Source: Candidatus Latescibacterota bacterium
GTDB lineage: Bacteria; Latescibacterota; UBA2968; UBA8231
Direction of reading: 5' to 3'
DNA: 64,000 bases
Assembly: GCA_965217585.1 (NCBI GenBank)
Contig: OZ244561.1
Span: 2,112,001 to 2,176,000, forward strand
Shown here piece after piece: positions 1 through 64,000 of this stretch. A model generated the notes under the pieces. That model made no database searches. It saw nothing but the letters and a program-made list of their open reading frames with translations, and was not told the origin of the DNA. Each line of letters opens with the position of its first letter. Within the stretch, counting starts at the first letter, position 1. A program made the position numbers and the translations under genes.

Positions 1-1
1 G

Positions 2-451
2 CTCTCCTCGCTCAACGCCCGCGACGCCCTGCCCGGCGAGGGGTTACAGGGGTTACACGCCGACTGGGGGGCAGACTACGACGGCCAGTTTCACGTCTGC
101 AATTCGGTCTGGCTACTGGACGACTTCAGCGAGGAAAACGGCTGCACTCGGCTGGTGCCCGGCTCGCATAAAGGCCAGCACCCGAGCAAAGTCCTGAAAG
201 ACGCGCAAGCACCCCATCCCGATGAAGAGCTGCTCATCGCCCCGGCCGGCACGGTTGCCGTCTTCAACAGCCACACTTGGCACGGCGGCACCCGCAACCA
301 GAGCAAGGATCTGCCGCGCCGCGCCATGCACTGCTACTTCACTGCCCGCGAGCACGGCCAGCAGCTCAACCAGCGCGAGTATCTGCGCTACGAGACTTGG
401 AAGCGCATCTCGCCAGGGGCGCGCTATATCCTCGATGTGGATGTGGATTAG
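2..451 (+). CDS. Phytanoyl-CoA dioxygenase (PhyH) family protein, 5'-partial
   Basis: Frame open from window start: LHADW (HxD), VWLLDDFSEENGCTRLVPGSH, distal His in TWHGG. Confidence 0.9.
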   Translation, partial: LSSLNARDALPGEGLQGLHADWGADYDGQFHVCNSVWLLDDFSEENGCTRLVPGSHKGQHPSKVLKDAQAPHPDEELLIAPAGTVAVFNSHTWHGGTRNQSKDLPRRAMHCYFTAREHGQQLNQREYLRYETWKRISPGARYILDVDVD

Positions 452-588
452 TTTGCGGCCACCTGCCTAAATCGCTCGACTAAACCCGCTTACTTCGACA
501 GACGGCTGGGACGCATCGATTGCTCCCGTGGTGTTCACATCCATCTCGATTCTGCGTAGATTGACTCCCATTCCCTAGGAGGTGGTAA

Positions 589-1005
589 ATGAAGCTCTCA
601 CATCCGGTCGTTGACCTGTGCATAGTGTGCAGCAACTTTGAAGAATCGTTGAAGTTCTATCGGGATACATTGGGATTCGAGGTGGTGCTCGACATCGACA
701 TCCCCGAAGACCTAGCGACGGGGATCGGGCTGGCACCGCAAGGCTTCAGACAGGTGCGCCTGCAGGCGGGAGAGACGCTGATCAAGCTGATGGAGATCGC
801 CGCGCCGCCGCCACAGCGAACTTCCCAATTTGCCGCTGGGGTACGCTGGCTCACCTTCTTCGTTGCCGACGTGAAGGCGGAGTGCGCCGCATTGCAGGCC
901 AAAGGCGTGGAATTCCTGTCCGAGCCTATGGCCGCCCCAGATACGCCGGGCGTCGTCTGTACCCTGGACCCCGACGGGATCCTCATCGAACTCGTTCAGC
1001 GATGA
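589..1005 (+). CDS. VOC/glyoxalase family protein
   Basis: SLKFYRDTLGF and DPDGILIELV motifs; AGGAGG RBS. Confidence 0.9.
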   Translation: MKLSHPVVDLCIVCSNFEESLKFYRDTLGFEVVLDIDIPEDLATGIGLAPQGFRQVRLQAGETLIKLMEIAAPPPQRTSQFAAGVRWLTFFVADVKAECAALQAKGVEFLSEPMAAPDTPGVVCTLDPDGILIELVQR

Positions 1006-2138
1006 AGATAGCAGACATTCGCACAATACCCCTGGTGGGAGCCACGCCCGACGGTGGATGGGAGCAGGGGTACGACCCCGGCGATAACCTGCACACGCTC
1101 TTGGAGATCGTCACCGACGAAGGGGTTACCGGTCTGGGTTCCGTCTTTACCTCCGCCCGCCTAGTGTCGGGGTCGCTCGCGCTGCTGCGCCCCATGCTGA
1201 TTGGCGAGTCCATCGAGCCGGCGCGGGTCGCCGAGAAGCTGCATCAGGCCACCTTCTGGCAGGGCCGGGGCGGTGCCGTCACCCACGCCATTTCCGGCAT
1301 CGACATTGCCTTGTGGGACCTCTTTGGCAAGATCACATCCCAGCCCATTTCGCGCCTGTTGGGCGGGCGCTATCGGGAGCGCATCAAGCCGTATGGATCG
1401 CTCATCATGGCCGAGCCCGACGAATTGATGCCGAGGCTTCAAGCCGCGGTGGACAGGGGATTTCGCGCGATCAAGATGGGCTGGGGACCGTTCGGTCGCG
1501 TGTCGAGAACGCTCGACGAAAACATCGTCAGTACCGCCCGTGAGACCGTCGGCCCGGATGTCGAGCTGATGGTCGATGCGGGGGGCTCCGATCAGTACTG
1601 GCCGCACGGCTACAAATGGGCGATCGAAACCGCCCGCATGCTCGCCAGCTATGATGTCGCTTGGTTCGAGGAAGCCCTGCGTCCCGACGATATCGAAGGG
1701 TACATCAAACTCACTGAGCACGCTCCCCTGCCGATTACGGGCTGCGAGGTGTTGACGCGCCGGCAGTCCTTCCTCCCCTGGATCGAGCGCCGAGCGGTTG
1801 ACTACATCCAACCCGACGTCACCAAGGTCGGCGGCCTCACCGAGGAGTTTCGCATTGCGATGTACGCCTACGACCACTCGGTGCTCTTCGTTCCGCACGG
1901 CTGGAATACCGCCGTCGGACTGGCGGCCGACCTTCAGCTAGTGGCGGCCGTGCCGACCGCCCGTTGGGTAGAATACATCACCCCGTCCCCCTATATTGAG
2001 GACCTCGTCAGCGCGCCCTTTTCTCTCGACGAGGAAGGCTTCCTGACCATCTCCGACCAGCCTGGTTTGGGTGTTACTTGGAATGACGAAGGGATTGAAA
2101 AGCACTCGGGGATGAGGCTCACGCCTTCAGCTTTGTAG
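1002..2138 (+). CDS. Mandelate racemase/muconate lactonizing (enolase superfamily) enzyme
   Basis: Start MKIADI overlaps upstream stop (ATGA); ISGIDIALWDL, KxG, LMVDA, WFEE, QPDV motifs. Confidence 0.9.
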   Translation: MKIADIRTIPLVGATPDGGWEQGYDPGDNLHTLLEIVTDEGVTGLGSVFTSARLVSGSLALLRPMLIGESIEPARVAEKLHQATFWQGRGGAVTHAISGIDIALWDLFGKITSQPISRLLGGRYRERIKPYGSLIMAEPDELMPRLQAAVDRGFRAIKMGWGPFGRVSRTLDENIVSTARETVGPDVELMVDAGGSDQYWPHGYKWAIETARMLASYDVAWFEEALRPDDIEGYIKLTEHAPLPITGCEVLTRRQSFLPWIERRAVDYIQPDVTKVGGLTEEFRIAMYAYDHSVLFVPHGWNTAVGLAADLQLVAAVPTARWVEYITPSPYIEDLVSAPFSLDEEGFLTISDQPGLGVTWNDEGIEKHSGMRLTPSAL

Positions 2139-2156
2139 CGGTGCGATAAAGAGCAA

Positions 2157-2924
2157 ATGGGCATCCTCGACCGCTTTTCCCTCCTCGACCGCAAGGCACT
2201 AGTCACCGGCGGTGGCTCTGGCATTGGGCAGGCCCTCGCCGTCGCCCTCGCCGAGGCGGGTGCGGACGTGGCCATTGCCGACATCAACGCCGCTGGCACT
2301 GCTGACACCTGTGCTCGGATCGAAAACCTCGGTCGCCAGACGCTAGCTATCGCCGCAGATGTCACCGCCAAGGACCAAGTCGAAAACATGGTCGATACCG
2401 TCCTCGCCGCTTGGGGTCGGCTGGACATCGGCGTCAATAGCGCCGGCATTGCCTTGCGCGGCCCCATCGAGGACATCAGCGAGGCCGATTGGGACCGGGT
2501 CCTCGACCTCGACCTCAAGGCCGTTTTCCTCTGCTGTCAGGCCGAGGGCCGCGCCATGCTGCAACGAGGCTCCGGCTCGATCATCAACGTCGTCTCGATC
2601 TCGTCCCACACCGTCAATCGCCCCCAACAGCACGGCCATTACAACGCCGCCAAGGCAGGTGCCTACCAGCTAACTAGAGTATGCGCCGCAGAATGGGCCG
2701 CGCGCGGCGTCCGCGTCAATTCCATCAGCCCCGGCCACACGCTCACCCCCATGACCGCTCACGCCGCAGACGACATGAAAAACGCTTGGCTCGCCAATAC
2801 CCCGATGGGCCGTCTAGGCGTCCCTGCCGACTACCAAGGGGCCGTCGTCTTCCTCGCTTCGGACGCCTCTGCTTACGCGACCGGCCACGACTTGGTCGTC
2901 GATGGCGGGTACACGCTCTGGTAA
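2157..2924 (+). CDS. SDR family oxidoreductase
   Basis: TGGGSGIG, NSAG, YNAAK, VDGG. Confidence 0.93.
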   Translation: MGILDRFSLLDRKALVTGGGSGIGQALAVALAEAGADVAIADINAAGTADTCARIENLGRQTLAIAADVTAKDQVENMVDTVLAAWGRLDIGVNSAGIALRGPIEDISEADWDRVLDLDLKAVFLCCQAEGRAMLQRGSGSIINVVSISSHTVNRPQQHGHYNAAKAGAYQLTRVCAAEWAARGVRVNSISPGHTLTPMTAHAADDMKNAWLANTPMGRLGVPADYQGAVVFLASDASAYATGHDLVVDGGYTLW

Positions 2925-2926
2925 GG

Positions 2927-4240
2927 CTAGTCGTAGTATTCGTGCCCCAAGTGGGTAATCAGGTCTTCGTCCTGCAAGAAGCGTAGCGTGTTCTTGAGCT
3001 TCATTAGCTGAATAAAAAGATCGTGCTCGGGGTAGAGGTCGGGCGCAGTCATCGGGCTTTTGAAGTAAAAAGAGAGCCACTCTTGAATCCCCGCCATCTG
3101 CGCTCGCTGCGCCAAGTCGGTAAACAGCACCAAGTCCAAGACCAGCGGCGCGGCGAGGATCGAATCGCGGCAGAGGAAATCGACCTTGATCTGCATGGGC
3201 ATGCCCAGCCAGCCGAAGATGTCGATGTTGTCCCAACCCTCTTTCTCGTCGCCGCGCGGAGGATAGTAGTTGATCCGCACTTTGTGGTAAATATCGCCGT
3301 AGAGCTGGGGGTAGAGGCTGGGCTGCAGGATGAACTCCAGCACGTCGAGCTTGCTGACTTCCTTGGTCTTGAACGAATCGGGATCGTCGAGCACCTCGCC
3401 GTCGCGATTGCCCAAGATGTTGGTCGAAAACCAGCCCCGCACGCCGAGCATCCGCGCCTTGAGGCCAGGGGCTAGCAGGGTCTTCATCAGGGTCTGGCCG
3501 GTCTTGAAGTCCTTGCCGCCGATGGGGACGCCCTTTTGCCGCGCCAATTCGACCATGGCCGGGATATCCACAGTCAAGTTCGGTGCGCCGTTTAGGAAGG
3601 GCACACCTTCCTGTAGCGCGGCGTAGGCGTAGATCATGCTCGGGGGAATGGCCGGGTGGTTTTCCCGGATGGCTTTTTCGAGGCTCTCGATCTCGTTGTG
3701 TACTTCGTGGTGCTCCATGAAAATCTCCGTGCTGCCGCACCAGATCATCACCAGCCGCTCGACGCGGTTGTCGGCCTTGAAGCGCTGGATATCTTCGCGC
3801 ACTTCCAGCACGGCATCCCACTTGCTCTTGGCGCTTTTGACGTTAGAGCCTTCGAGGCGGCGCACGTAGTTGCGGTCGAAAACTGCGGGCATCGGCTTGA
3901 CGGCTTTGAGCGGATCCACTAGCTGGTCGAGCAGCGTCTTGTCCAAGACACCGGCGTGGATGGCCGAATCATAGGCATCCTCTGGAAAGACATCCCAGCC
4001 GCCGAAGACCAGGCTGTCGATGCCGGCCAGAGGCACGAAGTCCTTGATGAGCGGCGAGCGTCCTTCGGTGCGCTTGCCTAGGCGGATGGTGCCCATCTGG
4101 GTCAGCGAGCCAATGGGCTGGCCGATGCCGGCTTTGATGGCTTCGACGCCGGCGATAACCGTGGTGGCCACCGCGCCCATGCCGGGGATTAGGACGCCGA
4201 GTTTGCCTGTGGCCGGGGCGATGGATGTGGGTTGGTTCAC
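2927..4240 (-). CDS. ino1: myo-inositol-1-phosphate synthase
   Basis: GMGAVATT, GKDFKTGQT, STNILGNRDG, CRDSILAAP, LSFYFKSP. Confidence 0.95.
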   Translation of the reverse strand: MNQPTSIAPATGKLGVLIPGMGAVATTVIAGVEAIKAGIGQPIGSLTQMGTIRLGKRTEGRSPLIKDFVPLAGIDSLVFGGWDVFPEDAYDSAIHAGVLDKTLLDQLVDPLKAVKPMPAVFDRNYVRRLEGSNVKSAKSKWDAVLEVREDIQRFKADNRVERLVMIWCGSTEIFMEHHEVHNEIESLEKAIRENHPAIPPSMIYAYAALQEGVPFLNGAPNLTVDIPAMVELARQKGVPIGGKDFKTGQTLMKTLLAPGLKARMLGVRGWFSTNILGNRDGEVLDDPDSFKTKEVSKLDVLEFILQPSLYPQLYGDIYHKVRINYYPPRGDEKEGWDNIDIFGWLGMPMQIKVDFLCRDSILAAPLVLDLVLFTDLAQRAQMAGIQEWLSFYFKSPMTAPDLYPEHDLFIQLMKLKNTLRFLQDEDLITHLGHEYYD

Positions 4241-4409
4241 GAGTGCCTCCTTTTGTATTGAAGAATGGTGTCGTTCGCCGCCAGCTAAAATTAGAGGGTT
4301 CTATCCATTGGGCAAATTGATTATTGCTATATAATTAATAGAAAAAATTAATATATCTTGTATGGTAACGGGAGCGGACCAGTCCAGCGAAAGCGCAGAA
4401 GGGCGAGAA

Positions 4410-5405
4410 TTAGGCGGCGAGGCGTTCTGGATCGGTGTCGCGCAGTTCCGCAAGGCGCGCCAACAAGGGGGTTAGCTCCTTGTAGCTGGCCAGTTCGGCT
4501 CTGAGCTGCGCCGCGCCGCGCAGACCGCGAAAGTACCCGGCGTAGTGACGTCGCATGCCGACCAGCGCCTCCTGCGGGCCGCCGTGCTCAACGGCCAGCC
4601 GCAGGTGCTTGAGGCACAGCTCGGCGCGCTCCTGCCAGCTTGGTTCGGGCAAGAGCGCACCTGTCTTTAGGTAGTGCTGGGATTCGCGGAAAATCCACGG
4701 ATGGCGGATGGCGCCGCGGCCGATCATCACCCCGTCGCACCCCGTGCTGTCGAAGGCGTGTTTGACCGTCTGCGGCGAGGTCAGGTCGCCGTTGAGAATG
4801 ATCGGCATCGAGATCGCCGCCTTGACCTTGGGTATCCACTCGTAGTCCACCGCGCCCTTGTGGCCTTGGGCTCGGGTGCGGCAGTGAATGGCCAGCGCCT
4901 GCACGCCCAGATCCTCGAGCATCTGGGCTACCTCGACGATGCGGATGCTCTGCTGGTCCCAGCCGAGGCGCGTCTTCACGGTCACCGGCAGATGCGTTGC
5001 GCCAATGACGCGCGAGACGACCTCCTTCATCTGCGGCAAGTCGCGCAAAAGCCCGGCCCCGGCCCCGCGCAACGCCACATTGCTCACCCAGCAGCCGCAG
5101 TTGATGTCGATGAAGTCTGGATTCTGCGCACTGGCGATCTCGGTGGCTTGCTCCATAGACAGCGAGGCCGCGCCGTAGAGCTGGATCGCCAAGGGCCGTT
5201 CAGCTTCTGAGAAGCGCAGCTTGCGAAAAGCGCGGCGCGGCCCGTTGGGATCTTCGCGCAACAGCCCCTCGGCATTGACGAATTCAGTGTACGCGATATC
5301 GGCACCCAGTTCCCTGCAAATCAGGCGGAAGGGTAGCTGTGAGACATCCTCCATGGGCGCTAGCAGGATGCCGGGATCAGCGGTTATTGGGCCGATGCGG
5401 AACAT
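4410..5405 (-). CDS. dusB: tRNA-dihydrouridine synthase (DusB-like)
   Basis: LAPMEDVS, IDINCGC, TVKTRLGW, HCRT, NGD, MIGRGA; ATG 5405 overlaps upstream TAA. Confidence 0.88.
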   Translation of the reverse strand: MFRIGPITADPGILLAPMEDVSQLPFRLICRELGADIAYTEFVNAEGLLREDPNGPRRAFRKLRFSEAERPLAIQLYGAASLSMEQATEIASAQNPDFIDINCGCWVSNVALRGAGAGLLRDLPQMKEVVSRVIGATHLPVTVKTRLGWDQQSIRIVEVAQMLEDLGVQALAIHCRTRAQGHKGAVDYEWIPKVKAAISMPIILNGDLTSPQTVKHAFDSTGCDGVMIGRGAIRHPWIFRESQHYLKTGALLPEPSWQERAELCLKHLRLAVEHGGPQEALVGMRRHYAGYFRGLRGAAQLRAELASYKELTPLLARLAELRDTDPERLAA

Positions 5406-5719
5406 TATTTTAGGGTCGAATAGGGCAATGCTTTCATCACTCGCACCTCCCGCCGGCGGATTAGCGGGCGGATCTGATCGACGATCTTGGCCCATTCCGG
5501 GCTGGCGTAATACGCGTCGATAGCCTTGTCGCGGGCCTTGGCGTTGGGGAAGGCGCGAATCCAGATGAACTCATCGTCGCGGTCGGGATTTTCCCACGCG
5601 GCGACAAACGTCACGCCGTACTTGGACATAAAGCGGCGCGCCTTGGTAAAGCCGGCGAGGAATTTCTTCTTGTTGTCGGCTCCCTTATGGAAGCGGTAGA
5701 TGCGCAATTCGTAGATCAT
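5405..5719 (-). CDS. NIPSNAP family protein
   Basis: MIYELRIY start and FIWIRAF...YASPEW pattern; 104 aa, coupled to both neighbours. Confidence 0.85.
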   Translation of the reverse strand: MIYELRIYRFHKGADNKKKFLAGFTKARRFMSKYGVTFVAAWENPDRDDEFIWIRAFPNAKARDKAIDAYYASPEWAKIVDQIRPLIRRREVRVMKALPYSTLK

Positions 5720-6312
5720 GCGGTCCCTCCTTGGTAAATGGCGGTTGCGGCGACGACCATGTCCATGAGCACATCGTGCGGCTCGCCGGGAATGCAGTCT
5801 AGGACTAGCTCGTCGTAGCACAGCCCTATTTTGATGGTTTGCACTTGCGCTAAAAAGCGGTCGTAGTAGCCGCCGCCCCAGCCGATGCGATGCCCGCGCC
5901 GGTCGAAGGCAAGGCCCGGTACTACGACCAAGTCGATGCGAGCTTCTGAGGGCAGCCAAATGGCCGCGGCGGGATCGGGTTGTGCCAGTCCCCAAGGGCC
6001 GACGGCGAACTGGTCTAGGCTGTCGACCAGCGCGTGGGCCATCGTCCTCGTGCCCGGCATCACCACCGGCACAGCCACCCGCTTGCCCTGCGCTAGGCAA
6101 GTGCCGATCAACGCGCGAGTATCGACCTCGTTTTCCTTGCTGGAGACATAGGTATGGACGAGCTTGGCCCGGCGGTACGCCTCTAGGCCCAAGACCTTCT
6201 CTAGTATGGCCTGCCCGCCGCCCTCTACTTGGCCGCGATCCAAACCCATGCGCGCAGCTAAGACGCGCTTCCTGAGCCGTTCTTTGCGGGCGCGCGTCGC
6301 CTCATTCTTCAT
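5716..6312 (-). CDS. ygfA: 5-formyltetrahydrofolate cyclo-ligase
   Basis: KERLRK, EVDT, VVPGLAFDRRGHRIGWGGGYYDRFL. Confidence 0.95.
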   Translation of the reverse strand: MKNEATRARKERLRKRVLAARMGLDRGQVEGGGQAILEKVLGLEAYRRAKLVHTYVSSKENEVDTRALIGTCLAQGKRVAVPVVMPGTRTMAHALVDSLDQFAVGPWGLAQPDPAAAIWLPSEARIDLVVVPGLAFDRRGHRIGWGGGYYDRFLAQVQTIKIGLCYDELVLDCIPGEPHDVLMDMVVAATAIYQGGTA

Positions 6313-6319
6313 AAATTAC

Positions 6320-6348
6320 ATAATACTGGCCCCTAGAAAGGGCGTCAA
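6320..6348 (-). promoter_or_regulatory. Sigma70-type promoter, probably giving a leaderless ygfA mRNA
   Basis: Minus strand TTGACG-17 nt-TATTAT, then 7 nt to the ATG; no Shine-Dalgarno. Confidence 0.65.
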
Positions 6349-6507
6349 GCGCATCTGGCACCTAGGCTTGCTTGACGAATATGAGCCTTTCCCCTAGATT
6401 GACCAAGATGGGCGCGGCCTTGTTTTCTTAAGGCGGGACGCGCCCGAATTTATGACAGTGGCCGTGGATGGCGCCACAGAAACCCACCGAAGCATCCTTA
6501 TTACGCT

Positions 6508-7314
6508 ATGAGTGCTCAGGCTCTGCCGCTGGAAATTTCTCCGCGAGAATACCACCCAGTAAAACCCCTCAATCCCGAAGAGGACTTCCGCATCCAGCAG
6601 TGCCTCAAGGACGAGGGGAACCTGCCTCAACACATCGCCATTATAATGGATGGCGATAGGCGCTGGGCGGTCGAGCGCAATCTGCCCAAGACCGAAGGGC
6701 ATCGCTTTGGCCGCGAGTCTGTGCGCGACATTGTCCGCGCCTGCGGCCAACTCCAAATCGAGGCTTTGACCCTGTACACCTTCTCGACGGAGAACTGGTC
6801 CCGGCCCGAAGCGGAAGTAGAAGAGCTGATGCAGTGGCTGCACGAAGCACTGCGCGACGAAGTGTCGGAACTCCACGAAAATAACGTATCTCTCAACGCC
6901 ATAGGCCGCACCGACGAGTTGTCTCCAATCATACAATTGGCCCTAGAGCACGCGCTCGCTCAGACCAAAGACAACACCGGTCTCAAGCTCAACTTGGCAC
7001 TCAACTACGGGGGCCGCAGCGAGCTAGTCGACGCCTTCCGCAAGCTGGCCGCCGCAGTGGCGGCTGGCCGGCTCAACCCAGAAGACATCGACGAGGAACA
7101 AATCAGCGGAGCCCTCTATACAGCCGACTTGCCCGACCCGGATTTGTTAATCCGCACCAGTGGCGAAATGCGACTGAGCAACTTCCTCCCTTGGCAGATG
7201 GTCTATACTGAAATTTGCTTTGTCGGCGATGTGCATTGGCCGGATTTTCGCCGCCAGCACCTCTACGAAGCCATTGCCGCCTATCAACAACGGCAGAGGC
7301 GCTTTGGCGGCTGA
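6508..7314 (+). CDS. uppS: Undecaprenyl diphosphate synthase (isoprenyl transferase)
   Basis: HIAIIMDG, FSTENWSRP, ALNYGGR, DLLIRTSGEMRLSNFL, RRFGG. Confidence 0.95.
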   Translation: MSAQALPLEISPREYHPVKPLNPEEDFRIQQCLKDEGNLPQHIAIIMDGDRRWAVERNLPKTEGHRFGRESVRDIVRACGQLQIEALTLYTFSTENWSRPEAEVEELMQWLHEALRDEVSELHENNVSLNAIGRTDELSPIIQLALEHALAQTKDNTGLKLNLALNYGGRSELVDAFRKLAAAVAAGRLNPEDIDEEQISGALYTADLPDPDLLIRTSGEMRLSNFLPWQMVYTEICFVGDVHWPDFRRQHLYEAIAAYQQRQRRFGG

Positions 7315-8140
7315 CACCGCGGCAGAGGCCTCCGGCCTGCGACAGCGCGTCCTCGCGGCTGCCGTCTTCGTGCCGGTGATTCTACTGCTGGTCGAAGGGG
7401 CTAGCTGGGCGCTCTTCCTCTTGGTGCTGGCCGTGGCCGCGCGCTGCTCGTGGGAATATCATCACATCCTAGAGGAGGCAGGCTACCAACCCATTCGCCT
7501 GCCGGGCACCTTGCTGGTCTTGGGTCTGTGCAGTTACTTCTGGCGACAGGGCACGGGCGATGACCTCGCTGCGTTGCTGATGGCGGCCATCTTACTGGTT
7601 GTGGTGTGGGCCTTGTTCCAAGGCACGGAGCGCTATGCGGCCAACGCCTTTCTGACGTTGGGCGGCGTGTTGTTCTTCGGCGTCTTAGGCAGTGCGCCGC
7701 TTTTGCTTTTTCAGGCGGCTGGTAAGGGAGAGGAGGCGCACCACTTGGTGGCCGTGCTCTTTCTCTGCATCTGGCTCACGGATTCCGGGGCGTACTTTAG
7801 CGGTCGGTTTTGGGGCCGGGCCAAGCTGGCACCGGCGATCAGCCCTAACAAGACGAGGGTCGGATGCATCGGCGGCGTAGTCGGCAGCACCCTTCCCATG
7901 CCCTTGGGCTTGCTGCTGCCCTCCTTTTCTACGGCGTCGCTGCTGGGGCTTTTGCTCGTCGCGGGCATCGGTGCGCAGGTAGGCGATTTGGTGGAGTCGG
8001 CCTTTAAGCGCGACATGGGCATCAAGGACGCGCCGATGCTAATCCCAGGCCACGGCGGCCTGCTCGACCGCTTTGACTCCTATTTTTTGGCCTTTCCGCT
8101 GGCGTATCTCTATGTGGATATGCTGGCCGTTTTTTCTTGA
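7304..8140 (+). CDS. cdsA: Phosphatidate cytidylyltransferase
   Basis: TDSGAYF, ISPNKT, GDLVESAFKR, IPGHGGLLDRFDS; probable TTG start. Confidence 0.93.
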   Translation: MAADTAAEASGLRQRVLAAAVFVPVILLLVEGASWALFLLVLAVAARCSWEYHHILEEAGYQPIRLPGTLLVLGLCSYFWRQGTGDDLAALLMAAILLVVVWALFQGTERYAANAFLTLGGVLFFGVLGSAPLLLFQAAGKGEEAHHLVAVLFLCIWLTDSGAYFSGRFWGRAKLAPAISPNKTRVGCIGGVVGSTLPMPLGLLLPSFSTASLLGLLLVAGIGAQVGDLVESAFKRDMGIKDAPMLIPGHGGLLDRFDSYFLAFPLAYLYVDMLAVFS

Positions 8141-8153
8141 GACGGATTAGAGT

Positions 8154-9464
8154 ATGCTCGATACCCTCACTACGATTGGCTCGTTTCTCCTCGCCCTAGG
8201 CGTCTTGGTCTTCGTCCACGAACTGGGTCACTTTTTGGTCGCCAAATGGGCGGGCATCCGCGTCGAGCGCTTTTCGTTGGGCTATCCGCCCAAAATGATC
8301 GGCTTTACCCGCGGCGAAACCGAGTACTGTATTTCTTGGATCCCTTTTGGCGGTTACGTCAAGGTAGCTGGTATGGCCGATGTGGGCAGCGAGGAAACCA
8401 CCGGCGCGCACTGGGAATTTCCCTCTAGGTCGGTGGGAATCCGCATGGCGGTCATTGCCGCCGGCCCGGCGATGAACTTCCTCTTCGCCTTCGTGGCCCT
8501 GATCTTCCTCTTTAGCGTTTACGGGATCGACTCCTTCGATAGTACCCGCGTCAGTCCCCAAGAGAATTCCCTCGCCGCCGAGGTCGGTCTGGTGCGCGGC
8601 GATCGCGTGCGCACCGTAGGAGGCACGCCCGTCGGCAATGCCTACGAGCTGGCCAGCGCCTTGGACGAGATCGAAAGCCGCGGTGCTACGCTCGAAATCG
8701 AACGCGACGGCATCCTCTTGAACTTCGACCTGCCGCCCGCCGGAAACGAGGGCTACGGCGTACAGCTAATGCGCCCCACGACGGTGGGACAGGTCGTGCC
8801 AGGGATGCCGGCCGATAGCCTCGGCCTGCAAGCGGGCGACATCATCCTCGCCGTCGGCCAAGCTCCGGTTGTGAGTTGGGCCGAGATGAGCGAGGAAATC
8901 CGCCGCTATCCGGGCGAGACGATTCCGTTGGTTTGGGAACGCGACGGCCAGCGCATGGAGCAGCTCATTACCCCAGCGGCCCGCGCCGAGGGCGACGCGT
9001 TCGTGGGTCGCATTGGCATCGGCCCGCAGGCCTCGCGCCACACCGTCGGGTTGGGCCGAGCGGTGGTGCTGGGGGGGCTGGGAGTGTACAATGCCTCTTG
9101 GCTGATCCTCGACTTTTTGGGCGAGCTTTTCCAAGGCGACCGCTCGACCGACGAATTGGGCGGCCCGTTGCGCATTGCCCAGCTAGCCGGACAGACCGCC
9201 GAGCAGGGCTTGCACTCCTTCGTCCGCTTTCTCGCCATACTCAGCGTCAACTTGGCGATTATCAACCTCCTGCCCATCCCCGTGCTCGACGGCGGCCATC
9301 TGACCTTCCTCACGCTAGAGGGCATCATGCGCCGACCGCTTTCGTTGCGCCAGCGCGAGGTCTTTCAGCAGATCGGCTTGGCCATGATGCTGTTAATCAT
9401 GGTGCTGGTCACGTTCAACGACCTCAATCAGATGGTCTTCCGCCGCATCGCGGAGATGTTCTAA
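8154..9464 (+). CDS. rseP: RIP metalloprotease RseP with PDZ domains
   Basis: HELGH, GGYVK, AGPAMN, NLLPIPVLDGGH. Confidence 0.95.
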   Translation: MLDTLTTIGSFLLALGVLVFVHELGHFLVAKWAGIRVERFSLGYPPKMIGFTRGETEYCISWIPFGGYVKVAGMADVGSEETTGAHWEFPSRSVGIRMAVIAAGPAMNFLFAFVALIFLFSVYGIDSFDSTRVSPQENSLAAEVGLVRGDRVRTVGGTPVGNAYELASALDEIESRGATLEIERDGILLNFDLPPAGNEGYGVQLMRPTTVGQVVPGMPADSLGLQAGDIILAVGQAPVVSWAEMSEEIRRYPGETIPLVWERDGQRMEQLITPAARAEGDAFVGRIGIGPQASRHTVGLGRAVVLGGLGVYNASWLILDFLGELFQGDRSTDELGGPLRIAQLAGQTAEQGLHSFVRFLAILSVNLAIINLLPIPVLDGGHLTFLTLEGIMRRPLSLRQREVFQQIGLAMMLLIMVLVTFNDLNQMVFRRIAEMF

Positions 9465-9485
9465 CAGCCGCTTGCGCGGCCCGGC

Positions 9486-10598
9486 ATGTCGCTGACCGAA
9501 CAAATTCGCCACAAGGCCCGTGCCTTAGGCTTTACTTCGGTCGGTTTCGCCCCGGCCGACCCATTAAAAGGGGCCGAGTTTTACGCCCGCTGGGTGGCCT
9601 TGGGCTACGCCGGTCAGATGGACTACCTCAAACGCCACCTCGACAAGCGCGAGGACCCGTGCCAGATGGTCCCCGGTGCTCAGACCGCCATCTGCCTCGG
9701 CATGGATTACTACCAACCCACGCCTGCGGCACCTGATCCCCTGCACGGCCGGATCGCTTGTTACGCCCGCGGCGACGACTATCACGACATTGTCAAAAAG
9801 CGCTTGGCGGCACTGTGGGAATTCGTGCTAGCCGAGGCTGGAGGGGAGACAAAAGGCCGCTATTTTGTGGATACGGCCCCAGTCTTAGAGCGCGAACTCG
9901 CCCAGCGGGCGGGCTTGGGCTGGTGGGGTAAGAACACCTGCCTGATCGACAAGCGCCGCGGCTCTTACTTCTTCTTAGCCGAAATCATCACCGACCTCGA
10001 ACTCGACTACGACGAACCCGCCCCAGACCACTGCGGCACCTGCACGCGCTGCTTGGACGCCTGCCCCACCGACGCCTTCCCCGAGCCGTACGTGCTCGAC
10101 GCTCGGCGCTGTATCTCCTACCTCAACATCGAGCTCAAGGGACCGATTCCCCGCGACCTGCGCCAAGGCATGGGCCAATGGATCTTTGGCTGCGACATCT
10201 GTCAAGATGTGTGCCCGTGGAACCGCAAGACCGAGTCGGCTCCAGAGTCGGCGTACAAGAGCCGAGTCGGCCTCGACAGCCCATCGCTCCTCGACCTGAT
10301 CCAACTCGACCGCGAAGCCTTCAACGCACTATTCCGCCGCAATCCGGTCAAGCGCCCTAAGCGCCGTGGCTTTTTGCGCAACGTCGCCGTGGCTTTGGGC
10401 AATTCGGGTATGCAGGCCGCGGTGCCGGCCTTGATCAGCGCACTCGACGACGAAGAGCCGCTAGTGCGCGGCCACGTAGCTTGGGCTTTGGGTCAACTCG
10501 GGGGCGATGCGGCAAAAGGGGCGCTCGAACGGCGCTTGAGAATAGAAGAAGATGCGGAAGTACGGGGGGAACTAAAAGACGCGCTGGCCGCGCAGTAA
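9486..10598 (+). CDS. queG: Epoxyqueuosine reductase with C-terminal HEAT repeats
   Basis: YARGDDYH, VDTAPVLER, CGTCTRCLDACPT, FGCDICQDVCPWN. Confidence 0.95.
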   Translation: MSLTEQIRHKARALGFTSVGFAPADPLKGAEFYARWVALGYAGQMDYLKRHLDKREDPCQMVPGAQTAICLGMDYYQPTPAAPDPLHGRIACYARGDDYHDIVKKRLAALWEFVLAEAGGETKGRYFVDTAPVLERELAQRAGLGWWGKNTCLIDKRRGSYFFLAEIITDLELDYDEPAPDHCGTCTRCLDACPTDAFPEPYVLDARRCISYLNIELKGPIPRDLRQGMGQWIFGCDICQDVCPWNRKTESAPESAYKSRVGLDSPSLLDLIQLDREAFNALFRRNPVKRPKRRGFLRNVAVALGNSGMQAAVPALISALDDEEPLVRGHVAWALGQLGGDAAKGALERRLRIEEDAEVRGELKDALAAQ

Positions 10599-10602
10599 CC
10601 CC

Positions 10603-11526
10603 TCACTCGGCGAACAACGCGCGGGCGAATGCCGCCCCGTCAAACGGCTGCAAATCATCCACCCCCTCGCCCACCCCAATCAGCTTCACGGGCAGATCCA
10701 TCTGACGCCGTAGCGCGACGACGATCCCGCCCTTAGCCGTCCCGTCCAGCTTGGTCAGCACGAGCCCGGTCAACTCGGTGGCTTGGTTGAACGCGGTCGC
10801 CTGCGACAGGGCATTCTGGCCGCTGGTCCCGTCGAGTACCAGCAGGGTTTCGTGCGGGGCTGTTGGGTCTTGCTTGGCCAGCGAGCGGCGGATCTTTTTG
10901 AGTTCCTCCATCAAGTTGACCTTGTTGTGCAAGCGGCCAGCCGTGTCCACTAGCAGCACGTCGGCCCCGCGCGACTTGGCCGCGGCGAGCGCATCGAAGG
11001 CCACGGCCGCTGGGTCAGCTCCTTGCTGCGTGCGTATCAGGTCGGCTCCGGCGCGCTCTGCCCAGATGGCAAGCTGGGGGATCGCTGCGGCCCGGAACGT
11101 GTCGCCGGCAGCGATTACCACCTTCTTGCCGGCATCGGCGTATTGCTTGGCCAGCTTGCCGACCGTGGTCGTCTTGCCGGTGCCGTTGACGCCGACGATC
11201 AGCACGACAAACGGCTTGCCCGGTAGCTCGCCGGCTAGGGGCAAGGCCGCGCCGTTGTCGAGGGTCATTATCGCGGCTACTTGCTCTTCTAGCACCTGCA
11301 TCACCCCGTCCGGCCCGTCCGCCATTTGCCCGCGCCCGAGTCGCTCGCGCAGCTCATCGACGAGTTCGGTGGCGGTCTCCAGCCCCATATCAGCGCCGAT
11401 TAGCGCGGCCTCGATATCGTCGATGGCGTCGTCGTCCAAGCGGGGATTGCCAGCGATAACATCGGTCATCGCCTGCCGCGTCTGCGCCAATCCCTGCTTT
11501 ACTTTGTCGAAAAATTTGCCCAGCAT
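10603..11526 (-). CDS. ftsY: SRP receptor FtsY
   Basis: [32 protein letters not shown]. Confidence 0.96.
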
Positions 11527-11745
11527 AAACGGTTGTCTTTCGGTTTATCGCGCCGCAAGACGCAGAATTGACTCAAAAACTCACTATTTTTGGCATAAGG
11601 TTTAAAAGCTGTCTGAAAACCCCCGACGGACCGTGTTGAGCAGTGGTCAAATCCCGACGGAGCGTTTTCGTTTTTTGGAGTTCCTGAGCTTTTATATTTT
11701 TATACACACGTTTTATCTTCTTTGACTCTTCCGAGAATAAAAATA

Positions 11746-11808
11746 TAACTCATTTCGACTACGGGATTGTATCGACTACGGGATTGTAACTCATTTCGAC
11801 TACGGGAT
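11746..11808. repeat. Three direct repeats of TCGACTACGGGAT
   Basis: Copies at 11755-11767, 11772-11784, 11796-11808; copies 1 and 3 share the prefix AACTCATT. Confidence 0.9.
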
Positions 11809-11836
11809 CGCCACGGTCCGAAATAATTACACAATA

Positions 11837-11878
11837 TATAGTATGTAGCTAGTATATTATAGTATGTAGCTAGTATAT
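11837..11878. repeat. Perfect 21-bp tandem duplication TATAGTATGTAGCTAGTATAT x2
   Basis: Read directly at 11837-11857 and 11858-11878. Confidence 0.92.
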
Positions 11879-11880
11879 AG

Positions 11881-11933
11881 CTCAATATTGAGAATAATTA
11901 TGTATTGACCGAAGCTAAATCATTATATAACAT
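11881..11933 (+). promoter_or_regulatory. Putative TBDR promoter with palindrome and Fur-box-like site
   Basis: Palindrome CTCAATATTGAG (11881-11892); TGAGAAT-A-ATTATGT (11889-11903) resembles the Fur 7-1-7 box; TTGACC at 11905 with TAACAT 17 nt later. Confidence 0.45.
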
Positions 11934-11998
11934 AAGTGTCGTCTCAAGTAAGTTAAAATAATATACCATCTACCCTTCTCCTGAAGGAGGAAAATTCG

Positions 11999-14620
11999 AT
12001 GAAAGAGTGCTTATCTGCTTTCGCATTAGTCTTTGGCCTTTCGGCTCTGCTCTCTGTGAGCTTGGTCTCTGACGCCGTGGCCCAAGACTCAATGGAAGAG
12101 GAAGAGACCGCCGCAGAAGAAATGGCCGCCGCAGAAGAGGAAATGCTCGAAGGTGTGGTGGAGATTGAAGAGCTGGTGGTGACCGGTTCGCGGGCGCAGT
12201 CGCGCACCGTAACCGACTCACCCGTGCCCATTGACGTCATCGGCAGAGAAGAATTTGCCAAGCAAGGAGGGGTGGATCTAGCAGATCTTCTGCGGAATAT
12301 CGTGCCCTCGTACAACGTCAATACCCAGCCTATCAGCGATGCAGGCACGGTCGTCCGACCGCCCAACATGCGGGGGCTGGCCCCCGACCACGCGCTGGTC
12401 TTGATCAACGGCAAGCGCCGCCATCGCGCTGCGGTGATTCACTGGTTGGGCAATGGGGTCGCCGATGGCGCGCAGGGTCCCGATTTGGCACCCATCCCGG
12501 CGATCGCGCTCAAGCGAGTGGAAGTTCTCCGCGACGGCGCGTCGGCCCAGTACGGCTCGGACGCCATTGCCGGCGTGTTGAACTTCCGCCTCAAGGATCG
12601 TTCCGAAGGGCTTTCGGTCGAGACCAAAGTCGGCAGCTTCCAAGACGGCGAAGGCATCCTCGGCGATGGCGAGTTGTTTTCTATCGCTGGCAATCTCGGC
12701 TTGGGCAACGAGAGTGCGTGGGCCAACCTCAGCTTGGAATACGGCAACGCGGGCGAAACCATCCGCTCGGTGCAGCGCAATGATGCCGCGGCCCTGCTCG
12801 CCGCGGGCAATACGAATGTGAACAATCCCGCCCAAATCTGGGGGCAGCCCTACATCAGAGACGATCTGAAGTTCTTCGCCAACTACGGTGCCAATCTTGG
12901 CGAGAACCTCGACTTCTACGGTCACGCCAACTACGCCAGCAAGGAGACGGAAGGCGGGTTCTATTTCCGCAATCCCCATACCCGCAGCGGCGTGTTTAAG
13001 GGGCCGTTGCTCGATCTAGATGACGATGGCGAGCCCGAGACTGGATCCCTGCTAGTGGGCGATTTGGACGGCGTGGGTCAGGGCAGTGAATGCGCCCCGG
13101 TACCCATAATCGACAACAAGCCGGACCAGGAGGCTTGGCTACAGGTCCGCGACGACCCCAATTGCTTCTCATTCCTGAAAATGTTTCCCGGTGGTTTCAC
13201 GCCCCGCTTCGGCGGCTTCACCACGGATGAATCCATTCTCTTGGGCCTGAAGGGATTTGCGGCCGAGACGTTGGGTTGGAGCGTGAGCGCGTCTTATGGC
13301 CGACACCACGCGGACTACTTTATCTTCAATACCGTGAATGCCTCAATGGGGCCTGATACGCCGACATTGTTCAACCCTGGAGACTACATCCAGACGGATG
13401 TCAACTTAAACCTCGACCTTACGTACCCGGTCAGCGACCAGTTGTTCTTGGCTGCGGGGCTCGAACGTCGAAACGAAGGATTCGAGATCGAGGAGGGACA
13501 GATCGAGTCCTACCTGATTGGTCAGCCGTTGGCCAGCCAAGGGTTTCAGCCTGCCACCAATGGTTTCTCGGGCTTTAGCAAGGTGGCCGCCGGCCGCTGG
13601 GATCGCACCAACACGGCCCTGTACGTGGAGGCGGATCTCGAGCCGATTGATCCGTTGCTGATTTCCGTGGCACTGCGCTCGGAGAATTTCGACGACTTTG
13701 GCAGCACAACCAACTACAAGGTAGCCTCCAATTTCGCCGTTACGGACGACCTGAAGCTGCGCGGTAGTTATAGCACCGGCTTTAGGGCACCGACGCCTGG
13801 CCAGCAAAATGCCTTCAACATAACGACCGAGTTCAACTTCGAGAAGAACGACTTGGTCAACAACGGCACCGTGCCTTCTACCAGCCGCGCAGTTGGGCTG
13901 GCCCTCGGTTTAGAGGGCGGTGGGCCGGCGCTCGATTCTGAAAAGTCGGTCAACCTCTCTGGGGGCGTCGTCGTCAAGATGGGTGCCGTTAGTGCGACGG
14001 TCGACTATTTCAACATCACGGTCGAGGACCGCCTGACGGTCTCGCAAGACTTCGCGTTGAACGATGAGCAGAAACAGCAGCTAATCAACGAGGGCCTAAC
14101 CAGCGCGGCCGGCTTGCAGGAGTTCCGCTTCTTCACCAATGACTTCGACTCCGCCACCAGCGGGATTGACCTCGTGGTGTCGGCACCGGTGGGTTCGGGG
14201 AGGCTGAGCCTCGCCTACAACTACACGAGCTCCGAAGTCACCGACTACAACCCAGACATTCTGGACGATCTCCGGCTCAGAGAATTGGAGGAGAATCTTC
14301 CCAAGCAGCGCGGGAATTTGACGCTGACCCAAGCTCTGAGCGAGCGTTGGAGTGGCCTAGGCCGCGCCAGCTACTTCGGCGAATGGTACGACTCTGAAGA
14401 CGATCAAGTCTATAGTGGCAAGGTGCTGTTTGACCTTGAAACCGGCATCTCGTTTGGTGATGATGCGTCTTCGATCGCCATTGGCGCACAGAATATTCTC
14501 AACACCTATCCTGACGAACATGAACTAGCCGCTGAGCGGACCGGCAACAGGTACAGCCAGTTCAGCCCATTTGGCTTTGGTGGCGCATTCTGGTACGTGA
14601 AATACAGCTACAGTCTCTAG
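11999..14620 (+). CDS. TonB-dependent receptor
   Basis: Signal peptide, EELVVTGSR TonB box, LVLINGKR, RVEVLRDGASAQYGSDAIAGVLN plug, aromatic C-terminal strand. Confidence 0.95.
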   Translation: MKECLSAFALVFGLSALLSVSLVSDAVAQDSMEEEETAAEEMAAAEEEMLEGVVEIEELVVTGSRAQSRTVTDSPVPIDVIGREEFAKQGGVDLADLLRNIVPSYNVNTQPISDAGTVVRPPNMRGLAPDHALVLINGKRRHRAAVIHWLGNGVADGAQGPDLAPIPAIALKRVEVLRDGASAQYGSDAIAGVLNFRLKDRSEGLSVETKVGSFQDGEGILGDGELFSIAGNLGLGNESAWANLSLEYGNAGETIRSVQRNDAAALLAAGNTNVNNPAQIWGQPYIRDDLKFFANYGANLGENLDFYGHANYASKETEGGFYFRNPHTRSGVFKGPLLDLDDDGEPETGSLLVGDLDGVGQGSECAPVPIIDNKPDQEAWLQVRDDPNCFSFLKMFPGGFTPRFGGFTTDESILLGLKGFAAETLGWSVSASYGRHHADYFIFNTVNASMGPDTPTLFNPGDYIQTDVNLNLDLTYPVSDQLFLAAGLERRNEGFEIEEGQIESYLIGQPLASQGFQPATNGFSGFSKVAAGRWDRTNTALYVEADLEPIDPLLISVALRSENFDDFGSTTNYKVASNFAVTDDLKLRGSYSTGFRAPTPGQQNAFNITTEFNFEKNDLVNNGTVPSTSRAVGLALGLEGGGPALDSEKSVNLSGGVVVKMGAVSATVDYFNITVEDRLTVSQDFALNDEQKQQLINEGLTSAAGLQEFRFFTNDFDSATSGIDLVVSAPVGSGRLSLAYNYTSSEVTDYNPDILDDLRLRELEENLPKQRGNLTLTQALSERWSGLGRASYFGEWYDSEDDQVYSGKVLFDLETGISFGDDASSIAIGAQNILNTYPDEHELAAERTGNRYSQFSPFGFGGAFWYVKYSYSL

Positions 14621-14645
14621 GAACGCCGGACGGCAATCCTACGTT

Positions 14646-14689
14646 ATACAAAAGGCCGGGTACCTGTTTTGGTACTCGGCCTTTTGTAT
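14646..14689. terminator. Intrinsic (probably bidirectional) terminator
   Basis: ATACAAAAGGCCGGGTACC-loop-GGTACTCGGCCTTTTGTAT directly after the TBDR. Confidence 0.85.
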
Positions 14690-14720
14690 CTCATCCCTTT
14701 GCCTGCATTGGACGCAAGAT

Positions 14721-16358
14721 ATGGCTACATCCTACCGCGACGCCCTAGAACACATCCGCCGCGCCTTTCCCCAACCAGTATCCGACCCCATTCACGATTC
14801 GTATTTCGTGCATTCCATCATGCGTGCCTTGGATCAGGTCGATGCGCTGAAGATGCAGTTGCCGACGCTTGGTCCGGTGGTTTCTGGCGACTTTGCTGAA
14901 GCGCAAAACGCCGAGCTGCCCGCTGAGATGTCTTCGGTCGAGGCGGTTACCTCCGATCTCGTCAGCTACCTGCGCGGCATAACCATCTCCAGCCATCCCC
15001 ACACCCAACAAAACGTCATCGCGCCCCCGACCATCCCCAGCCTCATCGGCGTCTTACTCGCCTCGTTGCACAACCCCAACATCGCCTGGGATGAGTACAG
15101 CCGTCTCGTCGCCTTGGCCGAAGTCGAAGCGGTCGGCATTACCGCGCGGATGGTTGGCTACGACCCACAACAGGCCAGCGGCACGTTTACCTTTGGCGGG
15201 ACCGGCACCACGCTCTATGGGGTAAAGATCGGTCTGGAAAAAGCCTGCCCCCGGGCCATGGACCAGGGCGTACCTAAAGATGTAGTGGTCCTCGTTTCCG
15301 ACGCCGGGCACTATTGCGCCCACAACATCGTCGGATGGCTCGGCATTGGCACCGACCAGTTGATCGTCATTCCGACAATAGCCGACAACGAAATCGACCT
15401 CGCGCAGCTAGCGGATGCAGCGCGGGGGGCCTTGGACAGCGGAAAAAAGATCGCCGCCATTATTGCGACTATGGGGACTACGGATGCGTTCGGCTTGGAC
15501 GACTTGCAGGCGATTGCGACCTTGCGCGACTCGCTCGTCGATGAATTCCAACTCTCCTACCGCCCGCACATCCACGCCGACTCGGTCATTGGCTGGGCGT
15601 GGTCGGTGTTCAACGACTACGATTTTCAGGACAACCCCTTGGAGTTTCGACCGCGGACCCTGCGCGCCCTCGCTGGCGCGTGCCGGCGCATCCGCCATCT
15701 GGCGCTGGCCGATTCCATGGGCATTGACTTCCACAAGACCGGCTTTGCCCCGTATATCTCCAGCCTGGTCCTCGTCAAAGATCGCACGGATTTGCACCTA
15801 CTGATACGCAGCCCGGAGCAGATGCCGTACCTCTATCACTTTGGCGACCACCGCCCCGGCATGTACACTCTCGAAACATCCAGAGCCGGGACCGGCCCAC
15901 TGACTGCGCTGGCCAATTTTCGCTTTTTCGGCGAGCAGGGATTGCGCGTCGCACTCGGGCACATCGTCGAGATGACCCAGCTTTTGCGCGAGCACCTCGA
16001 AGGACACGAAGCCATCACCGTGCTCAACCGCGACAACTTTGGCACGGTAACGCTCTTCCGGGTGTATCCACCCGACGTGGATACTTTTGCGATCAAGCGC
16101 CAAGAATTTGACGATCCGGCCTATCGGGAGACGCTGCTAGCCCACAACGACTACAACCGAAAAATTTTCGATTACGTGCATGCGGAGGCCATGGCCGGAC
16201 GCGGGGTCGTCCTTTCCTCGACCGACTGCTACCGGCACACCCAATATCAGGAACCGATTGTCGCGCTGAAGTCCTTTATCGTGTCGCCGTTTGTGGATGA
16301 AGGGGATATCGAAGTCGTAGTGGCAAAGGTCTTGGAAGCAAGAGAAAAGCTCGCCTGA
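14721..16358 (+). CDS. Group II PLP-dependent decarboxylase
   Basis: FTFGGTG, ATMGTTDAFGLD, HIHADS, IDFHK (PLP lysine). Confidence 0.88.
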   Translation: MATSYRDALEHIRRAFPQPVSDPIHDSYFVHSIMRALDQVDALKMQLPTLGPVVSGDFAEAQNAELPAEMSSVEAVTSDLVSYLRGITISSHPHTQQNVIAPPTIPSLIGVLLASLHNPNIAWDEYSRLVALAEVEAVGITARMVGYDPQQASGTFTFGGTGTTLYGVKIGLEKACPRAMDQGVPKDVVVLVSDAGHYCAHNIVGWLGIGTDQLIVIPTIADNEIDLAQLADAARGALDSGKKIAAIIATMGTTDAFGLDDLQAIATLRDSLVDEFQLSYRPHIHADSVIGWAWSVFNDYDFQDNPLEFRPRTLRALAGACRRIRHLALADSMGIDFHKTGFAPYISSLVLVKDRTDLHLLIRSPEQMPYLYHFGDHRPGMYTLETSRAGTGPLTALANFRFFGEQGLRVALGHIVEMTQLLREHLEGHEAITVLNRDNFGTVTLFRVYPPDVDTFAIKRQEFDDPAYRETLLAHNDYNRKIFDYVHAEAMAGRGVVLSSTDCYRHTQYQEPIVALKSFIVSPFVDEGDIEVVVAKVLEAREKLA

Positions 16359-16366
16359 AGCCGCCG

Positions 16367-17731
16367 CTATTTCTCCTGCGCTACCACGGCGTCCCGGATT
16401 TCGCGGATGGTGCCTTCCAGCCGGTCTAGACGCTCGTTGGTGTCTTTTATGTCTTCCTGAATTTTCGTTACGATCCCGACCTGCTCTTCAAGCTCCTCGA
16501 CCTTCAAGGAGTCCTCATCGCTTACGAGGATGCTCGTCAGCGTCGCCGTAAAAACACCCACTAGAACCATACCCGTAATCACCAGAAAAACGGTGAGGAT
16601 TTTGCCCGAAGCCGTCTCGGGATTGTGGATGTCGGCGTACCCACCGGTGACCAGCGTCGTAAAACTCCACCAAAGACTCGCCCAGAATCCCGAACCAGAA
16701 TCCATGCGCTCCAAGCCCATGAAAATGCAGGCCCCAAACACGAGCGATAACAAGCCGTATAGTAGGGACCGCTTGAGGAGCCGCACGTCCAAGGTGGAGC
16801 TCAAGTGATCCATGCCTCGCCAGAAAAACAGCGCGATGCGGAACACTCTCAGCGCCCGCAAAATCCGCATGGCCCGGAGCAGACGCCCGAGGCGGACAAA
16901 CTCCAGTTGGCCGGACGCGGCAATGACTTGCACTGGAGGCAGCGGAATGGACGTTATGAAGTCGATCCAGTTGCGCTTCCAGTACCACTTTTTGGACGCG
17001 GCGAGGGTGTGTTCAAAAAAGAAGTTGACCATAAAAACCGTGCAGCAGATCACGTCGAGGATCCAAAATAGCCACAGCTTGCCGACTGCAAAGTGGGGCG
17101 CGATCTCCACTGTGGGATTGACGTAGTGTTCGCCGGCCTCAATGACTTCCACTTGGGTTAGCTTGCCCTCGACGACCTGCCCGGTAACCAAGGCACCAGA
17201 CCCCACTTTGTCCTCTATTTCAATATTCACCCGTTCGTAGCTAGTGCCCTCACTCAGAACGACGACTCGGCGTATCTGGCCGTTCTCAACTTCGGCTCGG
17301 GCAACGGCCCCGCCGCCAGTGGCCCCAATGCCGAGCAAGTCAACCACCAGAATGCCAATAATAAAAAGGATGAGGAAAAAGATGAGCATGTCTTTGACCA
17401 TCACCCTTTTGGTACTGCCAAGCACCCGCGCCTGTTGGTTCATCAGGTGCTTCTTTTGCCGTGCTTCCTCAATGATCGCGGCCTTGTCTAGCAGCTTATC
17501 TTTTTCGGCGTTTAACCTTGCGATCTGCGATTCAGCTTTATCCAGATTCAGTTCGTATTGGCCGTGCCTTTTGCTCAAACTGACCGTTTCTACCTTCTCG
17601 ATCATTTCGTCGAGTTCTTTTTCTTTTTCGGCTAGCTGACGGTCAATACTATCTATCTCCTGCATTACCACATCCTTCATCTTGGTAATGCGTTCGAGAG
17701 AGCACGATTCCAGTCGCTTTGAGAATGACAT
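16367..17731 (-). CDS. 6TM voltage-gated ion channel with N-terminal coiled coil and atypical pore
   Basis: WIDFITSIP (S3), RLGRLLRAMRILRALRVFR (S4), WWSFTTLVTGGYAD pore, C-terminal coiled coil; probable start MSFSKR. Confidence 0.88.
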   Translation of the reverse strand: MSFSKRLESCSLERITKMKDVVMQEIDSIDRQLAEKEKELDEMIEKVETVSLSKRHGQYELNLDKAESQIARLNAEKDKLLDKAAIIEEARQKKHLMNQQARVLGSTKRVMVKDMLIFFLILFIIGILVVDLLGIGATGGGAVARAEVENGQIRRVVVLSEGTSYERVNIEIEDKVGSGALVTGQVVEGKLTQVEVIEAGEHYVNPTVEIAPHFAVGKLWLFWILDVICCTVFMVNFFFEHTLAASKKWYWKRNWIDFITSIPLPPVQVIAASGQLEFVRLGRLLRAMRILRALRVFRIALFFWRGMDHLSSTLDVRLLKRSLLYGLLSLVFGACIFMGLERMDSGSGFWASLWWSFTTLVTGGYADIHNPETASGKILTVFLVITGMVLVGVFTATLTSILVSDEDSLKVEELEEQVGIVTKIQEDIKDTNERLDRLEGTIREIRDAVVAQEK

Positions 17732-17771
17732 GGTCTGTCGTCCTGTGTAGTTTGCGGGTCCTCGATCCCTC

Positions 17772-19445
17772 TCAGAACAACCCCTTGATCTGTCCTGCGT
17801 CGTCGAGGTCAATCGACTCGGCCGAGGGCTTCTTTGGCAGGCCAGGCATCGTCATAATATCGCCCGTCAGCACCACCACAAAGCCAGCCCCCGCCGAGAC
17901 CTTGACGTCGCGGATCGGCACGTCAAAGCCGCGCGGCCGCCCTTTGAGCCCAGGATCGGTCGATAGCGAGTACTGGGTCTTGGCGATGCAGACGGGCAGG
18001 TTGCCGTAGCCTTCGTCCTCCAGCCGCCTGAACTTGCTCCGCAGCATCTTGTCGCCCATGATGTCGTCGGCCCCGTAGATCGCTTGGGCAACGGTGCGGA
18101 CCTTGTCCCAAAGCCGCATGTCATCGGGATAGAGCAACTTGAAATCACTCTGCGTGTTTTCGGCCACCTGTACCACGGTGCGGGCGAGGTCTTCGGCACC
18201 CGCGCCACCGCGAGCGTGGTGATCCGCGGGGACGATCTCAACGCCGAGGTGAGCGCACTTGTCGTGGATGGACTGAATCTCGTCGTCGGTGTCCGTGGCG
18301 AAGGCATTGACGGCTACGACGACGGGCAAGCCGAAGAGGCGGATGTTTTCGATGTGCTTCTTGAGGTTTTCGACGCCCCGTTCAACCGCCCCGACATTGG
18401 GTTTGGCGATGCTTTTGAGCGCGGCACCGCCGTGAAATTTGAGTGCGCGCACCGTGGCTACCAATACTACGAGGTCGGGTGCTAGGCCACTCTGGCGGCA
18501 CTTGATGTTGGCGAATTTTTCCGCGCCCAAGTCCGCGCCAAAGCCGGCCTCGGTGACGGTGTATTCGGATAGGCGCGTGCTCAGGCGGGTGGCGGCGATG
18601 GAGTTGCAGCCGTGGGCAATATTGGCAAAAGGACCGCCGTGGACTAAAGCCGGGTTGCCCTCTAGGGTCTGCACCAAGTTGGGTTGGCAGGCGTCCTTGA
18701 GCAGCACTGCCATAGCGCCGTGGACCGCTAGGTCCGCAGCGCGAACGGTCTCGCGGGCGCGGGTCTGGGCGACGACGATCCGGCCCAGCCGCTCTTTGAG
18801 CTCGGCCCGCGATTCGGACAGGCAGAGGATGGCCATGACCTCCGAGGCGACGGCAATGTCGAACCCCGATTGGCGCGGAAAGGAGTTGGCAGTCCCCCCT
18901 AGCCCAACGACGATCTCGCGCAGTGCCCGGTCATTTATATCGAGGACGCGGTTCCAGACGATGCGGCGGTGATCAATGCGGCGCACATTGCCGTGGTGGA
19001 TGTAGTTGTCGAGGGCCGCGGCGAGTAGGTTGTGCGCGGTGGAGACGGCGTGGATATCGCCAGTGAAGTGCAAGTTGATGTCCTCCATCGGTGCCACCTG
19101 AGCGTAGCCGCCGCCAGCACCGCCGCCCTTCATGCCGAAGCAAGGCCCCAGCGAAGGCTCCCGCAGGCAGACAGTGGCGCGCTTGCCAATGCGGTTGAGC
19201 GCGTCGCCGAGGCCGATGGTGGTTGTGGTCTTGCCCTCGCCAGCCGGAGTCGGGTTGATGGCCGAGACGAGGACCAACTTGCCGGTAGTCGGTGCGTTTT
19301 CGAGCTGCTGGCAGAAATCCTGCGAGATCTTGGCCTTGACGCGGCCATAGTGTTCGAGGTGTTCGGAGCCGATCCCGAGTTGGGCGGCCACGTCGTCGAT
19401 GGGGCGGAGTGAGGTCTGGCGAGCGATTTCGATATCCGGTAGCAA
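17772..19445 (-). CDS. fhs: Formate--tetrahydrofolate ligase
   Basis: [40 protein letters not shown]; TTG start with AGGAG RBS. Confidence 0.97.
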
Positions 19446-19473
19446 AGTGAACTCCTGATTTGAATAAGTTGGC

Positions 19474-20292
19474 CTATACGCCGCAAAACGCGGAAAAGCC
19501 GCCATCGATGGGCACGATGGCACCGGTGACAAACGCGGATGCATCCGAAAAGAGCCACAGGGCCGTGCCGACGACCTCGTGCGGGTCGCCGAAGCGGGCC
19601 ATGGGGACGTTTTTGAGAATGGTCTGGCCGCGGTCGGTCAATTCGCCGCTTGTTTGATCGAGGAGCAGGAAGCGGTTTTGCGTGGTGATCATAAAGCCAG
19701 GGGCCACGGCATTGACGCGAATTTTGGACGCGTAGGTCGTGGCCATATGCACAGCTAGCCAGCGGGTGAAACTATCGGCGGCAGCCTTGCCGTTGGAATA
19801 CGCCAAGGCCCGCGACAGCGGCAGCCCGCCGCCGATTGAGGTGATATTGACGACGGTGCCCTCGCCGTTAGCGGCGAAGACGCGGCCCACGGCCTGCGAG
19901 GGCAGGACGGCGCTTAGATAGTTGAGATCCATCACCATCTTGACCGCCTCTGGATCAATATCAAAGAATTCGAGTTCCGGGGAAGTGGTGGTATCCTTGT
20001 GGCTGCCGCCAGCCCCGTTGAGCAGGAAGTCGATGGTGCCAAAGTGCCCGATAGTCTCCGCGAGCGCGGTCTCGACGCTGTCTTTGCTGACGACGTTGCA
20101 CTCGACGGGGAGGACTTTGTTGGGGAAGTCTTGGTTGATCTCGTCGGCTTTGGCGCGGGCCGCCTCTGGCGCAATGTCCCAGATCGCCACCTCAGCGCCA
20201 GCTCGGGCGAGGCCGCGGGCGATCTCGCCGCCAATGGCACCGCCGGCGCCGGTCGCCACGGCCTTTTTGCCGTGGAAGTCAAAAGTAGTCAA
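19474..20292 (-). CDS. SDR oxidoreductase (sugar-acid dehydrogenase-like)
   Basis: [34 protein letters not shown]. Confidence 0.88.
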
Positions 20293-20439
20293 GGTGATGC
20301 CTCTCCTTCTGTTAAAATTCAGTCGCTGAGCCGTAGCGCCGACCGATGCGAGGTCCGGGCCGAGGAGTCGTCAATTCGGGAGATGTCAATGAAAAGGTGG
20401 GAAATACTCATCGTCGCCGCGCTGGAGGCCAAGACATCG

Positions 20440-21252
20440 CTAGCGGCCCCTGCTCAGCGCCGGTGCCAACGCCGCGTAGCCGACCGCGCAGGATTCGTCG
20501 AAATCCATGGTGACAAACGTCTCTATCGCCATGGCCTCGGCAAAGCCGATGTCCCGGAGCGCCTGCACGATGCGCGGATAGTCGAGGCTTCCTTGGCCGG
20601 GGATTTTGTGGTCCCAGTCGGGATAGGTGCCGATGTGGTCCTTGAGGTGGGCGTGTACGATGCGCCCCTGCCACTGATGGGCAACTGCGACCGGATCCAA
20701 GCCGAGGAGCGTCAGATAGCAAGGGTCGAAATTGACGCCAAAGGACGCGCTGCCGACCTCGTCGTGCAGATCCAAGAAGCGTTCGGGGGTGTCGGTGAGC
20801 CAGCCGGCCCACACGCCATCAACCGCCAACTGCACGTTGCGCGGCACTGCGTAGGCAAGCGCGTCTTGGAGATAGGCGACGACTCGCTGCCAAGCCTCGG
20901 CTCGCTGGGCGGAATCGTCCTTGGGACCGCCCATGTGGAAGACGACGAGCGGTGCGCCGACATCCACAGCCAGATCAACCGATCCCTTGAGGTCGAGCGG
21001 TTCGTCGGTAAAGAGCGAGTTAGCGAGATTGGCGTGGGTGATGACGGCTTCGATGGTGAGACCTAGCCGCTCGGCCGTGCTCCGCGTCTGCGTGCGCAAT
21101 TCGGGCGTCACTGAGCGCGGGTCCGCCGACGGCCCGTGAGTCCCCGAGATGTCAATGCCGTCGTAGCCAGTAGCGGTGATTTTTTCCAAGGCCGGCTCGA
21201 GCGGCATTGCGAGCCGGTCGGTGTAGCTATAGGTGTAAAAGGCGAGGCGCAT
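20440..21252 (-). CDS. Sugar phosphate isomerase/epimerase (xylose isomerase-like TIM barrel)
   Basis: GYDGIDI, VNFDP, HAHLKD, PGQGSLDY, AIE. Confidence 0.87.
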   Translation of the reverse strand: MRLAFYTYSYTDRLAMPLEPALEKITATGYDGIDISGTHGPSADPRSVTPELRTQTRSTAERLGLTIEAVITHANLANSLFTDEPLDLKGSVDLAVDVGAPLVVFHMGGPKDDSAQRAEAWQRVVAYLQDALAYAVPRNVQLAVDGVWAGWLTDTPERFLDLHDEVGSASFGVNFDPCYLTLLGLDPVAVAHQWQGRIVHAHLKDHIGTYPDWDHKIPGQGSLDYPRIVQALRDIGFAEAMAIETFVTMDFDESCAVGYAALAPALSRGR

Positions 21253-21380
21253 AGCTCAAATTAATTTGCTGGATGCCGACGTACATAGAAGGCTTCTTCC
21301 TTGGTATAAGGAAGCAAAGCACACATCTTATTCTATTTAATCGAACCCCTTTTTGCAATTTTACCCAGAGGAGATACGAC

Positions 21381-22463
21381 ATGGCACAACCGTTGGGCGC
21401 GGCCTACAAACAGATCGCGGCGACGCAGCCGCGCGGAACGTATCGCGGCGCAGTGGTCGGGTGCGGGCGGATGGGCAGCACCATCGACGACGAGCACATC
21501 GGAATGGCGCACTATCCGTGGCCGTGGGCACACGCCCCGGCGATGATCGAAGCGCGGGGTATTGAGCTGATCGGTGCGGCCGACGTGGATCGGGCCAAGT
21601 TAGACGACTTTGCCCAGCGCTGGGGTGTGGACGCCCTGTATGAAGACTACCGCGAGTTGGTCGCCCAAGAGCGGCCCGATGTGGTGGCGGTGACGACGCG
21701 GCCCGACGAGCGAGCCGAGGTGGTCATTGGCCTAGCCGAGGCCGGGGTGCGGGCGATTTTTGCCACCAAGCCGATGTGCCGCACCTTGGCCGAAGCCGAT
21801 GCGATGATCGCGGCGTGCAAAGCAAGCGGGACCATTCTTTCCATCGCCTGTCATCTCAATTGGTATAGCTGGTACACGAATGCGCGGCAGACCATGGCTG
21901 AGGGGGCGATTGGCCGGTTGCGCTCTATGGTTTGCCACAGCCCGCACAGCCTGTCGAATCTGCAAAGCCATACGCTGGCCCTGTTTCGGCTCTTTGCCGG
22001 AGCGCCGGCCGAGTGGGTGATGGGCGAGATGGACGATGACGAGCAGGCCGCGGCCGACCGGGATTTATCTGGCTCGGGCTACATTGCCTACGCCAATGGA
22101 GTGCGCGGCTTTTTGAACTCCCGCGCCGACCGCTCGGGGCATGGGTGGACCTTGGAGTTTATCGGCGAGCGCGGGATGATCGTCTCGCGCAACGCCCACG
22201 CGCAATTCGAGCTGTGGGGGGCGCATCCAGAGACCGGCGAGCCGATCCAGCGGCCATTTCCCAATCCGTGGCACCCGCGCTCGTCCATGGTCGATGCGAT
22301 TGAGGGCGTCTGTCGGGCGATTGAGGAGGGGGAAGAGCGGATTTGCCCTGGGGAATTTGGGCGCGAGGCGCTGGAGATTGCCATTGGCTTGCGCGAGTCG
22401 CACCGGCAGGGCAATGGGCGGGTGGATTTGCCGCTGGCGGATCGGGCGTTGCGGATGGGTTAG
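21381..22463 (+). CDS. Gfo/Idh/MocA family oxidoreductase
   Basis: VVGCGRMG, YEDYREL, TKPM; GAGGAG RBS. Confidence 0.9.
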   Translation: MAQPLGAAYKQIAATQPRGTYRGAVVGCGRMGSTIDDEHIGMAHYPWPWAHAPAMIEARGIELIGAADVDRAKLDDFAQRWGVDALYEDYRELVAQERPDVVAVTTRPDERAEVVIGLAEAGVRAIFATKPMCRTLAEADAMIAACKASGTILSIACHLNWYSWYTNARQTMAEGAIGRLRSMVCHSPHSLSNLQSHTLALFRLFAGAPAEWVMGEMDDDEQAAADRDLSGSGYIAYANGVRGFLNSRADRSGHGWTLEFIGERGMIVSRNAHAQFELWGAHPETGEPIQRPFPNPWHPRSSMVDAIEGVCRAIEEGEERICPGEFGREALEIAIGLRESHRQGNGRVDLPLADRALRMG

Positions 22464-22472
22464 GCGCAATGG

Positions 22473-22546
22473 TAGTGCGTCGCTTTGAAAATTTCAGTCC
22501 CTGATAAAGGGACAAAATATCCAAGAAATTTCAAAGTGACGCACTA
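22473..22546. mobile_element. 74-bp MITE-like inverted-repeat element bounded by TA
   Basis: Arms TAGTGCGTCGCTTTGAAAATTTC and GAAATTTCAAAGTGACGCACTA (one mismatch, one indel); inner GTCCCT/AGGGAC hairpin. Confidence 0.55.
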
Positions 22547-22673
22547 TCAAGAATAACTTGTATGCCTTCTTTCACCGGCCTATCTTGGGCTACCCGGCTC
22601 CCTCGGGAGCCACTAAGGTGGTGTCAACGCCACTGTCTTGATACATCCAATCCCTTTTCAAGAGGTTATTTTC

Positions 22674-23273
22674 ATGCTGAGAGTATCCGTATCCGTCGTC
22701 GTAGTTGTATTGATTCACGTGATCCTATCCGCTCCGTCATATGCAGCTGAAAGCAAAATGGAACGGTGGTACACCTTGTGGAACATAGGCTATGGTCAAA
22801 ACGGCTATCCTTTGGGGTTGGAAGAATTTTTGGATGATATGGATGTCGAGCATCCTACGGGGACGACCGCCGACGTGCTTGGCTTCTATGTCCCACTCGG
22901 CGAGCAGACCCTGATAGGGACCATCATCAACGGCAGCGGCGACGTGTATAAATGGAAAAACAGCAAAACCGAGATCGATATTTACCTCTATATATGGGGT
23001 GCCAGTTTGATCCATTTTCCTAACGCCAAGATAGGAGATGGAGGCTTTCTGCGAGCCGACGTAGGCGCAGCTTTCGGCTCGGTTGAGGTAGTCCAAGACG
23101 GCGAAGAATTAGAGTCGAGAAGCGATATAGGGATAGGCATCCTCGCCGGGGGCGGCTATGCTTGGCCTGTCATGGAAGGCACGCGTCTTATGGGAGGGTT
23201 GCAATTTGCACTACGGCGGATCGAGAAGGACCACTACATAAGCGTCGGTTTGACCCTTGGTGCTCTGTTCTAA
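22674..23273 (+). CDS. Putative outer-membrane beta-barrel protein
   Basis: Signal peptide, Gly/aromatic amphipathic strands, C-terminal Phe. Confidence 0.65.
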   Translation: MLRVSVSVVVVVLIHVILSAPSYAAESKMERWYTLWNIGYGQNGYPLGLEEFLDDMDVEHPTGTTADVLGFYVPLGEQTLIGTIINGSGDVYKWKNSKTEIDIYLYIWGASLIHFPNAKIGDGGFLRADVGAAFGSVEVVQDGEELESRSDIGIGILAGGGYAWPVMEGTRLMGGLQFALRRIEKDHYISVGLTLGALF

Positions 23274-23283
23274 ACTTGACGAC

Positions 23284-23775
23284 CTATTCGTCCGTCCTTT
23301 GTGGTAGCGCAGGCGATTCAGAGCGCTCTTTGAATTCGACTTCAAGAGCGCGAATAGGGTCGGAGTCATGCGCCAATCCAGACACCGTCCCCAACAACGT
23401 CAGGGCATTATTGTGAAGTTGAAAGGCGTCCGCCGAAAGATATCCCCCTGACCCAACCGAACGAACAATCACGACAGTTTCTGGTGATCCGTCGCTGTCC
23501 AAATCGGAGAATTTTATACTTTCAACGACCCCGTCGCGCGGCCTTACAGTACCTGCAATAAAGCGGTCATAAGGGAAGCGGGGATCGGTTCCAGCGTATG
23601 TTCGGATACTATAGCTGCCAATACTTCTCGGCTCAAAGTCCCCTTCAGCCACAACTACAATTGTCGAGGCTTCTGGCACCACGGCCTTCCTGATTCGGCG
23701 GGTGGTTTCATCGGCCTCTAAAGCGGTAGAAGTCACAAGCGCGAACCCTAGACACAACAGCCGCATTACATTCAT
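23284..23775 (-). CDS. pliI: PliI-family inhibitor of I-type lysozyme
   Basis: Signal peptide; VVVAEGDFEPRSIGSYSIR, RDG and SVGSGGYLS (SxGSGxY) motifs. Confidence 0.85.
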   Translation of the reverse strand: MNVMRLLCLGFALVTSTALEADETTRRIRKAVVPEASTIVVVAEGDFEPRSIGSYSIRTYAGTDPRFPYDRFIAGTVRPRDGVVESIKFSDLDSDGSPETVVIVRSVGSGGYLSADAFQLHNNALTLLGTVSGLAHDSDPIRALEVEFKERSESPALPQRTDE

Positions 23776-24311
23776 AGCTAAACCCTCGCCTTTCGATTCG
23801 GCACAAGTCGAACAGACCAATAGCATAAGCATTATTTTTGGAATCGCCGCGTCTGCGTTTTATACGGCGACCTTAGTACGCCACACCGGGCTACCAAAAC
23901 GTGCACGTGGGGGTTGAGATCGTCCATCAGCGTGAAGAAGCCGTGTCTGGCGCATGGGTCGTGAACTTTCTAGTTTCCGTGCGTCGTTCCCTGAAATGTC
24001 GTTTCTCGTATGCCCATCTCCTACGACAGTCCAACTCATGGGCGCTATTCTCCTGAGTCCGGCCACGAGAAAACTAAATCAAAACGTTTCACAACAGAAA
24101 ACCCGGCTCCGCGAACCGGTCGTCACGTAGGGTCAGATGGTCCGCGTCACGGAACTCCGTAGCGTACGTCGCATTGCGGGCGGCGTTGGGATCTTGCTGT
24201 AAGGCTCATTATAGCGGTCTACTCCTACCCATACTGCTCCCCAGGCGCGAGACACAGCCGAGAAGCCGAAGCATAGATCCGGCATTCGCCTAGAGCAACC
24301 GCGCAAAAGCA

Positions 24312-24342
24312 AGGGCCGTCCAACATCTGCTTGGACGGCCCT
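24312..24342 (-). terminator. Intrinsic terminator
   Basis: AGGGCCGTCCAA/TTGGACGGCCCT 12-bp stem followed by TGCTTTT on the minus strand. Confidence 0.75.
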
Positions 24343-24385
24343 GTGTCGTATCGCACTTACGTCGTAGGGTATTACCTACCCCTTT

Positions 24386-25123
24386 TTATTTTATCAGCGC
24401 CAGCCGCCGCACCCGTACCCCCTGTGCGCTGGCGAGCCGGGACAGATACACCCCACTGGCCAACGCCTCCCCGCTGTCGCTGCGGCCATTCCAGACAATC
24501 TGGTAGCGCCCTGCCGCCTGTGCGCCTTGGACTAAGGTGCGCACCCGCTGTCCCCGGACATTGTAGATGGCCAGTTCCACTGCACCAGCCGCCGGCAACG
24601 CGTAGGTCATCTGCGTTTCGGCGTTAAATGGGTTGGGATAGTTCGCGTATAGGCGAAAGGCCACCGGCTCGGCCGCCGGGCCGGTCACCGTCGCCGTGCT
24701 CTGGTCGTCGGATGGCACTAGGGACGGAACGGCGTCCCACGGCAGCCCACCGCTCTTGGTTGTTATGAGACGGCACTCCGGTGCCGGTCCCTTGTAGAGC
24801 CTCTGCTTGCCGGCGAGGTCGTAATACCAATAGGCGGCCCCGCAGGGAAGCGCATTAATGATCTCTCTAAGCTTGATTATCAGCGGTCTTATCTGCTGTA
24901 CCTCCTGAGCGGAGATCGTGCCGTCCGCCGACAACTCCTTACTCATTTCCACGAACTCGCGGGAAGCGTCTAGGAGGCGCTTCTGATGCTCTTTGACCAA
25001 GGTCTGCGCGCGGACCGGGGAGGCGGCCAGCGGGAGAGCCAGCGCGGCCAGTAGCGCCGCCATCGACATGACGCGCGGGATGCGCGAAAGGCGGATGTTC
25101 CCGCAACGGTTTACAGCGCCCAT
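24386..25123 (-). CDS. Secreted protein with C-terminal FlgD-Ig/T9SS-like sorting domain
   Basis: Signal peptide, small unknown domain, then NYPNPFN...IYNVRGQRVRTL...WNGR...SGVY; start may be 25069. Confidence 0.8.
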   Translation of the reverse strand: MGAVNRCGNIRLSRIPRVMSMAALLAALALPLAASPVRAQTLVKEHQKRLLDASREFVEMSKELSADGTISAQEVQQIRPLIIKLREIINALPCGAAYWYYDLAGKQRLYKGPAPECRLITTKSGGLPWDAVPSLVPSDDQSTATVTGPAAEPVAFRLYANYPNPFNAETQMTYALPAAGAVELAIYNVRGQRVRTLVQGAQAAGRYQIVWNGRSDSGEALASGVYLSRLASAQGVRVRRLALIK

Positions 25124-25130
25124 GGTCCCT

Positions 25131-26696
25131 TCAGCGCATGAGATCGGCGATGCGCTCGCCGATGGCCATAGAAGTAATGTTGGTGTTGGCGCGCACGCAG
25201 TCGGGCATGATGGCTGCGTCGGCAACGCGCAGGTTTTCGAGGCCGTGAACTCGGCCATGCTGATCGACGACGGCCATCGAGTCGCTCGTTGGTCCCATCT
25301 TGCAAGTCGAGGAGACGTGGTGGCTGGTGCCCACTTCGCGCCGCATCCACTCGTCGAGCGCGTCGTCGGTGTCGAGTTCGGTGTCGGTAGGGCCGATGCG
25401 CTCGGCAACGAGGCCGTTGAGCGCATCGTGTTTGAGCAGGTCGATGATGATGCGGATGGATTCGCGCAGGCGGCGGCAGTCTGAGGGCTCGGCCAAGTAG
25501 TTGTAGTCGAGCACGGGCTGCACGTGCGGGTCGGTAGAGGCCAGCTTGAGTTCGCCCTGTCCCTCGGCCAAGTAGATGCAGCCGACCAAGTAAAAGCCCA
25601 AGGGTTTGGAATGCGACGAGGCGTAGTAGCCCTCGGTCGTGGCAAAGGAGGCCGGGATGATGAACATGTCGTTGCGCAAATCCGATCCGGCGGCAGTGTA
25701 GCGCAGGCCGATTTGCAGCCGAGGCTCCGTGCCGTCGCCGAGGTACTCGTCCTTGGCCCGCAGGGTCGCGCTCACCTGCGGATGGTCGCGCAGATTCTGG
25801 CCGACGCCGGGCAGGTCGCACACCATGTCAACGCCCATTGCCTCCAAGTGCGCGGCTGGCCCGACGCCCGACAGCAAGAGCAGGTGCGGTGAGCCAATAG
25901 CCCCGCCGCAAAGCACGATTTCTCCGCCGTGGACCGTGGAGAGGGCACCGTCGCGCTCGACGAGCAGGCCGGTGGCGCACTGGCCAGTAAAAAGCACGCG
26001 GTGGACGTGGGTATTGGCTTGAATGGTGAGGTTGGGGCGACCGCGAGCTGGGTTGAGGTAGCCGATGTTGGTGCTCCAGCGGATGCTCTCGGCGTTGTTG
26101 AGGGCCAAGGGGCCGACGCCGGTGGAAGCAGGGTCGTTGTGATTGGGACAGTCGGGGTAGCCGGCGGCGAGCGCAGCCTCGTAGAAGGCGCGGTGCTCGG
26201 GATTGAGCTCGTGATCTTTGAAGCGCCGAGCGCGGATGGGGCCGTCGGCACCGTGGTAGGGAGCATCGCCGTAGTCGGGATCGGATTCGAGGCGGCACAA
26301 AAAGGGCAACAGAGCGTCGTGGCTCCACAAGTCGTTGCCCGCCGCCGCCCAAGAGTCGTAGTCTTCGGGCACTCCGCGCAGAAAAATCTGCGCGTTGACC
26401 GCACTCGACCCACCGATAATTTTGCCGCGCGGCACAAACATATCGGGACGCAGGTCCGTAGCCCGAGCGCGATACTCCCAGCCAAATCGGGTGCCTAAGC
26501 CAAAGGCGCGATCCCAGATATTGCGATCGCGCCCGTAGGCATAGCGAATCTCCTCGGGCAAGTCTTCAACCGTAGAAAAATCCGGCCCGGCCTCCAGCAG
26601 CAAGACCGACCAACTCCGATCCTCGCTGAGCCGCGCCGCGAGAACCGCACCGGCCGCTCCAGCCCCGGCAATGACGACATCGTAAGACGCAGACAT
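25131..26696 (-). CDS. GMC oxidoreductase (choline dehydrogenase-like)
   Basis: GAGAAG, GKIIGGSSAVN, LLLSGVGP, VGQNLRDH, LRVADA. Confidence 0.93.
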   Translation of the reverse strand: MSASYDVVIAGAGAAGAVLAARLSEDRSWSVLLLEAGPDFSTVEDLPEEIRYAYGRDRNIWDRAFGLGTRFGWEYRARATDLRPDMFVPRGKIIGGSSAVNAQIFLRGVPEDYDSWAAAGNDLWSHDALLPFLCRLESDPDYGDAPYHGADGPIRARRFKDHELNPEHRAFYEAALAAGYPDCPNHNDPASTGVGPLALNNAESIRWSTNIGYLNPARGRPNLTIQANTHVHRVLFTGQCATGLLVERDGALSTVHGGEIVLCGGAIGSPHLLLLSGVGPAAHLEAMGVDMVCDLPGVGQNLRDHPQVSATLRAKDEYLGDGTEPRLQIGLRYTAAGSDLRNDMFIIPASFATTEGYYASSHSKPLGFYLVGCIYLAEGQGELKLASTDPHVQPVLDYNYLAEPSDCRRLRESIRIIIDLLKHDALNGLVAERIGPTDTELDTDDALDEWMRREVGTSHHVSSTCKMGPTSDSMAVVDQHGRVHGLENLRVADAAIMPDCVRANTNITSMAIGERIADLMR

Positions 26697-26723
26697 AACA
26701 TCCCCTAGGTTCGGGTCTCCGAA

Positions 26724-26789
26724 TACGGGGCGTCCCTCGTGGATGCCCTAATCCTTCTAATATAGAGCACCCACAAGGGGTGCATCTAC
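26724..26789. repeat. Inverted pair of GTAG-family REP-like palindromes
   Basis: Plus TACGGGGCGTCCCTCGTGGATGCCCT (26724-26749); minus GTAGATGCACCCCTTGTGGGTGCTCT (26789-26764). Confidence 0.6.
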
Positions 26790-28168
26790 CACACCTGCTC
26801 CGCTAATTCTTCCGCCGGATAGGTGAGAATCTCCGCCAAGGTCGGATGATAATGGGGAATCTTAGCCAAATCCTGCACCGTGCCGCGAAAGTACATCACC
26901 GTGATCAACTCGTGGATCAACTCGCCAGCCTCCGGGCCAACAATGTGGCTCCCGAGTATTTCGCCCGAGCGCGGGTCGCAGAGGATTTTTGCGTGGCCGC
27001 AGGTTTCGCCCATCGTCAGCGACTTGCCGTGGTCGTCAAAAGGATAGCTGGCGACCAAATAGGACCGATCCGCAGCGCGGCAGTCCCGCTCGCTGAGGCC
27101 GACGCTGGCCACCTGCGGATCGGTGAACACGACCACTGCGTTGAGACGGTCGTCGAAGCGGTGCTCGGGGCGGTCGGGGTGCGTGGCATTGTACGCGGCG
27201 ATCTCCCCCTGCTCAATGGCGATGTGGACGACCTCGTGCTCGCCGTTGACATCGCCGACCGCGTAGATGTGCGGCTGGCTGGTGCGCATGGCCGCATCGA
27301 CGACAATGCGCCCGCGGGCGACCTCGACTCCGGCTTGCTCTAGGCCCAGCTCGTCGATGTGCGGGCGGCGGCCGAGGGCTTGGAGGACGAGATCAGCCGA
27401 GGCCGTTTTTTCCGCGCCGCCGTGGGAAAAATGCGCGATCTTGCGCCCGTTTTCCTCGGTGAATTGGCGCAGTTGCGTGCCGGTGTACACCTCCATGCCT
27501 TCCTCGCGGAAGCGCGCTTCAACCGGCCGCGCCAAGTCCTCGTCGCCAGCGGAGAGAATGTGACCGCTGCGCTGGATGAGCGTTACCTGCGTGCCAATGC
27601 GCTGAAAGAACTGGGCCAGCTCGACGGCGATGGGACCGCCGCCGAGGACGAGGAGGCTCTCTGGCTGCTGGCACATGTCGAGGGCCTCGTCGCTGGTGAG
27701 GTAGCCGACGTGGTCCAGCCCCGGGATCGAGACGCGGTGGGGCGTAGAGCCGGTGGCAATGATAAAATGCCCTGCCTCAATGACGTCGTCGCCGGCTTGG
27801 AGCGTCTGCGGCGAGAGGAAGCGGGCACGCGCTTCGCAGAGCGCGAAGCGGCCGTCGCTCAGTTGCTCGCGGCGATAGGCGGCAAAGCCGGCGACCAGCC
27901 GCGCCTTGCGCTCGACGATGGCGGCTAAGTCGGCGCGGACTTCCACCGGTGCTAGGCCGAACTCGGCGGCGCGGCCCAGATGCGCGGCTATTTCGGCGGA
28001 GCGCAGGATCGCCTTGCTAGGCATACAGCCGCGCAGAATGCACAGCCCCCCCCAGGGGCCTTGGTCGATAACCGCGACATTTGCGCCGGCCGCGTGGGCC
28101 GTGCGAGCCGCCGCGTACCCGGCCGAACCACCGCCGATGATCGCGATGTCGCATTGCACAGTTGCCAT
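26786..28168 (-). CDS. Pyridine nucleotide-disulfide oxidoreductase (dihydrolipoyl dehydrogenase family)
   Basis: GGGSAG, GGLCILRGCMPSK redox disulfide, YAVGD, HPTLAE. Confidence 0.9.
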   Translation of the reverse strand: MATVQCDIAIIGGGSAGYAAARTAHAAGANVAVIDQGPWGGLCILRGCMPSKAILRSAEIAAHLGRAAEFGLAPVEVRADLAAIVERKARLVAGFAAYRREQLSDGRFALCEARARFLSPQTLQAGDDVIEAGHFIIATGSTPHRVSIPGLDHVGYLTSDEALDMCQQPESLLVLGGGPIAVELAQFFQRIGTQVTLIQRSGHILSAGDEDLARPVEARFREEGMEVYTGTQLRQFTEENGRKIAHFSHGGAEKTASADLVLQALGRRPHIDELGLEQAGVEVARGRIVVDAAMRTSQPHIYAVGDVNGEHEVVHIAIEQGEIAAYNATHPDRPEHRFDDRLNAVVVFTDPQVASVGLSERDCRAADRSYLVASYPFDDHGKSLTMGETCGHAKILCDPRSGEILGSHIVGPEAGELIHELITVMYFRGTVQDLAKIPHYHPTLAEILTYPAEELAEQVW

Positions 28169-28236
28169 AGTTGATTTTTATCCTACTCTTGAGCGGCTTG
28201 GTTTTTGTTTTACTGTTGAACGGTGAGGTCTGTTCC

Positions 28237-29436
28237 TTGAATGCACTATACCCCATAGGCGCGGTTTTGCTCTGCTGCGCGTTGGCCCTGCCCGCTTGGA
28301 GCGAGGATGCCTATACGATGCGCGGCTTTGATGCGCGCATCCAGCGGGGCATAGATCTGACCTACAATCTGCGTTTTGAGGAGGCCGAGCGCCACTTTCA
28401 GACCATCGTCGCGGCCGAGCCGGACAACCCGCTCGGCTACTTCTTTCGCGCGATGGTCTCTTGGTGGCGAATCCTCATAGACTTGGCCGACGAAACCTAC
28501 GACGCGGAGTTCCACGCACGGCTTCAGCAGTGCATTGAGGTCTGCGACCGGCGTCTGGCAAAAGACCCGATGGACTTCGACGCGATTCTCTTCAAGGGTG
28601 GTGCCGTCGGTTTCCGCGGTCGCCTGTACGGCGATAGAGAGCAGTACGTAAGGGCGGCGCGCGACGGGTTGCGCGGTCTGCCCCTCCTGAAGAAGAGCCG
28701 TCAGCTCGAACCGACCAACAAGGACATCCTCTTTGGCCAGGGCCTGTATCACTACTTCGCCGAGGTCATGCCCCAACGCCATCGAATCCTTCGTCCACTC
28801 ATGGCCTTTTTGCCCGACGGAGACCGCTTACTGGGCCTCCAGCAGCTAGAGGAAGTCGCCGGCGAGGGAGCCTATGCCCGCACTGAGGCCGCCTATTTCC
28901 TAGGCCAGATCTACCGAATTTTTGAAAAGGACAACCGCCAAGCCCTGCCCTATTTTGAGGAACTCTACGCGCGGTACCCCGACAACGCCGTCTTCCACCG
29001 CTACACCGCGCGGACTATGGTCGAACTCGGCCGCTGGCGATCGGGTGTAGCTTTGTACGAAGAATACGTACGGCGCGGCGTGGCCGGCCAGACCGGCTAT
29101 CACCGCCACGGCCGCTTGGAGGCGCATTACTACGTGGGCAAATACGCGTACTTCGAGCGGCGCTATCCCGAGGCCGTCGACCACTTAGCGGCGACCGACA
29201 GCCTCGCCGCAGATTCCGAGCGTAAGCGGGACCTAGCGTTTGCCGTACTGGCCAATCTGCTGCTCGGCCAAGTACACGATCTAGCGGGCCGCCGCGAGGA
29301 AGCAGTTCTTCGCTACCAGCGGGTGCGGCGCTTGCCCGACCACGCAGACAGTCACCAACGGGCGCAGCACTATCTGCGCGCGCCCTATCGAGAGGGAGCA
29401 AGTGAGGCGATCAATCTTGTCCCTCCAACCGAATGA
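28237..29436 (+). CDS. Secreted tetratricopeptide-repeat protein
   Basis: TTG start with GAGGT RBS, signal peptide, repeated TPR-like helices. Confidence 0.75.
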   Translation: MNALYPIGAVLLCCALALPAWSEDAYTMRGFDARIQRGIDLTYNLRFEEAERHFQTIVAAEPDNPLGYFFRAMVSWWRILIDLADETYDAEFHARLQQCIEVCDRRLAKDPMDFDAILFKGGAVGFRGRLYGDREQYVRAARDGLRGLPLLKKSRQLEPTNKDILFGQGLYHYFAEVMPQRHRILRPLMAFLPDGDRLLGLQQLEEVAGEGAYARTEAAYFLGQIYRIFEKDNRQALPYFEELYARYPDNAVFHRYTARTMVELGRWRSGVALYEEYVRRGVAGQTGYHRHGRLEAHYYVGKYAYFERRYPEAVDHLAATDSLAADSERKRDLAFAVLANLLLGQVHDLAGRREEAVLRYQRVRRLPDHADSHQRAQHYLRAPYREGASEAINLVPPTE

Positions 29437-31243
29437 CTTCTTCGTGGTACACTCGCATCAAATCTGAGTACATCAGATAGCCCCAAAATTCGTCCTCTCC
29501 TTCGCCTGTGGTGTGCATCACGGGCAGCTTATCGTAACCCGAATCCAGCAGTTTTTGCAGGGCCTCGTGCAGGTTGTCCTCCACGTCTATGGGTCGGACG
29601 TCATCGACGACCATGTCCTCTATGAGGACTAGGTTGCGCAGCATCTCGTCTTCGGGCAGGTCGAGGTCCTCAAGGCTGATCATGCCGCGCAAGCCGCCGT
29701 CGTCATCGGTGACGACAAAGTGCACGTGGCCCAGCTTCTTGCTCAGGGAACTCAGGGAAAAATAGGAAAGCCGATTGCTGACGATGGCTTCGGAGGTGTT
29801 TTTGAGGCGGGGAAACACTTCGCGGACTTGGAGATTGTGCAGCACATCGACGGTGAGGTCTTTGATATGGGCCGGAGAGTAGAACTTGTTTTGGACTTGG
29901 TTTTGGTAGATGGAAAAGTTGCGCGCGAAGATCAGCGCGAGGGCGCTGACGACCATCAGTGGCGGCAGCAGGTGGTAGGAGCCGCTCATTTCGATGACGA
30001 GAATCAGGGCCGCTAGCGGCGTATTGGCCACCGCGCCGAAGAATGAGGCCATGCCCACCACGATATAAGCGGCTGGTTGGTGGACGATGTGGGGAAAGTA
30101 CTGTTGGCCCAGCAGGCCCACGGCACCGCCGAGCATCCCACCGATAAAGAGCGAGGGGCCGAAGACGCCGCCCGAGCTACCGCTGGAGATCGTGCAGCTA
30201 GAGGCGAGGATTTTGAGCAGGGCGAGAGCTAGGAAGGCGCGGATTCCGAGCTCGCCGTCGAGCCCCTGTTGAAGGACGCCGAATCCATCGCCCAGCACTT
30301 GCGGATCGATAAGGGCCACCAGCCCCACCAGCAATCCCCCGCAGCAGACGATCCAGTAGCGGGGCAGCGGCAGGCGGTCGAAGAGGGTGCGCGCAAGGCG
30401 CAGGGCCTTGACGTAAAAAATGCCAACTAAGGCGCATAAAAACCCCAGCGCTAGATAGAAGATCAACTCGCGCACATCCGTGAATAGCTGGTCGGGCAGG
30501 GCGAAAATATGCGAGAAGCCAAAGACGGCTATGTAGATGGCATAGGCGACAAAAGAACTGATGACGCAGGGAATGAGCGCGTCGCTTTCAAAGTCTTCGC
30601 GGTAGAGCACTTCCACGCTGGCGATCGCAGCGCCCAAGGGCGCGCGGAAAATTGCGCCCAAGCCTCCGGCCGTGCCCGCCAGCAACAAAATCCGCCGCTG
30701 GGCAACCGAGAGCTTGAGTTTGTCGCCGATCCAAGAGCCTAAGCCCGCGCCAATATGCACCAAAGGACCTTGCTGACCAGCGGCACCACCGGAGGCCAGC
30801 GTGATGATGGTCGCCAGGGCCTTGACCGGGGCGACTATGGGGCGGATGTGGCCGCGCTGGTTGTGGAAGGCGTCGATCATGGCGTCGGTGCCCGCGCCTT
30901 GGGCCTCGGGCGCGAAGCGGTGAGTCAGGTAGCCGCTGAGCAGGCCCCCCAGCGCCGGCAGCAGCAGCAACAGCCACAAAAATTCTCCGTAGGTGGGCGC
31001 GTCGAGGAAGGAGAAGTCGAATAGCGCCCTGTTGTGGGGATGGGTCTGGCGGTAACCAGCCAGTTTCTCGACTAGCAGGAACTTGGCCAGCGCGAGGCCA
31101 TAGGTGAATAACACGGCACCCAAGCCGGAAAGCAGGCCTATGAGCGCACTGTAGAGATAGATGCGGGAGACAAACTCAAAGCCGAGCCAGTCGCGGAGCA
31201 AGCGGGCGGCAGGACCCCGAGTCTTCGGGGCGGCTTCAGGCAT
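29411..31243 (-). CDS. ClC-family anion channel/transporter with C-terminal CBS pair
   Basis: APEAQGAGTD, GQQGP, FRAPLG, SGGVFGP, PLAALILVIEM; CBS domains. Confidence 0.92.
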   Translation of the reverse strand: MPEAAPKTRGPAARLLRDWLGFEFVSRIYLYSALIGLLSGLGAVLFTYGLALAKFLLVEKLAGYRQTHPHNRALFDFSFLDAPTYGEFLWLLLLLPALGGLLSGYLTHRFAPEAQGAGTDAMIDAFHNQRGHIRPIVAPVKALATIITLASGGAAGQQGPLVHIGAGLGSWIGDKLKLSVAQRRILLLAGTAGGLGAIFRAPLGAAIASVEVLYREDFESDALIPCVISSFVAYAIYIAVFGFSHIFALPDQLFTDVRELIFYLALGFLCALVGIFYVKALRLARTLFDRLPLPRYWIVCCGGLLVGLVALIDPQVLGDGFGVLQQGLDGELGIRAFLALALLKILASSCTISSGSSGGVFGPSLFIGGMLGGAVGLLGQQYFPHIVHQPAAYIVVGMASFFGAVANTPLAALILVIEMSGSYHLLPPLMVVSALALIFARNFSIYQNQVQNKFYSPAHIKDLTVDVLHNLQVREVFPRLKNTSEAIVSNRLSYFSLSSLSKKLGHVHFVVTDDDGGLRGMISLEDLDLPEDEMLRNLVLIEDMVVDDVRPIDVEDNLHEALQKLLDSGYDKLPVMHTTGEGEDEFWGYLMYSDLMRVYHEEVIRLEGQD

Positions 31244-31826
31244 GGGCGGTGGGCTGGCAGGTGGGGCTGACGGTCTGCCATTGGCGCAGGACCTCAAAGA
31301 CGAGGACGGCGCTGGCCGCGGCGACATTGAGGCTGTTTTTGTAGCCGTACATGGGAATCTCGACTAGCTCGTCGCAGCGTTCGAGCGCGGCGCAATCCAC
31401 GCCGAGGGCTTCATTGCCCACGATTAGGGCTAAGGGGCGCGGATAGTTTAGCTCGGTGTAGCAGCGGCTTTGCGATGTCGTCTCCAGCGCCCACACCGGC
31501 ACTTGGCGAGCGCGCAAGTGCTCAATGGCTTGTAGGGTGGTGGCGAAATGGCGAGTCTCTATGTACGAGAGGGTGCCCAACGCCGTCTTGTCGAGCTTGG
31601 GATGGGGCGGATGGGCCGTGTAGCCGCAGGTGTAGATGCCGCTGAGACGGCCCGCGTCGGCCGTGCGGAAGATCGAGCCAACGTTGAAGGCGCTGCGCAA
31701 ATTGTCGAGCACCAGATAGAGCGGGTGTTTGGGCAGGCGGGCGTATTCGTCGAGGGGCATCTCAGCGTCGAACGTGCGGACCTCAAAGCTGGTTTCCTTG
31801 CCGTAGTTGCCCGGCCGGAGTTTCAC
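31236..31826 (-). CDS. TrmH/SpoU RNA methyltransferase
   Basis: LDNLRSAFNVGSIFRT, GNEALGV, IPMYGYKNSLNV. Confidence 0.92.
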   Translation of the reverse strand: MKLRPGNYGKETSFEVRTFDAEMPLDEYARLPKHPLYLVLDNLRSAFNVGSIFRTADAGRLSGIYTCGYTAHPPHPKLDKTALGTLSYIETRHFATTLQAIEHLRARQVPVWALETTSQSRCYTELNYPRPLALIVGNEALGVDCAALERCDELVEIPMYGYKNSLNVAAASAVLVFEVLRQWQTVSPTCQPTAHA

Positions 31827-32872
31827 CCGACTTCCTCCGGGGACACAGGCCGCTGCTGGGCGGCAGAGAGCCGGGCGGCCTCAATAGCGACCATGGTCTG
31901 CCGCACGCTCTGGGCGGTGACCGCCAGCGCGGCTCGACCGGCTAGCGCGTCGGCGATGTTTTCGTAGTAGGAACGCCAGCGGCCGGGCGCAGTCTCAATG
32001 ATGGTTTCCGCCGTCCGGCCCGCCGCTGGCCTATAGAGGTGTGCATAGTGCTCGGGCGCTTCTTCGGCCGCGTCAATGTCGCCGGCGATCATGGCCTTTT
32101 CCTGCGGGTCAACGCCCTCTTTGACCAGTGCGCCTTCCGTGCCCAGCACATACCAGCGCGGTTTGGGTTTGCGCGCCAGCGACGAGGTCTCCACGCGGGC
32201 TTCGACGCCGTTGGCAAAGTGGAGCACAGCCAGCGCGTGGGACTCGACGTCGAGGCCGAGCGGTTCGCCGGAGTGGAAGGCGGCATACACCTTTGTCAGC
32301 GGCGCGTCGATAAGCTGGAAGGCTTGATCGACCAGATGCGCGCCTAGATCGAAGAATTTGCCGCCGCCGTGCCGCGCTATGCTGCGCCAGCCGCGCGGGG
32401 GGCCGTATTGGCCCCAGAACATTTCTAGCAAAAAAGGATCGCCGAGCAGCCCTTGGGCTAGTGCATCTTTAACGACGAGGAAATCGCCGTCCCAGCGGCG
32501 GTTCTGAAAAACGCTGAGCAAGCGGTCGTGGGCTTGGCTGGCGGCGATCATCTGGTCGGCCTCGGCGATGCTCAAGCACATGGGCTTGTCGGTGACGACG
32601 TGTTTACCCGCCGCTAGCGCTTGGATCGCGTGTGGGGCGTGGAGGTCGTTGGGCGTGGCGAGGACGACTAGATCGACGGCAGGGTCGGCTAGCACTTCGT
32701 CGAAGTGGCGAAAGGTCTTTACTCCCAAGTCGCGTTGAATCTGGTCGCGGGCCTCCGACCGGCTGGTGGCGATGCCGTAGAGGTTCAGGCCACTGGCCAG
32801 CCCCACGAGATAGGCGTGGAAGCAGCGGCCGGCAAAGCCATAACCGATGACGACGACGTTGGGTTTTTCCAT
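31823..32872 (-). CDS. Gfo/Idh/MocA oxidoreductase
   Basis: IGYGFAG, ATPNDLH, DKPM, FQNRRWDGDF, DLGAHLVDQ. Confidence 0.92.
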   Translation of the reverse strand: MEKPNVVVIGYGFAGRCFHAYLVGLASGLNLYGIATSRSEARDQIQRDLGVKTFRHFDEVLADPAVDLVVLATPNDLHAPHAIQALAAGKHVVTDKPMCLSIAEADQMIAASQAHDRLLSVFQNRRWDGDFLVVKDALAQGLLGDPFLLEMFWGQYGPPRGWRSIARHGGGKFFDLGAHLVDQAFQLIDAPLTKVYAAFHSGEPLGLDVESHALAVLHFANGVEARVETSSLARKPKPRWYVLGTEGALVKEGVDPQEKAMIAGDIDAAEEAPEHYAHLYRPAAGRTAETIIETAPGRWRSYYENIADALAGRAALAVTAQSVRQTMVAIEAARLSAAQQRPVSPEEVG

Positions 32873-33162
32873 GATTTTTACCTGTGCGACGGGCGTTTTT
32901 GCGGCCAGCAAATGGGCACTTATATTATGAAAACTCAAAGGTTTGGGCAAATTTTCAGGAGGAGTGCAATGCGGATTCGGATTAGCTGGGATGAAGGCGC
33001 GGTCGAAGCGGTTCTGGACGCTACGCCGACGGCAGAAAGTTGAATAAGAAGGGACACTTTTTCCTCGCTTAGGTGTTATATATGGCACACGGTCAATCGG
33101 GTGGGCCCAACGTGGAGTCTTTATCCATGTCGCCGGTGCGAGGACAATGGACGGAATCACTT

Positions 33163-34596
33163 ATGCAGGGAAGCAGCAGATCGGTCATCGGTCTCAGCGT
33201 GGTCCTGCTGCTCTGGTTGAGCGGTTGCGGGGCCGCTTATTCGGGCTATGTGTCCCATTCGCTCAAACAGCTAGAAAAGGGCAACTACGAAGGGGCCCTC
33301 GGTAAGCTGGAAAAGCCCACCGGCAAGACCAACAAGCTGCTCTACCACCTGGAAAAGGGGCTGATTTTGCACTATCAGGGCCAATACGAGGCGTCCAACT
33401 TGGAGTTTGCAGAGGCCGAGCGGCTAAGCGACCAGCTCTACACCCGCTCTGTCTCGCGCCACGTCGCGGCTATGGTCTCCAACGACGCAGTCATCGCCTA
33501 TCGCGGCGAGGAGTTTGAGTTGGCCCTGATTCACTACTACCGAGCGATGAACTACGCTCGGCTGGGCGATCGGCAGGCCGCGCTAGTGGAGTGCCGCAAG
33601 GCCAACCAGAAACTCGAAGGCTACGCCCAGCAAGCCGAATATGAGCTGAGCTATAAGAACGACGCCTTTTTGCAATACATGACCGGCCTCTTCTTTGAAT
33701 CCGAGGGCGAGTGGAACGATGCGTATATTTCCTACAAGGATGCCTTAAAAGGCTATCGCGCGTACGACGCGGCCTTCGGCTCACAAGTGCCGCACATCTT
33801 GCTGGTTGATCTGGCGCGGCTGGCTGGGCGCTTGGGCTACGAAGACGAGGTTGCGGAATACACGGAGCGCTACCAGCTTGAGCCAGGGGAACTCCAGCCG
33901 GTATCCGGTGGCGAGATCGTAGTTTTCGTCGAGAGCGGCTTTGTGCCGCGCAAGCACCAGGTCGAATTCAATATGCCCATTATGAAAGGCGAAAAGGGCG
34001 TTAAGACGTGGACGGTGTCGGAGCGGGCCGTCCATCGCTACCACCATCCGCACACCTATCAGCGACGACGAGTAGATTACTGGCTCAAAGTGGCACTGCC
34101 CGAATACCGAGAGGTCCGCTCGCAAGTGGCCGGGGTGCGGTTGCGGGCGGGCAACCAGAGCGCGACTGCAGCCGTGGGCGAGGACTTAGCGGCGATTGCC
34201 CAACAGACCTTTACTGAGAAGTTCGACTCGATCCTGCTGCGCGCCGTCGCTCGCAACTTGGTCAAGTATTTGGCGTCTAAAGGGATAGAAAAGGTGTTCG
34301 AGGACGATGAGGACGATGAAGATGACGAGAACGCTTGGGTCAAAGAGGGGGTGGGTCAAGCCCTCGGCGGCTTGGTCAACCTCTTAGGCGCGGCGACTGA
34401 GGCGGCCGATACCCGAAGCTGGCTATCGCTGCCGCGCACCATCCACATCGCACGCCTGTCCGTGCCGCCGGGTACGGCCGCCCCGACTTTGGAGTTTATC
34501 GACGCTCGAGGTCAGGTGATAGCCGTAGAGACGCTGCCCGAGGTGGCGGTGGCGGCCGGAGAAAAGGTCTTCCTAAACTTTCGCACTTTTCGCTGA
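33163..34596 (+). CDS. COG3014-like TPR lipoprotein
   Basis: Lipobox LSGC; YRGEEFE, ALVECRK, EAADTRSWLSLP; upstream of lpoB. Confidence 0.8.
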   Translation: MQGSSRSVIGLSVVLLLWLSGCGAAYSGYVSHSLKQLEKGNYEGALGKLEKPTGKTNKLLYHLEKGLILHYQGQYEASNLEFAEAERLSDQLYTRSVSRHVAAMVSNDAVIAYRGEEFELALIHYYRAMNYARLGDRQAALVECRKANQKLEGYAQQAEYELSYKNDAFLQYMTGLFFESEGEWNDAYISYKDALKGYRAYDAAFGSQVPHILLVDLARLAGRLGYEDEVAEYTERYQLEPGELQPVSGGEIVVFVESGFVPRKHQVEFNMPIMKGEKGVKTWTVSERAVHRYHHPHTYQRRRVDYWLKVALPEYREVRSQVAGVRLRAGNQSATAAVGEDLAAIAQQTFTEKFDSILLRAVARNLVKYLASKGIEKVFEDDEDDEDDENAWVKEGVGQALGGLVNLLGAATEAADTRSWLSLPRTIHIARLSVPPGTAAPTLEFIDARGQVIAVETLPEVAVAAGEKVFLNFRTFR

Positions 34597-34609
34597 GGAG
34601 CAAAGAGTT

Positions 34610-35449
34610 ATGTACGTCAAATTATGGATAGCCGCGCTGGCGTTGGCGCTGCCAGCCGCGGCGCAGCAGAGCACGCCGGCTGCCGATCGGGTCACGGACC
34701 CGCTGGAGGAAGGGGCGATCATCAATATCGTCGATTGGGACGGCGGCCAGCTACCCAAGCGCTACTACGAGCGCTCGGACCAGCTACCGATGAGTCTCGA
34801 CGACGTGCGCAAGCTGAGCGCGAACAAGTTCAGCACCGTTGCGATCATCAAGATGCTCGAGGAGCGGCGCTGCGTTTGCGACGCCTCGGTGGATAAGTTG
34901 GTCGCCTTGAAGACAGCCGGCGTCGCCGAAAAGGTGATCGAGGCGGTATCGCTCCACGCGCTGCCGCCCAACCGCTCGTTCGGGCTGACGATCTCCCTCG
35001 ACTTCGAAGGATTGGGCGGCAAGGCGGCGGTATCGACGCAGGCGCGTAAGGGCTATCTCTATTTGATCGTGCCCGACGGCGACAAGGAGCGGGTCTTTAT
35101 CGGCAACTTGCAGGCGATTCTCGCCGGCCGCTGGCAGCGCGACGCGCTAGTCGACAACACCGATCTGCTGCTGCCCAAAAAGGTGCGGCGCGTGACCTTC
35201 GCCTCCGAGGTGCCGCTCAAGACCTACGGCCGCAAGAAGGCCCTAGTATTTACCTCGACCAAACCAGACATCTACACTTCGGCCGATATTCCCGAGGCGG
35301 ATCGGGCAGGGGTGCAGGAGTTCGAGTTCGAGTACCCGGCCGCGTCACTGGAGCGCCAGTGCAGCCTACAGGTGCTCTACCGGCAGGACGCAATGTTGGC
35401 CAACCGCTGGCACTTAGTGCGCACCCATTTCCAGTGCGAATGGGATTGA
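34610..35449 (+). CDS. Hypothetical exported protein
   Basis: GAGGAG RBS, signal peptide, in operon; no recognised family. Confidence 0.75.
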   Translation: MYVKLWIAALALALPAAAQQSTPAADRVTDPLEEGAIINIVDWDGGQLPKRYYERSDQLPMSLDDVRKLSANKFSTVAIIKMLEERRCVCDASVDKLVALKTAGVAEKVIEAVSLHALPPNRSFGLTISLDFEGLGGKAAVSTQARKGYLYLIVPDGDKERVFIGNLQAILAGRWQRDALVDNTDLLLPKKVRRVTFASEVPLKTYGRKKALVFTSTKPDIYTSADIPEADRAGVQEFEFEYPAASLERQCSLQVLYRQDAMLANRWHLVRTHFQCEWD

Positions 35450-35463
35450 AAGGAGCTTATGCA

Positions 35464-36060
35464 ATGAAACGCTACGTTTTCGCGGCAATCGCCTTGGCCG
35501 TGGGGCTTGCAGCCTGTGGCGGCCCGAGGGCCTTCACCAAGGGCCAGTACGGAGATCCAGAAGAGATTTCCATGCTCGACGACAAGTGGAACCAGAACGA
35601 CATGCAGCTAGTCGCCAAGAAGATGATCGGCTCGATGGAGGGCTGGGCAGATGCTCGGGCGATGGCAGACAAGCCGATTGTCATCTTGGAGATGCCGCGC
35701 AACAAGACCACCGAGCACATCGACATGCAGGCGCTCTACGACCACGTCAAGACCGCGCTCATCCAGAGCGGGCAGTTTACGTTCCTCGACAAGGCCGCTC
35801 GGTTAGAGATCGCCCAAGAGTACGAGTACCAAGACTCGGGCTACGTGCGCCCGGACGAGGCTCAGGGACCGGGCAACCAGCGTGGCGCGCGCTTTTTGCT
35901 CGGCGGGGTCATTACCTCGACCCTGCAGCAGGTGGGCAAAAACAAGGTCGTCTATTACAAGGCGACCTTTGAACTAACCGATATCTCGACTACCGAGATC
36001 GTCTGGACCGACCAGAAGGAAATCACCAAGCACTTCCAGAAAAAGAGCATCGGCTTCTAG
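35464..36060 (+). CDS. lpoB: Penicillin-binding protein activator LpoB
   Basis: Lipobox LAAC; NKTTEHID, SGQFTF, EIVW, EITK. Confidence 0.85.
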   Translation: MKRYVFAAIALAVGLAACGGPRAFTKGQYGDPEEISMLDDKWNQNDMQLVAKKMIGSMEGWADARAMADKPIVILEMPRNKTTEHIDMQALYDHVKTALIQSGQFTFLDKAARLEIAQEYEYQDSGYVRPDEAQGPGNQRGARFLLGGVITSTLQQVGKNKVVYYKATFELTDISTTEIVWTDQKEITKHFQKKSIGF

Positions 36061-36077
36061 GGAAAGGAGCACGGAGC

Positions 36078-36614
36078 ATGAGACGCATTGCACTGATCGC
36101 CCTGCTGGCGCTGGCCGTTGGGGCGCAGGCTGCGACGCCGGGACGCACCGACGGCCCCGAAGGCAGCGAATACGGCAAGGGCGGCTACCATCACAAGGCC
36201 CAGTACGGCCGCTTCTACACCGAGGGATTTTTTGGGGCGGCGATGATGGAGAGCGAAGTCTCGGACACTGAGACCGACCTCATTTCGGGACTTAACGTCG
36301 GCTATATGGTCGAGGAATGGCTGGCCTTCCAGCTAGGATTCGCCCGCATCTTGGACCAAAACATCAACCTCTATGCAGGCGGGGTGCGCTCGGCCTACGT
36401 CAATCGGCCGTTCAACTACTATTTTTCGCTCGACGCCGAGCTGTACTCGCCCGAGATCGGCGACACGCGCTTCGGAATCGTCCCGGGAGTTGGGGCCGAG
36501 GTGATTCTCAGCGACCGTGTGCGGGCGGGCTTGCGCTTCCAGCGCGACTTTATCTTTGCCGACGATATGATTCACATCAACCGCTTTACGGCGAAGATAC
36601 AGGTGGATTTTTAG
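36078..36614 (+). CDS. Outer-membrane beta-barrel protein
   Basis: Signal peptide, amphipathic strands, C-terminal Phe. Confidence 0.7.
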   Translation: MRRIALIALLALAVGAQAATPGRTDGPEGSEYGKGGYHHKAQYGRFYTEGFFGAAMMESEVSDTETDLISGLNVGYMVEEWLAFQLGFARILDQNINLYAGGVRSAYVNRPFNYYFSLDAELYSPEIGDTRFGIVPGVGAEVILSDRVRAGLRFQRDFIFADDMIHINRFTAKIQVDF

Positions 36615-36635
36615 GGAGCACCGCGTTGATATGCA

Positions 36636-36670
36636 AAAGGGCTGGCTTCTGAAGCGGAAGCTGGCCCTTT
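36636..36670. terminator. Intrinsic terminator
   Basis: AAAGGGCTGGCTTC/GAAGCTGGCCCTTT hairpin between convergent genes. Confidence 0.7.
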
Positions 36671-36758
36671 GTATGTCTAATTTTTAGCCTACGGCCTATA
36701 ATGAGGCGGCGGGTTCAGGTTTCTCAATAGATGATTTGATTTTGTAATTTCCCATTGT

Positions 36759-36774
36759 ATCTAACGTTTCGCCG
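36759..36774 (-). repeat. attC-like half site (R' end)
   Basis: Plus ATCTAACGTTTCGCCG resembles TCTAACGTTTTCGCC at 55261; ATG follows GTTAGATACA on the minus strand. Confidence 0.55.
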
Positions 36775-37501
36775 ATGGCTTACGGGCGATGACAATCATC
36801 TGATGGCTACCTCGATGGTACGGCTCGCAGTTCAACGAACCATAGACGATCTCCACATCGAGACCTGCCGAGGCAAGCAGATTTCGCATTTGCGATAGCG
36901 TGTAGAGGCGTTGAGATGATCGACTTTCGTCCTCTGTAATCCCATCAATTACACGTTGTCCAATGAGACGTTCTTCACGGAGGTCCCACTTCGATCTAAA
37001 GAGCACTCCATGATTGACGCTCACAGGACGAAAGTTCCGCAGTATTCGTTCGCGATTTAGTTGATCGATCAGAAGTCGTCCACCTGGACGCAATGCACGG
37101 GCAAATCTCCTCACCACGTCGGCATTCTCGCCGTCAGAGAAATATCCAAAGCTGTTGAACCAATTGTAAATCGCGTGGAACTCGTTTTCGAATTCGATCG
37201 AACGCAGATCCATATTCCTGAGATCGGCTTGTACCCCGTCTCTGCTAAATCTTCGTTTAGCCCGGTTTACGAATGTCGATCGCAGGTCGATGCCGACTAC
37301 TTCCACCCCGTGCTTCGCTAGGTGGTAAGCGACACGCCCCGCGCCACAAGGAGCATCTAGGACGCGCTGTCCATTTCTAATACGCAACATTCGTCGGAGA
37401 GAATCTGCCTCGTCCTCTCCGCCTTCATCCGGGCGAAGCCATAAGCTGCCATGGAGCGTCTTGAACCAATCGCGCTCGTCGTATTTAGCCTGTATATCCA
37501 T
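36761..37501 (-). CDS. Class I SAM-dependent methyltransferase
   Basis: VLDAPCGAGR, FNSFGYFS, LRPGGRLLID. Confidence 0.9.
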   Translation of the reverse strand: MDIQAKYDERDWFKTLHGSLWLRPDEGGEDEADSLRRMLRIRNGQRVLDAPCGAGRVAYHLAKHGVEVVGIDLRSTFVNRAKRRFSRDGVQADLRNMDLRSIEFENEFHAIYNWFNSFGYFSDGENADVVRRFARALRPGGRLLIDQLNRERILRNFRPVSVNHGVLFRSKWDLREERLIGQRVIDGITEDESRSSQRLYTLSQMRNLLASAGLDVEIVYGSLNCEPYHRGSHQMIVIARKPSAKR

Positions 37502-37772
37502 GTAGGCTCTCAAGATCTGCAATTGCCGCACCCACGTATTCTGGTGTCTTGGGATGCAAAAGACGGCCGCAGTCCCAGAAGTACCGTACTTGGCGAAGAT
37601 TCTTAACAATTGACAATACCTTTTCCTCTACAGCCGATAACTCGGTAGGGGGCTCGCCAATGACGGCCTTATAGGAAGATCGAAAAATTTGTGCAATTAC
37701 TTTCTAGGTGGGTGATTCCGTGAATTATCAGAGTGCTGCGATCGTCTACGCCTAAATCCTCTGAATTCCTAC

Positions 37773-38675
37773 TCACGCCAGATGCTCGGTCCGCAGTTCT
37801 CTCGACCAGTCGAAGTACTCGTCCAGTCGTACTAGCTCGAATTCATCGACAATGTCGGCTGCGGTACTCTCCGCGGTCTCGCTGTAGATCACCGAAGTGC
37901 CCACCTGCCCGGTCGTGACAATGCGCACGGCCTCGCCGTACTGCCGGTGTATATCGTCGTACCTGGCTTGGTTCTTGTCGAGATGCACCACCTCATAGTC
38001 CAGGTTGATGCGCGCCGTGGCCCAGCTCTGATAGTTGTTGCTTTGGGCTAGAGTGGTGCCTTGCGGATCGATAATGGTGCAGGGCGTCCCCTTGTACACC
38101 GAGCCGACGAAAAAGGCCTGCACATCCAAAGCCCAAAAGTTCTGCACCAGCCCGCCGTGATACATGGAGCTGAAGAGCAGCAGTTTCGGCTTGAGCTTTT
38201 TGTACTGGGCTCGCAACTCGCCAAAGTTTAGGTCAAAACAGATCACCCCACCCACCGGCCCAAAGTCGGTTTGGATTAGGGCCGCGCCTGGCCCTGGACG
38301 AGTGCCGTGGTCGAATTCCGGGTACACCGGGATGTACTTGCGGTAGACACCGGCTAATTCTCCCTGTCGGTCGAGCAGCCCGAGAACATTGAAAACCGCC
38401 CCGCTCTTGCGCTCCTTCTGATGCACCGGCACGGTAATATAGCAGCTATACTGCCGGGCCAAGCCGGCCAGCAGTCGGGTTGTCGGCCCCTCTGGCACTT
38501 CTTCGTCGCAGTTCCGGCAGATGGTCTCGGGCAGGACGATCAGATCGGGCCTAGTGGCCCGGGCGACCCGACCCACCAAGTCCTCTAGGTCCTTGTGGGT
38601 TTGCTCCATCACCTCTTGGTCCGTCCCGCTGATCGGGGCGTAGGAAATGCTCGATACGACGATGTGATTGCTCAT
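37773..38675 (-). CDS. Carbon-nitrogen hydrolase family protein
   Basis: LPE, YRK, ICFDLNF (E-K-C triad). Confidence 0.88.
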   Translation of the reverse strand: MSNHIVVSSISYAPISGTDQEVMEQTHKDLEDLVGRVARATRPDLIVLPETICRNCDEEVPEGPTTRLLAGLARQYSCYITVPVHQKERKSGAVFNVLGLLDRQGELAGVYRKYIPVYPEFDHGTRPGPGAALIQTDFGPVGGVICFDLNFGELRAQYKKLKPKLLLFSSMYHGGLVQNFWALDVQAFFVGSVYKGTPCTIIDPQGTTLAQSNNYQSWATARINLDYEVVHLDKNQARYDDIHRQYGEAVRIVTTGQVGTSVIYSETAESTAADIVDEFELVRLDEYFDWSRELRTEHLA

Positions 38676-38801
38676 GGGTCTTTTCCCCTTTCAAAAATGA
38701 AGCCACGGTCTGCTCGACACGCGATTGTCACCTGCGATTCCTATAGTTATGCTGTACATTCACGCTTTCGCCCCGAAGCTCCTCATCCCGGGAGGTCCTC
38801 C

Positions 38802-40256
38802 GTGAGCAACAATCCCTACACTTACGACCTCGTCTGCATTGGCAGCGGCCCCGCTGGCCAGCGCGCCGCCATTCAAGCAGCCAAATTAGGTAAAAAAGTC
38901 GCCGTAGTCGAAAAGCAACAAATCGTCGGCGGCGTCTGTATTGAGACCGGCACGATCCCCTCAAAGACCTTCCGCGAAGCCGTCCAGCGCGCCTATGCGC
39001 GCCCTGGCTTGGAAGCCCACGAGCAATTCCGCCCCCGAGCGCGGCCGACCATGCAGCAACTGGTCGCTCACGTCGAGCGCGTCATCGAGCGCGAGATCTT
39101 CGTCGTCCAGGAGAATCTGTCGCGCAACGACATCGAGGTCATTCGGGGCCGCGCCTCGTTTGTCGATCCGCACACCGTTCAGGTTGAATCCCTCGAAGGT
39201 CGGCGCAAGTTGTCGGTGGACAAGGTACTCATCGCCGTGGGTACGCGCACCAGCAATCCGCCCGATCTGTCGCCAGACGGCCGGACGATTATGACCTCAG
39301 ACCACGTCCTTGACCTAGCGCGCTTGCCGCGCAACATCGCCGTGGTCGGTGCCGGAGTCGTCGGCATTGAGTATGCGTCGATGTTCGCCGCGTTGGGAGT
39401 CCAAGTGACGGTCATTGACCGCCGCCCACGCCCGCTCGAATTCCTCGATCACGAGATCGTCGATGAACTCATCCACCAGATGCGCAAGGCCGATGTGACC
39501 TTTCGCTGCGGGGAAGCGGTCGAGCACATCGAAGTGGTCCAGGTGCCCCAGCCCAAGGGCCTCATCGAACTGGAGTCGGGCAAGCACATCGTCGCCGATG
39601 TGGTACTGTTTTCCGCCGGCCGCATCGGCGACACCGACGCGCTCAACCTCGAAGCCGTGGGCTTGCAAGCGGATGACCGGGGGCGTCTGAAGGTAGATGA
39701 GCACCACTGCACAGGGGTGGACAACATCTACGCGGCGGGCGATGTCATTGGCTTTCCCGCGCTGGCGGCAACCTCCAGCGAGCAGGGCCGCTTGGCCGCG
39801 TGCCACATGTTCGGAGTGGAGGCGCAGCCGATGGGCAGCCACTTTCCCGTGGGCATCTACGCGATTCCAGAGATTTCCATGGTGGGGGCGACGGAGGCAG
39901 AACTCACCCGCGAGCGCGTACCGTATGAAACGGGCATTGCCCACTACAAGGAGATCTCGCGCGGGCAGATCCTCGGCGACGACTCGGGCATGGTCAAGCT
40001 GATTTTCCACCGCGAGGACGGCCGTCTGCTCGGTGCGCATTGCATTGGCACGGGTGCTACCGAGTTGGTTCACGTGGGGCAGGCGGTGTTGGGACTGGGC
40101 GGCGGCCTCGACTACTTTATTCGCACGGTGTTCAATTATCCCACCTTGGCCGAGTGCTACAAAGTGGCCGCCTTCAACGCGGCCAACAAGCTCGCCTTAG
40201 TGCGCAGTGCGGTCATAACGCAAGAGGCCGCTACGGCCGTCGCCGTGGACTCCTAA
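38802..40256 (+). CDS. sthA: Soluble (Si-specific) NAD(P)+ transhydrogenase
   Basis: GSGPAGQ, GGVCIETGTIPSKT, VFNYPTLAECYK; GTG start with GGAGG RBS. Confidence 0.93.
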   Translation: MSNNPYTYDLVCIGSGPAGQRAAIQAAKLGKKVAVVEKQQIVGGVCIETGTIPSKTFREAVQRAYARPGLEAHEQFRPRARPTMQQLVAHVERVIEREIFVVQENLSRNDIEVIRGRASFVDPHTVQVESLEGRRKLSVDKVLIAVGTRTSNPPDLSPDGRTIMTSDHVLDLARLPRNIAVVGAGVVGIEYASMFAALGVQVTVIDRRPRPLEFLDHEIVDELIHQMRKADVTFRCGEAVEHIEVVQVPQPKGLIELESGKHIVADVVLFSAGRIGDTDALNLEAVGLQADDRGRLKVDEHHCTGVDNIYAAGDVIGFPALAATSSEQGRLAACHMFGVEAQPMGSHFPVGIYAIPEISMVGATEAELTRERVPYETGIAHYKEISRGQILGDDSGMVKLIFHREDGRLLGAHCIGTGATELVHVGQAVLGLGGGLDYFIRTVFNYPTLAECYKVAAFNAANKLALVRSAVITQEAATAVAVDS

Positions 40257-40290
40257 GCGGGCCGGTATAGTTATCACCACCTCAACTTCC

Positions 40291-40947
40291 CTGCGCGCCG
40301 TCGTCTTTGACATGGACGGTCTCATGCTCGACACCGAGCCTTTGTATCAGGCTGCTTGGCAACGAGCCGCGGCGGCGTTGGGTTACTTCTTGGACGACGA
40401 GTTCTATCTGACCTTGATTGGCACTCCCACCAAGGAAGCCCTAAAAAAGGTAGGTGCCTACTTTGGCCCCGCTTTTCCCTTGCAGCGCTTTACCGAGTTG
40501 GGTGCAGACCAATGGTACCGGCAAGTGGAAGAACACGGCATTGATACCAAGCCCGGCCTGCTGCCCTTGCTCGACCAACTTGAGGCGACGGCCGTCCCCA
40601 GAGCAGTGGCTACTTCTTCCAGCGCCAAGCAGGCCGCGGAGACCTTGGAAGCGGGCGGTTTGGCGGGCCGCTTTGCCCACCTTGTTACCAGCGACCAAGT
40701 CGCCCTCGGCAAACCAGCCCCTGATCTCTACTTGGAGGCTGCCCGCCGCTTGGGTTTGCCCCCGGCTGCTTGTATCGCCCTAGAGGATTCGGAAGCTGGA
40801 GTCCAATCGGCCTCCACTGCGGGAATGACCGTGCTCATGGTGCCCGACCTCAAAGCACCTTCGCCCCAAGCCGGGGCCCAAGCGTACAAAATCCTGCCCT
40901 CGCTGCACCAAGCCGCTCCTTTGATTGCCGACTTGTTGGCGCACTAA
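40291..40947 (+). CDS. HAD-family phosphatase; start uncertain and non-canonical
   Basis: LRAVVFDMDGLMLDTE, VATSS, KPAPD, EDSEAG. Confidence 0.85.
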   Translation: MRAVVFDMDGLMLDTEPLYQAAWQRAAAALGYFLDDEFYLTLIGTPTKEALKKVGAYFGPAFPLQRFTELGADQWYRQVEEHGIDTKPGLLPLLDQLEATAVPRAVATSSSAKQAAETLEAGGLAGRFAHLVTSDQVALGKPAPDLYLEAARRLGLPPAACIALEDSEAGVQSASTAGMTVLMVPDLKAPSPQAGAQAYKILPSLHQAAPLIADLLAH

Positions 40948-40993
40948 TCAGAGTGCGCTGGGACGCTTGGCCTTAATCATCGATACAACAATG

Positions 40994-41013
40994 CGGCCCC
41001 AATACTGGGGCCG
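40994..41013. terminator. GC hairpin between convergent genes
   Basis: CGGCCCCA-ATAC-TGGGGCCG; no strong U tract. Confidence 0.45.
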
Positions 41014-41018
41014 GACAG

Positions 41019-41849
41019 CTAGGCTTGTTGCGATCTGTTTTCTTCGAGCCAACCGACCGTGAAGTCCACGACGTCTCGTTGTGGCATGAGCTGGCAATCT
41101 GCAAGACCAACCCGGCCGCGGCGGACCGCGTGGCCTGCCTCTGATCGCAGAAAGTCTTCGCCGATGCGATCAAAATCTGAACTATCGATGTCAACATCTT
41201 CAAAGGTAGCCCATCTCCGCGAACCCGACGGAGAGATTGGCGCGCCCTGCTGGATGACGCGTTTGGTTGGAAAAGTCGCCCGATGTTCCGCAAGGTGCAT
41301 GGACGTATTATTTCCATGATCCACACCGAGAAGAAGGACAAAGCCGTGCAGATCGTAAATTCTCGCAAGCGGCGAATGCTCACCCATACCAAAGGCCAAT
41401 GAGTGATTATCGGTGATGCGCGATGCTTGGGGTCCACATGCACAAAACGAGACCTGCGGATGTACGCTGCGGAGAACGTCTCGCTGCTTGCGGAATGTCT
41501 CCGCGATAATGCCCATGGAACGAGTGGGGGTAAGCACTGGATCGTAGGCCGGCATGTTTTCGCGTATTACCGGCCACCACGACTTGGGGACGGGCGGACT
41601 TTCCCATCCGCTCGGTTCAGTCAGGTCGGGCGAGTGGGCGGGCATCACAAGCGTTCCAGCCGAGCCCAAGGCTTCCTGCAGGGCAACGATGACCGCTACA
41701 GCTCCTCCGCACACCCATCCCATTGCACTCAAGGACGAATGCACCAACACGACCATCCCCGGTTTGACGCCAAGCGCACGGAGGTCAGCCTGTAACGATT
41801 TGACTGTGGCGGGGACTTCTGTTTTTTCAACGATCTTATATTCACTCAT
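41019..41849 (-). CDS. AAC(3) family N-acetyltransferase (YokD-like)
   Basis: VHSSLSAMGWVCGG, GTLVMP, RSVHP, NTSMHLAE. Confidence 0.92.
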   Translation of the reverse strand: MSEYKIVEKTEVPATVKSLQADLRALGVKPGMVVLVHSSLSAMGWVCGGAVAVIVALQEALGSAGTLVMPAHSPDLTEPSGWESPPVPKSWWPVIRENMPAYDPVLTPTRSMGIIAETFRKQRDVLRSVHPQVSFCACGPQASRITDNHSLAFGMGEHSPLARIYDLHGFVLLLGVDHGNNTSMHLAEHRATFPTKRVIQQGAPISPSGSRRWATFEDVDIDSSDFDRIGEDFLRSEAGHAVRRGRVGLADCQLMPQRDVVDFTVGWLEENRSQQA

Positions 41850-41871
41850 TTCTTGCCTTCGTATAAAATTT

Positions 41872-42234
41872 TCAAGAGGTGTGAAAGATTTGGCTAGCAA
41901 AGTTTCGGATACACTCCATTGTATCTGGCGGTATGCTAAAATCGTCGCGAATCTGAATGTAGAGTGCCCCTCGATAGTTCATGTCGAAGTACTTTGATGT
42001 GCGAGCGAAAGGTACTTCGAACCCGACAGGCAAGGCGTCATCTGTTCCAGTGGCAACAAGCCACGTATCTCGTCCTGCAAGAGAGCGTCCGATGTCCTTG
42101 CGAATCTGAAGTAGATCCGTGAGCCTGTCGAGTAGGAGCCGAGTATTGCCGTTGTCCCTAGCGGTGCCGAGGACGAACGCTACTTTCTTAGTGTGTTGCA
42201 CTTGTCTTTCGTATGATCGCTTCAATAAAATCAC
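41872..42234 (-). pseudogene. Internally deleted flavodoxin-like NAD(P)H oxidoreductase
   Basis: GTARDNGNT N-terminus joined directly to LTDLL...GRSLAGR; central PxYW segment missing. Confidence 0.65.
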
Positions 42235-42331
42235 CTTTCAAGTAAAGACTGCATGGAGACGGTTGCGAACGAAATCGCAATCCTCAGGACGGGGTTTATC
42301 TTCGATCGAGATCTGCATCATCTTACTTTAC

Positions 42332-43198
42332 TCAAGCGTCGAATGACAGCGACAATCCGTCAAATGCTACTCTGTAGCCATGTGCTGCGGCATACTCGTC
42401 CAGTTCGTCATGCTCTAGGTATCCTTCGTGTGAGATATGAGTCGCGTAAGCTTCCGCGTTGTCCTTGAGAAGACCGCTGCGCCGAAAGCGATCGACGTGG
42501 CCTATTACGTCAACGGATGCCAGATGATCAGGCGGACTAACGTCAAAGCCGATGCCATACGTGTGATCAAGGACGAGCAAATCGAACTGCGTACCTGCAA
42601 ACAGAAGATGCTCCCAGACCTGCTCTGATAGAATCGAGGTATCAGTACCGTAAAATATGGCGTGCTGGCCTTGCTCGATTGAGTAAAGCAGGCACCCCTT
42701 TTCGGTGCCGTGGTTCGCGGGATACCCCGTGAAGCGGTAATCGCCGCCGACTTGAGCCTTGAACGGCTCGACGGTCAGCAGATTGATCTTCAGGGCGCGC
42801 TGTGTGTCTTGAGCGAAAATACTTCCGTACTCGCATCTTCTGCCCAAAACCTCATCAATAGACCTCAGTGCATCGATTGAACCTGCTAGAAGCATTTCCT
42901 GTGCGACGACCGTTGCATATTCCTCGTGTCTTGACATGAGGAACTCTGGATCAAAGTGGTCCGCGTGGGCATGTGTCAATAGGCAGATACTGATGCCAGT
43001 CAGAGAAACGTCGTGAGCGAATGACGCGGTCGCTATGTCTGGACCAATATCCACTAGTAGGTCATCGTTGATTGCGATAGACGACCGCTTGCGGAGGTTC
43101 TTGCCGGCGGCCCGCCTCGCTTCTGAGCACGCCTGACATACGCAGAAGGGTATTGGCATCGACGGCGCGGCTGATGTTCCGAGAAACGTCACTTGCAA
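42332..43198 (-). CDS. MBL-fold metallo-hydrolase (PhnP-like)
   Basis: FLGTSA, PFCVCQAC, THAHADH, THISH. Confidence 0.9.
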   Translation of the reverse strand: MQVTFLGTSAAPSMPIPFCVCQACSEARRAAGKNLRKRSSIAINDDLLVDIGPDIATASFAHDVSLTGISICLLTHAHADHFDPEFLMSRHEEYATVVAQEMLLAGSIDALRSIDEVLGRRCEYGSIFAQDTQRALKINLLTVEPFKAQVGGDYRFTGYPANHGTEKGCLLYSIEQGQHAIFYGTDTSILSEQVWEHLLFAGTQFDLLVLDHTYGIGFDVSPPDHLASVDVIGHVDRFRRSGLLKDNAEAYATHISHEGYLEHDELDEYAAAHGYRVAFDGLSLSFDA

Positions 43199-43201
43199 AG
43201 C

Positions 43202-43963
43202 TTAGTCGGTCTCCGTCGTGGTGCAGAAACAAAGCTGATGTCTAGAGTCCGGCCCAAAGGCGTCTCGGTCCCAGTTCCCGAACTTCTCGTTGATCCTTAT
43301 TCCATTGTACTTTAGCAGGGCATCCAGTTCCTGCGGGAAATACATCCTGAGATTCAGACCGCCAACGATCTCATCAGAGTCCTCTCTGTAGTGCACCATG
43401 CGCGCGATCTGGGTGTCTGCTTCGTACCTATATGACTGCGTCACTTGCACCTCTTGTCCAGTTTCATCGTCTGTGTAGCGAGAGAATGGATACCGTCTGC
43501 TTGGGTCGCGATTGAGGATCTCTAGCCCAGGGACAAAGACGTCCAAAATGAAGTAACCACCCGGAGCGAGATGACGCTGCACGCAGCGAATGCACTCCTC
43601 GAAATCCGCTAGGTCATGCAGATGCCATAGTGCGTTGTATAGTAGCAAGATCGACCCATACTGCCTACCGATGTCAAAGCGGCGTATATCGTCGCGGATC
43701 CATTCGACCTTCACCTGTCTGCCGTCGGCCTTTGACCTAGCAAGGCTAAGCATCGGCTCCGAATAGTCGATCCCAGTGACTTCAAGGCCGTGCTCTGCCA
43801 AGGGGATCGCTATCCGGCCCGTTCCACAGGCCAGCTCAAGGACCCTCTCGCGGGAGGCGAGCTCAGCCAGAAACCAATCTGGAAGTGTAGCATACGCGCC
43901 GTAGTACTGGTCGTATTTGGCTGGGGCCAGATAGTCTGCGTCGATGGATTCTTCTTTTCTCAT
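43202..43963 (-). CDS. Class I SAM-dependent methyltransferase
   Basis: VLELACGTGRI, HLAPGGYFILD, RMYFPQEL. Confidence 0.92.
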   Translation of the reverse strand: MRKEESIDADYLAPAKYDQYYGAYATLPDWFLAELASRERVLELACGTGRIAIPLAEHGLEVTGIDYSEPMLSLARSKADGRQVKVEWIRDDIRRFDIGRQYGSILLLYNALWHLHDLADFEECIRCVQRHLAPGGYFILDVFVPGLEILNRDPSRRYPFSRYTDDETGQEVQVTQSYRYEADTQIARMVHYREDSDEIVGGLNLRMYFPQELDALLKYNGIRINEKFGNWDRDAFGPDSRHQLCFCTTTETD

Positions 43964-44166
43964 TTCAGATATCGTTGTGCCGTTGGGCGCAGTTATGTCC
44001 TACACTTTGCGTGCAACAAGCCGCACAAATGTTAAGTCTTTGTCCTTATCAGCCATCAGAAGATCCAAATCTCCGGATCGTACTTGGAAGCCAATGGAAA
44101 CCGCCCTCGGGAAAGAGGATGCTTCCCGTTTGCCAACACTGAATTCAATGTGTCTCTCCTATGCCG

Positions 44167-44685
44167 TTAGATAGTAGACAAGTCGCGCCGGAAGCGGATT
44201 TGTCGCCCTTCATCTCGGACGCCACCATCGCGGCACCACCCCATGGCCTCGTAGAAAGCGATTCCGTGCTCGTAGCCTTCTACAGTCCACACTATCGCCT
44301 CATCGTAGCCGTCTGCAACCAGATAACGCAAAGCGACAGACATCAACGCCCTGCCAATACCTGTACGCCAGTACGACGGATAGACAGCGATAGTATCAAG
44401 TTCGCCGAGGCGTGCATCCACCGGATCTCGGCTGGGTCCAATACCGACGAACCCTACAGTTGAACCCATACGCTCGGCTACCCACCAACGATGAGGGACA
44501 GGCTGAGCAAGATCGTAGCGCCAGCGTTCAGTAAGGGCTGGCGTCACAGTTCTATTGGCCTGCGATAGCAGTGCGCCAAATCCAGCGTTCCACGAATCGA
44601 TATAAATTCGCGCTACAATCTCGGCGTCAGCGGACGTAGCTGATCGGATCGTTGGTGGTAATTCTCGTGTCTTGTCTGGTCCCAT
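44167..44685 (-). CDS. GNAT N-acetyltransferase
   Basis: IRSAT, WRTGIGRALM, FYEAMGW; stop codon lies inside ATCTAAC. Confidence 0.9.
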   Translation of the reverse strand: MGPDKTRELPPTIRSATSADAEIVARIYIDSWNAGFGALLSQANRTVTPALTERWRYDLAQPVPHRWWVAERMGSTVGFVGIGPSRDPVDARLGELDTIAVYPSYWRTGIGRALMSVALRYLVADGYDEAIVWTVEGYEHGIAFYEAMGWCRDGGVRDEGRQIRFRRDLSTI

Positions 44686-44711
44686 CTGATTGCTATTGGT
44701 GATTCATCCTA

Positions 44712-44775
44712 TGTCAAAGTTTGGCCGGTTTGCTAACCGCGAACCGATTGCCGAGGCCAAGGCGCGAGCAGCGCC
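44712..44775 (-). repeat. Degenerate attC-like site (R' half plus loop)
   Basis: GTTTGGCCGGTTTGCTAACCGCGAACCGATTGC...AAGGCGCGAGCAGCGCC resembles 55267-55318. Confidence 0.55.
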
Positions 44776-44835
44776 GTAGCGCAAAGCGTGTCACGGAATG
44801 ATCAGATGCTCTTCGCGGATTGACCTGACACATTA

Positions 44836-45255
44836 TTAAGTTCGGTGTTGGGAAAATAGCCAGGGCAAAAGTTCGGGTTCCTTATAGGCGCGTAGAAGAT
44901 CGCCGTGAGATGTACCCTCATATTCCGTATACCTGGGATTTCCTCCTGCACTCCTAATCACAGCGATCATATCTCTGGTGTATTTGACCTTCATCACGGG
45001 GTCGCCGTCGACGTGGAAAGCCCAGATCGATTTACCGACCATCCGGTCTGCCCATTCGGTACGCCCCCAGCCCCCTATCGGGACTGCCGCCGCGAAGAGA
45101 TTAGGGACTCGCATGATGAGGTCCCAGACTCCGTGTGCGCCCATCGAATGCCCGATGACATAACAGCGGTCCGGGTCAATGGAGAAACGCCGCTGGAGGA
45201 CGGGGATGAGTTCCAGTATAGCCAGAATCGCGGCAGTCGGCTCGGCAGTGAACAT
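44836..45255 (-). pseudogene. N-terminally truncated alpha/beta hydrolase (COG4099 predicted peptidase)
   Basis: GHSMG nucleophile elbow, AAAVPIGG, WAFH; N-terminal half absent. Confidence 0.7.
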
Positions 45256-45326
45256 AACTATCGATATTCACGCCAGAGAATTCGTTATTCATATGGCATG
45301 CGATAATAGGGTAACTCTCGAATTTC

Positions 45327-45357
45327 CATTAACGTTTTCGCCGTGCCAGAACTGCGA
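45327..45357 (-). repeat. attC-like half site (R' end)
   Basis: CATTAACGTTTTCGCCGTGCCAGAACTGCGA near-identical to 55260-55290. Confidence 0.7.
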
Positions 45358-45396
45358 GGTGCCACCTGTACTGCAACAGGTGGCTGCGAAAAAAGA

Positions 45397-46185
45397 CTAT
45401 TGCCGACGCTTCAGCAGGAATATCATTTCGGGTGCCTCGGGCCCTATTGGTCGCCGATCAAATGATCCGAATTCTCCTACACTCTCAAGACCGGCAGCGC
45501 AGAAAAGCAACTTGAGGTGAGGATACGTATAGAAACTCATCTTCAATGGCTGCACTTCCTCAGACAGAACTTTATCAACTTCACACAAGCGGAAGATAAA
45601 CCTGCCCGAGAAATTCAGATTGATCAGGTCAATCTCGTCCTTTACAAAGTACCGGCGGAACATCCGGTCAGTCCCATCTTGTGCAGGCCACTCCAGGTCC
45701 AAGTATTCTTCGCCGACACCCGATAGAATTTTGTCGAAACTAGGATTGAATACATCAAACGCGAGGATACCGCCATCTGCCAAGTGTCTCCCGGCGTTTT
45801 TCAGGGCCGCTAGTTGATCTTCCGTAGTGTACATATGCTGCATGGGTCTGAACGGAATTACTACCAAGGAAAATTGATCACCCAAATAATGGGTGCGAAA
45901 ATCTCCCTCTATAACTCGTGTTCTCCGTCGTACGCTCCCACGTTCCTTGGCGAGCTTGGTGCGCAAGACCTCCAGCATTGAATGAGAAGCATCTATCCCC
46001 GTGACATCAACACCTTGTCGCGCCAGCGGCAAGGTGATTCTCCCAGTGCCGCAGCCAAACTCGAGGACCGGTCCACCATACTCATTGGCTAGATCGAGAT
46101 AGAAGTCCCTGTCCACCAAATCTTCCTTGACGCTGTATGCCGCGTCGTAATGTTTCGCTCCCGAACCATAGGAATCATCAATCAT
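45397..46185 (-). CDS. Class I SAM-dependent methyltransferase
   Basis: GPVLEFGCGTGRI, HLADGGILAFD. Confidence 0.92.
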   Translation of the reverse strand: MIDDSYGSGAKHYDAAYSVKEDLVDRDFYLDLANEYGGPVLEFGCGTGRITLPLARQGVDVTGIDASHSMLEVLRTKLAKERGSVRRRTRVIEGDFRTHYLGDQFSLVVIPFRPMQHMYTTEDQLAALKNAGRHLADGGILAFDVFNPSFDKILSGVGEEYLDLEWPAQDGTDRMFRRYFVKDEIDLINLNFSGRFIFRLCEVDKVLSEEVQPLKMSFYTYPHLKLLFCAAGLESVGEFGSFDRRPIGPEAPEMIFLLKRRQ

Positions 46186-46395
46186 TGTGAGTTACCTATC
46201 GTCGTATTGTTAGGGTCAATCCATCCTGAATCAACTTGACCAATTTTCGCTATGATCGAGCGCAAATCCGGATCTGAAAACTGATCTGTCTAGTCTTAAT
46301 GAACTACATTATCTCATTGAAGTATTCGATTATCTCACTGGAATTCAAGGCAGGCGCGTTGTGATTCCAGTGTCGACATGGTATTCTGCACTTTC

Positions 46396-46425
46396 GCTTA
46401 GCGTTTCGCCGGTTTGCGAACCGCG
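46396..46425 (-). repeat. Degenerate attC-like half site
   Basis: GCTTAGCGTTTCGCCGGTTTGCGAACCGCG; AAC core appears as AGC. Confidence 0.55.
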
Positions 46426-46429
46426 CGGA

Positions 46430-46792
46430 TCACGCCTTCTTCAGCGACACGAAATACTCCTCGAAGCCCAACTTGTGCCAGAAGCGTTTCCCGCTTGGGT
46501 TAGTCGCCAACACGTCCAACGAAACCTCTCTCCCGAGAAATCGCTCGTCCGCCAAGAGTTGGTAAGCCGCACTGCCTACGCCTTGTCCACGATGGGGCCG
46601 ATCAATGAAGAACTGACGGAGGTAAACGACTTCTTGGTCCGGATAGTAATAATCGCCCTGAAATTTGTAGACCGCGTAGCCTAGTATGACCCCGTTGGGA
46701 TCTATGAACAGGGCTATCTCCCATTCGTCGCCATCCAACCAAGCCTTAAGCCGTTGATGATACTCAACCGGCGAAAAGGGATTTCTGCTCCC
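46430..46792 (-). pseudogene. GNAT acetyltransferase, N-terminally truncated
   Basis: YLRQFFIDRPHRGQGVG, FWHKLGF; 5' end overlaps a NUDIX remnant; boundary approximate. Confidence 0.7.
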
Positions 46793-47045
46793 CTGTTGGT
46801 GAGAATGCCGTCTTGGGGACGGAGGCCCGAGAATCCAGCCGCAAGAAACGTGCCCCCTTTGGAATGCCTGCTTCCTCTTCCGCCTCACGCCGTGCGGTTT
46901 GCTCTGCCGTCTCATCGTCTTCGGCACCCCCTGCAATGAACTGCCACATAGAGTCATCCGCCCGATGGAAGACGGCAAACTGGTATCCGACATTCTCACT
47001 CTCTCTGAATGGTATCACGATCACTTGTAGGGGTTGCCTTGCCAT
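46764..47045 (-). pseudogene. NUDIX hydrolase, C-terminally truncated
   Basis: Nudix box GGAEDDETAEQTARREAEEEAGI; only 93 aa. Confidence 0.75.
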
Positions 47046-47046
47046 G

Positions 47047-47748
47047 CTAACTGTTCTCGCGGGTTGAGTCGCTCAGATCCAAAGCCAGACGCGCCCCCTG
47101 CTCAAATCCCCATTTGAGGCGTGCCTCAAGGAGCCCACGGCCGAAGCCCTGACCCCGATGCTTGGGATCAACCAGCAAATCAAAGAGCCCCATGATTGAG
47201 CCCGAAACAACTGCGCGGGCGCAGCCTACGGATTTGCCATCAGTCCGGGCGATAACATAGGCCGAAGGAGTGGGGATCGCGTTGAGCAAACTGCGAAATA
47301 CCTCAGAGTGCTGACTGCGACCGGACAGACGTCTCCAGGTTTCGAGCCATTCATCTGTTGCACATTCGTCTAGCGTTATGGCAGAGGAACTAGCGGAACG
47401 GGCCTCAAGCCGCTTGGTTTGAACCAGTGTATCGGCGTCTCTAGCGTACTGAAGCTGTGCCAAGGTCTCGTCCAAATTCCCAGGTTGACAGGCAGGAACA
47501 ATCTTGCAAAGACAAGGTAGCGAAGCCCGCGCGTACGCAGCTTCACAATGAAACAGCTTCTCTTGAAGCGGGGTTGTGGATCCATACAGCGGGACTACGC
47601 AGTTGGCCCGGCGACTGTATCCCCCAGACATTCGAACGATCCAGCCGTCGTAGAATTCTGTTTTCAGCGCGGGTAGCCCGTTCAGCGCCGCCTCTTCCAG
47701 CGCTACTACAAGCTCTGAACTGTTCGTTGAATCAAGTACTATCGTCAT
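47047..47748 (-). pseudogene. Tandem-domain GNAT acetyltransferase, probably C-terminally truncated
   Basis: YDGWIVR, GYSRRAN, HRGQGFGR; final motif B missing. Confidence 0.7.
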
Positions 47749-47762
47749 AGGTTTCGGTCTGC

Positions 47763-47942
47763 CTATTTGGTATTGGACTCGGCCACCCCAAGCCAGATCG
47801 AATCCTCATGCTGGATCCGATCAAAGACGGCGTCGAACTCTTGTCTCTCCACCTCGAACGAGGTGACGAAGTCCCTGGCAAGACGAAATACCGAGTCGCG
47901 ATCCGAATTCTCAGCTAGCCGAATAGATGGATTCGAGGTCAT
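47763..47942 (-). pseudogene. GNAT N-terminal fragment (59 aa)
   Basis: Own translation: MTSNPSIRLAENSDRDSVFRLARDFVTSFEVE...LGVAE then stop. Confidence 0.55.
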
Positions 47943-47957
47943 AATTGCTCATGCATT

Positions 47958-47982
47958 GCGCAAAACGCGTTGTTACACGACG
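47958..47982 (-). repeat. attC-like half site (R'' end)
   Basis: GCAAAACGCGTTGTTACACGACG resembles GCAAAACGAGTTGTTAAGCGAAG at 55903. Confidence 0.6.
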
Positions 47983-48073
47983 TTGGCTCTCTCTCCTACA
48001 AATACGCTTGAGCCAACTCCAGAAGCTCCTCCCAGCTCCTAACCTCTGCATCAACAGGGATATCCGCATGCTT

Positions 48074-50689
48074 TTAAAATTTTATCGTTTTCTTGTCATT
48101 ACCGCGTATGATGGTAACAACACCACTATTATACTTCGAGAGCATATAAGGGCTTTGGAAAACATTTTTCGGCGTATAATCGACGTACTCCCCGCCAATC
48201 GTTGGTATATCACGCGCGCAACCGTTAAAAACCAATTCCTTAGCATCAGGGCTACTGCCCTTATAGACTACGATATCGTAACGAGGTACAAGTGTACCAA
48301 GAAGCGTAATTTTATTGCTGAGGATTTTTTCCTGGAAGTTTTCAAAGTTGCCATAGTTTTCTCTTCTGCCGGTTTCAATAATAACAGGGCTGTGCTTGTC
48401 ATTGAGCTTGGCGATTGACTTTTCCTTATTCCAGGTGTAAGAGTCAATTGAAATATCAAGTTCTCTGGTTCTTGGCGGCAGGCTCGCGCCACGTTTGCCG
48501 GCGTCCCAAACTTTTTGAAACTCTGCTGAGACTCTGCCGCTAAGAGGCCGTACTGCAACGAAGGCATTACCTTTTTTCGTAAAAATCCAACCATCTCTTT
48601 CGACGATAGTTTCAACACCGTTAAAGACGATACCTACATCAGCGCCAAGACCAAACATAAACTTCGTATCAGCAGTGTCATATTCTGGGAACCACGTCGG
48701 GTCAATACGAAAAACACTTCGAGCAGATTGTGTTATCAGAACGTCTTTGTGCTGAACACTGCGGTATAACCCCATGCCATATTTGCCGACATACCTCATA
48801 TTTGCCCATTTTTCAGGGTCTGAAGTGTCAATAGTTTGAGGGTACACTCCGTTGTAATTGTAGCTTGAGATCGGATTGGCCGCACCAAAGATAACGCCGT
48901 TCCAACGTCCATGAAGGCTCAGATGGCTGTGTACCGCATCTGGCGGGTCCATCTGTGTGCCGATAACGTAATCTGGTGTAACCCAGCTATAACGTAAGAA
49001 TCGAGACTCGGTATCGCACATTAAAGACCACTCATTGCCCAGAGGCCTTGGCCATACATTTTCTTCTTCGCCAGGCCTTCTTGAAACAAACTCGAACTCG
49101 CCAAGCGACTCTCTGTCTAATGCCAATGCCCAAAGCAGAGGATCTGGCTCATAAGCTCCCATTATCATATTTCGCATCTGCGGGTAGGGCAAAGAACCTG
49201 CCGAACCCATACAAAAGTTAAAAAAGTCACGCAAACCTGTTCTGCTGCTCCAGCGGGTTGTAGCACCGCCTGGTAAGCCTGATACTTCATCTTGAGCCCA
49301 GTCAGCCCACATTATATCAAGAATGTTGTTGGCATACTTGCGAATTTTAGAATCCGCAGCGTAGGTGACGAGCTCGTTCATGGCGGAGGTTTGCAATCTC
49401 ATATAACCCGAAGAGCGCACCTCGACCCAAAGGCCTTTCCGGGCTCTATCTGGCAGGTAGTTATGGAAAAACTTGACCCATGCCTCGTAATGGTCTTTTG
49501 CAGTGTATTTTTTGCCATCGCTCCAGTCAGCTCTGCCTCCCAGCACTCCAGAATGCTTGCCATAACCGTAAGCTCCGCCCTGACCAAGGTTCGGGTAGAC
49601 CCTGTCCTTGAAATCGGGGTGGTTCATGAAAATCTGTGAGGTAAAAAGAGCGCCTAGTTTGAAAACAAGGTCATGGTTCTCGCTACCCTGAAGCCACCAT
49701 GTGTTTTTGCGCGACAGTGCGATGTCGTTGGCGATTTTCCAGGCATCCCACAGATTTTCAAGAAGAAGTCTTTCTGTTTCAGGGTAAAGCTTGCCCTTTG
49801 CAATGCGACCATTGCTTCCATAATCAAAAACAAGATTATACGACCTGCAGCCCTCATAGAGCGGTGTGCCAAAAAGGTTTTCATTTTCCTCTGGGTCGCT
49901 CATCAGTTTGACCATTAAAGCATTGGCCTCATCAAGCCTTTCACCAAGCTCTATCAGAGCCTCGGCTTGATGAAACTTTGTCACTTCGTAGGTCTTGCTC
50001 TGATGCGATAACAGTTCGCGAAAAGCGAAGGCATTACGAGCTTGTCTGGTTTCTCTGGCCTCTGCAATTCTCTGGCTCAAAAGTTTGTCCGTTACGCCAA
50101 CGATATGACCGCTGGAAGCGTTTTGATAGTACACCTCATCGAACCATACCTTATCACCCGTTGCCAGCTTCAAGGCAACTTCACAGCCTGCTATGCCACT
50201 ATTGAAGTCAAAAGCACTCTGTGATTTGAAGTCTGACAGCGGTACAACAATCTCCTGCCACTGGTCATTGCAGTTAAAATCGGACAAAAGGTAAGAAGCT
50301 TTATTGCCGTTGGTATCGAGCAGTATGAGTGAAACTTTTTCTGCTCCGCTTTGAGCCCTAAGCAGCAGGTGCAAGCTGTAATCTGCGTTAATGCCCCAAC
50401 GATCAAACCATGGCCCAGGTGTGAAACCGATTTTGCGGAGGTTGTCATTCTTTGCCTCAAAGACGACACTGAAATCGCCAGACTTTTTATTCACATAATC
50501 CCGGGTAAAGTTTCGCAGGTTATCGCCCTTGCCGAATTGCATGTCCTTTTGCCCGTCTTTGTTATCAACAATCTCCTGATCAGGGCTTACCGCATTAAAG
50601 AGCCTTAGAGCTTCGTCATAAAACTCAAACTTCTGTGTGTCAATACATTCAAAAGCGAAGACGCCGGAACAAACCAGTAGATCTGTCAT
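48074..50689 (-). CDS. Large low-GC hypothetical protein (CBM-like N-terminus plus putative lyase-like domain); 5' end disrupted by IS630
   Basis: 871-aa ORF; WQEIVVPLSDF...VWFDEV CBM-like pattern; GSENH and EVRSSGY motifs. Confidence 0.75.
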   Translation of the reverse strand: MTDLLVCSGVFAFECIDTQKFEFYDEALRLFNAVSPDQEIVDNKDGQKDMQFGKGDNLRNFTRDYVNKKSGDFSVVFEAKNDNLRKIGFTPGPWFDRWGINADYSLHLLLRAQSGAEKVSLILLDTNGNKASYLLSDFNCNDQWQEIVVPLSDFKSQSAFDFNSGIAGCEVALKLATGDKVWFDEVYYQNASSGHIVGVTDKLLSQRIAEARETRQARNAFAFRELLSHQSKTYEVTKFHQAEALIELGERLDEANALMVKLMSDPEENENLFGTPLYEGCRSYNLVFDYGSNGRIAKGKLYPETERLLLENLWDAWKIANDIALSRKNTWWLQGSENHDLVFKLGALFTSQIFMNHPDFKDRVYPNLGQGGAYGYGKHSGVLGGRADWSDGKKYTAKDHYEAWVKFFHNYLPDRARKGLWVEVRSSGYMRLQTSAMNELVTYAADSKIRKYANNILDIMWADWAQDEVSGLPGGATTRWSSRTGLRDFFNFCMGSAGSLPYPQMRNMIMGAYEPDPLLWALALDRESLGEFEFVSRRPGEEENVWPRPLGNEWSLMCDTESRFLRYSWVTPDYVIGTQMDPPDAVHSHLSLHGRWNGVIFGAANPISSYNYNGVYPQTIDTSDPEKWANMRYVGKYGMGLYRSVQHKDVLITQSARSVFRIDPTWFPEYDTADTKFMFGLGADVGIVFNGVETIVERDGWIFTKKGNAFVAVRPLSGRVSAEFQKVWDAGKRGASLPPRTRELDISIDSYTWNKEKSIAKLNDKHSPVIIETGRRENYGNFENFQEKILSNKITLLGTLVPRYDIVVYKGSSPDAKELVFNGCARDIPTIGGEYVDYTPKNVFQSPYMLSKYNSGVVTIIRGNDKKTIKF

Positions 50690-50691
50690 TA

Positions 50692-51758
50692 TTGAGGTTC
50701 ACCAAAGTTTGTTTACGGTTAGTTGTGCATGATGGAAGAAGCCCAGTATCATATCTGGCCGATGGCGTAAGCGTGCGAACTGTCGATCGACATGTCGTTG
50801 CATGGCCTCGACGGTATCCCAGGTGCTGTTGCGCAGATGCTGTTTGACGGTGCCATGACAGAATTCTTCTGGATTGATTTCGGGGGCATACGGCGGCAGC
50901 CATTCGACCCGGATTTCAGGATGCTCCTGTAGATAGTCTTTGACCGGTTGGGCGCGATGGGCCGACAGCCGATCCCAAATCAAAATAAACCCGGTTCCTA
51001 CCCATCGCCGCACATGGTGGAGGGCGCGGACTACTTGGGCGGCACCAATGGAGCCGCGAAAATGGCGTTTGTAGATTTTACCGCGCAGGGTCAACGCCAC
51101 CACACTAGAAAGCACCCGGCGTTGCCGTTTAACCCGCCGGATCACCGGCGGGCATCCGATAGGAGCCCACGTGGTGGTTAGCTTCTCGGTAAACGAAAAG
51201 CCGCATTCATCCAAAAAGACCACATCCACCTTAAGCCGACGGGCTTTTTTTTATCCGAGGCCAATCGCACTTCAGCCACGTTTCGACGCGGGCATCATCC
51301 CGTTCCAAGGCGCGATCAACGGGTTGTTGCACACTAAAGCCGAGTTGGTGGAGCAAGCGGGCTAGATAGTGGGGATGATAGGTAATGGCAAAGTCGCGCT
51401 CGATAAGCTGCTGGACTCTTTTGAGCGTCCAGCGATCGGTCGCAAACCCCGCACGTAGGGCCCCCTGTTGGAGGCGCTGCTTCAGTTGGTGCTTTTGCCG
51501 GAGGCTCAACTTCGACGGGCGTCCACAAGGCGTCCGCCGGTGCAGCCCAACCACTCCATCGGTGCGCAACCGCTGGGCCCATTTCGATACGGCCATGCGA
51601 CTGACGCCCAACTGCCGAGCAATCGCCGCTTGCGACAAGCGGCCTTCTTGCAAAAGCCGAGCCCCGGCAAGGCGGCGCTCTTCTAACTGGGCACGGGTCA
51701 AATGAGTAGGAGTCCAAGTCATAAACGTATAATGTAAACCAATTTTAGTGAATGTCAA
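50692..51758 (-). mobile_element. IS630-family insertion sequence (1067 bp) with TA target duplication
   Basis: Imperfect 25-bp TIRs TTGAGGTTCACCAAAGTTTGTTTAC / TTGACATTCACTAAAATTGGTTTAC; TA at 50690-50691 and 51759-51760. Confidence 0.92.
50699..51722 (-). CDS. IS630 transposase split into HTH and DDE ORFs at an A8 tract
   Basis: HTH ORF (start 51722) ends WPRIKK; DDE ORF has FLDE, LIWD, LPPYAPEINPEE; A8 at 51245-51252. Confidence 0.9.
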
Positions 51759-51796
51759 TAATACCGCAACGCGTTTGCTGATTTAACTCGCCCCTT

Positions 51797-52581
51797 TCAA
51801 GAGATCCACACCGTTTTGTATGCAAAAAAAGGCTCCAGACCCATCTCGCCGTAGCGCCGGCCAATGCCGCTCTGCTTAAAACCACCCCAGGGTGTGCGAT
51901 GGCTCAGCATACTGGCACTATTAATGGTCACAACCCCCACTTCCAATCGCCGCACAAAATAGCGTTGTCGCTCAGGATCTAGAGTCCAGAGCGAAACGAG
52001 CAGTCCGTAGTCCGTATCGTTAGCCAACGCCAGCGCCTCGTCGTCGCTAGCAAACGTCAGCACGGATACAACCGGTCCGAAAATTTCGTCGCGGCAAACC
52101 GGACCGGACTGATCTGCAAAGGCAAAGGCCGTGGGCTCAAAATAGCAACCCTTCGCGTACTCGTCTCCCGGCGGATGTGCGCCACCAAACAGTAGAGACC
52201 CTTGTGCTTTTCCCATCTCGACGTAGCGCTCCACGCGCTCTACCGCCGCCTGGTCGATCAACATGCTGGGCCCTGCGGTCTGCGCCTTTTCTTTTAATAG
52301 AGCGATAAATTCGTCGCGCAGCGATTCGTGCAGCAAAACCCGACTTATTGCCGAGCACGCCTGCCCGGGGAAGGCCGATCCCACGGTCGCCGTCGCCGCT
52401 TCCACTCGGCATAAAATGCTTCGCGCGCAGCAGCAGCGGCCCGATCCACGTCGGCCCGACTGGCATCGGCGACTTCGGCGACTAATGTGCCGTCTACGGG
52501 GCTATACAGGGGATAGTAGCGTCCAGATGTTGGGGGACACATTTGGCCCCCGATCAGCAAATCGCTTTTTTTGACACTCAC
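51797..52581 (-). pseudogene. Aldehyde dehydrogenase with large internal deletion and frameshift
   Basis: N-terminus (LLIGGQ...DVDRAAAAAREAF) joined near 52400 to GQAC, DEIFGPV, PWGGFKQSGIGR; NAD-binding core absent. Confidence 0.85.
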
Positions 52582-52638
52582 TTTATCTTCTTCCTATTGA
52601 AACTCTACTTTTCTCACAACTTCACCGAGGAATCCACC

Positions 52639-54633
52639 TTGCCATCACCGCCGGCTCTGCCCGAAAATTACGACGCCGAGGCACACATGGTCACCCATCA
52701 GGTGCGCGGGCACATCTTTCACGCCACCATACCCTCGGCTCAACTGGCCTCCGAGCTGATGGCCAGCGGCGCACCCGCCGCCATCGCCGAAGCCACTCTC
52801 ATCTTTCGCGCCGTGCTCGCCTGCCAGGAAGTGCGGGACACCCAACCGCACCGCGGCAATTTTCGCTGGGAGCTGGAAGACGAAGTCGTCGAAGATCTCA
52901 ATGCCGTGCAGTTCGTGCTCTTTTATTGCATTCCCGTGCTGTGCAAAACATCAGACGCCCTGCCCCCGGACTTGGTCGCGGCTATGCGCCGCGCCGTCGC
53001 GCTGGGCCTGGAGGAAATCGCGCGCATCGACGTGGCCCCGGCCTATACCAACATCGTCCTCAAGGACATCGCCAACTCCTGCCTCGGCGGCCAGTTGTTG
53101 GGCGATAATAATATCGGCCGGCGCGGCCGGGAAAAACTGGTGCGCTGGATGGCGCACGTGGACACCTACGGCCTGCCTGCCGAATACAATAGCCCCAACT
53201 ACGTCTCTGTCGCCGTGCGCGTGCTGGGCCACCTGGCCGAACTGACAGAGGACAAACATACCCGCATCCGCGCCCGCACCATGCTCGCTCGTCTCGGCCT
53301 TTCCGCTGCGTTACACGTACACCCCGGCATCGGCTGCTGGGCCGGCCCCTTCAGCCGCGCCTATAGCCATGCCGTCTTTAACGCCGACGCCTTTAACGCC
53401 GATGACGTGCGCGCGTGGTTGGATGGCGGGCAGCTACCCGCCTGGATCGGCGACCTGCTGCAGCGGCCCGACGTGCCGCAGCAAATAGACGAAACGGCCC
53501 ATGGCGAAGAGCCCGTGGCGCTGAGCACCTATCACAGTCCCTCGTTCTGTCTGGGCGTGGCCTCTTGCGAACTGAAGACCCAGGAAGTCATCTTTATCGC
53601 CCTGCAGTCCAGCGTATTTCACGCGCAGTACCGGCTCCCGCATGGCGCGCGTTGCGGCGTGCTCTTTTCGCGTTATATACTCGACGACCAGTGGCTCAGC
53701 TTCCAGACGACGCCGTCGCGCGCGCCCGGACAGGTCGTTCCCGAAGAGGGCCACTTCTACGGCGTGCACGAGCGGGGTCGCGCCATCGGCCTCTACGCCC
53801 CGCGCGACCTGGACGCCTGGACGCGGCGTACCAGCGCCAAAGCCGTGCTCGTGTGGACCGAGATCGAGCAGGTCGACGAGATCTGGATCGGCCAGCACAA
53901 AGTAGATTCTCTGCCGGCGGCAGTGCCCCGGGGCAAGGTGGTCGTCGTCGGCAGCGGTGCCCTGTGGACTGCCGTCCAGCCGCTCGAGTTGACCGATCTG
54001 GGCGGCGGTGCCCCCATCCGCTTGGTCGAACTGGACGGTCATCTGGCCCTGGAGATGTACAACTATACGGGACCGGCCAAGACTTTCTGGGAAATGGCCA
54101 AACCCGGCTCCTTTTACCAGGGCCAACCCCGCTGCGGTTTCTACGCCGAACTGGCCGAGCGCACCGACTACGCCAGCGGTGCCAATTTTGCCGCCGAGGT
54201 AGCGAGCGGCGCGCTCGTCGACGAGGCGGCCCCGCCCGCCACCTATACCGCGGGTGGCGAGCGCGCGCTCCGCGTGGAGTACGCGCGCGACGACCGCATA
54301 CTCGGCATCGAAGTCGATCTGTATGAGTGGTCGCTAAAGCGGCGTTGGACCCAGGACGGCTCCCTAAACTGGCCCATGCATGAGTCGCCCTACGCCCGAC
54401 AGAGCGCTTCCGGACAGGTCTCCATCGGCGGTGCCACTCTCACCTGCGACAAGGGCCCGATATGGCTCTGCGCCTGCCCGGGGGGCAAAAGGTATGTTGC
54501 CGCCTACAGCGGAATCGGGATGACCTCGTTAAGATTGGAGGTGTCCGGCGATGTAGTCGAGCTAGCTGAAGTGGGCGCGGGCACGGTGATTTGGGACGAG
54601 GGCCAAGTAAAAATAGAAGCCATATTGCCCTGA
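52639..54633 (+). CDS. Hypothetical protein, putative heparinase II/III-like (alpha-toroid plus beta-sandwich)
   Basis: TTG start with GAGGA RBS; EYNSPNY and AGPFSRAY motifs shared with 58739-60622; fold is inference. Confidence 0.7.
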   Translation: MPSPPALPENYDAEAHMVTHQVRGHIFHATIPSAQLASELMASGAPAAIAEATLIFRAVLACQEVRDTQPHRGNFRWELEDEVVEDLNAVQFVLFYCIPVLCKTSDALPPDLVAAMRRAVALGLEEIARIDVAPAYTNIVLKDIANSCLGGQLLGDNNIGRRGREKLVRWMAHVDTYGLPAEYNSPNYVSVAVRVLGHLAELTEDKHTRIRARTMLARLGLSAALHVHPGIGCWAGPFSRAYSHAVFNADAFNADDVRAWLDGGQLPAWIGDLLQRPDVPQQIDETAHGEEPVALSTYHSPSFCLGVASCELKTQEVIFIALQSSVFHAQYRLPHGARCGVLFSRYILDDQWLSFQTTPSRAPGQVVPEEGHFYGVHERGRAIGLYAPRDLDAWTRRTSAKAVLVWTEIEQVDEIWIGQHKVDSLPAAVPRGKVVVVGSGALWTAVQPLELTDLGGGAPIRLVELDGHLALEMYNYTGPAKTFWEMAKPGSFYQGQPRCGFYAELAERTDYASGANFAAEVASGALVDEAAPPATYTAGGERALRVEYARDDRILGIEVDLYEWSLKRRWTQDGSLNWPMHESPYARQSASGQVSIGGATLTCDKGPIWLCACPGGKRYVAAYSGIGMTSLRLEVSGDVVELAEVGAGTVIWDEGQVKIEAILP

Positions 54634-54682
54634 TTCGGCTGCCGAACGGATCGAAGCAGGCTCGGTGAGAGCGTTTTTGACA

Positions 54683-54900
54683 CTACTTGGCCCGTCGCTG
54701 CTTTGCCAACCACTCCCACAGGTCAGGATCGCTGTATGCATTTTGCCACGCCTCCACGTGGCCCCCTTCGGGGTACACAGTAAAGCGGACATTGCCTCCG
54801 GCAGCCTTGAGAGCATCAACCATCTCCTGTGATTGTTTCAACGGCACTGCCTCGTCTTGCGCACCGTGGAAAACCCAGGTCGGGACCTCCTTTCCGCACA
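54683..54900 (-). pseudogene. C-terminal fragment of a COG4099-like peptidase/esterase
   Basis: VPTWVFHGAQDEAVP...FTVYPEGGH...WEWL; 5' boundary approximate. Confidence 0.7.
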
Positions 54901-54952
54901 GCGGGTTGCCGAAGGCCAAGGCGGTGTAGCTGCCGCAGCGCAACACCGAGGT

Positions 54953-55239
54953 GTTAGACGTTGCGCGGTGCTATTTGTCAAATGGTAAATACAGACTGCA
55001 CCGACACCCCAGGGGCTCCAGCATCCGATCTCTGCAAGCCGGTCCTTCGTACTCTCAAAATCCTGTCGCTCAATGTCAATGTCAATGATTGGCTTGGCGG
55101 TCATTCCGGAGATAGATGTGCTACCGACATGCTCGATGCTGCAACATCTTCCTGACAAAACAGAGTCAAAACGGTGTCGCAACTCTTCGAACCATGAAGG
55201 CCAGGTCGGATCATAGTGCTTTACCAAAGTAACTGACAT
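54953..55239 (-). pseudogene. GrpB-family cassette gene, internally deleted
   Basis: YDPTWPSWF, IEHVGSTSISGMTAKPIIDID; bounded by complementary GTTAGACG/CGTCTAAC cores. Confidence 0.8.
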
Positions 55240-55257
55240 GATTCAATTGACCGCGTT

Positions 55258-55344
55258 GCGTCTAACGTTTTCGCCATGCCCGAACCGCGAAGCGGTTGCG
55301 CAAAGGCGCACCAGCACCCAAGCCAGGCACGGGGTGTTATACGC
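55258..55344 (-). repeat. Nearly complete attC-like recombination site
   Basis: Minus: GCGTATAAC ACCCCGTGCC...GGCATGGCGAAAAC GTTAGACGC; inner GTGCC/GGCAT stem; ATG about 20 nt downstream. Confidence 0.75.
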
Positions 55345-55414
55345 CGTATGGTTACTCATGCCGAGCAACCAGTTTCTCCCTCAGTTTGATCGCTGTTTCG
55401 TACGCATCTGCAAG

Positions 55415-55482
55415 AAACCCGAAGCCGCAAGGCGGTTTCTGCGGAGCGAAGCGAAGCCGGGCACGGGCGTGTTAAGCGAAGG
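55415..55482 (-). repeat. attC-like half site (R'' end plus loop)
   Basis: Minus CTTCGCTTAACACGCCCGTGCCCGGCTTCGCTTCGCTCC; GCTTAAC core lies 18 nt after the LLM fragment stop. Confidence 0.65.
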
Positions 55483-55495
55483 TGCACTTTCCTTA

Positions 55496-55702
55496 TCATC
55501 GGAAACGCGGGATGACACAATCGGCAAAGAGCCTCATCGACTGCTCCGCCAACTCATGATCAATGTTGCCCCATTTGAACCAGCATATTACCTCTTCCAC
55601 ATCAAGAATCTCCCTGTGCATTATATGACGCTGTTCAAAATCGGCACCGTACAGAGAAAACTCATAGGGAGACCCGGCTGCCCACATTATTGGCTGAGGC
55701 AC
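55496..55702 (-). pseudogene. LLM-class flavin-dependent oxidoreductase remnant
   Basis: PQPIMWAAGSP and EQSMRLFADCVIPRFR C-terminus; only 68 aa. Confidence 0.55.
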
Positions 55703-55897
55703 ACCCGTTGCCGAGTGGCGATTCGGTCATCATCGTCAGCCGTGCCTTTCGTCAGAATAGCGAATTGGACCACCATTAGAATCAAAGAGTTTGTGTGGAT
55801 AATCGCAACCAATCCCGCGAGGCTGGAATGTTCTACGTAACTCCTTGCGATAACTTGAGATAGCACGATTCTTCTGAGATCTGACGCGCCTAGCACC

Positions 55898-55926
55898 GCC
55901 GAGCAAAACGAGTTGTTAAGCGAAGG
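55898..55926 (-). repeat. attC-like half site (R'' end)
   Basis: TGTTAAGCGAAGG identical to 55470-55482. Confidence 0.6.
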
Positions 55927-56138
55927 AAGAAATGGTACCGCTCCTCCTTTCGCATCGCCTCAACGATACTTATTATGCTAAGTCATAAAGTCATAGGGAG
56001 ATCCGCTCCTTAGGAAATCTCAGCGGATGTTCGTAACGGTGGTCTCCTGAGCATCTGAGGAGTTGAAGTTTAGGCGCAGACTGTAGGGCATCAGGCGACA
56101 AATATCGCTATCGAGTGAGCCATGGGAAGGAGAGCCTT

Positions 56139-57626
56139 ATGAGACGACGCAGGACGATCTACCACAACGACGCGCGGCACTCGTACCTGTGGCACTTCGA
56201 GCCGCCCATGCGCCTCGAGGACGCCTGGATACCCATCGACGAGGTTGCGGGTACAGCCGTCGACACCTTCAGCTACTGCGTCGAGCGCGGCGACGGTACC
56301 TTCTACCCCACGAAGGTGGGGAAGATGTTCGCCGTCGAGGACGGCAAGCCGCAGTCGAAGAACAATTACGAGTGGCGGGCGGCGGCGTGCATGCTCAGCC
56401 TGATGGAGCGCGGCCTCGACCCGCTGCGGGTGCTCGTCGATCGCGCTCACGAGCACGGCCTGGACTTCATCGCCGATCTGCGCCTGCAGCGGCTCGGCGG
56501 CATGTACCCGGAGCTCGAAATCGAGCACGGCGGTGCCGGCTGGGCCGAGGAGCGCGTCCGGGACCTCAAGTACGATGTGCTGCGCGAGCTCGCCACCGAA
56601 TACCCCATCCAGGGTGTCGAGCTGGATTTCACGGCAGCCTTCAGCGAGAGCGGGTACTTCTACTTCAACGACGGAGGGACTCCCGAAAACACGGCGGCCA
56701 TGACCGAGTGGGTGCGGCGCTCAGCGGAGATGGTGCGCTCGCGGCCGGGCGAGCCGAGCCTGGTGGGTGCCCGGATCTTCCCCACGGAGCAGGGCAACCT
56801 CGAGCAGGGCCTCGACGTGAGGACGTGGCTCGGCGAAGGGCTGCTCGACTTCGTCGTGCCGGTGGCCTACATCTACACCGTTCTCGATCCCGACATGCCC
56901 TTCGACTGGGTGGTCGGGCCGGCCCACGACGCGGGTGCCTCCGTCTACGGATTCCTGCAGCACTACACGCAGGACAACGTCGTCGGTGCCAGCGGAAGGC
57001 GGCACCCCAACCTGGAGCACTTCCGGGCCGCCGCGGCCAACTACTGGGAGAAGGGTGTCGACGGCCTGTACACCTGGATGATGGACTGGCCCCTCGGCGA
57101 CGCGGAGCGCAACATCCTCACCATGATCGGCTCGCCGCAGCTCGTCCGCGGGCGCGACAAGCGCTATGCCCTAGCCCGCAAGTACGACGGCGCGGCCCGG
57201 GTCGACTATCGCCACCATATCCCGCACGAGCTTTCCCCGCCCCTCCCCACCGCGGCCCACGAAATCCCCTTCACCATCGCCGACGACATCGCCGCGGCCG
57301 ACAGCCGCGTCAGCGGGACGACGCTGCGCATCTACCTGACCAACGTCGTATCCGCGGACCGGTTCAACATCGCCCTGAACGGACACTCGCTGGCCGGCGA
57401 GACGTGCCGCCGTGTCTGGAAGCAGGACGACGCCTATCCCTACACCAACCCGCGGAACCACTGGCTGGAGTTCGATCTCGTCGACTGCGTGCCCCGCAAG
57501 GGCGGGAACCTCCTAGAGGTGTCGCTGGAGAGCCGGCCGGCCGGTCTGACCGGAAGCGTCACCATCCAGGAGGTCGAGGTGGAGGTGCGCTATAGCCCGT
57601 ATCCGCTGGGGCTGGGAGGTGAGTGA
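56139..57626 (+). CDS. Glycoside hydrolase-like TIM-barrel protein with C-terminal beta-sandwich
   Basis: IYHNDA, DPLRVLVDRAHEHGL, QGVELDF, GVDGLY; AAGGAG RBS. Confidence 0.7.
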   Translation: MRRRRTIYHNDARHSYLWHFEPPMRLEDAWIPIDEVAGTAVDTFSYCVERGDGTFYPTKVGKMFAVEDGKPQSKNNYEWRAAACMLSLMERGLDPLRVLVDRAHEHGLDFIADLRLQRLGGMYPELEIEHGGAGWAEERVRDLKYDVLRELATEYPIQGVELDFTAAFSESGYFYFNDGGTPENTAAMTEWVRRSAEMVRSRPGEPSLVGARIFPTEQGNLEQGLDVRTWLGEGLLDFVVPVAYIYTVLDPDMPFDWVVGPAHDAGASVYGFLQHYTQDNVVGASGRRHPNLEHFRAAAANYWEKGVDGLYTWMMDWPLGDAERNILTMIGSPQLVRGRDKRYALARKYDGAARVDYRHHIPHELSPPLPTAAHEIPFTIADDIAAADSRVSGTTLRIYLTNVVSADRFNIALNGHSLAGETCRRVWKQDDAYPYTNPRNHWLEFDLVDCVPRKGGNLLEVSLESRPAGLTGSVTIQEVEVEVRYSPYPLGLGGE

Positions 57627-58510
57627 TCAGCAGGGGTTCCACTCACGATCTGAGGTGACGCATAAAGATCAGGCCTGGCCTCGTTTGCTGTGAAGCAACC
57701 GGACGATCGCGCTTTCTCTATTAAATCTCTCGAGACCTCGGTCACGATCATGCCTTCCTCTGGCGCGTGTTCGTCGATGAACTGACCGTTCGGATCGATC
57801 GCGAAGGCGAGCCCTGGAAACCATGCGTTGCCGCTTTTTCCCGCCTGGTTGGCGTAGAAAATGTAGAGCGCATTGTCCACGGCCCTTGCTGGCAGGACCT
57901 GGGCGGCAAGCTGTCGATGTTCGGCGGCCTGTTCGGTCTGATCGCCGTCAGGGGTGACGTTGTCAGCACGGCCGCTTGCACCCACGGCGAGGAGGAAAAA
58001 GTCCGCGCCCCCCTGTGCGGCGGTTCGGAAGATCTCCGGAAACCTCAGGTCGTAGCAGATCCCCACACCGAAGGTCCAGCCTTGCGATGTCACGACGGGG
58101 AGCTGGCTCCCCGGTTCGAACCAGGCCCGCTCGGTTTCATTCGGGATGTGCAGTTTGGTGAAGGTCGCGAGGTAACCGCCGGGCCCTACGATGTAGGCGC
58201 TGTTGCGATAGCGCTCGCCCGCCGGCTCGATGGTACCGACGACAAGGGTCATGTCGAGCTCGCGGCAGAGCGATTCGAGGAACGGAACCGATTTCTCGGC
58301 CGCTGCTTCTGCGATCCGCATGGACTCCTCGGGGGGAATGTCCGACTTGTTCATCGAGCCCGTGATGCACTCTTCAGGAAAGAGCGCAAACGTGGCACCT
58401 TGCTCGTGAGCCTCTCTCGACCACTCGGCAATCCGGTCGAGGTTGGTCGTGGGGTCGCCCATCGCGCTGTGCATGGCGACCGATGCGACATGTGTTTTTG
58501 TGTTGTTCAT
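57590..58510 (-). CDS. Carbon-nitrogen hydrolase family protein
   Basis: FPEE, KLH, GICYDLRFPE. Confidence 0.92.
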   Translation of the reverse strand: MNNTKTHVASVAMHSAMGDPTTNLDRIAEWSREAHEQGATFALFPEECITGSMNKSDIPPEESMRIAEAAAEKSVPFLESLCRELDMTLVVGTIEPAGERYRNSAYIVGPGGYLATFTKLHIPNETERAWFEPGSQLPVVTSQGWTFGVGICYDLRFPEIFRTAAQGGADFFLLAVGASGRADNVTPDGDQTEQAAEHRQLAAQVLPARAVDNALYIFYANQAGKSGNAWFPGLAFAIDPNGQFIDEHAPEEGMIVTEVSRDLIEKARSSGCFTANEARPDLYASPQIVSGTPADHSPPSPSGYGL

Positions 58511-58537
58511 AGGATAGCCCCAAGCTTGATGATGAAT

Positions 58538-58705
58538 TCAAGCGTAGATCGCCGTTGTCTGCGCCTCGCGCACCTGCGGCAGCACTCCTGGCGGGCACGG
58601 ACAGGCCAGGATTCGGATCCCGTCTGCCGATTTGTGGAAGAAAAACAGGTGCCCGAGGCCGTAGTACGGATGATGAGTCAGATCGAGTTCGAACGGTGTT
58701 GTCAT
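58538..58705 (-). pseudogene. Short ORF or gene remnant (55 aa)
   Basis: GAGAGG RBS then MTTPFELDLTHHPYYGLGHLFFF...; no family recognised. Confidence 0.35.
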
Positions 58706-58738
58706 CTACCTCTCTCCCGGTAGTCGTGTTCTTGAAAG

Positions 58739-60622
58739 TCACATGAGGGGGAGTTCCTTCACATCAAGGCTGTCCGCCTCCATACGGTCAATAACAGGAA
58801 CCCGACCATTGACGGCCATAAAGCGGAGGCTGTTACTGATGGGCGCCACTTCACACTCGAGAACGAGATCGTCATTTTGATACTTGATGTGGCGGTTTTT
58901 GTCCCCCTGGTCGGTGATTTCACAATCTGTGTATTTTGCTTTAAAAGCGTTGAAACTGCCGCTCTCCTCTTCCGAAGAGGCCACAGAGACAAAACCGTTT
59001 TTGACCGTCATGAACTCCTGCGGATCAATCGTCTCTGCTTCGCTTCGGCCGCAGAGGTTGTAGAAGGAAACCAGCACAAACGGGTCGTACTTTTCTACTC
59101 TGATGGAGTAGGCCCGTCCCAGATCCGTGTTGTTTAAGGGGTGAAAGGCCATATAGACCGGGCCGTCCTTAACAAAAAGCGGGCAGGTTTCCACGCTGGT
59201 TTCTGTAAAGTCAGTGACTCTCTGGTCTCCCAGCCAGATTTCTTCAGGGACCGTATAGTTGGTCGCAAAAGCCAAAGAGAGTTTTAGACTGGTCACATCG
59301 GTATGGCCGGGGAGCTTCGGTGCATAGACCACCAGAGCGGTGTTTTGATGCTGCAAAGCCCATTTCCGCCCTTCGTCGGGAAAAAGGTACACGCCTCTAT
59401 GGGGATCTTTATCGTTGACCACCATTCTGCAGATCACATTGCCCACATCACCGTGGCCCTTTACGTCTTTGTCCCGGCAGTACAGAATATTGAAATGGTT
59501 GGTATGCAGGCCGTCCAAGAAATCGTTGGAGGCCGTCCCCAATGAATAGAGGGGTTGCATATAGACCTGAACAAGCCCGCTTTGGGAGGGGTATTCGATC
59601 TCCTTCAAGTATTTCGAATCGGGATCCCTAATGCCTGAATCAAAATAGCTGCGGCTCTCTGTGGTGGCTTTGAATTCAAAGGGATAGGATCGGTTAACGA
59701 CCCAGTCTATCAGCTTTTGCGGACAGTGATAGTCAGCACTGGTCTGCCAGGTGGCCGGAATCTGCTGGGCTCGGATGCTTTCAGCGTACAGAATCTTTCC
59801 GTCTCCGTTTTCTGACGCGAGGAGTTCTACAAAGGGGGGTATGGTCATATCATCACCAAAGACCATGTAATACAAACCAGTGTGCAAATCCGGGTTGGCC
59901 ACGTCGTTTGCTTCGTAGGAACGGGCAAACGGGCCGGCCATTTCCGAGGTGGCGTTGTGGTAATGGGAGAGGACATCTACCCACATCCGTTCCTCCAGTT
60001 TTAAAGCCAGCTCCCGGGCCTCTTTGTCTGTGCTGTAATTCACAATTTCAGCCATGGCCAGGGTGGTGCCCCCTGAGTAATTGGGACTGCTATACTCGCT
60101 GCAAAGTCCCCGACGGATCATTAGACTCTCAAATTCCCTCAGCCTGATCATCCCTTCTTCAATCAGTGTTTTATCGCCGAAATACGCGTGGCCCAGAATG
60201 CACATGGAAGTCGCTATGGCCGGATGATTGTCATTGGCTCCAGAGAAATGGTATCCCCGCAAAGCGATCTCGATGCCGTCCCGGGCGTGCTGCTCCATAA
60301 TCGACAGGCTATCCAGATCCAGCTTCTCTTTGTAGCCGCACAGGACCTGCAATGATCCGATGCTGTTAAAGAGTCCCGCCAGCCCTCTATCGTTCCATTC
60401 TCTGGCTTTGATGATTTTCAAAGCCATCTCATTGGCTTCTCTATTGGTGGAGATGAGATAGATGAGAATGGTCCAGAGGGTCAGGCGCAGTCCTACAGGC
60501 TCTTCCTCTTCATACTTCAGCCCTTGCCAGATCCCTTTCTCATCGTAATAGGGGAGGGTCAATTCAACCAGGCGATCCACCACTTTGGCGCGCCGTTCCT
60601 TTTGCAGTTCTTTACTCAGCAC
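58739..60622 (-). CDS. Hypothetical protein, putative heparinase II/III-like; paralog of 52639-54633
   Basis: GTG start with GGAGAG RBS; NDNH, EYSSPNY, AGPFARSY; lower GC than neighbours. Confidence 0.72.
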   Translation of the reverse strand: MLSKELQKERRAKVVDRLVELTLPYYDEKGIWQGLKYEEEEPVGLRLTLWTILIYLISTNREANEMALKIIKAREWNDRGLAGLFNSIGSLQVLCGYKEKLDLDSLSIMEQHARDGIEIALRGYHFSGANDNHPAIATSMCILGHAYFGDKTLIEEGMIRLREFESLMIRRGLCSEYSSPNYSGGTTLAMAEIVNYSTDKEARELALKLEERMWVDVLSHYHNATSEMAGPFARSYEANDVANPDLHTGLYYMVFGDDMTIPPFVELLASENGDGKILYAESIRAQQIPATWQTSADYHCPQKLIDWVVNRSYPFEFKATTESRSYFDSGIRDPDSKYLKEIEYPSQSGLVQVYMQPLYSLGTASNDFLDGLHTNHFNILYCRDKDVKGHGDVGNVICRMVVNDKDPHRGVYLFPDEGRKWALQHQNTALVVYAPKLPGHTDVTSLKLSLAFATNYTVPEEIWLGDQRVTDFTETSVETCPLFVKDGPVYMAFHPLNNTDLGRAYSIRVEKYDPFVLVSFYNLCGRSEAETIDPQEFMTVKNGFVSVASSEEESGSFNAFKAKYTDCEITDQGDKNRHIKYQNDDLVLECEVAPISNSLRFMAVNGRVPVIDRMEADSLDVKELPLM

Positions 60623-60678
60623 TATGTCTCTCCAGTGAGTCGATACATTCCGCAACTCGGAGCCTTCCTGGCCGCCGT

Positions 60679-61860
60679 TCAGTTGTCCTCCACCGACCCG
60701 TCCTCGTACCTGAGCTCCGCGCGAAGTTGCGGTTCGTAGGGGTGGGCTCGGGCCACCTCCTCGTTTAGCTCGAGTCCGAGACCGGGGGCGTCCGGCAACC
60801 GCACGAAACCGTCCTCGATCTGGTACCTGTGCCCGAAGAACAGGTCGTCCATCCAGTCCGTGGACTCCTTGAAGGGCTCGTTCGCGTAGGACCCCATCTC
60901 CTGGATGACGCTGTTGGGGCAGTTCAGGCCCATGTGGATCTCGGCGGTGAGACCGACCTTGCTGTAGGTGATGTGGGGAGACACCTGGATGTACTGCGCC
61001 TCCGCCATGGCCGCGATCTTCTTGAACTCTGAGATGCCGCCGCAGTGGACGATGTCCGGATTGAGGTAGCTCACCAGGCGCTTGGCGATGATGTCTTGGA
61101 AGCCCCACTTGGTGAAGTTGCGCTCGCCCATGCACAGGGGCACCGTCGTGTGGTCGCTCAGCCACTCGAGGGCATCGTTGGATCCTTCCACCTGGATCGG
61201 TTCCTCCACCCTGAAGGGACGGTAGGGCTCGACGGCCTTGCAGTACTCCAGGGCCATGGTCGGCGTCAGCCGGCCGTGGGCGTCGATGAGGATGTCGAAG
61301 TCATCGCCCCCTTCGACCCGCATCTCCTCGATCTGCCCGGCCGCCCGGTTCAGGTCCCAGGGCATGGGCACGGTGAGCGGGTCGCCGGCTTTGGTCACCG
61401 GCGGCCCCGTCTTGACGGCATTGCATCCCATGCTCCGGGCGCGCTGCACGCCCGCCTTGCCGCTGCCGGCGGCGTAGATGCGGACCTTGTCCCGCGCGGC
61501 GCCGCCGAGGAGCTTGTAGATCGGCAGGCCCGCGATCTTTCCGAGGATGTCCCACAGGGCGATATCGATGGCGCTGAGGGCGGTGCTGAAGAGCACGCCC
61601 ACGTGCCAGCGGTTCCAGCGGTAGAGCCCCTGCCAGAGATGCTCGATGTCCGTGGGATTCTTGCCGATGAGGTGGCCCTCCAGGTCTTTGATGCAGTGGG
61701 CGATGGTGCCCACCTTGTTGTCGCTGATCGAGCCCTCGCCTAGTCCCGTGACCCCCTCGTTGGTGCTGATCTTCACGAAACAGCAGTTGCCTTCCACCAG
61801 GAAGGTGTCCACGGCGGTGATCCTGATACCGGGGTACTGCGCGCTGCCTTCGTCCGCCAT
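60679..61860 (-). CDS. Enolase-superfamily dehydratase (galactonate dehydratase-like)
   Basis: SAIDIALWDILGK, LLGG, IDAHGR, EEP, GER, PGLG. Confidence 0.9.
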   Translation of the reverse strand: MADEGSAQYPGIRITAVDTFLVEGNCCFVKISTNEGVTGLGEGSISDNKVGTIAHCIKDLEGHLIGKNPTDIEHLWQGLYRWNRWHVGVLFSTALSAIDIALWDILGKIAGLPIYKLLGGAARDKVRIYAAGSGKAGVQRARSMGCNAVKTGPPVTKAGDPLTVPMPWDLNRAAGQIEEMRVEGGDDFDILIDAHGRLTPTMALEYCKAVEPYRPFRVEEPIQVEGSNDALEWLSDHTTVPLCMGERNFTKWGFQDIIAKRLVSYLNPDIVHCGGISEFKKIAAMAEAQYIQVSPHITYSKVGLTAEIHMGLNCPNSVIQEMGSYANEPFKESTDWMDDLFFGHRYQIEDGFVRLPDAPGLGLELNEEVARAHPYEPQLRAELRYEDGSVEDN

Positions 61861-62052
61861 CGTCAGTGTCTCCTTCTTCATCTGGTGCTTGGGCAACGAG
61901 ATGGATGGGAATTATAAAGGGCCTTTGAGGAGGGCTGGTCAAGCGGTGGGCTGTCTTTCTCCCTCCCTACTTGTTCGCAGTCGCCGCCCTGATTTATCTT
62001 TTCTCCAGAGCCACAAGGCGGTGACGCGCCCCGCAATGGATAGGAGTATGCG

Positions 62053-62121
62053 GTGAAGTTGAAAATTGCCACTTGCCAGTTTCCCGTCAACCGGGACATA
62101 GAACGCAATTTCAAATATTGA
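62053..62121 (+). pseudogene. N-terminal remnant of a carbon-nitrogen hydrolase
   Basis: AGGAG RBS, GTG, KLKIATCQFPVNRDIERNF then stop at 22 aa. Confidence 0.5.
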
Positions 62122-62134
62122 AGGGAGGACCTCC

Positions 62135-63190
62135 ATGCTGATCGTCGATGCCCACCTAGATATCGCCTACAACGCGCTCGAATGGGACCGGGACTTGCTC
62201 CAGCCCATCGCCCAAATACGCGAGGCCGAAGCCGGAATGGGGCAGAAAGGCCGCGGCCTGAACGTGGTGAATTTCGCCGAACTGCGGCGCGGCGGGATCG
62301 GCCTCTTCTTCGTCACGATGGGCTGTCGGCTCGCTTCGATGGGCAAGCGCTTCGCCGGGGTGCGTACCCAGGACATCGCCTACGCCAAGTGCAAGGGCGA
62401 GTTAGCCTACTACCGCCTGATGGAGGCCAAGGGCGTCTTGCGCCAGATACGCGATCGCACCGAACTCGACGCCCATCTGGCCGAGTGGGACGACGATCCG
62501 CAGGCGACCCCGCTGGGGTTTGTCCTCAGCATGGAAGGGGCGGACGGCATTGTGGCACCCGAACAGGTGGCCGAGTGGTGGGATGAAGGTCTGCGGGTCG
62601 TGAGTCTGTGTCACTACGGGGTCAGCTCCTACTCACACGGGACCCAAGCTCCCGGCGGCCTGACGGCCAGAGGCGGCCCCATGCTCGAAGCCCTGGGGGC
62701 GGCCGGGGCAATCCTCGATGTGAGCCACCTAGCCGAGCAGGCATTCTGGGAAGCCCTGGAGATTTTCACCGGTCCCGTGCTGGCCACGCACAACTGCTGC
62801 CGGGCCTTGTGCGACCACGACCGCCAGCTCGACGATCGACAAATCAAAGCGCTGGCTCAGCGCGGCGGCGTCATTGGCACAGCCATGGATATCTGGATGA
62901 TCTCCCCCTTGTGGGACCGGACCGCCATGGACAACACGGGCATTACGCTGGAGACTGTGGTGGACCACATCGACCACATCTGCCAGCTGACCGGGAGCTC
63001 CCACCACGCCGCCATCGGCACCGACCTAGACGGCGGCTACGGCAAGGAGCAGAGCCCCGCCGATCTCGACACCATCGCCGACCTGCGGAAGATTCCCGCC
63101 ATCCTCGAACGCCGCGGTTACTCGCAGACCGATGTTGCCGACATCATGCACGGCAACTGGGTCCGCTTGCTGCGTGCGGCGTGGAATTGA
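62135..63190 (+). CDS. Membrane dipeptidase (peptidase M19)
   Basis: VDAHLD, SMEGAD, DVSHL, THN, IGTDLDGG, GNWVR. Confidence 0.92.
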   Translation: MLIVDAHLDIAYNALEWDRDLLQPIAQIREAEAGMGQKGRGLNVVNFAELRRGGIGLFFVTMGCRLASMGKRFAGVRTQDIAYAKCKGELAYYRLMEAKGVLRQIRDRTELDAHLAEWDDDPQATPLGFVLSMEGADGIVAPEQVAEWWDEGLRVVSLCHYGVSSYSHGTQAPGGLTARGGPMLEALGAAGAILDVSHLAEQAFWEALEIFTGPVLATHNCCRALCDHDRQLDDRQIKALAQRGGVIGTAMDIWMISPLWDRTAMDNTGITLETVVDHIDHICQLTGSSHHAAIGTDLDGGYGKEQSPADLDTIADLRKIPAILERRGYSQTDVADIMHGNWVRLLRAAWN

Positions 63191-63270
63191 TGTATTTATC
63201 AATCAGGCCGCTAATGCCGTCCAGATCTGCGACCAATACCTAGAGTCTTGACGGAAGCTGAAAGGACCCA

Positions 63271-63630
63271 ATGGACAAGCGCAGACAAATAGAAGGTTGC
63301 ATCGAGGCGTTCCACTTGGGGACTCTTACTGAAGGGGATTTGCGCCAGACCCTCGAAGAATTGAGCGCGGCGAAACCGCAATGTCAGGATCTGCTCTACC
63401 TGCAGACCAGCAACACTTCCCTGAACTCCAGCGTCCACGGCATGGCCCGCGTCGAAAACGGCGAAATCTCCGACGGACCGACGGACCCCGAAGACTGGCC
63501 CTACAAAACGCCACTCCAGGCCATTGGCGACGGCTGGCGCATAGTGCAGTTCCCCAATATGGCGCTGATGCTAGACGAGTCCAAAACCTACGGACTCGGC
63601 TGTGAGTTCATCCTCGAAAGATGGAGTTGA
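63271..63630 (+). CDS. Hypothetical protein
   Basis: AAGGA RBS; 119 aa; stop overlaps next ATG; PYxTxxQAIGDGWRIVQFP. Confidence 0.7.
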   Translation: MDKRRQIEGCIEAFHLGTLTEGDLRQTLEELSAAKPQCQDLLYLQTSNTSLNSSVHGMARVENGEISDGPTDPEDWPYKTPLQAIGDGWRIVQFPNMALMLDESKTYGLGCEFILERWS

Positions 63631-64000
63631 TGCCCTTGCGCCTGCCTGATATTGCGCCCACCCTGACGGACACCGAGGTCCTCGAATTCTGTCACCGGGG
63701 CTACCTGATCCTCGAAGGCGTCGTCGCGCAGGAGACCAATGAGAGGGTGAATGAATTCATCCGCGCTCACCCCTACGGGTTCGACGGCGGCGGCGGATTC
63801 GAAGACGACAAACTGCTGGCCGAGGACTGGTTCGTCGCGGAGGTGATCCTCAACCCACAGGCGGCCGGTGCGGTGCGCTCGCTCTTGGGAGCTAGCGCCG
63901 CCTTGCCGACCTGGATGTTCAACCACCGATCCACGCGCCCCAAACCGGCGCAGCAATGGCACCGCGACGGCTGTTCCCGCTACGGCCACGCAGTCAACCA
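63630..64000 (+). CDS. PhyH family dioxygenase, 3'-partial
   Basis: Own translation MPLRLPDIAPTLTDTEVLEFCHRGYLILEGVV...QQWHRDG. Confidence 0.85.
   Translation, partial: MPLRLPDIAPTLTDTEVLEFCHRGYLILEGVVAQETNERVNEFIRAHPYGFDGGGGFEDDKLLAEDWFVAEVILNPQAAGAVRSLLGASAALPTWMFNHRSTRPKPAQQWHRDGCSRYGHAVN

Follow-up and report, generated by a model that had tools for sequence, protein, structure and literature searches.

Genes and repeat elements at the locus

The window, a 64-kb stretch of the 7.3-Mb genome of a Candidatus Latescibacterota bacterium, holds two groups of small minus-strand genes between positions 41019 and 55926, which the original prediction took for a decaying array of integron-like gene cassettes. 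The repeats were captured in a covariance model, R1, seeded with 17 full-length copies collected genome-wide. Run over the entire 64-kb window with filters off, R1 returned 10 matches at E ≤ 10, and those ranked 1–4 and 7 coincide with sites noticed earlier. All nine half-sites then listed (R′ ends at 44712, 45327, 46396 and 55260; R″ ends at 47972, 54953, 55336, 55471 and 55915) proved real on the basis of R1 matches and motif counts, the latter being the support for three halves not reached by R1. They resolve into eight elements of a single repeat family, lying between genes and throughout on the minus strand, which is that of the genes: one intact attC-like site and seven truncated or mutated copies. 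With remnants counted, there are two clusters, 44.7–48.0 kb and 54.85–55.92 kb; the sole site at R1 E ≤ 0.01 is 55257–55345, the other seven having E-values of 0.7–7.2 or being recognized by short motifs. The motif TAACANCNCGTTTTGC occurs four times in the genome against 0.03 expected, twice in intact sites and otherwise at window positions 47960 and 55903; an R′-half pattern also has four occurrences, one of them at window position 46399. The additional ‘bare cores’ proposed at 43982, 44166, 46209 and 47045 are at chance level: in 41019–55926, GTTRRRY and RYYYAAC each number 13–14 per strand, where the genome-wide rate predicts about 9.7.

The intact attC-type site (55257–55345, minus strand) scores 77 bits with R1 (E 6.6e-14), the second-highest value in the genome. 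It is bounded by an R″ core GTATAAC and an R′ core GTTAGAC, has an L stem and two inner hairpins, and is orthologous to a site in the sister genome G001 (L046 8473–8563, 63 bits). At 55790–55897 (minus strand) lies a relic of what we term the platform, the segment that in sister genera separates the array-head recombinase gene from the attI-like site. It was detected by alignment and with an HMM built from five foreign platforms (nhmmer E 3.5e-15, model positions 64–171 of 246), and breaks off before the attI core. Fused to it is remnant a (55898–55921), an R″–L″ half recognized by the TAACANCNCGTTTTGC motif count and alignment. The other remnants are likewise on the minus strand. Remnant b (55397–55480; R1 14.9 bits, E 0.81) keeps R″ and L″ with its R′ end destroyed, remnant c (54851–54962; 15.2 bits, E 0.7) keeps R″, L″ and hairpin 1 and has lost the R′ half, and remnant d (47955–47980) is an R″–L″ half supported by motif count. 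Remnant e (46396–46428), identified by a repeat and the R′-half pattern, is an R′ half with the core GCT instead of GTT; its 23-nt repeat is 91% identical to 44719–44741. Remnant f (45324–45370; 10.4 bits, E 7.2) is an R′ half with GTTA intact and an unrelated hairpin in place of the R″ half; it shares 28 nt at 89% identity with the intact site and is common to genome G013 (16.9 bits). Remnant g (44713–44798; 13.4 bits, E 1.7) is full-length with both end cores mutated, and its segment 44716–44788 is 79.7% identical to an intact site at genome position 4305847 (blastn, E 1.6e-8).

Interspersed with these elements are minus-strand genes, several of them incomplete. A GrpB N-terminal fragment (54838–55239; Pfam GrpB 3.1e-18, profile positions 4–69 of 159) begins 17 nt past the R′ end of the intact site, and an alpha/beta hydrolase C-terminal fragment (54683–54946; Pfam Peptidase_S9 2.4e-8, profile positions 143–208 of 213) follows. 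GNAT3, an Rv0428c_C-type acetyltransferase gene (47047–47748), lies downstream of a 58-aa ORF (47766–47942); it has a paralogue, 93% identical, adjoining attC sites at genome position 2190970–2191651, and 8 of 12 copies in congeners have an R1 match within 6.5 kb. These sequence comparisons mark GNAT3 as a true cassette gene. A NUDIX N-terminal fragment (46764–47045; Pfam profile positions 5–70 of 134) overlaps GNAT2 (46430–46999; Pfam GNAT 2.1e-12). SAM methyltransferase 2 (45397–46185, Pfam) is found at different loci in at least 19 congeners and adjoins an R1 site in G001, while an esterase fragment (44836–45255; Pfam DLH profile positions 72–187 of 217) is common to G013 at 93.5% identity. 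The gene families named originally were largely borne out by Pfam, namely the AAC(3)-type gene, the MBL-fold hydrolase and two SAM methyltransferases, but there are three GNATs rather than four; the esterase, NUDIX and GrpB families were recognized, but as fragments, and the LLM gene has no Pfam match and was not found. ORFs 55496–55702, 55687–55896 and 55238–55840 match no Pfam family at E ≤ 1.

The remaining genes, at 41019–44685 on the minus strand, comprise an AAC(3)-like gene, a 120-aa ORF, an MBL-fold hydrolase, MTase1 and GNAT1 (Pfam). The AAC(3)-like gene (Pfam Antibiotic_NAT 8.8e-92; NCBIfam AAC_3 210 bits, under the 270 cut-off) was recorded for at least 23 of the 30 congeners. This low-GC block (0.53) is kept across the genus, with conserved synteny and 90–95% nucleotide identity for the AAC(3)-like, MBL, MTase1 and GNAT1 genes, and contains no R1 match at E ≤ 10. 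Because they are conserved, syntenic and without attC, these four genes are only candidate cassettes, although they may be old ones. Their inclusion in the array was therefore not upheld, and the fixed gene order that the original prediction had set against a cassette origin is largely what is seen here.

Structure and gene association of the repeat family

attC sites are imperfect palindromes with R and L stems, conserved in structure rather than sequence, with inverse end cores of conserved ...AAC (R″) and GTT... (R′), and with an unpaired central spacer and extrahelical bases in the recombined strand. In arrays there is one per gene, 3′ of a co-oriented, usually promoterless ORF, and the integron integrase recombines them at G|TT. 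At least 22 copies of the R1 family lie in this genome (nhmmer plus R1, E ≤ 1), in approximately six clusters. TAAC and GTTA occur without exception in the 17 seed sites and in 22 of 23 distinct rows of a model-fitted alignment, while the wider consensus, RYYYAAC/GTTRRRY, is obeyed only partly. Pairing in a MAFFT alignment extends to 75.2% of pair cells and drops to 27–45% when partners are slid; the covariation score there is 0.278, with comparison values no higher than 0.116, and none of 500 shuffles equalled it. For the 24 sites of the model-fitted alignment, the corresponding figures are 76.7%, with 45% or less in the comparison, and 0.357, with 0.125 or less. Changes on both sides are seen in 15–17 of 27 stem pairs, with covariation across four helices. 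In predicted bottom-strand folds, most well-folded sites have a one-sided bulge of 3–5 nt following the R stem, and about 9 of 24 sites have a single bulged base; attC-typical extrahelical bases are not clearly present in these predictions.

Of the 19 strong sites in the genome, 17 have a co-oriented ORF (93 aa or longer) whose end lies no more than 80 nt upstream, compared with about 3 of 19 in an opposite-strand control. Orientation to gene ends, on which the original prediction had staked its case, is thus consistent; together with cores, stems, covariation and position 3′ of co-oriented ORFs, it identifies the repeats as attC-type sites belonging to integron-like cassettes. It is highly improbable that they are instead REP- or MITE-like intergenic palindromes or terminators rather than recombination sites. 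Such elements would also be intergenic, palindromic and 3′ of genes, and several of the repeats are isolated, but neither the invariant end cores nor covariation in all four helices fits them, and nor do arrays with one site per gene that are headed by a divergent recombinase and in which conservation stops exactly at GTTA. REP/REPIN sequences with RAYT imply a Y1 transposase (PF01797) in the genome; a PF01797 search found none here (no RAYT or IS200), while the control search was positive for 6 of 14 known genomes.

Among the 30 congeners, 18 have R1 sites (E ≤ 1e-3), arranged in arrays at intervals of 0.7–2 kb, and in the bacterial family they occur in 27 of 75 genomes and 9 of 18 genera (E ≤ 1e-6). 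This genome and its sister G001 have arrays that share shuffled blocks whose ends lie within or adjoin attC sites, and a cassette that is solitary here, at genome position 2100789, sits within an array in G001. Joints seen in public contigs have sides of only 21–40 nt, for which other copies are a possible source.

Recombinases in this genome and at the head of sister-genus arrays

As originally stated, there is no integrase in the window; the genome's five PF00589 genes all lie elsewhere. A search of the genome with TIGR02249 gave nothing above cut-off, tblastn with four canonical IntI proteins and three head-type recombinases recovered Xer-like genes only, and in a tree the three best recombinases of the genome join conserved Xer-like types with 100/100 support. 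No integrase relic was detected near any array of the genome at E ≤ 10. We conclude that this genome lacks an integron integrase and any relic of one, and that the array-head recombinase has no orthologue in it; the suggestion that the array is mobilized by a recombinase encoded elsewhere fails here. That the window array could still be mobilized from another locus of this genome, a reading already disfavoured, is in our estimate very unlikely. The site at 55257–55345 is structurally intact, and other cassette blocks in the genome are 97.4–98.7% identical to G001, compared with 93–95% for their flanks, which suggests recent cassette flow. However, the genome holds neither IntI nor a head-type recombinase nor any detectable relic of either, the window cassette pieces are 86.5–95% identical to those of G001, no closer than the core, and some remnants are common to several species.

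At the head of the sister-genus arrays is a divergent IntI-like recombinase, adjoining an attI-like junction. Six of the eight copies of this gene lie 1.2–3.7 kb from an R1 site, divergently oriented and with a conserved junction, and it is often pseudogenized (G137, G133, G134 and G132). The platform, a stretch of approximately 230 nt upstream of the gene, is conserved in five genomes of four genera; in all five its conservation stops abruptly at GTTA, with unrelated first cassettes beyond, and it ends at GTTA also in two platform relics of the present genome, which is indirect evidence for recombination at G|TT. There are 12 occurrences of the platform segment here, several within arrays.

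A complete integron has an intI gene, with its IntI-specific additional domain, adjoining attI and cassettes; this domain, I2, is thought to define integron integrases. Judged by its gene content, this genome has no such arrangement. Alignment indicates that the head recombinase lacks the 29-residue I2 insertion and also another one, about 10 residues in length; the I2 columns contain 8 residues, compared with 29 in nine canonical IntI proteins. Its TIGR02249 score is 230–239 bits against a cut-off of 265, with a two-stretch match that skips the middle of the profile. I2 is described as essential for capture and single-strand recombination in the relevant passages of Escudero et al. (2020, PMC7790495). 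Sister-genus arrays resemble sedentary chromosomal integrons in their divergent recombinase gene, attI-like junction ending in GTTA, homogeneous sites, single ORF per site and length of 30–50 kb, but differ in that their head recombinase lacks I2 and falls under the TIGR02249 cut-off. These arrays, with their insertion-less recombinase and attI-like junction, are a new variant.

The sites could alternatively be ordinary attC sites of canonical integrons, recombined by an IntI with the additional domain, the insertion-less recombinase being an Xer-like bystander. Of the phylum's 168 genomes, 17 have a canonical IntI above cut-off, as do 10 of the family's 75, and in the congener G015 an IntI is split over two frames (161.6 and 253 bits). 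G129 has a complete canonical integron whose short attC sites share the AAC/GTTA end cores, and G128 combines a canonical IntI with 47 R1 matches. Yet no R1 match (E ≤ 0.1, filters off) lies within 10 kb of the IntI genes of G128, G085, G129 and G157, and up to E 1 the only match near them is one of 17 bits by that of G128, so the link to classical integrons is one of architecture, not adjacency. In addition, 7 of the 10 IntI-positive family genomes have no R1 match, IntI is absent from the R1-rich genomes G138 (40 matches), G137 (36), G132 (27), G136 (16) and G134 (14), and it is the head recombinase whose copies and conserved junction accompany R1 sites. We therefore regard canonical integrons as an unlikely source. 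Whether the window's attC family is that of an integron lineage with an I2-less integrase is, in our view, evenly balanced. If the head enzyme does capture cassettes, either folded attC sites can be recombined independently of I2 or the arrays are recombined otherwise; such a system would be a natural intermediate or alternative in integron evolution.

Division, decay and known counterparts of the array

The two parts of the array are separated by an intervening block (48074–54633), delimited by Pfam, GC content and congener synteny. It contains an 871-aa ORF of low GC (0.464; 48074–50689, minus strand), an IS630-type transposase in two ORFs with Pfam DDE_3 and HTH matches (50699–51758, minus), a C-terminal fragment of aldehyde dehydrogenase (51797–52405, minus; Aldedh profile positions 255–461 of 461) and a conserved 696-aa ORF (52543–54633, plus). 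In G013 and G010 homologues of the window up to 47055 and of 55722–55981 are just 1.4–4 kb apart, without the 48–55.7 kb block, and the Aldedh/696-aa pair lies 0.4–1.3 Mb away from the array locus. This gene order indicates that the two parts were formerly adjacent, as the original prediction of a split array held. The predicted erosion is also evident, in seven of eight sites truncated or mutated and in five fragmentary genes (Pfam). With some of its remnants common to other species, its five truncated genes and its division, the locus is an old fossil. GC content is 0.53–0.54 in the window array, 0.515–0.56 in other arrays and 0.595 in the genome.

Taken together, 44.7–48.0 kb and 54.7–55.9 kb very probably represent a fossil integron-type cassette array with a relic of its head platform, now decaying after loss of its recombinase. 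Each cassette would have consisted of a promoterless gene followed by a 60–100-nt imperfect palindrome of one lineage-specific attC family, with TAAC at one end, GTTA at the other, and R and L stems with two inner hairpins between. A tyrosine recombinase would have inserted cassettes at an attI-like site ending ...CAAGCA GTTA; this recombination chemistry we infer, and the former enzyme was presumably the insertion-less IntI-like recombinase that heads sister-genus arrays. The segment upstream of the attI-like site persists as the relic at 55790–55897. Later loss of the recombinase gene from this genome would have left the array frozen and decaying; seven of its eight sites are truncated in the variable middle or mutated in their cores, five of its genes are reduced to fragments, and the whole is divided by an IS630-type element, a foreign low-GC gene and a translocated core block.

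The original prediction compared the locus with CALINs, defined for IntegronFinder as two or more attC sites on one strand with spacing below 4 kb (10.1101/030866). There is indeed no integrase beside the cluster, but only one site is intact, so a strict call would be a single attC rather than a CALIN. According to the figures for CALINs in Cury et al. (10.1101/030866), 95% have no intI pseudogene nearby; SALINs are as defined in the corresponding passage of Loot et al. (10.1101/2022.09.11.507474). Going by these descriptions, the locus resembles both, since its attC-type sites lie 3′ of small genes in the same orientation, no integrase is near, and it is small and decayed, but it differs in its single strict attC, its lineage-specific family with a branched two-hairpin middle, and its attI-proximal platform relic. 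IntegronFinder-type searches would call all arrays of this kind ‘CALIN’.

Delta-attI-type cassettes of mobile integrons, as outlined in PMC12901181, also place partial attI sequences within cassette arrays, but the platform copies in this genome measure approximately 100–180 nt, and three of them join half an attC at one shared position. The Xer-dependent pdif modules of Acinetobacter plasmids, in the account given in PMC7399989, are gene modules similarly bounded by sites of an I2-less Xer-type recombinase. Those sites are short double-stranded XerC/XerD sites, whereas the sites described here are structured palindromes of 60–100 nt in co-oriented arrays with a dedicated neighbouring recombinase.

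The attC-like site family

The best-looking site in the window, at 55257–55345, is closely matched by another site at a distance of 66 kb, beyond the window end. These two sites, and then 13, were used as nhmmer seeds, and the copies recovered fall in about six clusters on the single 7.32-Mb contig of the host genome (GC 0.595), in which the window spans G000:C1:2112001-2176000. In all 17 full-length copies one end carries TAAC and the opposite end CGTTA, with no variation. RNAalifold, run on a MAFFT alignment, returned 4 pairs only, so the structure (an R stem, an L stem and two inner hairpins) was set by hand and then tested. In the structure-blind MAFFT alignment of the 17 copies, 75.2% of the paired cells could pair, against 27–45% with slid partners, and the covariation score was 0.278 against at most 0.116, with none of 500 shuffles as high. 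When 24 sites were aligned to the model, which biases the alignment towards it, the corresponding values were 76.7% (controls 45% or less) and 0.357 (controls 0.125 or less). A covariance model of the 17 copies, R1, found 22 sites in the genome at E ≤ 1. For 17 of the 19 strong sites, the end of a co-oriented ORF, 93 aa or longer, falls within the 80 nt upstream, compared with approximately 3 of 19 on the opposite strand. This arrangement of one gene followed by its site is a cassette layout. R1 also matches 18 of 30 congeners, as arrays spaced 0.7–2 kb, and 27 of the 75 family genomes, covering 9 of 18 genera.

A naive scan for AAC...GTT hairpins gave 4035 matches genome-wide and was useless, while Rfam at gathering thresholds gave no match in the window. 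A repeat of some 150 nt containing GGCACCGGGCGTTA, present six times outside the window at genome positions 2852540–2871001 (minus strand), is not attC; it is apparently the conserved terminus of a family of paralogous genes. Cumulative GC skew is flat over 1.85–4.0 Mb, and nothing could be inferred on site orientation with respect to replication.

A probable dead cassette array in the window

The window very probably holds attC-type debris, the fossil of a cassette array that belonged to an integron-like system. With filters off, R1 detects one strong site (77 bits) and four weak ones, all on the minus strand. The half-site positions of the original prediction are recovered in part by these matches, while three halves are marked by motif only, the motifs having just four occurrences in the genome. 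The eight elements thus comprise one intact site and seven remnants, cut in the variable middle or with mutated end cores. The bare cores that had also been proposed occur at chance frequency. We considered a single split site made of 54851–54962 and 46396–46428 and rejected it: the joined fold is no better than shuffles (z −0.23), and the best duplex partner of the 46396–46428 half is the remnant at 55898–55921 (minus), not 54851–54962. Contigs from four public sequencing runs (X19, X23, X24 and X1) contain joints over 40001–58000, namely 46422 to 54900 (three runs), 47959 to 55267 (two runs), 55301–6 to 55452 (four runs) and 43963 to 44149 (three runs). We set these aside as evidence, since their sides of 21–40 nt and the repeated nature of the family mean that they may stem from other copies. 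Runs with sponge, coral or marine-metagenome labels contain small shares of the stretch, from which we draw no conclusion on habitat.

Small minus-strand genes occupy 41.0–48.0 kb and 54.7–55.9 kb, where GC falls to 0.53–0.54. By Pfam they include an AAC(3)-type acetyltransferase (NCBIfam AAC_3 210 bits, below the cut-off of 270), an MBL-fold hydrolase, two SAM methyltransferases and three GNATs, together with fragments of esterase, NUDIX hydrolase, GrpB, alpha/beta hydrolase and aldehyde dehydrogenase genes. Queried from the window, the AAC(3)-like gene was found in none of G128, G129, G157 and G026; it is present in another compared genome, G085, away from any R1 site. The block that separates the two parts of the array contains an 871-aa ORF (48074–50689, minus, GC 0.46) and a conserved 696-aa ORF, neither of which belongs to a family recognized by Pfam, NCBIfam or PADLOC. 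The closest Atlas cluster to the 871-aa ORF is an unnamed family (score 0.98); polysaccharide-lyase-like clusters, scoring 0.79–0.86, are a lead only. This ORF is covered in three of the public runs and has no cover in X1, in which depth is 0 at 48.4–50.8 kb, indicating absence of cover only. An IS630-type transposase of the same block, in two ORFs with DDE_3 and HTH domains (50699–51758, minus), directly adjoins the C-terminal fragment of the aldehyde dehydrogenase (51797–52405, minus; profile positions 255–461 of 461), and this insertion appears to have truncated the gene.

The locus is a dead array, and a well-resolved example of how a cassette array decays once its integrase is lost: sites broken in the middle, whole-site deletions, truncated genes, IS insertion and chromosomal rearrangement at the array are all represented.

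Array erosion and cassette movement among relatives

The 38–58 kb part of the window was compared by blastn with the genus and with four individual loci. Synteny is kept for the AAC(3)-like gene, the MBL gene, the first methyltransferase and the first GNAT, at 90–95% identity, with variation at the level of single genes: G001 lacks the MBL gene, G019 lacks the HAD gene and G013 has an extra methyltransferase. From the first GNAT to window position 55722, content varies among species. The two blocks lie 1.4–4 kb apart in G013 and G010, with the aldehyde dehydrogenase/696-aa pair 0.4–1.3 Mb off, while in the sister genome G001 that pair adjoins the orthologue of the intact site. All of the syntenic loci are eroded, with one intact site in G001 and none in either G013 or G010, and the esterase fragment and the remnant at 45324–45370 (minus) are common to G013 at 93.5% identity. 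From the erosion at every syntenic locus and the remnants in common with G013, we conclude that the death of the array predates the divergence of these species.

Elsewhere there are signs of cassette movement. A paralogue of the third GNAT, 93% identical, is found 31 kb downstream beside other sites, and 8 of the 12 copies of this gene in congeners have an R1 match within 6.5 kb. Comparison of the array at 0.61 Mb with its G001 counterpart shows blocks that are 97.4–98.7% identical and partly changed in order, between flanks that are 93.3–94.0% identical; for a second array the values are 98.6% versus 94.9%. Neither genome has any integrase, yet the cassette blocks resemble each other more closely than the core does. 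Several ends of shared blocks fall in or beside sites, and a cassette that is on its own here, at genome position 2100789, sits within the array in G001. A clean 153-nt deletion in the genome under study (locus L007, 12940–13090) has removed a whole attC site and some 30 nt to its left and right, fusing two neighbouring cassettes; the site is kept in G001 (locus L050, 8310–8600). This deletion shows a route to runs of genes that lack attC sites.

Integron integrases and array-head recombinases

The genome under study encodes five tyrosine recombinases, none of them in the window, in agreement with the original prediction that no integrase is present there, and no protein in the genome scores above the cut-off of TIGR02249, the NCBIfam integron integrase model. 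Queried by tblastn with four of the phylum's canonical IntI proteins, the genome yielded no relic near any array at E ≤ 10. The sole candidate integrase relic beside the arrays is a 37-residue match at genome positions 621207–621317, 1.5 kb past the head of the 0.61-Mb array, which we consider too weak to use (E 5.9 over the genome, 0.028 when 35 kb is searched). IntI above cut-off is found in 17 of 168 genomes of the phylum, 10 of 75 in the family and 1 of 30 in the genus, and in that single congener, G015, the gene is broken across two frames. Canonical IntI and R1 sites are not associated: there is no R1 match at E ≤ 0.1 within 10 kb of four canonical IntI genes, the only one up to E 1 being a 17-bit match near that of G128; seven of the 10 IntI-positive family genomes have no R1 match; and the genomes richest in R1 sites, G138 (40), G137 (36), G132 (27), G136 (16) and G134 (14), are without IntI. 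A complete canonical integron is found in G129 (locus L041, G129:C1:3539001-3559000), with IntI on the minus strand at approximately 9232–10515 and at least three cassettes on the plus strand whose short attC sites are missed by R1. Direct repeats of 100% identity (4579–5063 and 17862–18221) lie on either side of this integron, which may be a mobile unit. In G128 (locus L043, G128:C2:33001-45000) a 115-aa IntI/Xer-type recombinase fragment (4243–4590, minus; TIGR02249 72 bits, positions 41–147) lies just past the head of a 32-kb R1 array and shares the strand of its cassettes.

R1 arrays are instead headed by a different gene, a tyrosine recombinase of about 312–327 aa located 1.2–3.7 kb past the array head on the opposite strand. 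This position holds for six of the eight copies in the clade (G138, G137, G132, G136, G134 and G133). The gene is a pseudogene in G137, G133, G134 and G132, and intact in G138 and in G136 (locus L056, 3216–4187). The order in G138 is the recombinase (locus L054, 2212–3150, plus), 176 nt, an attI-like core, a 364-aa ORF (minus) and an R1 site 23 nt past its stop; the attI-like region there occupies approximately 1950–2210 of L054. Approximately 230 nt upstream of the recombinase gene is kept in five genomes from four genera, and conservation stops sharply at ...CAAGCA GTTA, followed by unrelated sequence. The top NCBIfam model for these proteins is the integron integrase, which they match at 230–239 bits, below its cut-off of 265, in two stretches that leave out the central part of the profile. 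When aligned with four canonical IntI and two Xer-like proteins, the head recombinases lack a 29-residue insertion, corresponding to the IntI-specific I2 domain, and a second of about 10 residues. In a set of 53 rows, the insertion columns hold 29 residues in nine canonical IntI (the tenth IntI row, in the wrong frame, is outside this count) and 8–12 in all 43 non-IntI rows. The head clade falls within a large family without the insertion, which includes relatives at 50–60% identity and whose annotations are tyrosine recombinase, XerD or 'tyrosine recombinase/integron integrase', and the 53-row tree gives no settled branching order for this family, the IntI clade and the Xer-like clade. No orthologue is present in the genome under study, whose three best recombinases join conserved Xer-like types with 100/100 support. 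On the basis of genomic association, an insertion-less recombinase is marginally the favoured candidate for the cognate enzyme of the window array. A second-tier member, 55% identical to the head clade, is found in G129 (locus L045, G129:C1:3258001-3268000; 4451–5422, plus), scoring 234.7 bits with XerA_Arch, above that model's cut-off. Recombinase, 333-aa ORF and R1 site (6729–6816, plus) follow one another on one strand here, so that recombinase gene and cassette point in one direction, whereas the arrangement in head-recombinase arrays is divergent.

The site family extends over at least nine Latescibacterota genera and builds large arrays in genomes with no canonical integron integrase, with an IntI-like recombinase that has no I2 at their head. 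In the account of Escudero et al. (2020, PMC7790495), cassette capture requires I2, which confers single-strand recombination and occurs in no other protein, and no evolutionary intermediates are known; for these reasons the insertion-less recombinases deserve a bench test. They make testable the long-standing question of how integron integrases gained single-strand recombination. Some of the 'CALINs' of surveys, a class defined along with SALIN in 10.1101/030866, 10.1101/2022.02.28.482270 and 10.1101/2022.09.11.507474, may be complete elements of an unrecognized type. We found no paper on integrons in Latescibacterota, though the supplementary tables of surveys may list such genomes; literature listings yielded none on insertion-less integrases at the head of attC arrays.

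The segment between recombinase gene and attI-like site, conserved in sister genera and here termed the platform, has left relics in the genome under study. A platform HMM built from five foreign genomes gives 12 matches there, one of them at window 55790–55897 (E 3.5e-15), directly downstream of the remnant at 55898–55921. This is the array head, on the expected attI side, and the attI core is gone from the copy. Two integrase-less copies complete to the attI-like GTTA lie 12–14 kb past the window end (locus L008, G000:C1:2176001-2196000; approximately 11596–11763 and 13403–13572, minus), beside an R1 site (12225–12318) and the paralogue of the third GNAT, and a further copy lies 0.5 kb past the head of the 0.61-Mb array. 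Three platform copies begin at one and the same model position, where they are fused to half an attC.

Follow-up and report, generated by a model that had tools for sequence, protein, structure and literature searches.

We think it fairly probable that site A, a complete copy at positions 55256-55346 of the window (the whole 64,000-nucleotide stretch of a Candidatus Latescibacterota genome analysed here, OZ244561.1:2112001-2176000), is an attC-type site left in a decayed and integrase-less remnant of an integron-like array, that it belongs to a distinct family of lopsided sites, and that the cognate enzyme of this family is an IntI-like tyrosine recombinase without the insertion specific to IntI. 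The asymmetry of the sites is real, conserved and non-canonical, and it is not a product of decay. The element found in the window is a relic of a new integron variant that is marked by the geometry of its sites, and it is the insertion-less enzyme that we infer to run them.

A decayed cassette remnant in the window

The remnant array spans about 54.93-55.92 kb and consists of site A, three half sites and two truncated genes. It is held within a block of low GC content (54950-56070; about 0.49-0.58 compared with 0.60-0.69 in the flanks, from the composition profile), in which the one complete site and the three half sites keep a single orientation between gene fragments located on the minus strand. 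Site A was recovered by the two covariance models that we have used: R1, built from six aligned copies of the same genome (101 bits), and R2, for which 67 sites from 21 loci were used and the end helices were the sole structure given (87.5 bits, E 1.4e-17). Read on the plus strand, which is the bottom (folding) strand, it carries an R' box, GTCTAAC (55260-55266), that we take as the crossover box because a duplicated cassette in the related genome G032 is bounded inside TAAC. This is followed by an unpaired spacer of five nucleotides, GTTTT (55267-55271; the family consensus from the column counts of the 67 sites is G-T-T-Y-Y), and by the 5' stem arm CGCCATGCCCG (55272-55282), made of a 2-bp mini-helix and a 9-bp core and backed by the covariation of the core stem. 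The terminal part (55283-55323) is variable. The RNAalifold consensus of six copies, taken together with the sequence, places the mini-hairpins AACCGCGAAGCGGTT and GCGCAAAGGCGC there, and reading the loop directly from the sequence gives CCGCGAAGCGG and GCGCAAAGGCGC. In the R2 alignment the site is closed by the 3' stem arm CAGGCACGGGG (55324-55334), a single T (55335) and the R'' box GTTATAC (55336-55342). Three of its 18 modelled pairs are non-standard in this alignment, and site A is therefore slightly decayed.

The other three members of the array, all on the plus strand, are halves. Site B (55396-55481; R2 15.3 bits, E 0.25) keeps the terminal part, a 3' arm CGGGCACGG-G-CG (55458-55469), the T and an R'' box GTTAAGC (55471-55477), and its 5' half is missing. 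Half site D (54932-54959) has a 3' arm similar to those of G032 (for example, that of the site at 2036651) and an R'' box GTTAGAC (54953-54959). It is fused to a fragment of a hydrolase gene, the C-terminal part of an alpha/beta hydrolase (peptidase S9-like; 54683-54930, minus strand; PF00326, 34 bits, profile positions 143-208 of 213), which abuts it. Half site C (55893-55921), a stretch similar to a 3' arm that includes GTTAAGC (55915-55921), resembles the G032 site at 2040181 in its sequence and gave no R2 match at E <= 5. A cassette gene of the GrpB family (54990-55239, minus strand) is truncated, its match to PF04229 (66.9 bits) covering only profile positions 4-69 of 159. It has its start codon 20 nt beyond the R' box of site A, and on either side of its body GTTAGACG in half site D and CGTCTAAC at the 5' end of site A are perfectly complementary. 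Finally, a short open frame from the ORF list (55496-55726, minus strand), for which no Pfam match was found, ends 18 nt before site B.

An earlier note on this DNA had quoted an inner stem obtained by comparing the copies at 55460 and 55271. The arms of this stem do match, but they belong to two different sites: the copy at 55460 is only a half site, and the quoted stem therefore joins the arms of two copies. Along these lines, we discarded the reading of 55258-55482 as one site of about 220 nt, in which the arms at 55272 and 55458 would pair, because the arms of the family all fall within 54-111 nt and site A has a 3' arm of its own. Folding of both strands, which had been proposed as a check, showed the copies of the window to be no better than chance, and significance came only from the comparison of the whole family. 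The four single-copy folds had z values from -0.08 to -1.67 with respect to shuffles, and the whole stretch of 235 nt had z = -0.32 on the minus strand and -2.05 on the plus strand. The minimum-energy fold of the 235 nt on the plus strand pairs arms of site A and site B, a pairing that we read as family likeness and not as joint folding.

A blastn search with the repeat, suggested in the same note, found related pieces elsewhere in the 7.3-Mb genome, and R1 gave 18 matches in it at E <= 1, with clusters at 613.8-619.7 kb, 3275-3320 kb and 4305-4311 kb and some singles. Rfam contains no attC family, and a scan of the region with it returned chance-level matches only. Within the window there are also four weak R2 matches, all on the plus strand (41467-41565, 44712-44799, 45323-45386 and 46392-46509; E 0.07-0.7), and one of them, at 45323, is clearly the 5' half of a site, TAACGTTTTCGCCGTGCC. 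The region 41467-46509 is probably a second and more decayed cassette remnant, located some 9-14 kb from the block of site A. In another part of the window (11837-11878) there is a perfect tandem duplication of a 21-nt AT-rich unit amid GC-rich sequence.

Geometry of the site family

On the minus strand, 1 nt separates AAC from the start of the stem of site A and 5 nt separate the end of the stem from GTT, which bears out the asymmetric stem geometry that had been noticed in the window. This asymmetry is a trait of the intact sites of the family. Read on the bottom strand, which in site A is the plus strand, all the 67 aligned sites (21 loci) show the same direction: the stretch on the AAC side was longer than the one on the GTT side. 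Between AAC and the 9-bp core stem there are five letters in three sites, six in 15 and seven in 49, and between the core stem and GTT there are three letters in 38 sites, four in 26, five in two and six in one. These spacer counts were obtained from the alignment fitted to the model, and the usual lengths of 7 and 3-4 include the 2-bp mini-helix. A model-free check, based on the longest perfect stem, was scorable in seven of the 18 own-genome sites and in 27 of the 45 sites of G032. The difference between the offsets was +2 to +4 in the seven sites of the own genome. In G032 it was +3 in 17 sites, +2 in three and +4 in three (that is, 23 of 27), and 0, -2 or -4 in the remaining four, two of which, by reading, had picked a later GTT. 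Other approaches were set aside. Constrained minimum-energy folds of single sites were too noisy for spacer lengths, for which the perfect-stem scan and the column counts were used, and a heuristic scan of the whole genome for AAC...GTT pairs with a stem gave 94 unspecific matches with no preferred offsets, so that the covariance models were used instead.

The paired cells amount to 86.1% in the 67 sites, compared with 66.8% in shuffles and at most 40.9% when the partners were slid. Compensatory changes are found in all nine pairs of the core stem, with 90.8% of the core cells paired, and the 2-bp mini-helix between spacer and core also covaries (CG 23, GC 8, GU 4, UA 4). An alternative GT/AC mini-helix next to AAC showed no covariation and was discarded. 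As to the sequence, the inverse cores are nearly invariant (T 64, A 65, A 64, C 65 and G 66, T 66, T 62, A 65 of 67), the long-arm spacer shows a conserved G-T-T-Y-Y (G 67, T 51, T 57, Y 63, Y 64 of 67) and the base before GTT is T in 62 of the 67 sites. Where the 2-bp helix meets the core there is a single bulged base, some 3 nt away from the R'' box and, by hand count, at about position 11 from the 3' end of R''; no second conserved bulge was found in the site columns.

These data bear directly on another explanation, namely that the asymmetry seen in the window reflects the decay of an attC that was once canonical and symmetric. The non-standard pairs of site A (3 of 18), the reduction of the three neighbouring sites to halves and the truncation of both neighbouring genes would all be in agreement with it. 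However, the same offsets appear in high-scoring intact sites of G032, of G056 and of other phyla (67 of 67 aligned sites, 23 of the 27 evaluable ones in G032), and the covariation of the core stem also argues against decay. The explanation by decay is therefore contradicted, and we consider it very improbable.

The departure from canonical attC that had been claimed also stands when set against published values. In the available part of Nivina 2016 (PMC5027507), the central spacer of canonical attC is described as unpaired, with 5-6 unconserved bases on each arm, and the extrahelical bases are placed at bottom-strand positions 16, (20) and 23/24, on the L'' arm. In contrast, the family described here has a spacer of 5-7 letters on one side and 3-6 on the other, a long arm conserved as G-T-T-Y-Y and one bulged base near R''. 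Four candidate sites located beside canonical IntI genes (G038, G162 twice and G065) had symmetric offsets (9/9, 8/8, 3/2 and 9/9), although they come from a crude scan of 16 flanking stretches and are too few for a firm contrast.

Cassette behaviour of intact arrays

R1 had matches in 36 of 61 relatives and R2 in 62 of the 151 genomes of the phylum. The relative G032, from the same family as the source, contains on one contig 45 sites that share one strand and extend over about 50 kb (45 of 53 rows were used, leaving out one overlap duplicate, three rows on the opposite strand and four weak rows with E > 0.2). The bodies between these sites are mostly of 400-1100 bp and contain one ORF, and in 38 of the 44 bodies the longest ORF is on the strand opposite to the site model. 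In 25 of 33 cases, the five nucleotides outside the GTT of a site are perfectly complementary to the five outside the AAC of the site that follows, compared with 4 of 38 in the control within the same site and 3 of 31 when site n was compared with site n+2. G032 also contains a duplicated cassette of 822 nt, with both boundaries inside TAAC, that carries the inner part of the site plus the body of one side. On the coding strand this unit reads TTRRRY, gene, site, G, which is the plan of an integron cassette with the crossover at the R' core, and the strand of the model is therefore the bottom strand. It folds better than its complement by 1.54 kcal/mol on average, and is the stabler one in 38 of the 45 sites; for classical sites, the available text of Nivina 2016 (PMC5027507) gives an advantage of the bottom strand of 2.12 kcal/mol.

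A similar picture was obtained outside the phylum. In Desulfitobacterium sp. Sab5, the integrase is followed by 12 sites, the ORFs of all 12 bodies point the same way as the integrase gene, and the flanks that face each other across a body are perfectly complementary in 9 of 11 cases. In the locus L081 (10829-11000), a GTTATCTG box found about 160 nt past the stop codon of the Desulfitobacterium integrase matches the first site's R box (CAGATAAC) when the latter is read as its complement, and judging by this match the first cassette seems to join its docking site there.

The comparison shows that these sites separate single-gene cassettes, the two ends of a cassette being the two halves of one site, and that, like integron sites, they have their crossover point within TAAC, at the 5' side of the bottom strand. 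The earlier note had spoken of a distinct class of recombination site. The family does have a conserved geometry of its own, but the logic of integron cassettes is kept in every respect tested, and we are therefore dealing with a variant of attC rather than with a different kind of site. The same observations weigh on the possibility that the sites take no part in site-specific recombination and are transcription terminators or intergenic palindromes of the REP or MITE kind. They are GC-rich intergenic hairpins downstream of ORFs, and the copies of the window fold no better than shuffles, as such elements might. However, the complementarity of the flanks across cassette bodies, the duplicated unit bounded in the TAAC core, the strict single orientation of the arrays and their fixed relation to a recombinase gene make this possibility hardly credible.

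Recombinases beside the arrays and known systems

No IntI was found in the own genome. Its best match to TIGR02249 (integron integrase) reached 84.3 bits compared with a cut-off of 265, and was found in Xer-like genes whose neighbors, from their translations, we take to be similar to topA and uvrC. No integrase of the insertion-less IntI-like type was found in this genome either. The element of the window is therefore an orphan relic, and, with no enzyme of either kind, nothing links site A to a particular recombinase. Site A is probably inactive in its own genome, unless the enzyme is supplied in trans.

Enzymes do appear beside the intact arrays of relatives. In G032 an integrase gene with one in-frame stop, transcribed divergently, is found about 700 bp from the end of the array, and in G056 an intact integrase gene of 322 codons (its product is referred to here as P0001) is located between three sites and an array of 24 sites, 5.2 kb from the main array. 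The two integrases are nearly alike by eye, and the genomes that host them belong to different families. The best family for P0001 is TIGR02249, with 240.9 bits compared with the cut-off of 265, and the match is split into profile positions 1-178 and 235-315 (the latter assigned by likeness to the G032 row), with positions 179-234 skipped. In IntI the additional domain with the I2 helix has about 35 residues and is located near patch III, and P0001 lacks it. Its best solved relative is IntI4 of Vibrio cholerae (2a3v), and residues 207-226 of P0001 (20 residues) stand opposite residues 176-237 of IntI4 (62 residues). In the alignment, the 83 integrases of this kind all have 32-37 residues in this region, compared with 74 in a true IntI of the same class and 39-43 in the Xer-like proteins of the own genome. 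In a quick IQ-TREE phylogeny, 14 canonical IntI of the phylum formed one clade (SH-aLRT 100) and 78 insertion-less proteins formed a separate one (84). The two clades grouped together and apart from three Xer-like proteins (97), with two stragglers outside. Placing the neighboring enzymes in a phylogeny and looking for the IntI-specific insertion had been proposed from the start, and the enzymes lack the insertion and, by this quick tree, stand in a clade of their own. The suspected non-IntI recombinase is thus partly substantiated: the arrays abut tyrosine recombinases without the insertion of IntI, but the enzyme is the nearest relative of IntI.

Sites are found within about 6 kb of an insertion-less integrase in a divergent arrangement in G032, G056, G140 and G141, and downstream and co-oriented in G137 and at two places in G103. 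A wider sample was provided by 80 loci chosen only by their likeness to P0001 (37-58% identity, many phyla), from the matches listed in 3 of the 64 parts of the collection; no close relative of P0001 was present among these matches (at most 58% identity). In these 80 loci R2 gave 45 matches, spread over 16 loci. With respect to the integrase, all 45 are downstream and on the opposite strand, and there were none in the 589 kb upstream, compared with 280 kb searched downstream. The other 64 loci had no R2 match, and 47 of the 80 have less than 2 kb of sequence downstream. The contigs end within 2 kb after the insertion-less integrase in these 47 of 80 loci (L074-L153) and start within 2 kb before it in 11, a bias that fits with arrays of repeats breaking the assemblies. 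Among the matches listed, at least eight Bacteroidota loci have such sites downstream of the integrase, in agreement with a resemblance to intergenic repeats of Bacteroidota that the earlier note had mentioned; the sole Leptospirales locus listed has 207 bases of sequence downstream of its integrase. Two Flavobacteriaceae loci (L111:11475-14284 and L117:12252-15572) contain, downstream of the integrase, repeated elements of 90-140 nt with AAC...GTT ends and no R2 match, which probably represent a remoter branch of this family of sites.

The pairing of sites and enzyme is one that we infer from adjacency only, and a different assignment deserves consideration. The sites could be ordinary attC served by a canonical IntI, past or present and in cis or in trans, their lopsidedness being a flavour of the lineage, and the insertion-less integrases would then be passengers, for example mobile elements homing to attC. 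Canonical IntI is common in the phylum (over the cut-off in 17 of 168 genomes), with a frameshifted one in the same genus (G015), and every cassette rule of integrons that was tested is obeyed by these sites. G136 contains both a canonical IntI and 23-43 of the sites, 84 kb apart or on other contigs. The integrase of G056 is embedded between sites, and G103 has multiple equal-scoring copies of its integrase. Given these copies and the alike enzymes of G032 and G056 in different families, some of the insertion-less integrases may therefore be passengers of mobile elements. No insertion-less integrase was found at E <= 1e-30 in many of the site-rich genomes, among them G120 (23 matches), G116 (14) and G052 (13).

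Against the assignment to canonical IntI stands, in the first place, the rule of position and strand, which holds for the 45 matches of the 16 loci, from many phyla, among the loci listed. Canonical IntI is absent in four of the five array genomes tested, and present in the Nitrospirae genome. Conversely, the five canonical IntI loci (G137, G136, G103, G162 and G156) have no R2 match within 10 kb; the nearest ones are at 65 kb in G137, 84 kb in G136 and 19 kb in G103, and there is no R2 match genome-wide in G162 and G156. The genomes G038 and G055, with true IntI, had no R1 match, and the four candidate sites seen beside canonical IntI were symmetric. With this evidence, an ordinary attC served by canonical IntI appears rather unlikely.

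Two further observations concern canonical IntI genes. The one of G015 (C156:6-886) is split in two overlapping frames (160.7 and 251.5 bits) by a frameshift, and is located at the very start of a short contig, with the array side beyond the assembly. In G103 (C1:2493564-2495430 and 2158606-2160115) a canonical IntI gene or fragment is followed about 400 bp on by an insertion-less integrase ORF of 314 codons, with three equal-scoring copies, the third at 5719267. This ORF may be a mobile unit that lands beside intI.

The 5' part of the bottom strand of these sites is made of C-NNN-TAAC, the unpaired G-T-T-Y-Y, the 2-bp mini-helix, the 9-bp core and a branched loop, and the 3' part consists of the core again, one bulged base, the 2-bp helix again, a T and GTTA-NNN-G. 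In the explanation that we favour, the site acts as a folded single strand. The predicted cognate enzyme, an IntI-like tyrosine recombinase without the I2 insertion, found beside intact arrays elsewhere and not in the own genome, would bind this folded bottom strand. Register and choice of strand might be provided by the 5-nt bulge and the nearby single-base bulge, in replacement of the extrahelical bases that are read by the I2 helix. The bottom strand would be cut between the A and the C of the R' box, and the product would be resolved by replication, as in integrons.

Bacteroidota, Firmicutes and Archaea are regarded as groups with almost no integrons. We put forward, as a tentative proposal, that the lopsided sites and the insertion-less IntI-like recombinase might constitute a separate, and possibly older, branch of integrons distributed over many phyla, including these three, in which the G-T-T-Y-Y bulge and the single-base bulge would play the role that the extrahelical bases and the I2 helix have in classical integrons. 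If this is true, recombination of folded single strands would not require the I2 helix. Should the insertion-less enzyme run these arrays, integron-like gene capture would be undercounted in whole phyla by current surveys, the origin of integrons would become directly testable and a second structure-specific recombination system would be usable as a tool. The value of the window is that of a relic showing the site geometry as a class marker.

The available part of Escudero 2020 (PMC7790495) presents the gain of the I2 helix as the step that let integron integrases recombine folded single strands. Since this helix is held to be the key to folded-strand recombination, detection tools define integrons by the I2-type additional domain (Cury 2016, PMC4889954, in the portion available). 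The same portion of Cury 2016 (PMC4889954) reports that 50 recombinases located near attC sites lacked the IntI-specific region; just four of them fell between IntI and Xer, none having as many as three sites, and they were judged not to be IntI. According to the sections available, integrons are very rare in Bacteroidetes and Firmicutes (Neron 2022, PMC9024848) and archaeal IntI carry the additional domain (Ghaly 2022, PMC9668308). A literature search that covered mainly freely accessible journals found no description of cassette arrays run by an insertion-less integrase.

The known system closest in plan is that of canonical attC and IntI (class 1 integrons and the repeats of Vibrio cholerae). 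Both share the inverse cores RYYYAAC and GTTRRRY, the imperfect hairpin with a variable terminal structure and inner boxes (L''/L') that are kept as structure, the single site per single-gene cassette, the arrays of one orientation, the cassette ends derived from one site, the crossover in the AAC/GTT core on the R' side and the stabler bottom strand. Besides the site geometry, they differ in that the recombinase beside the arrays of the family lacks the insertion of about 40 residues of IntI. This absence, together with a two-domain tyrosine recombinase, is common to the Xer system (XerC/XerD and archaeal XerA, acting at dif), and P0001 had 215.2 bits with XerA compared with a cut-off of 220. 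However, it had only 184 and 178 bits with XerC and XerD, below its 240.9 on the IntI model; among solved structures IntI4 is its best relative, the quick tree places it with IntI and away from the Xer proteins of the own genome (SH-aLRT 97), and it is found beside arrays of hairpin sites and not beside a single dif site.

The site clusters of the own genome, without an integrase gene, are also similar to CALIN elements (Cury 2016, Neron 2022), which are read as degraded arrays. CALIN are defined by at least two attC sites within 4 kb and no nearby IntI, while the block of the window has one complete site and three halves; the other clusters of the genome have 4-6 R1 matches each. CALIN are set by the model of IntegronFinder, whereas the clusters described here were called with R1 and R2. 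Finally, the 16 listed loci resemble the inverted-integrase integrons of Treponema and other Spirochaetota, in which the integrase likewise points toward the array and is co-oriented with the cassettes. The enzymes of the latter are IntI with the additional domain, as stated in the available part of Ghaly 2022 (PMC9668308), whereas those found here lack it, and G032, G056, G140 and G141 are arranged divergently.
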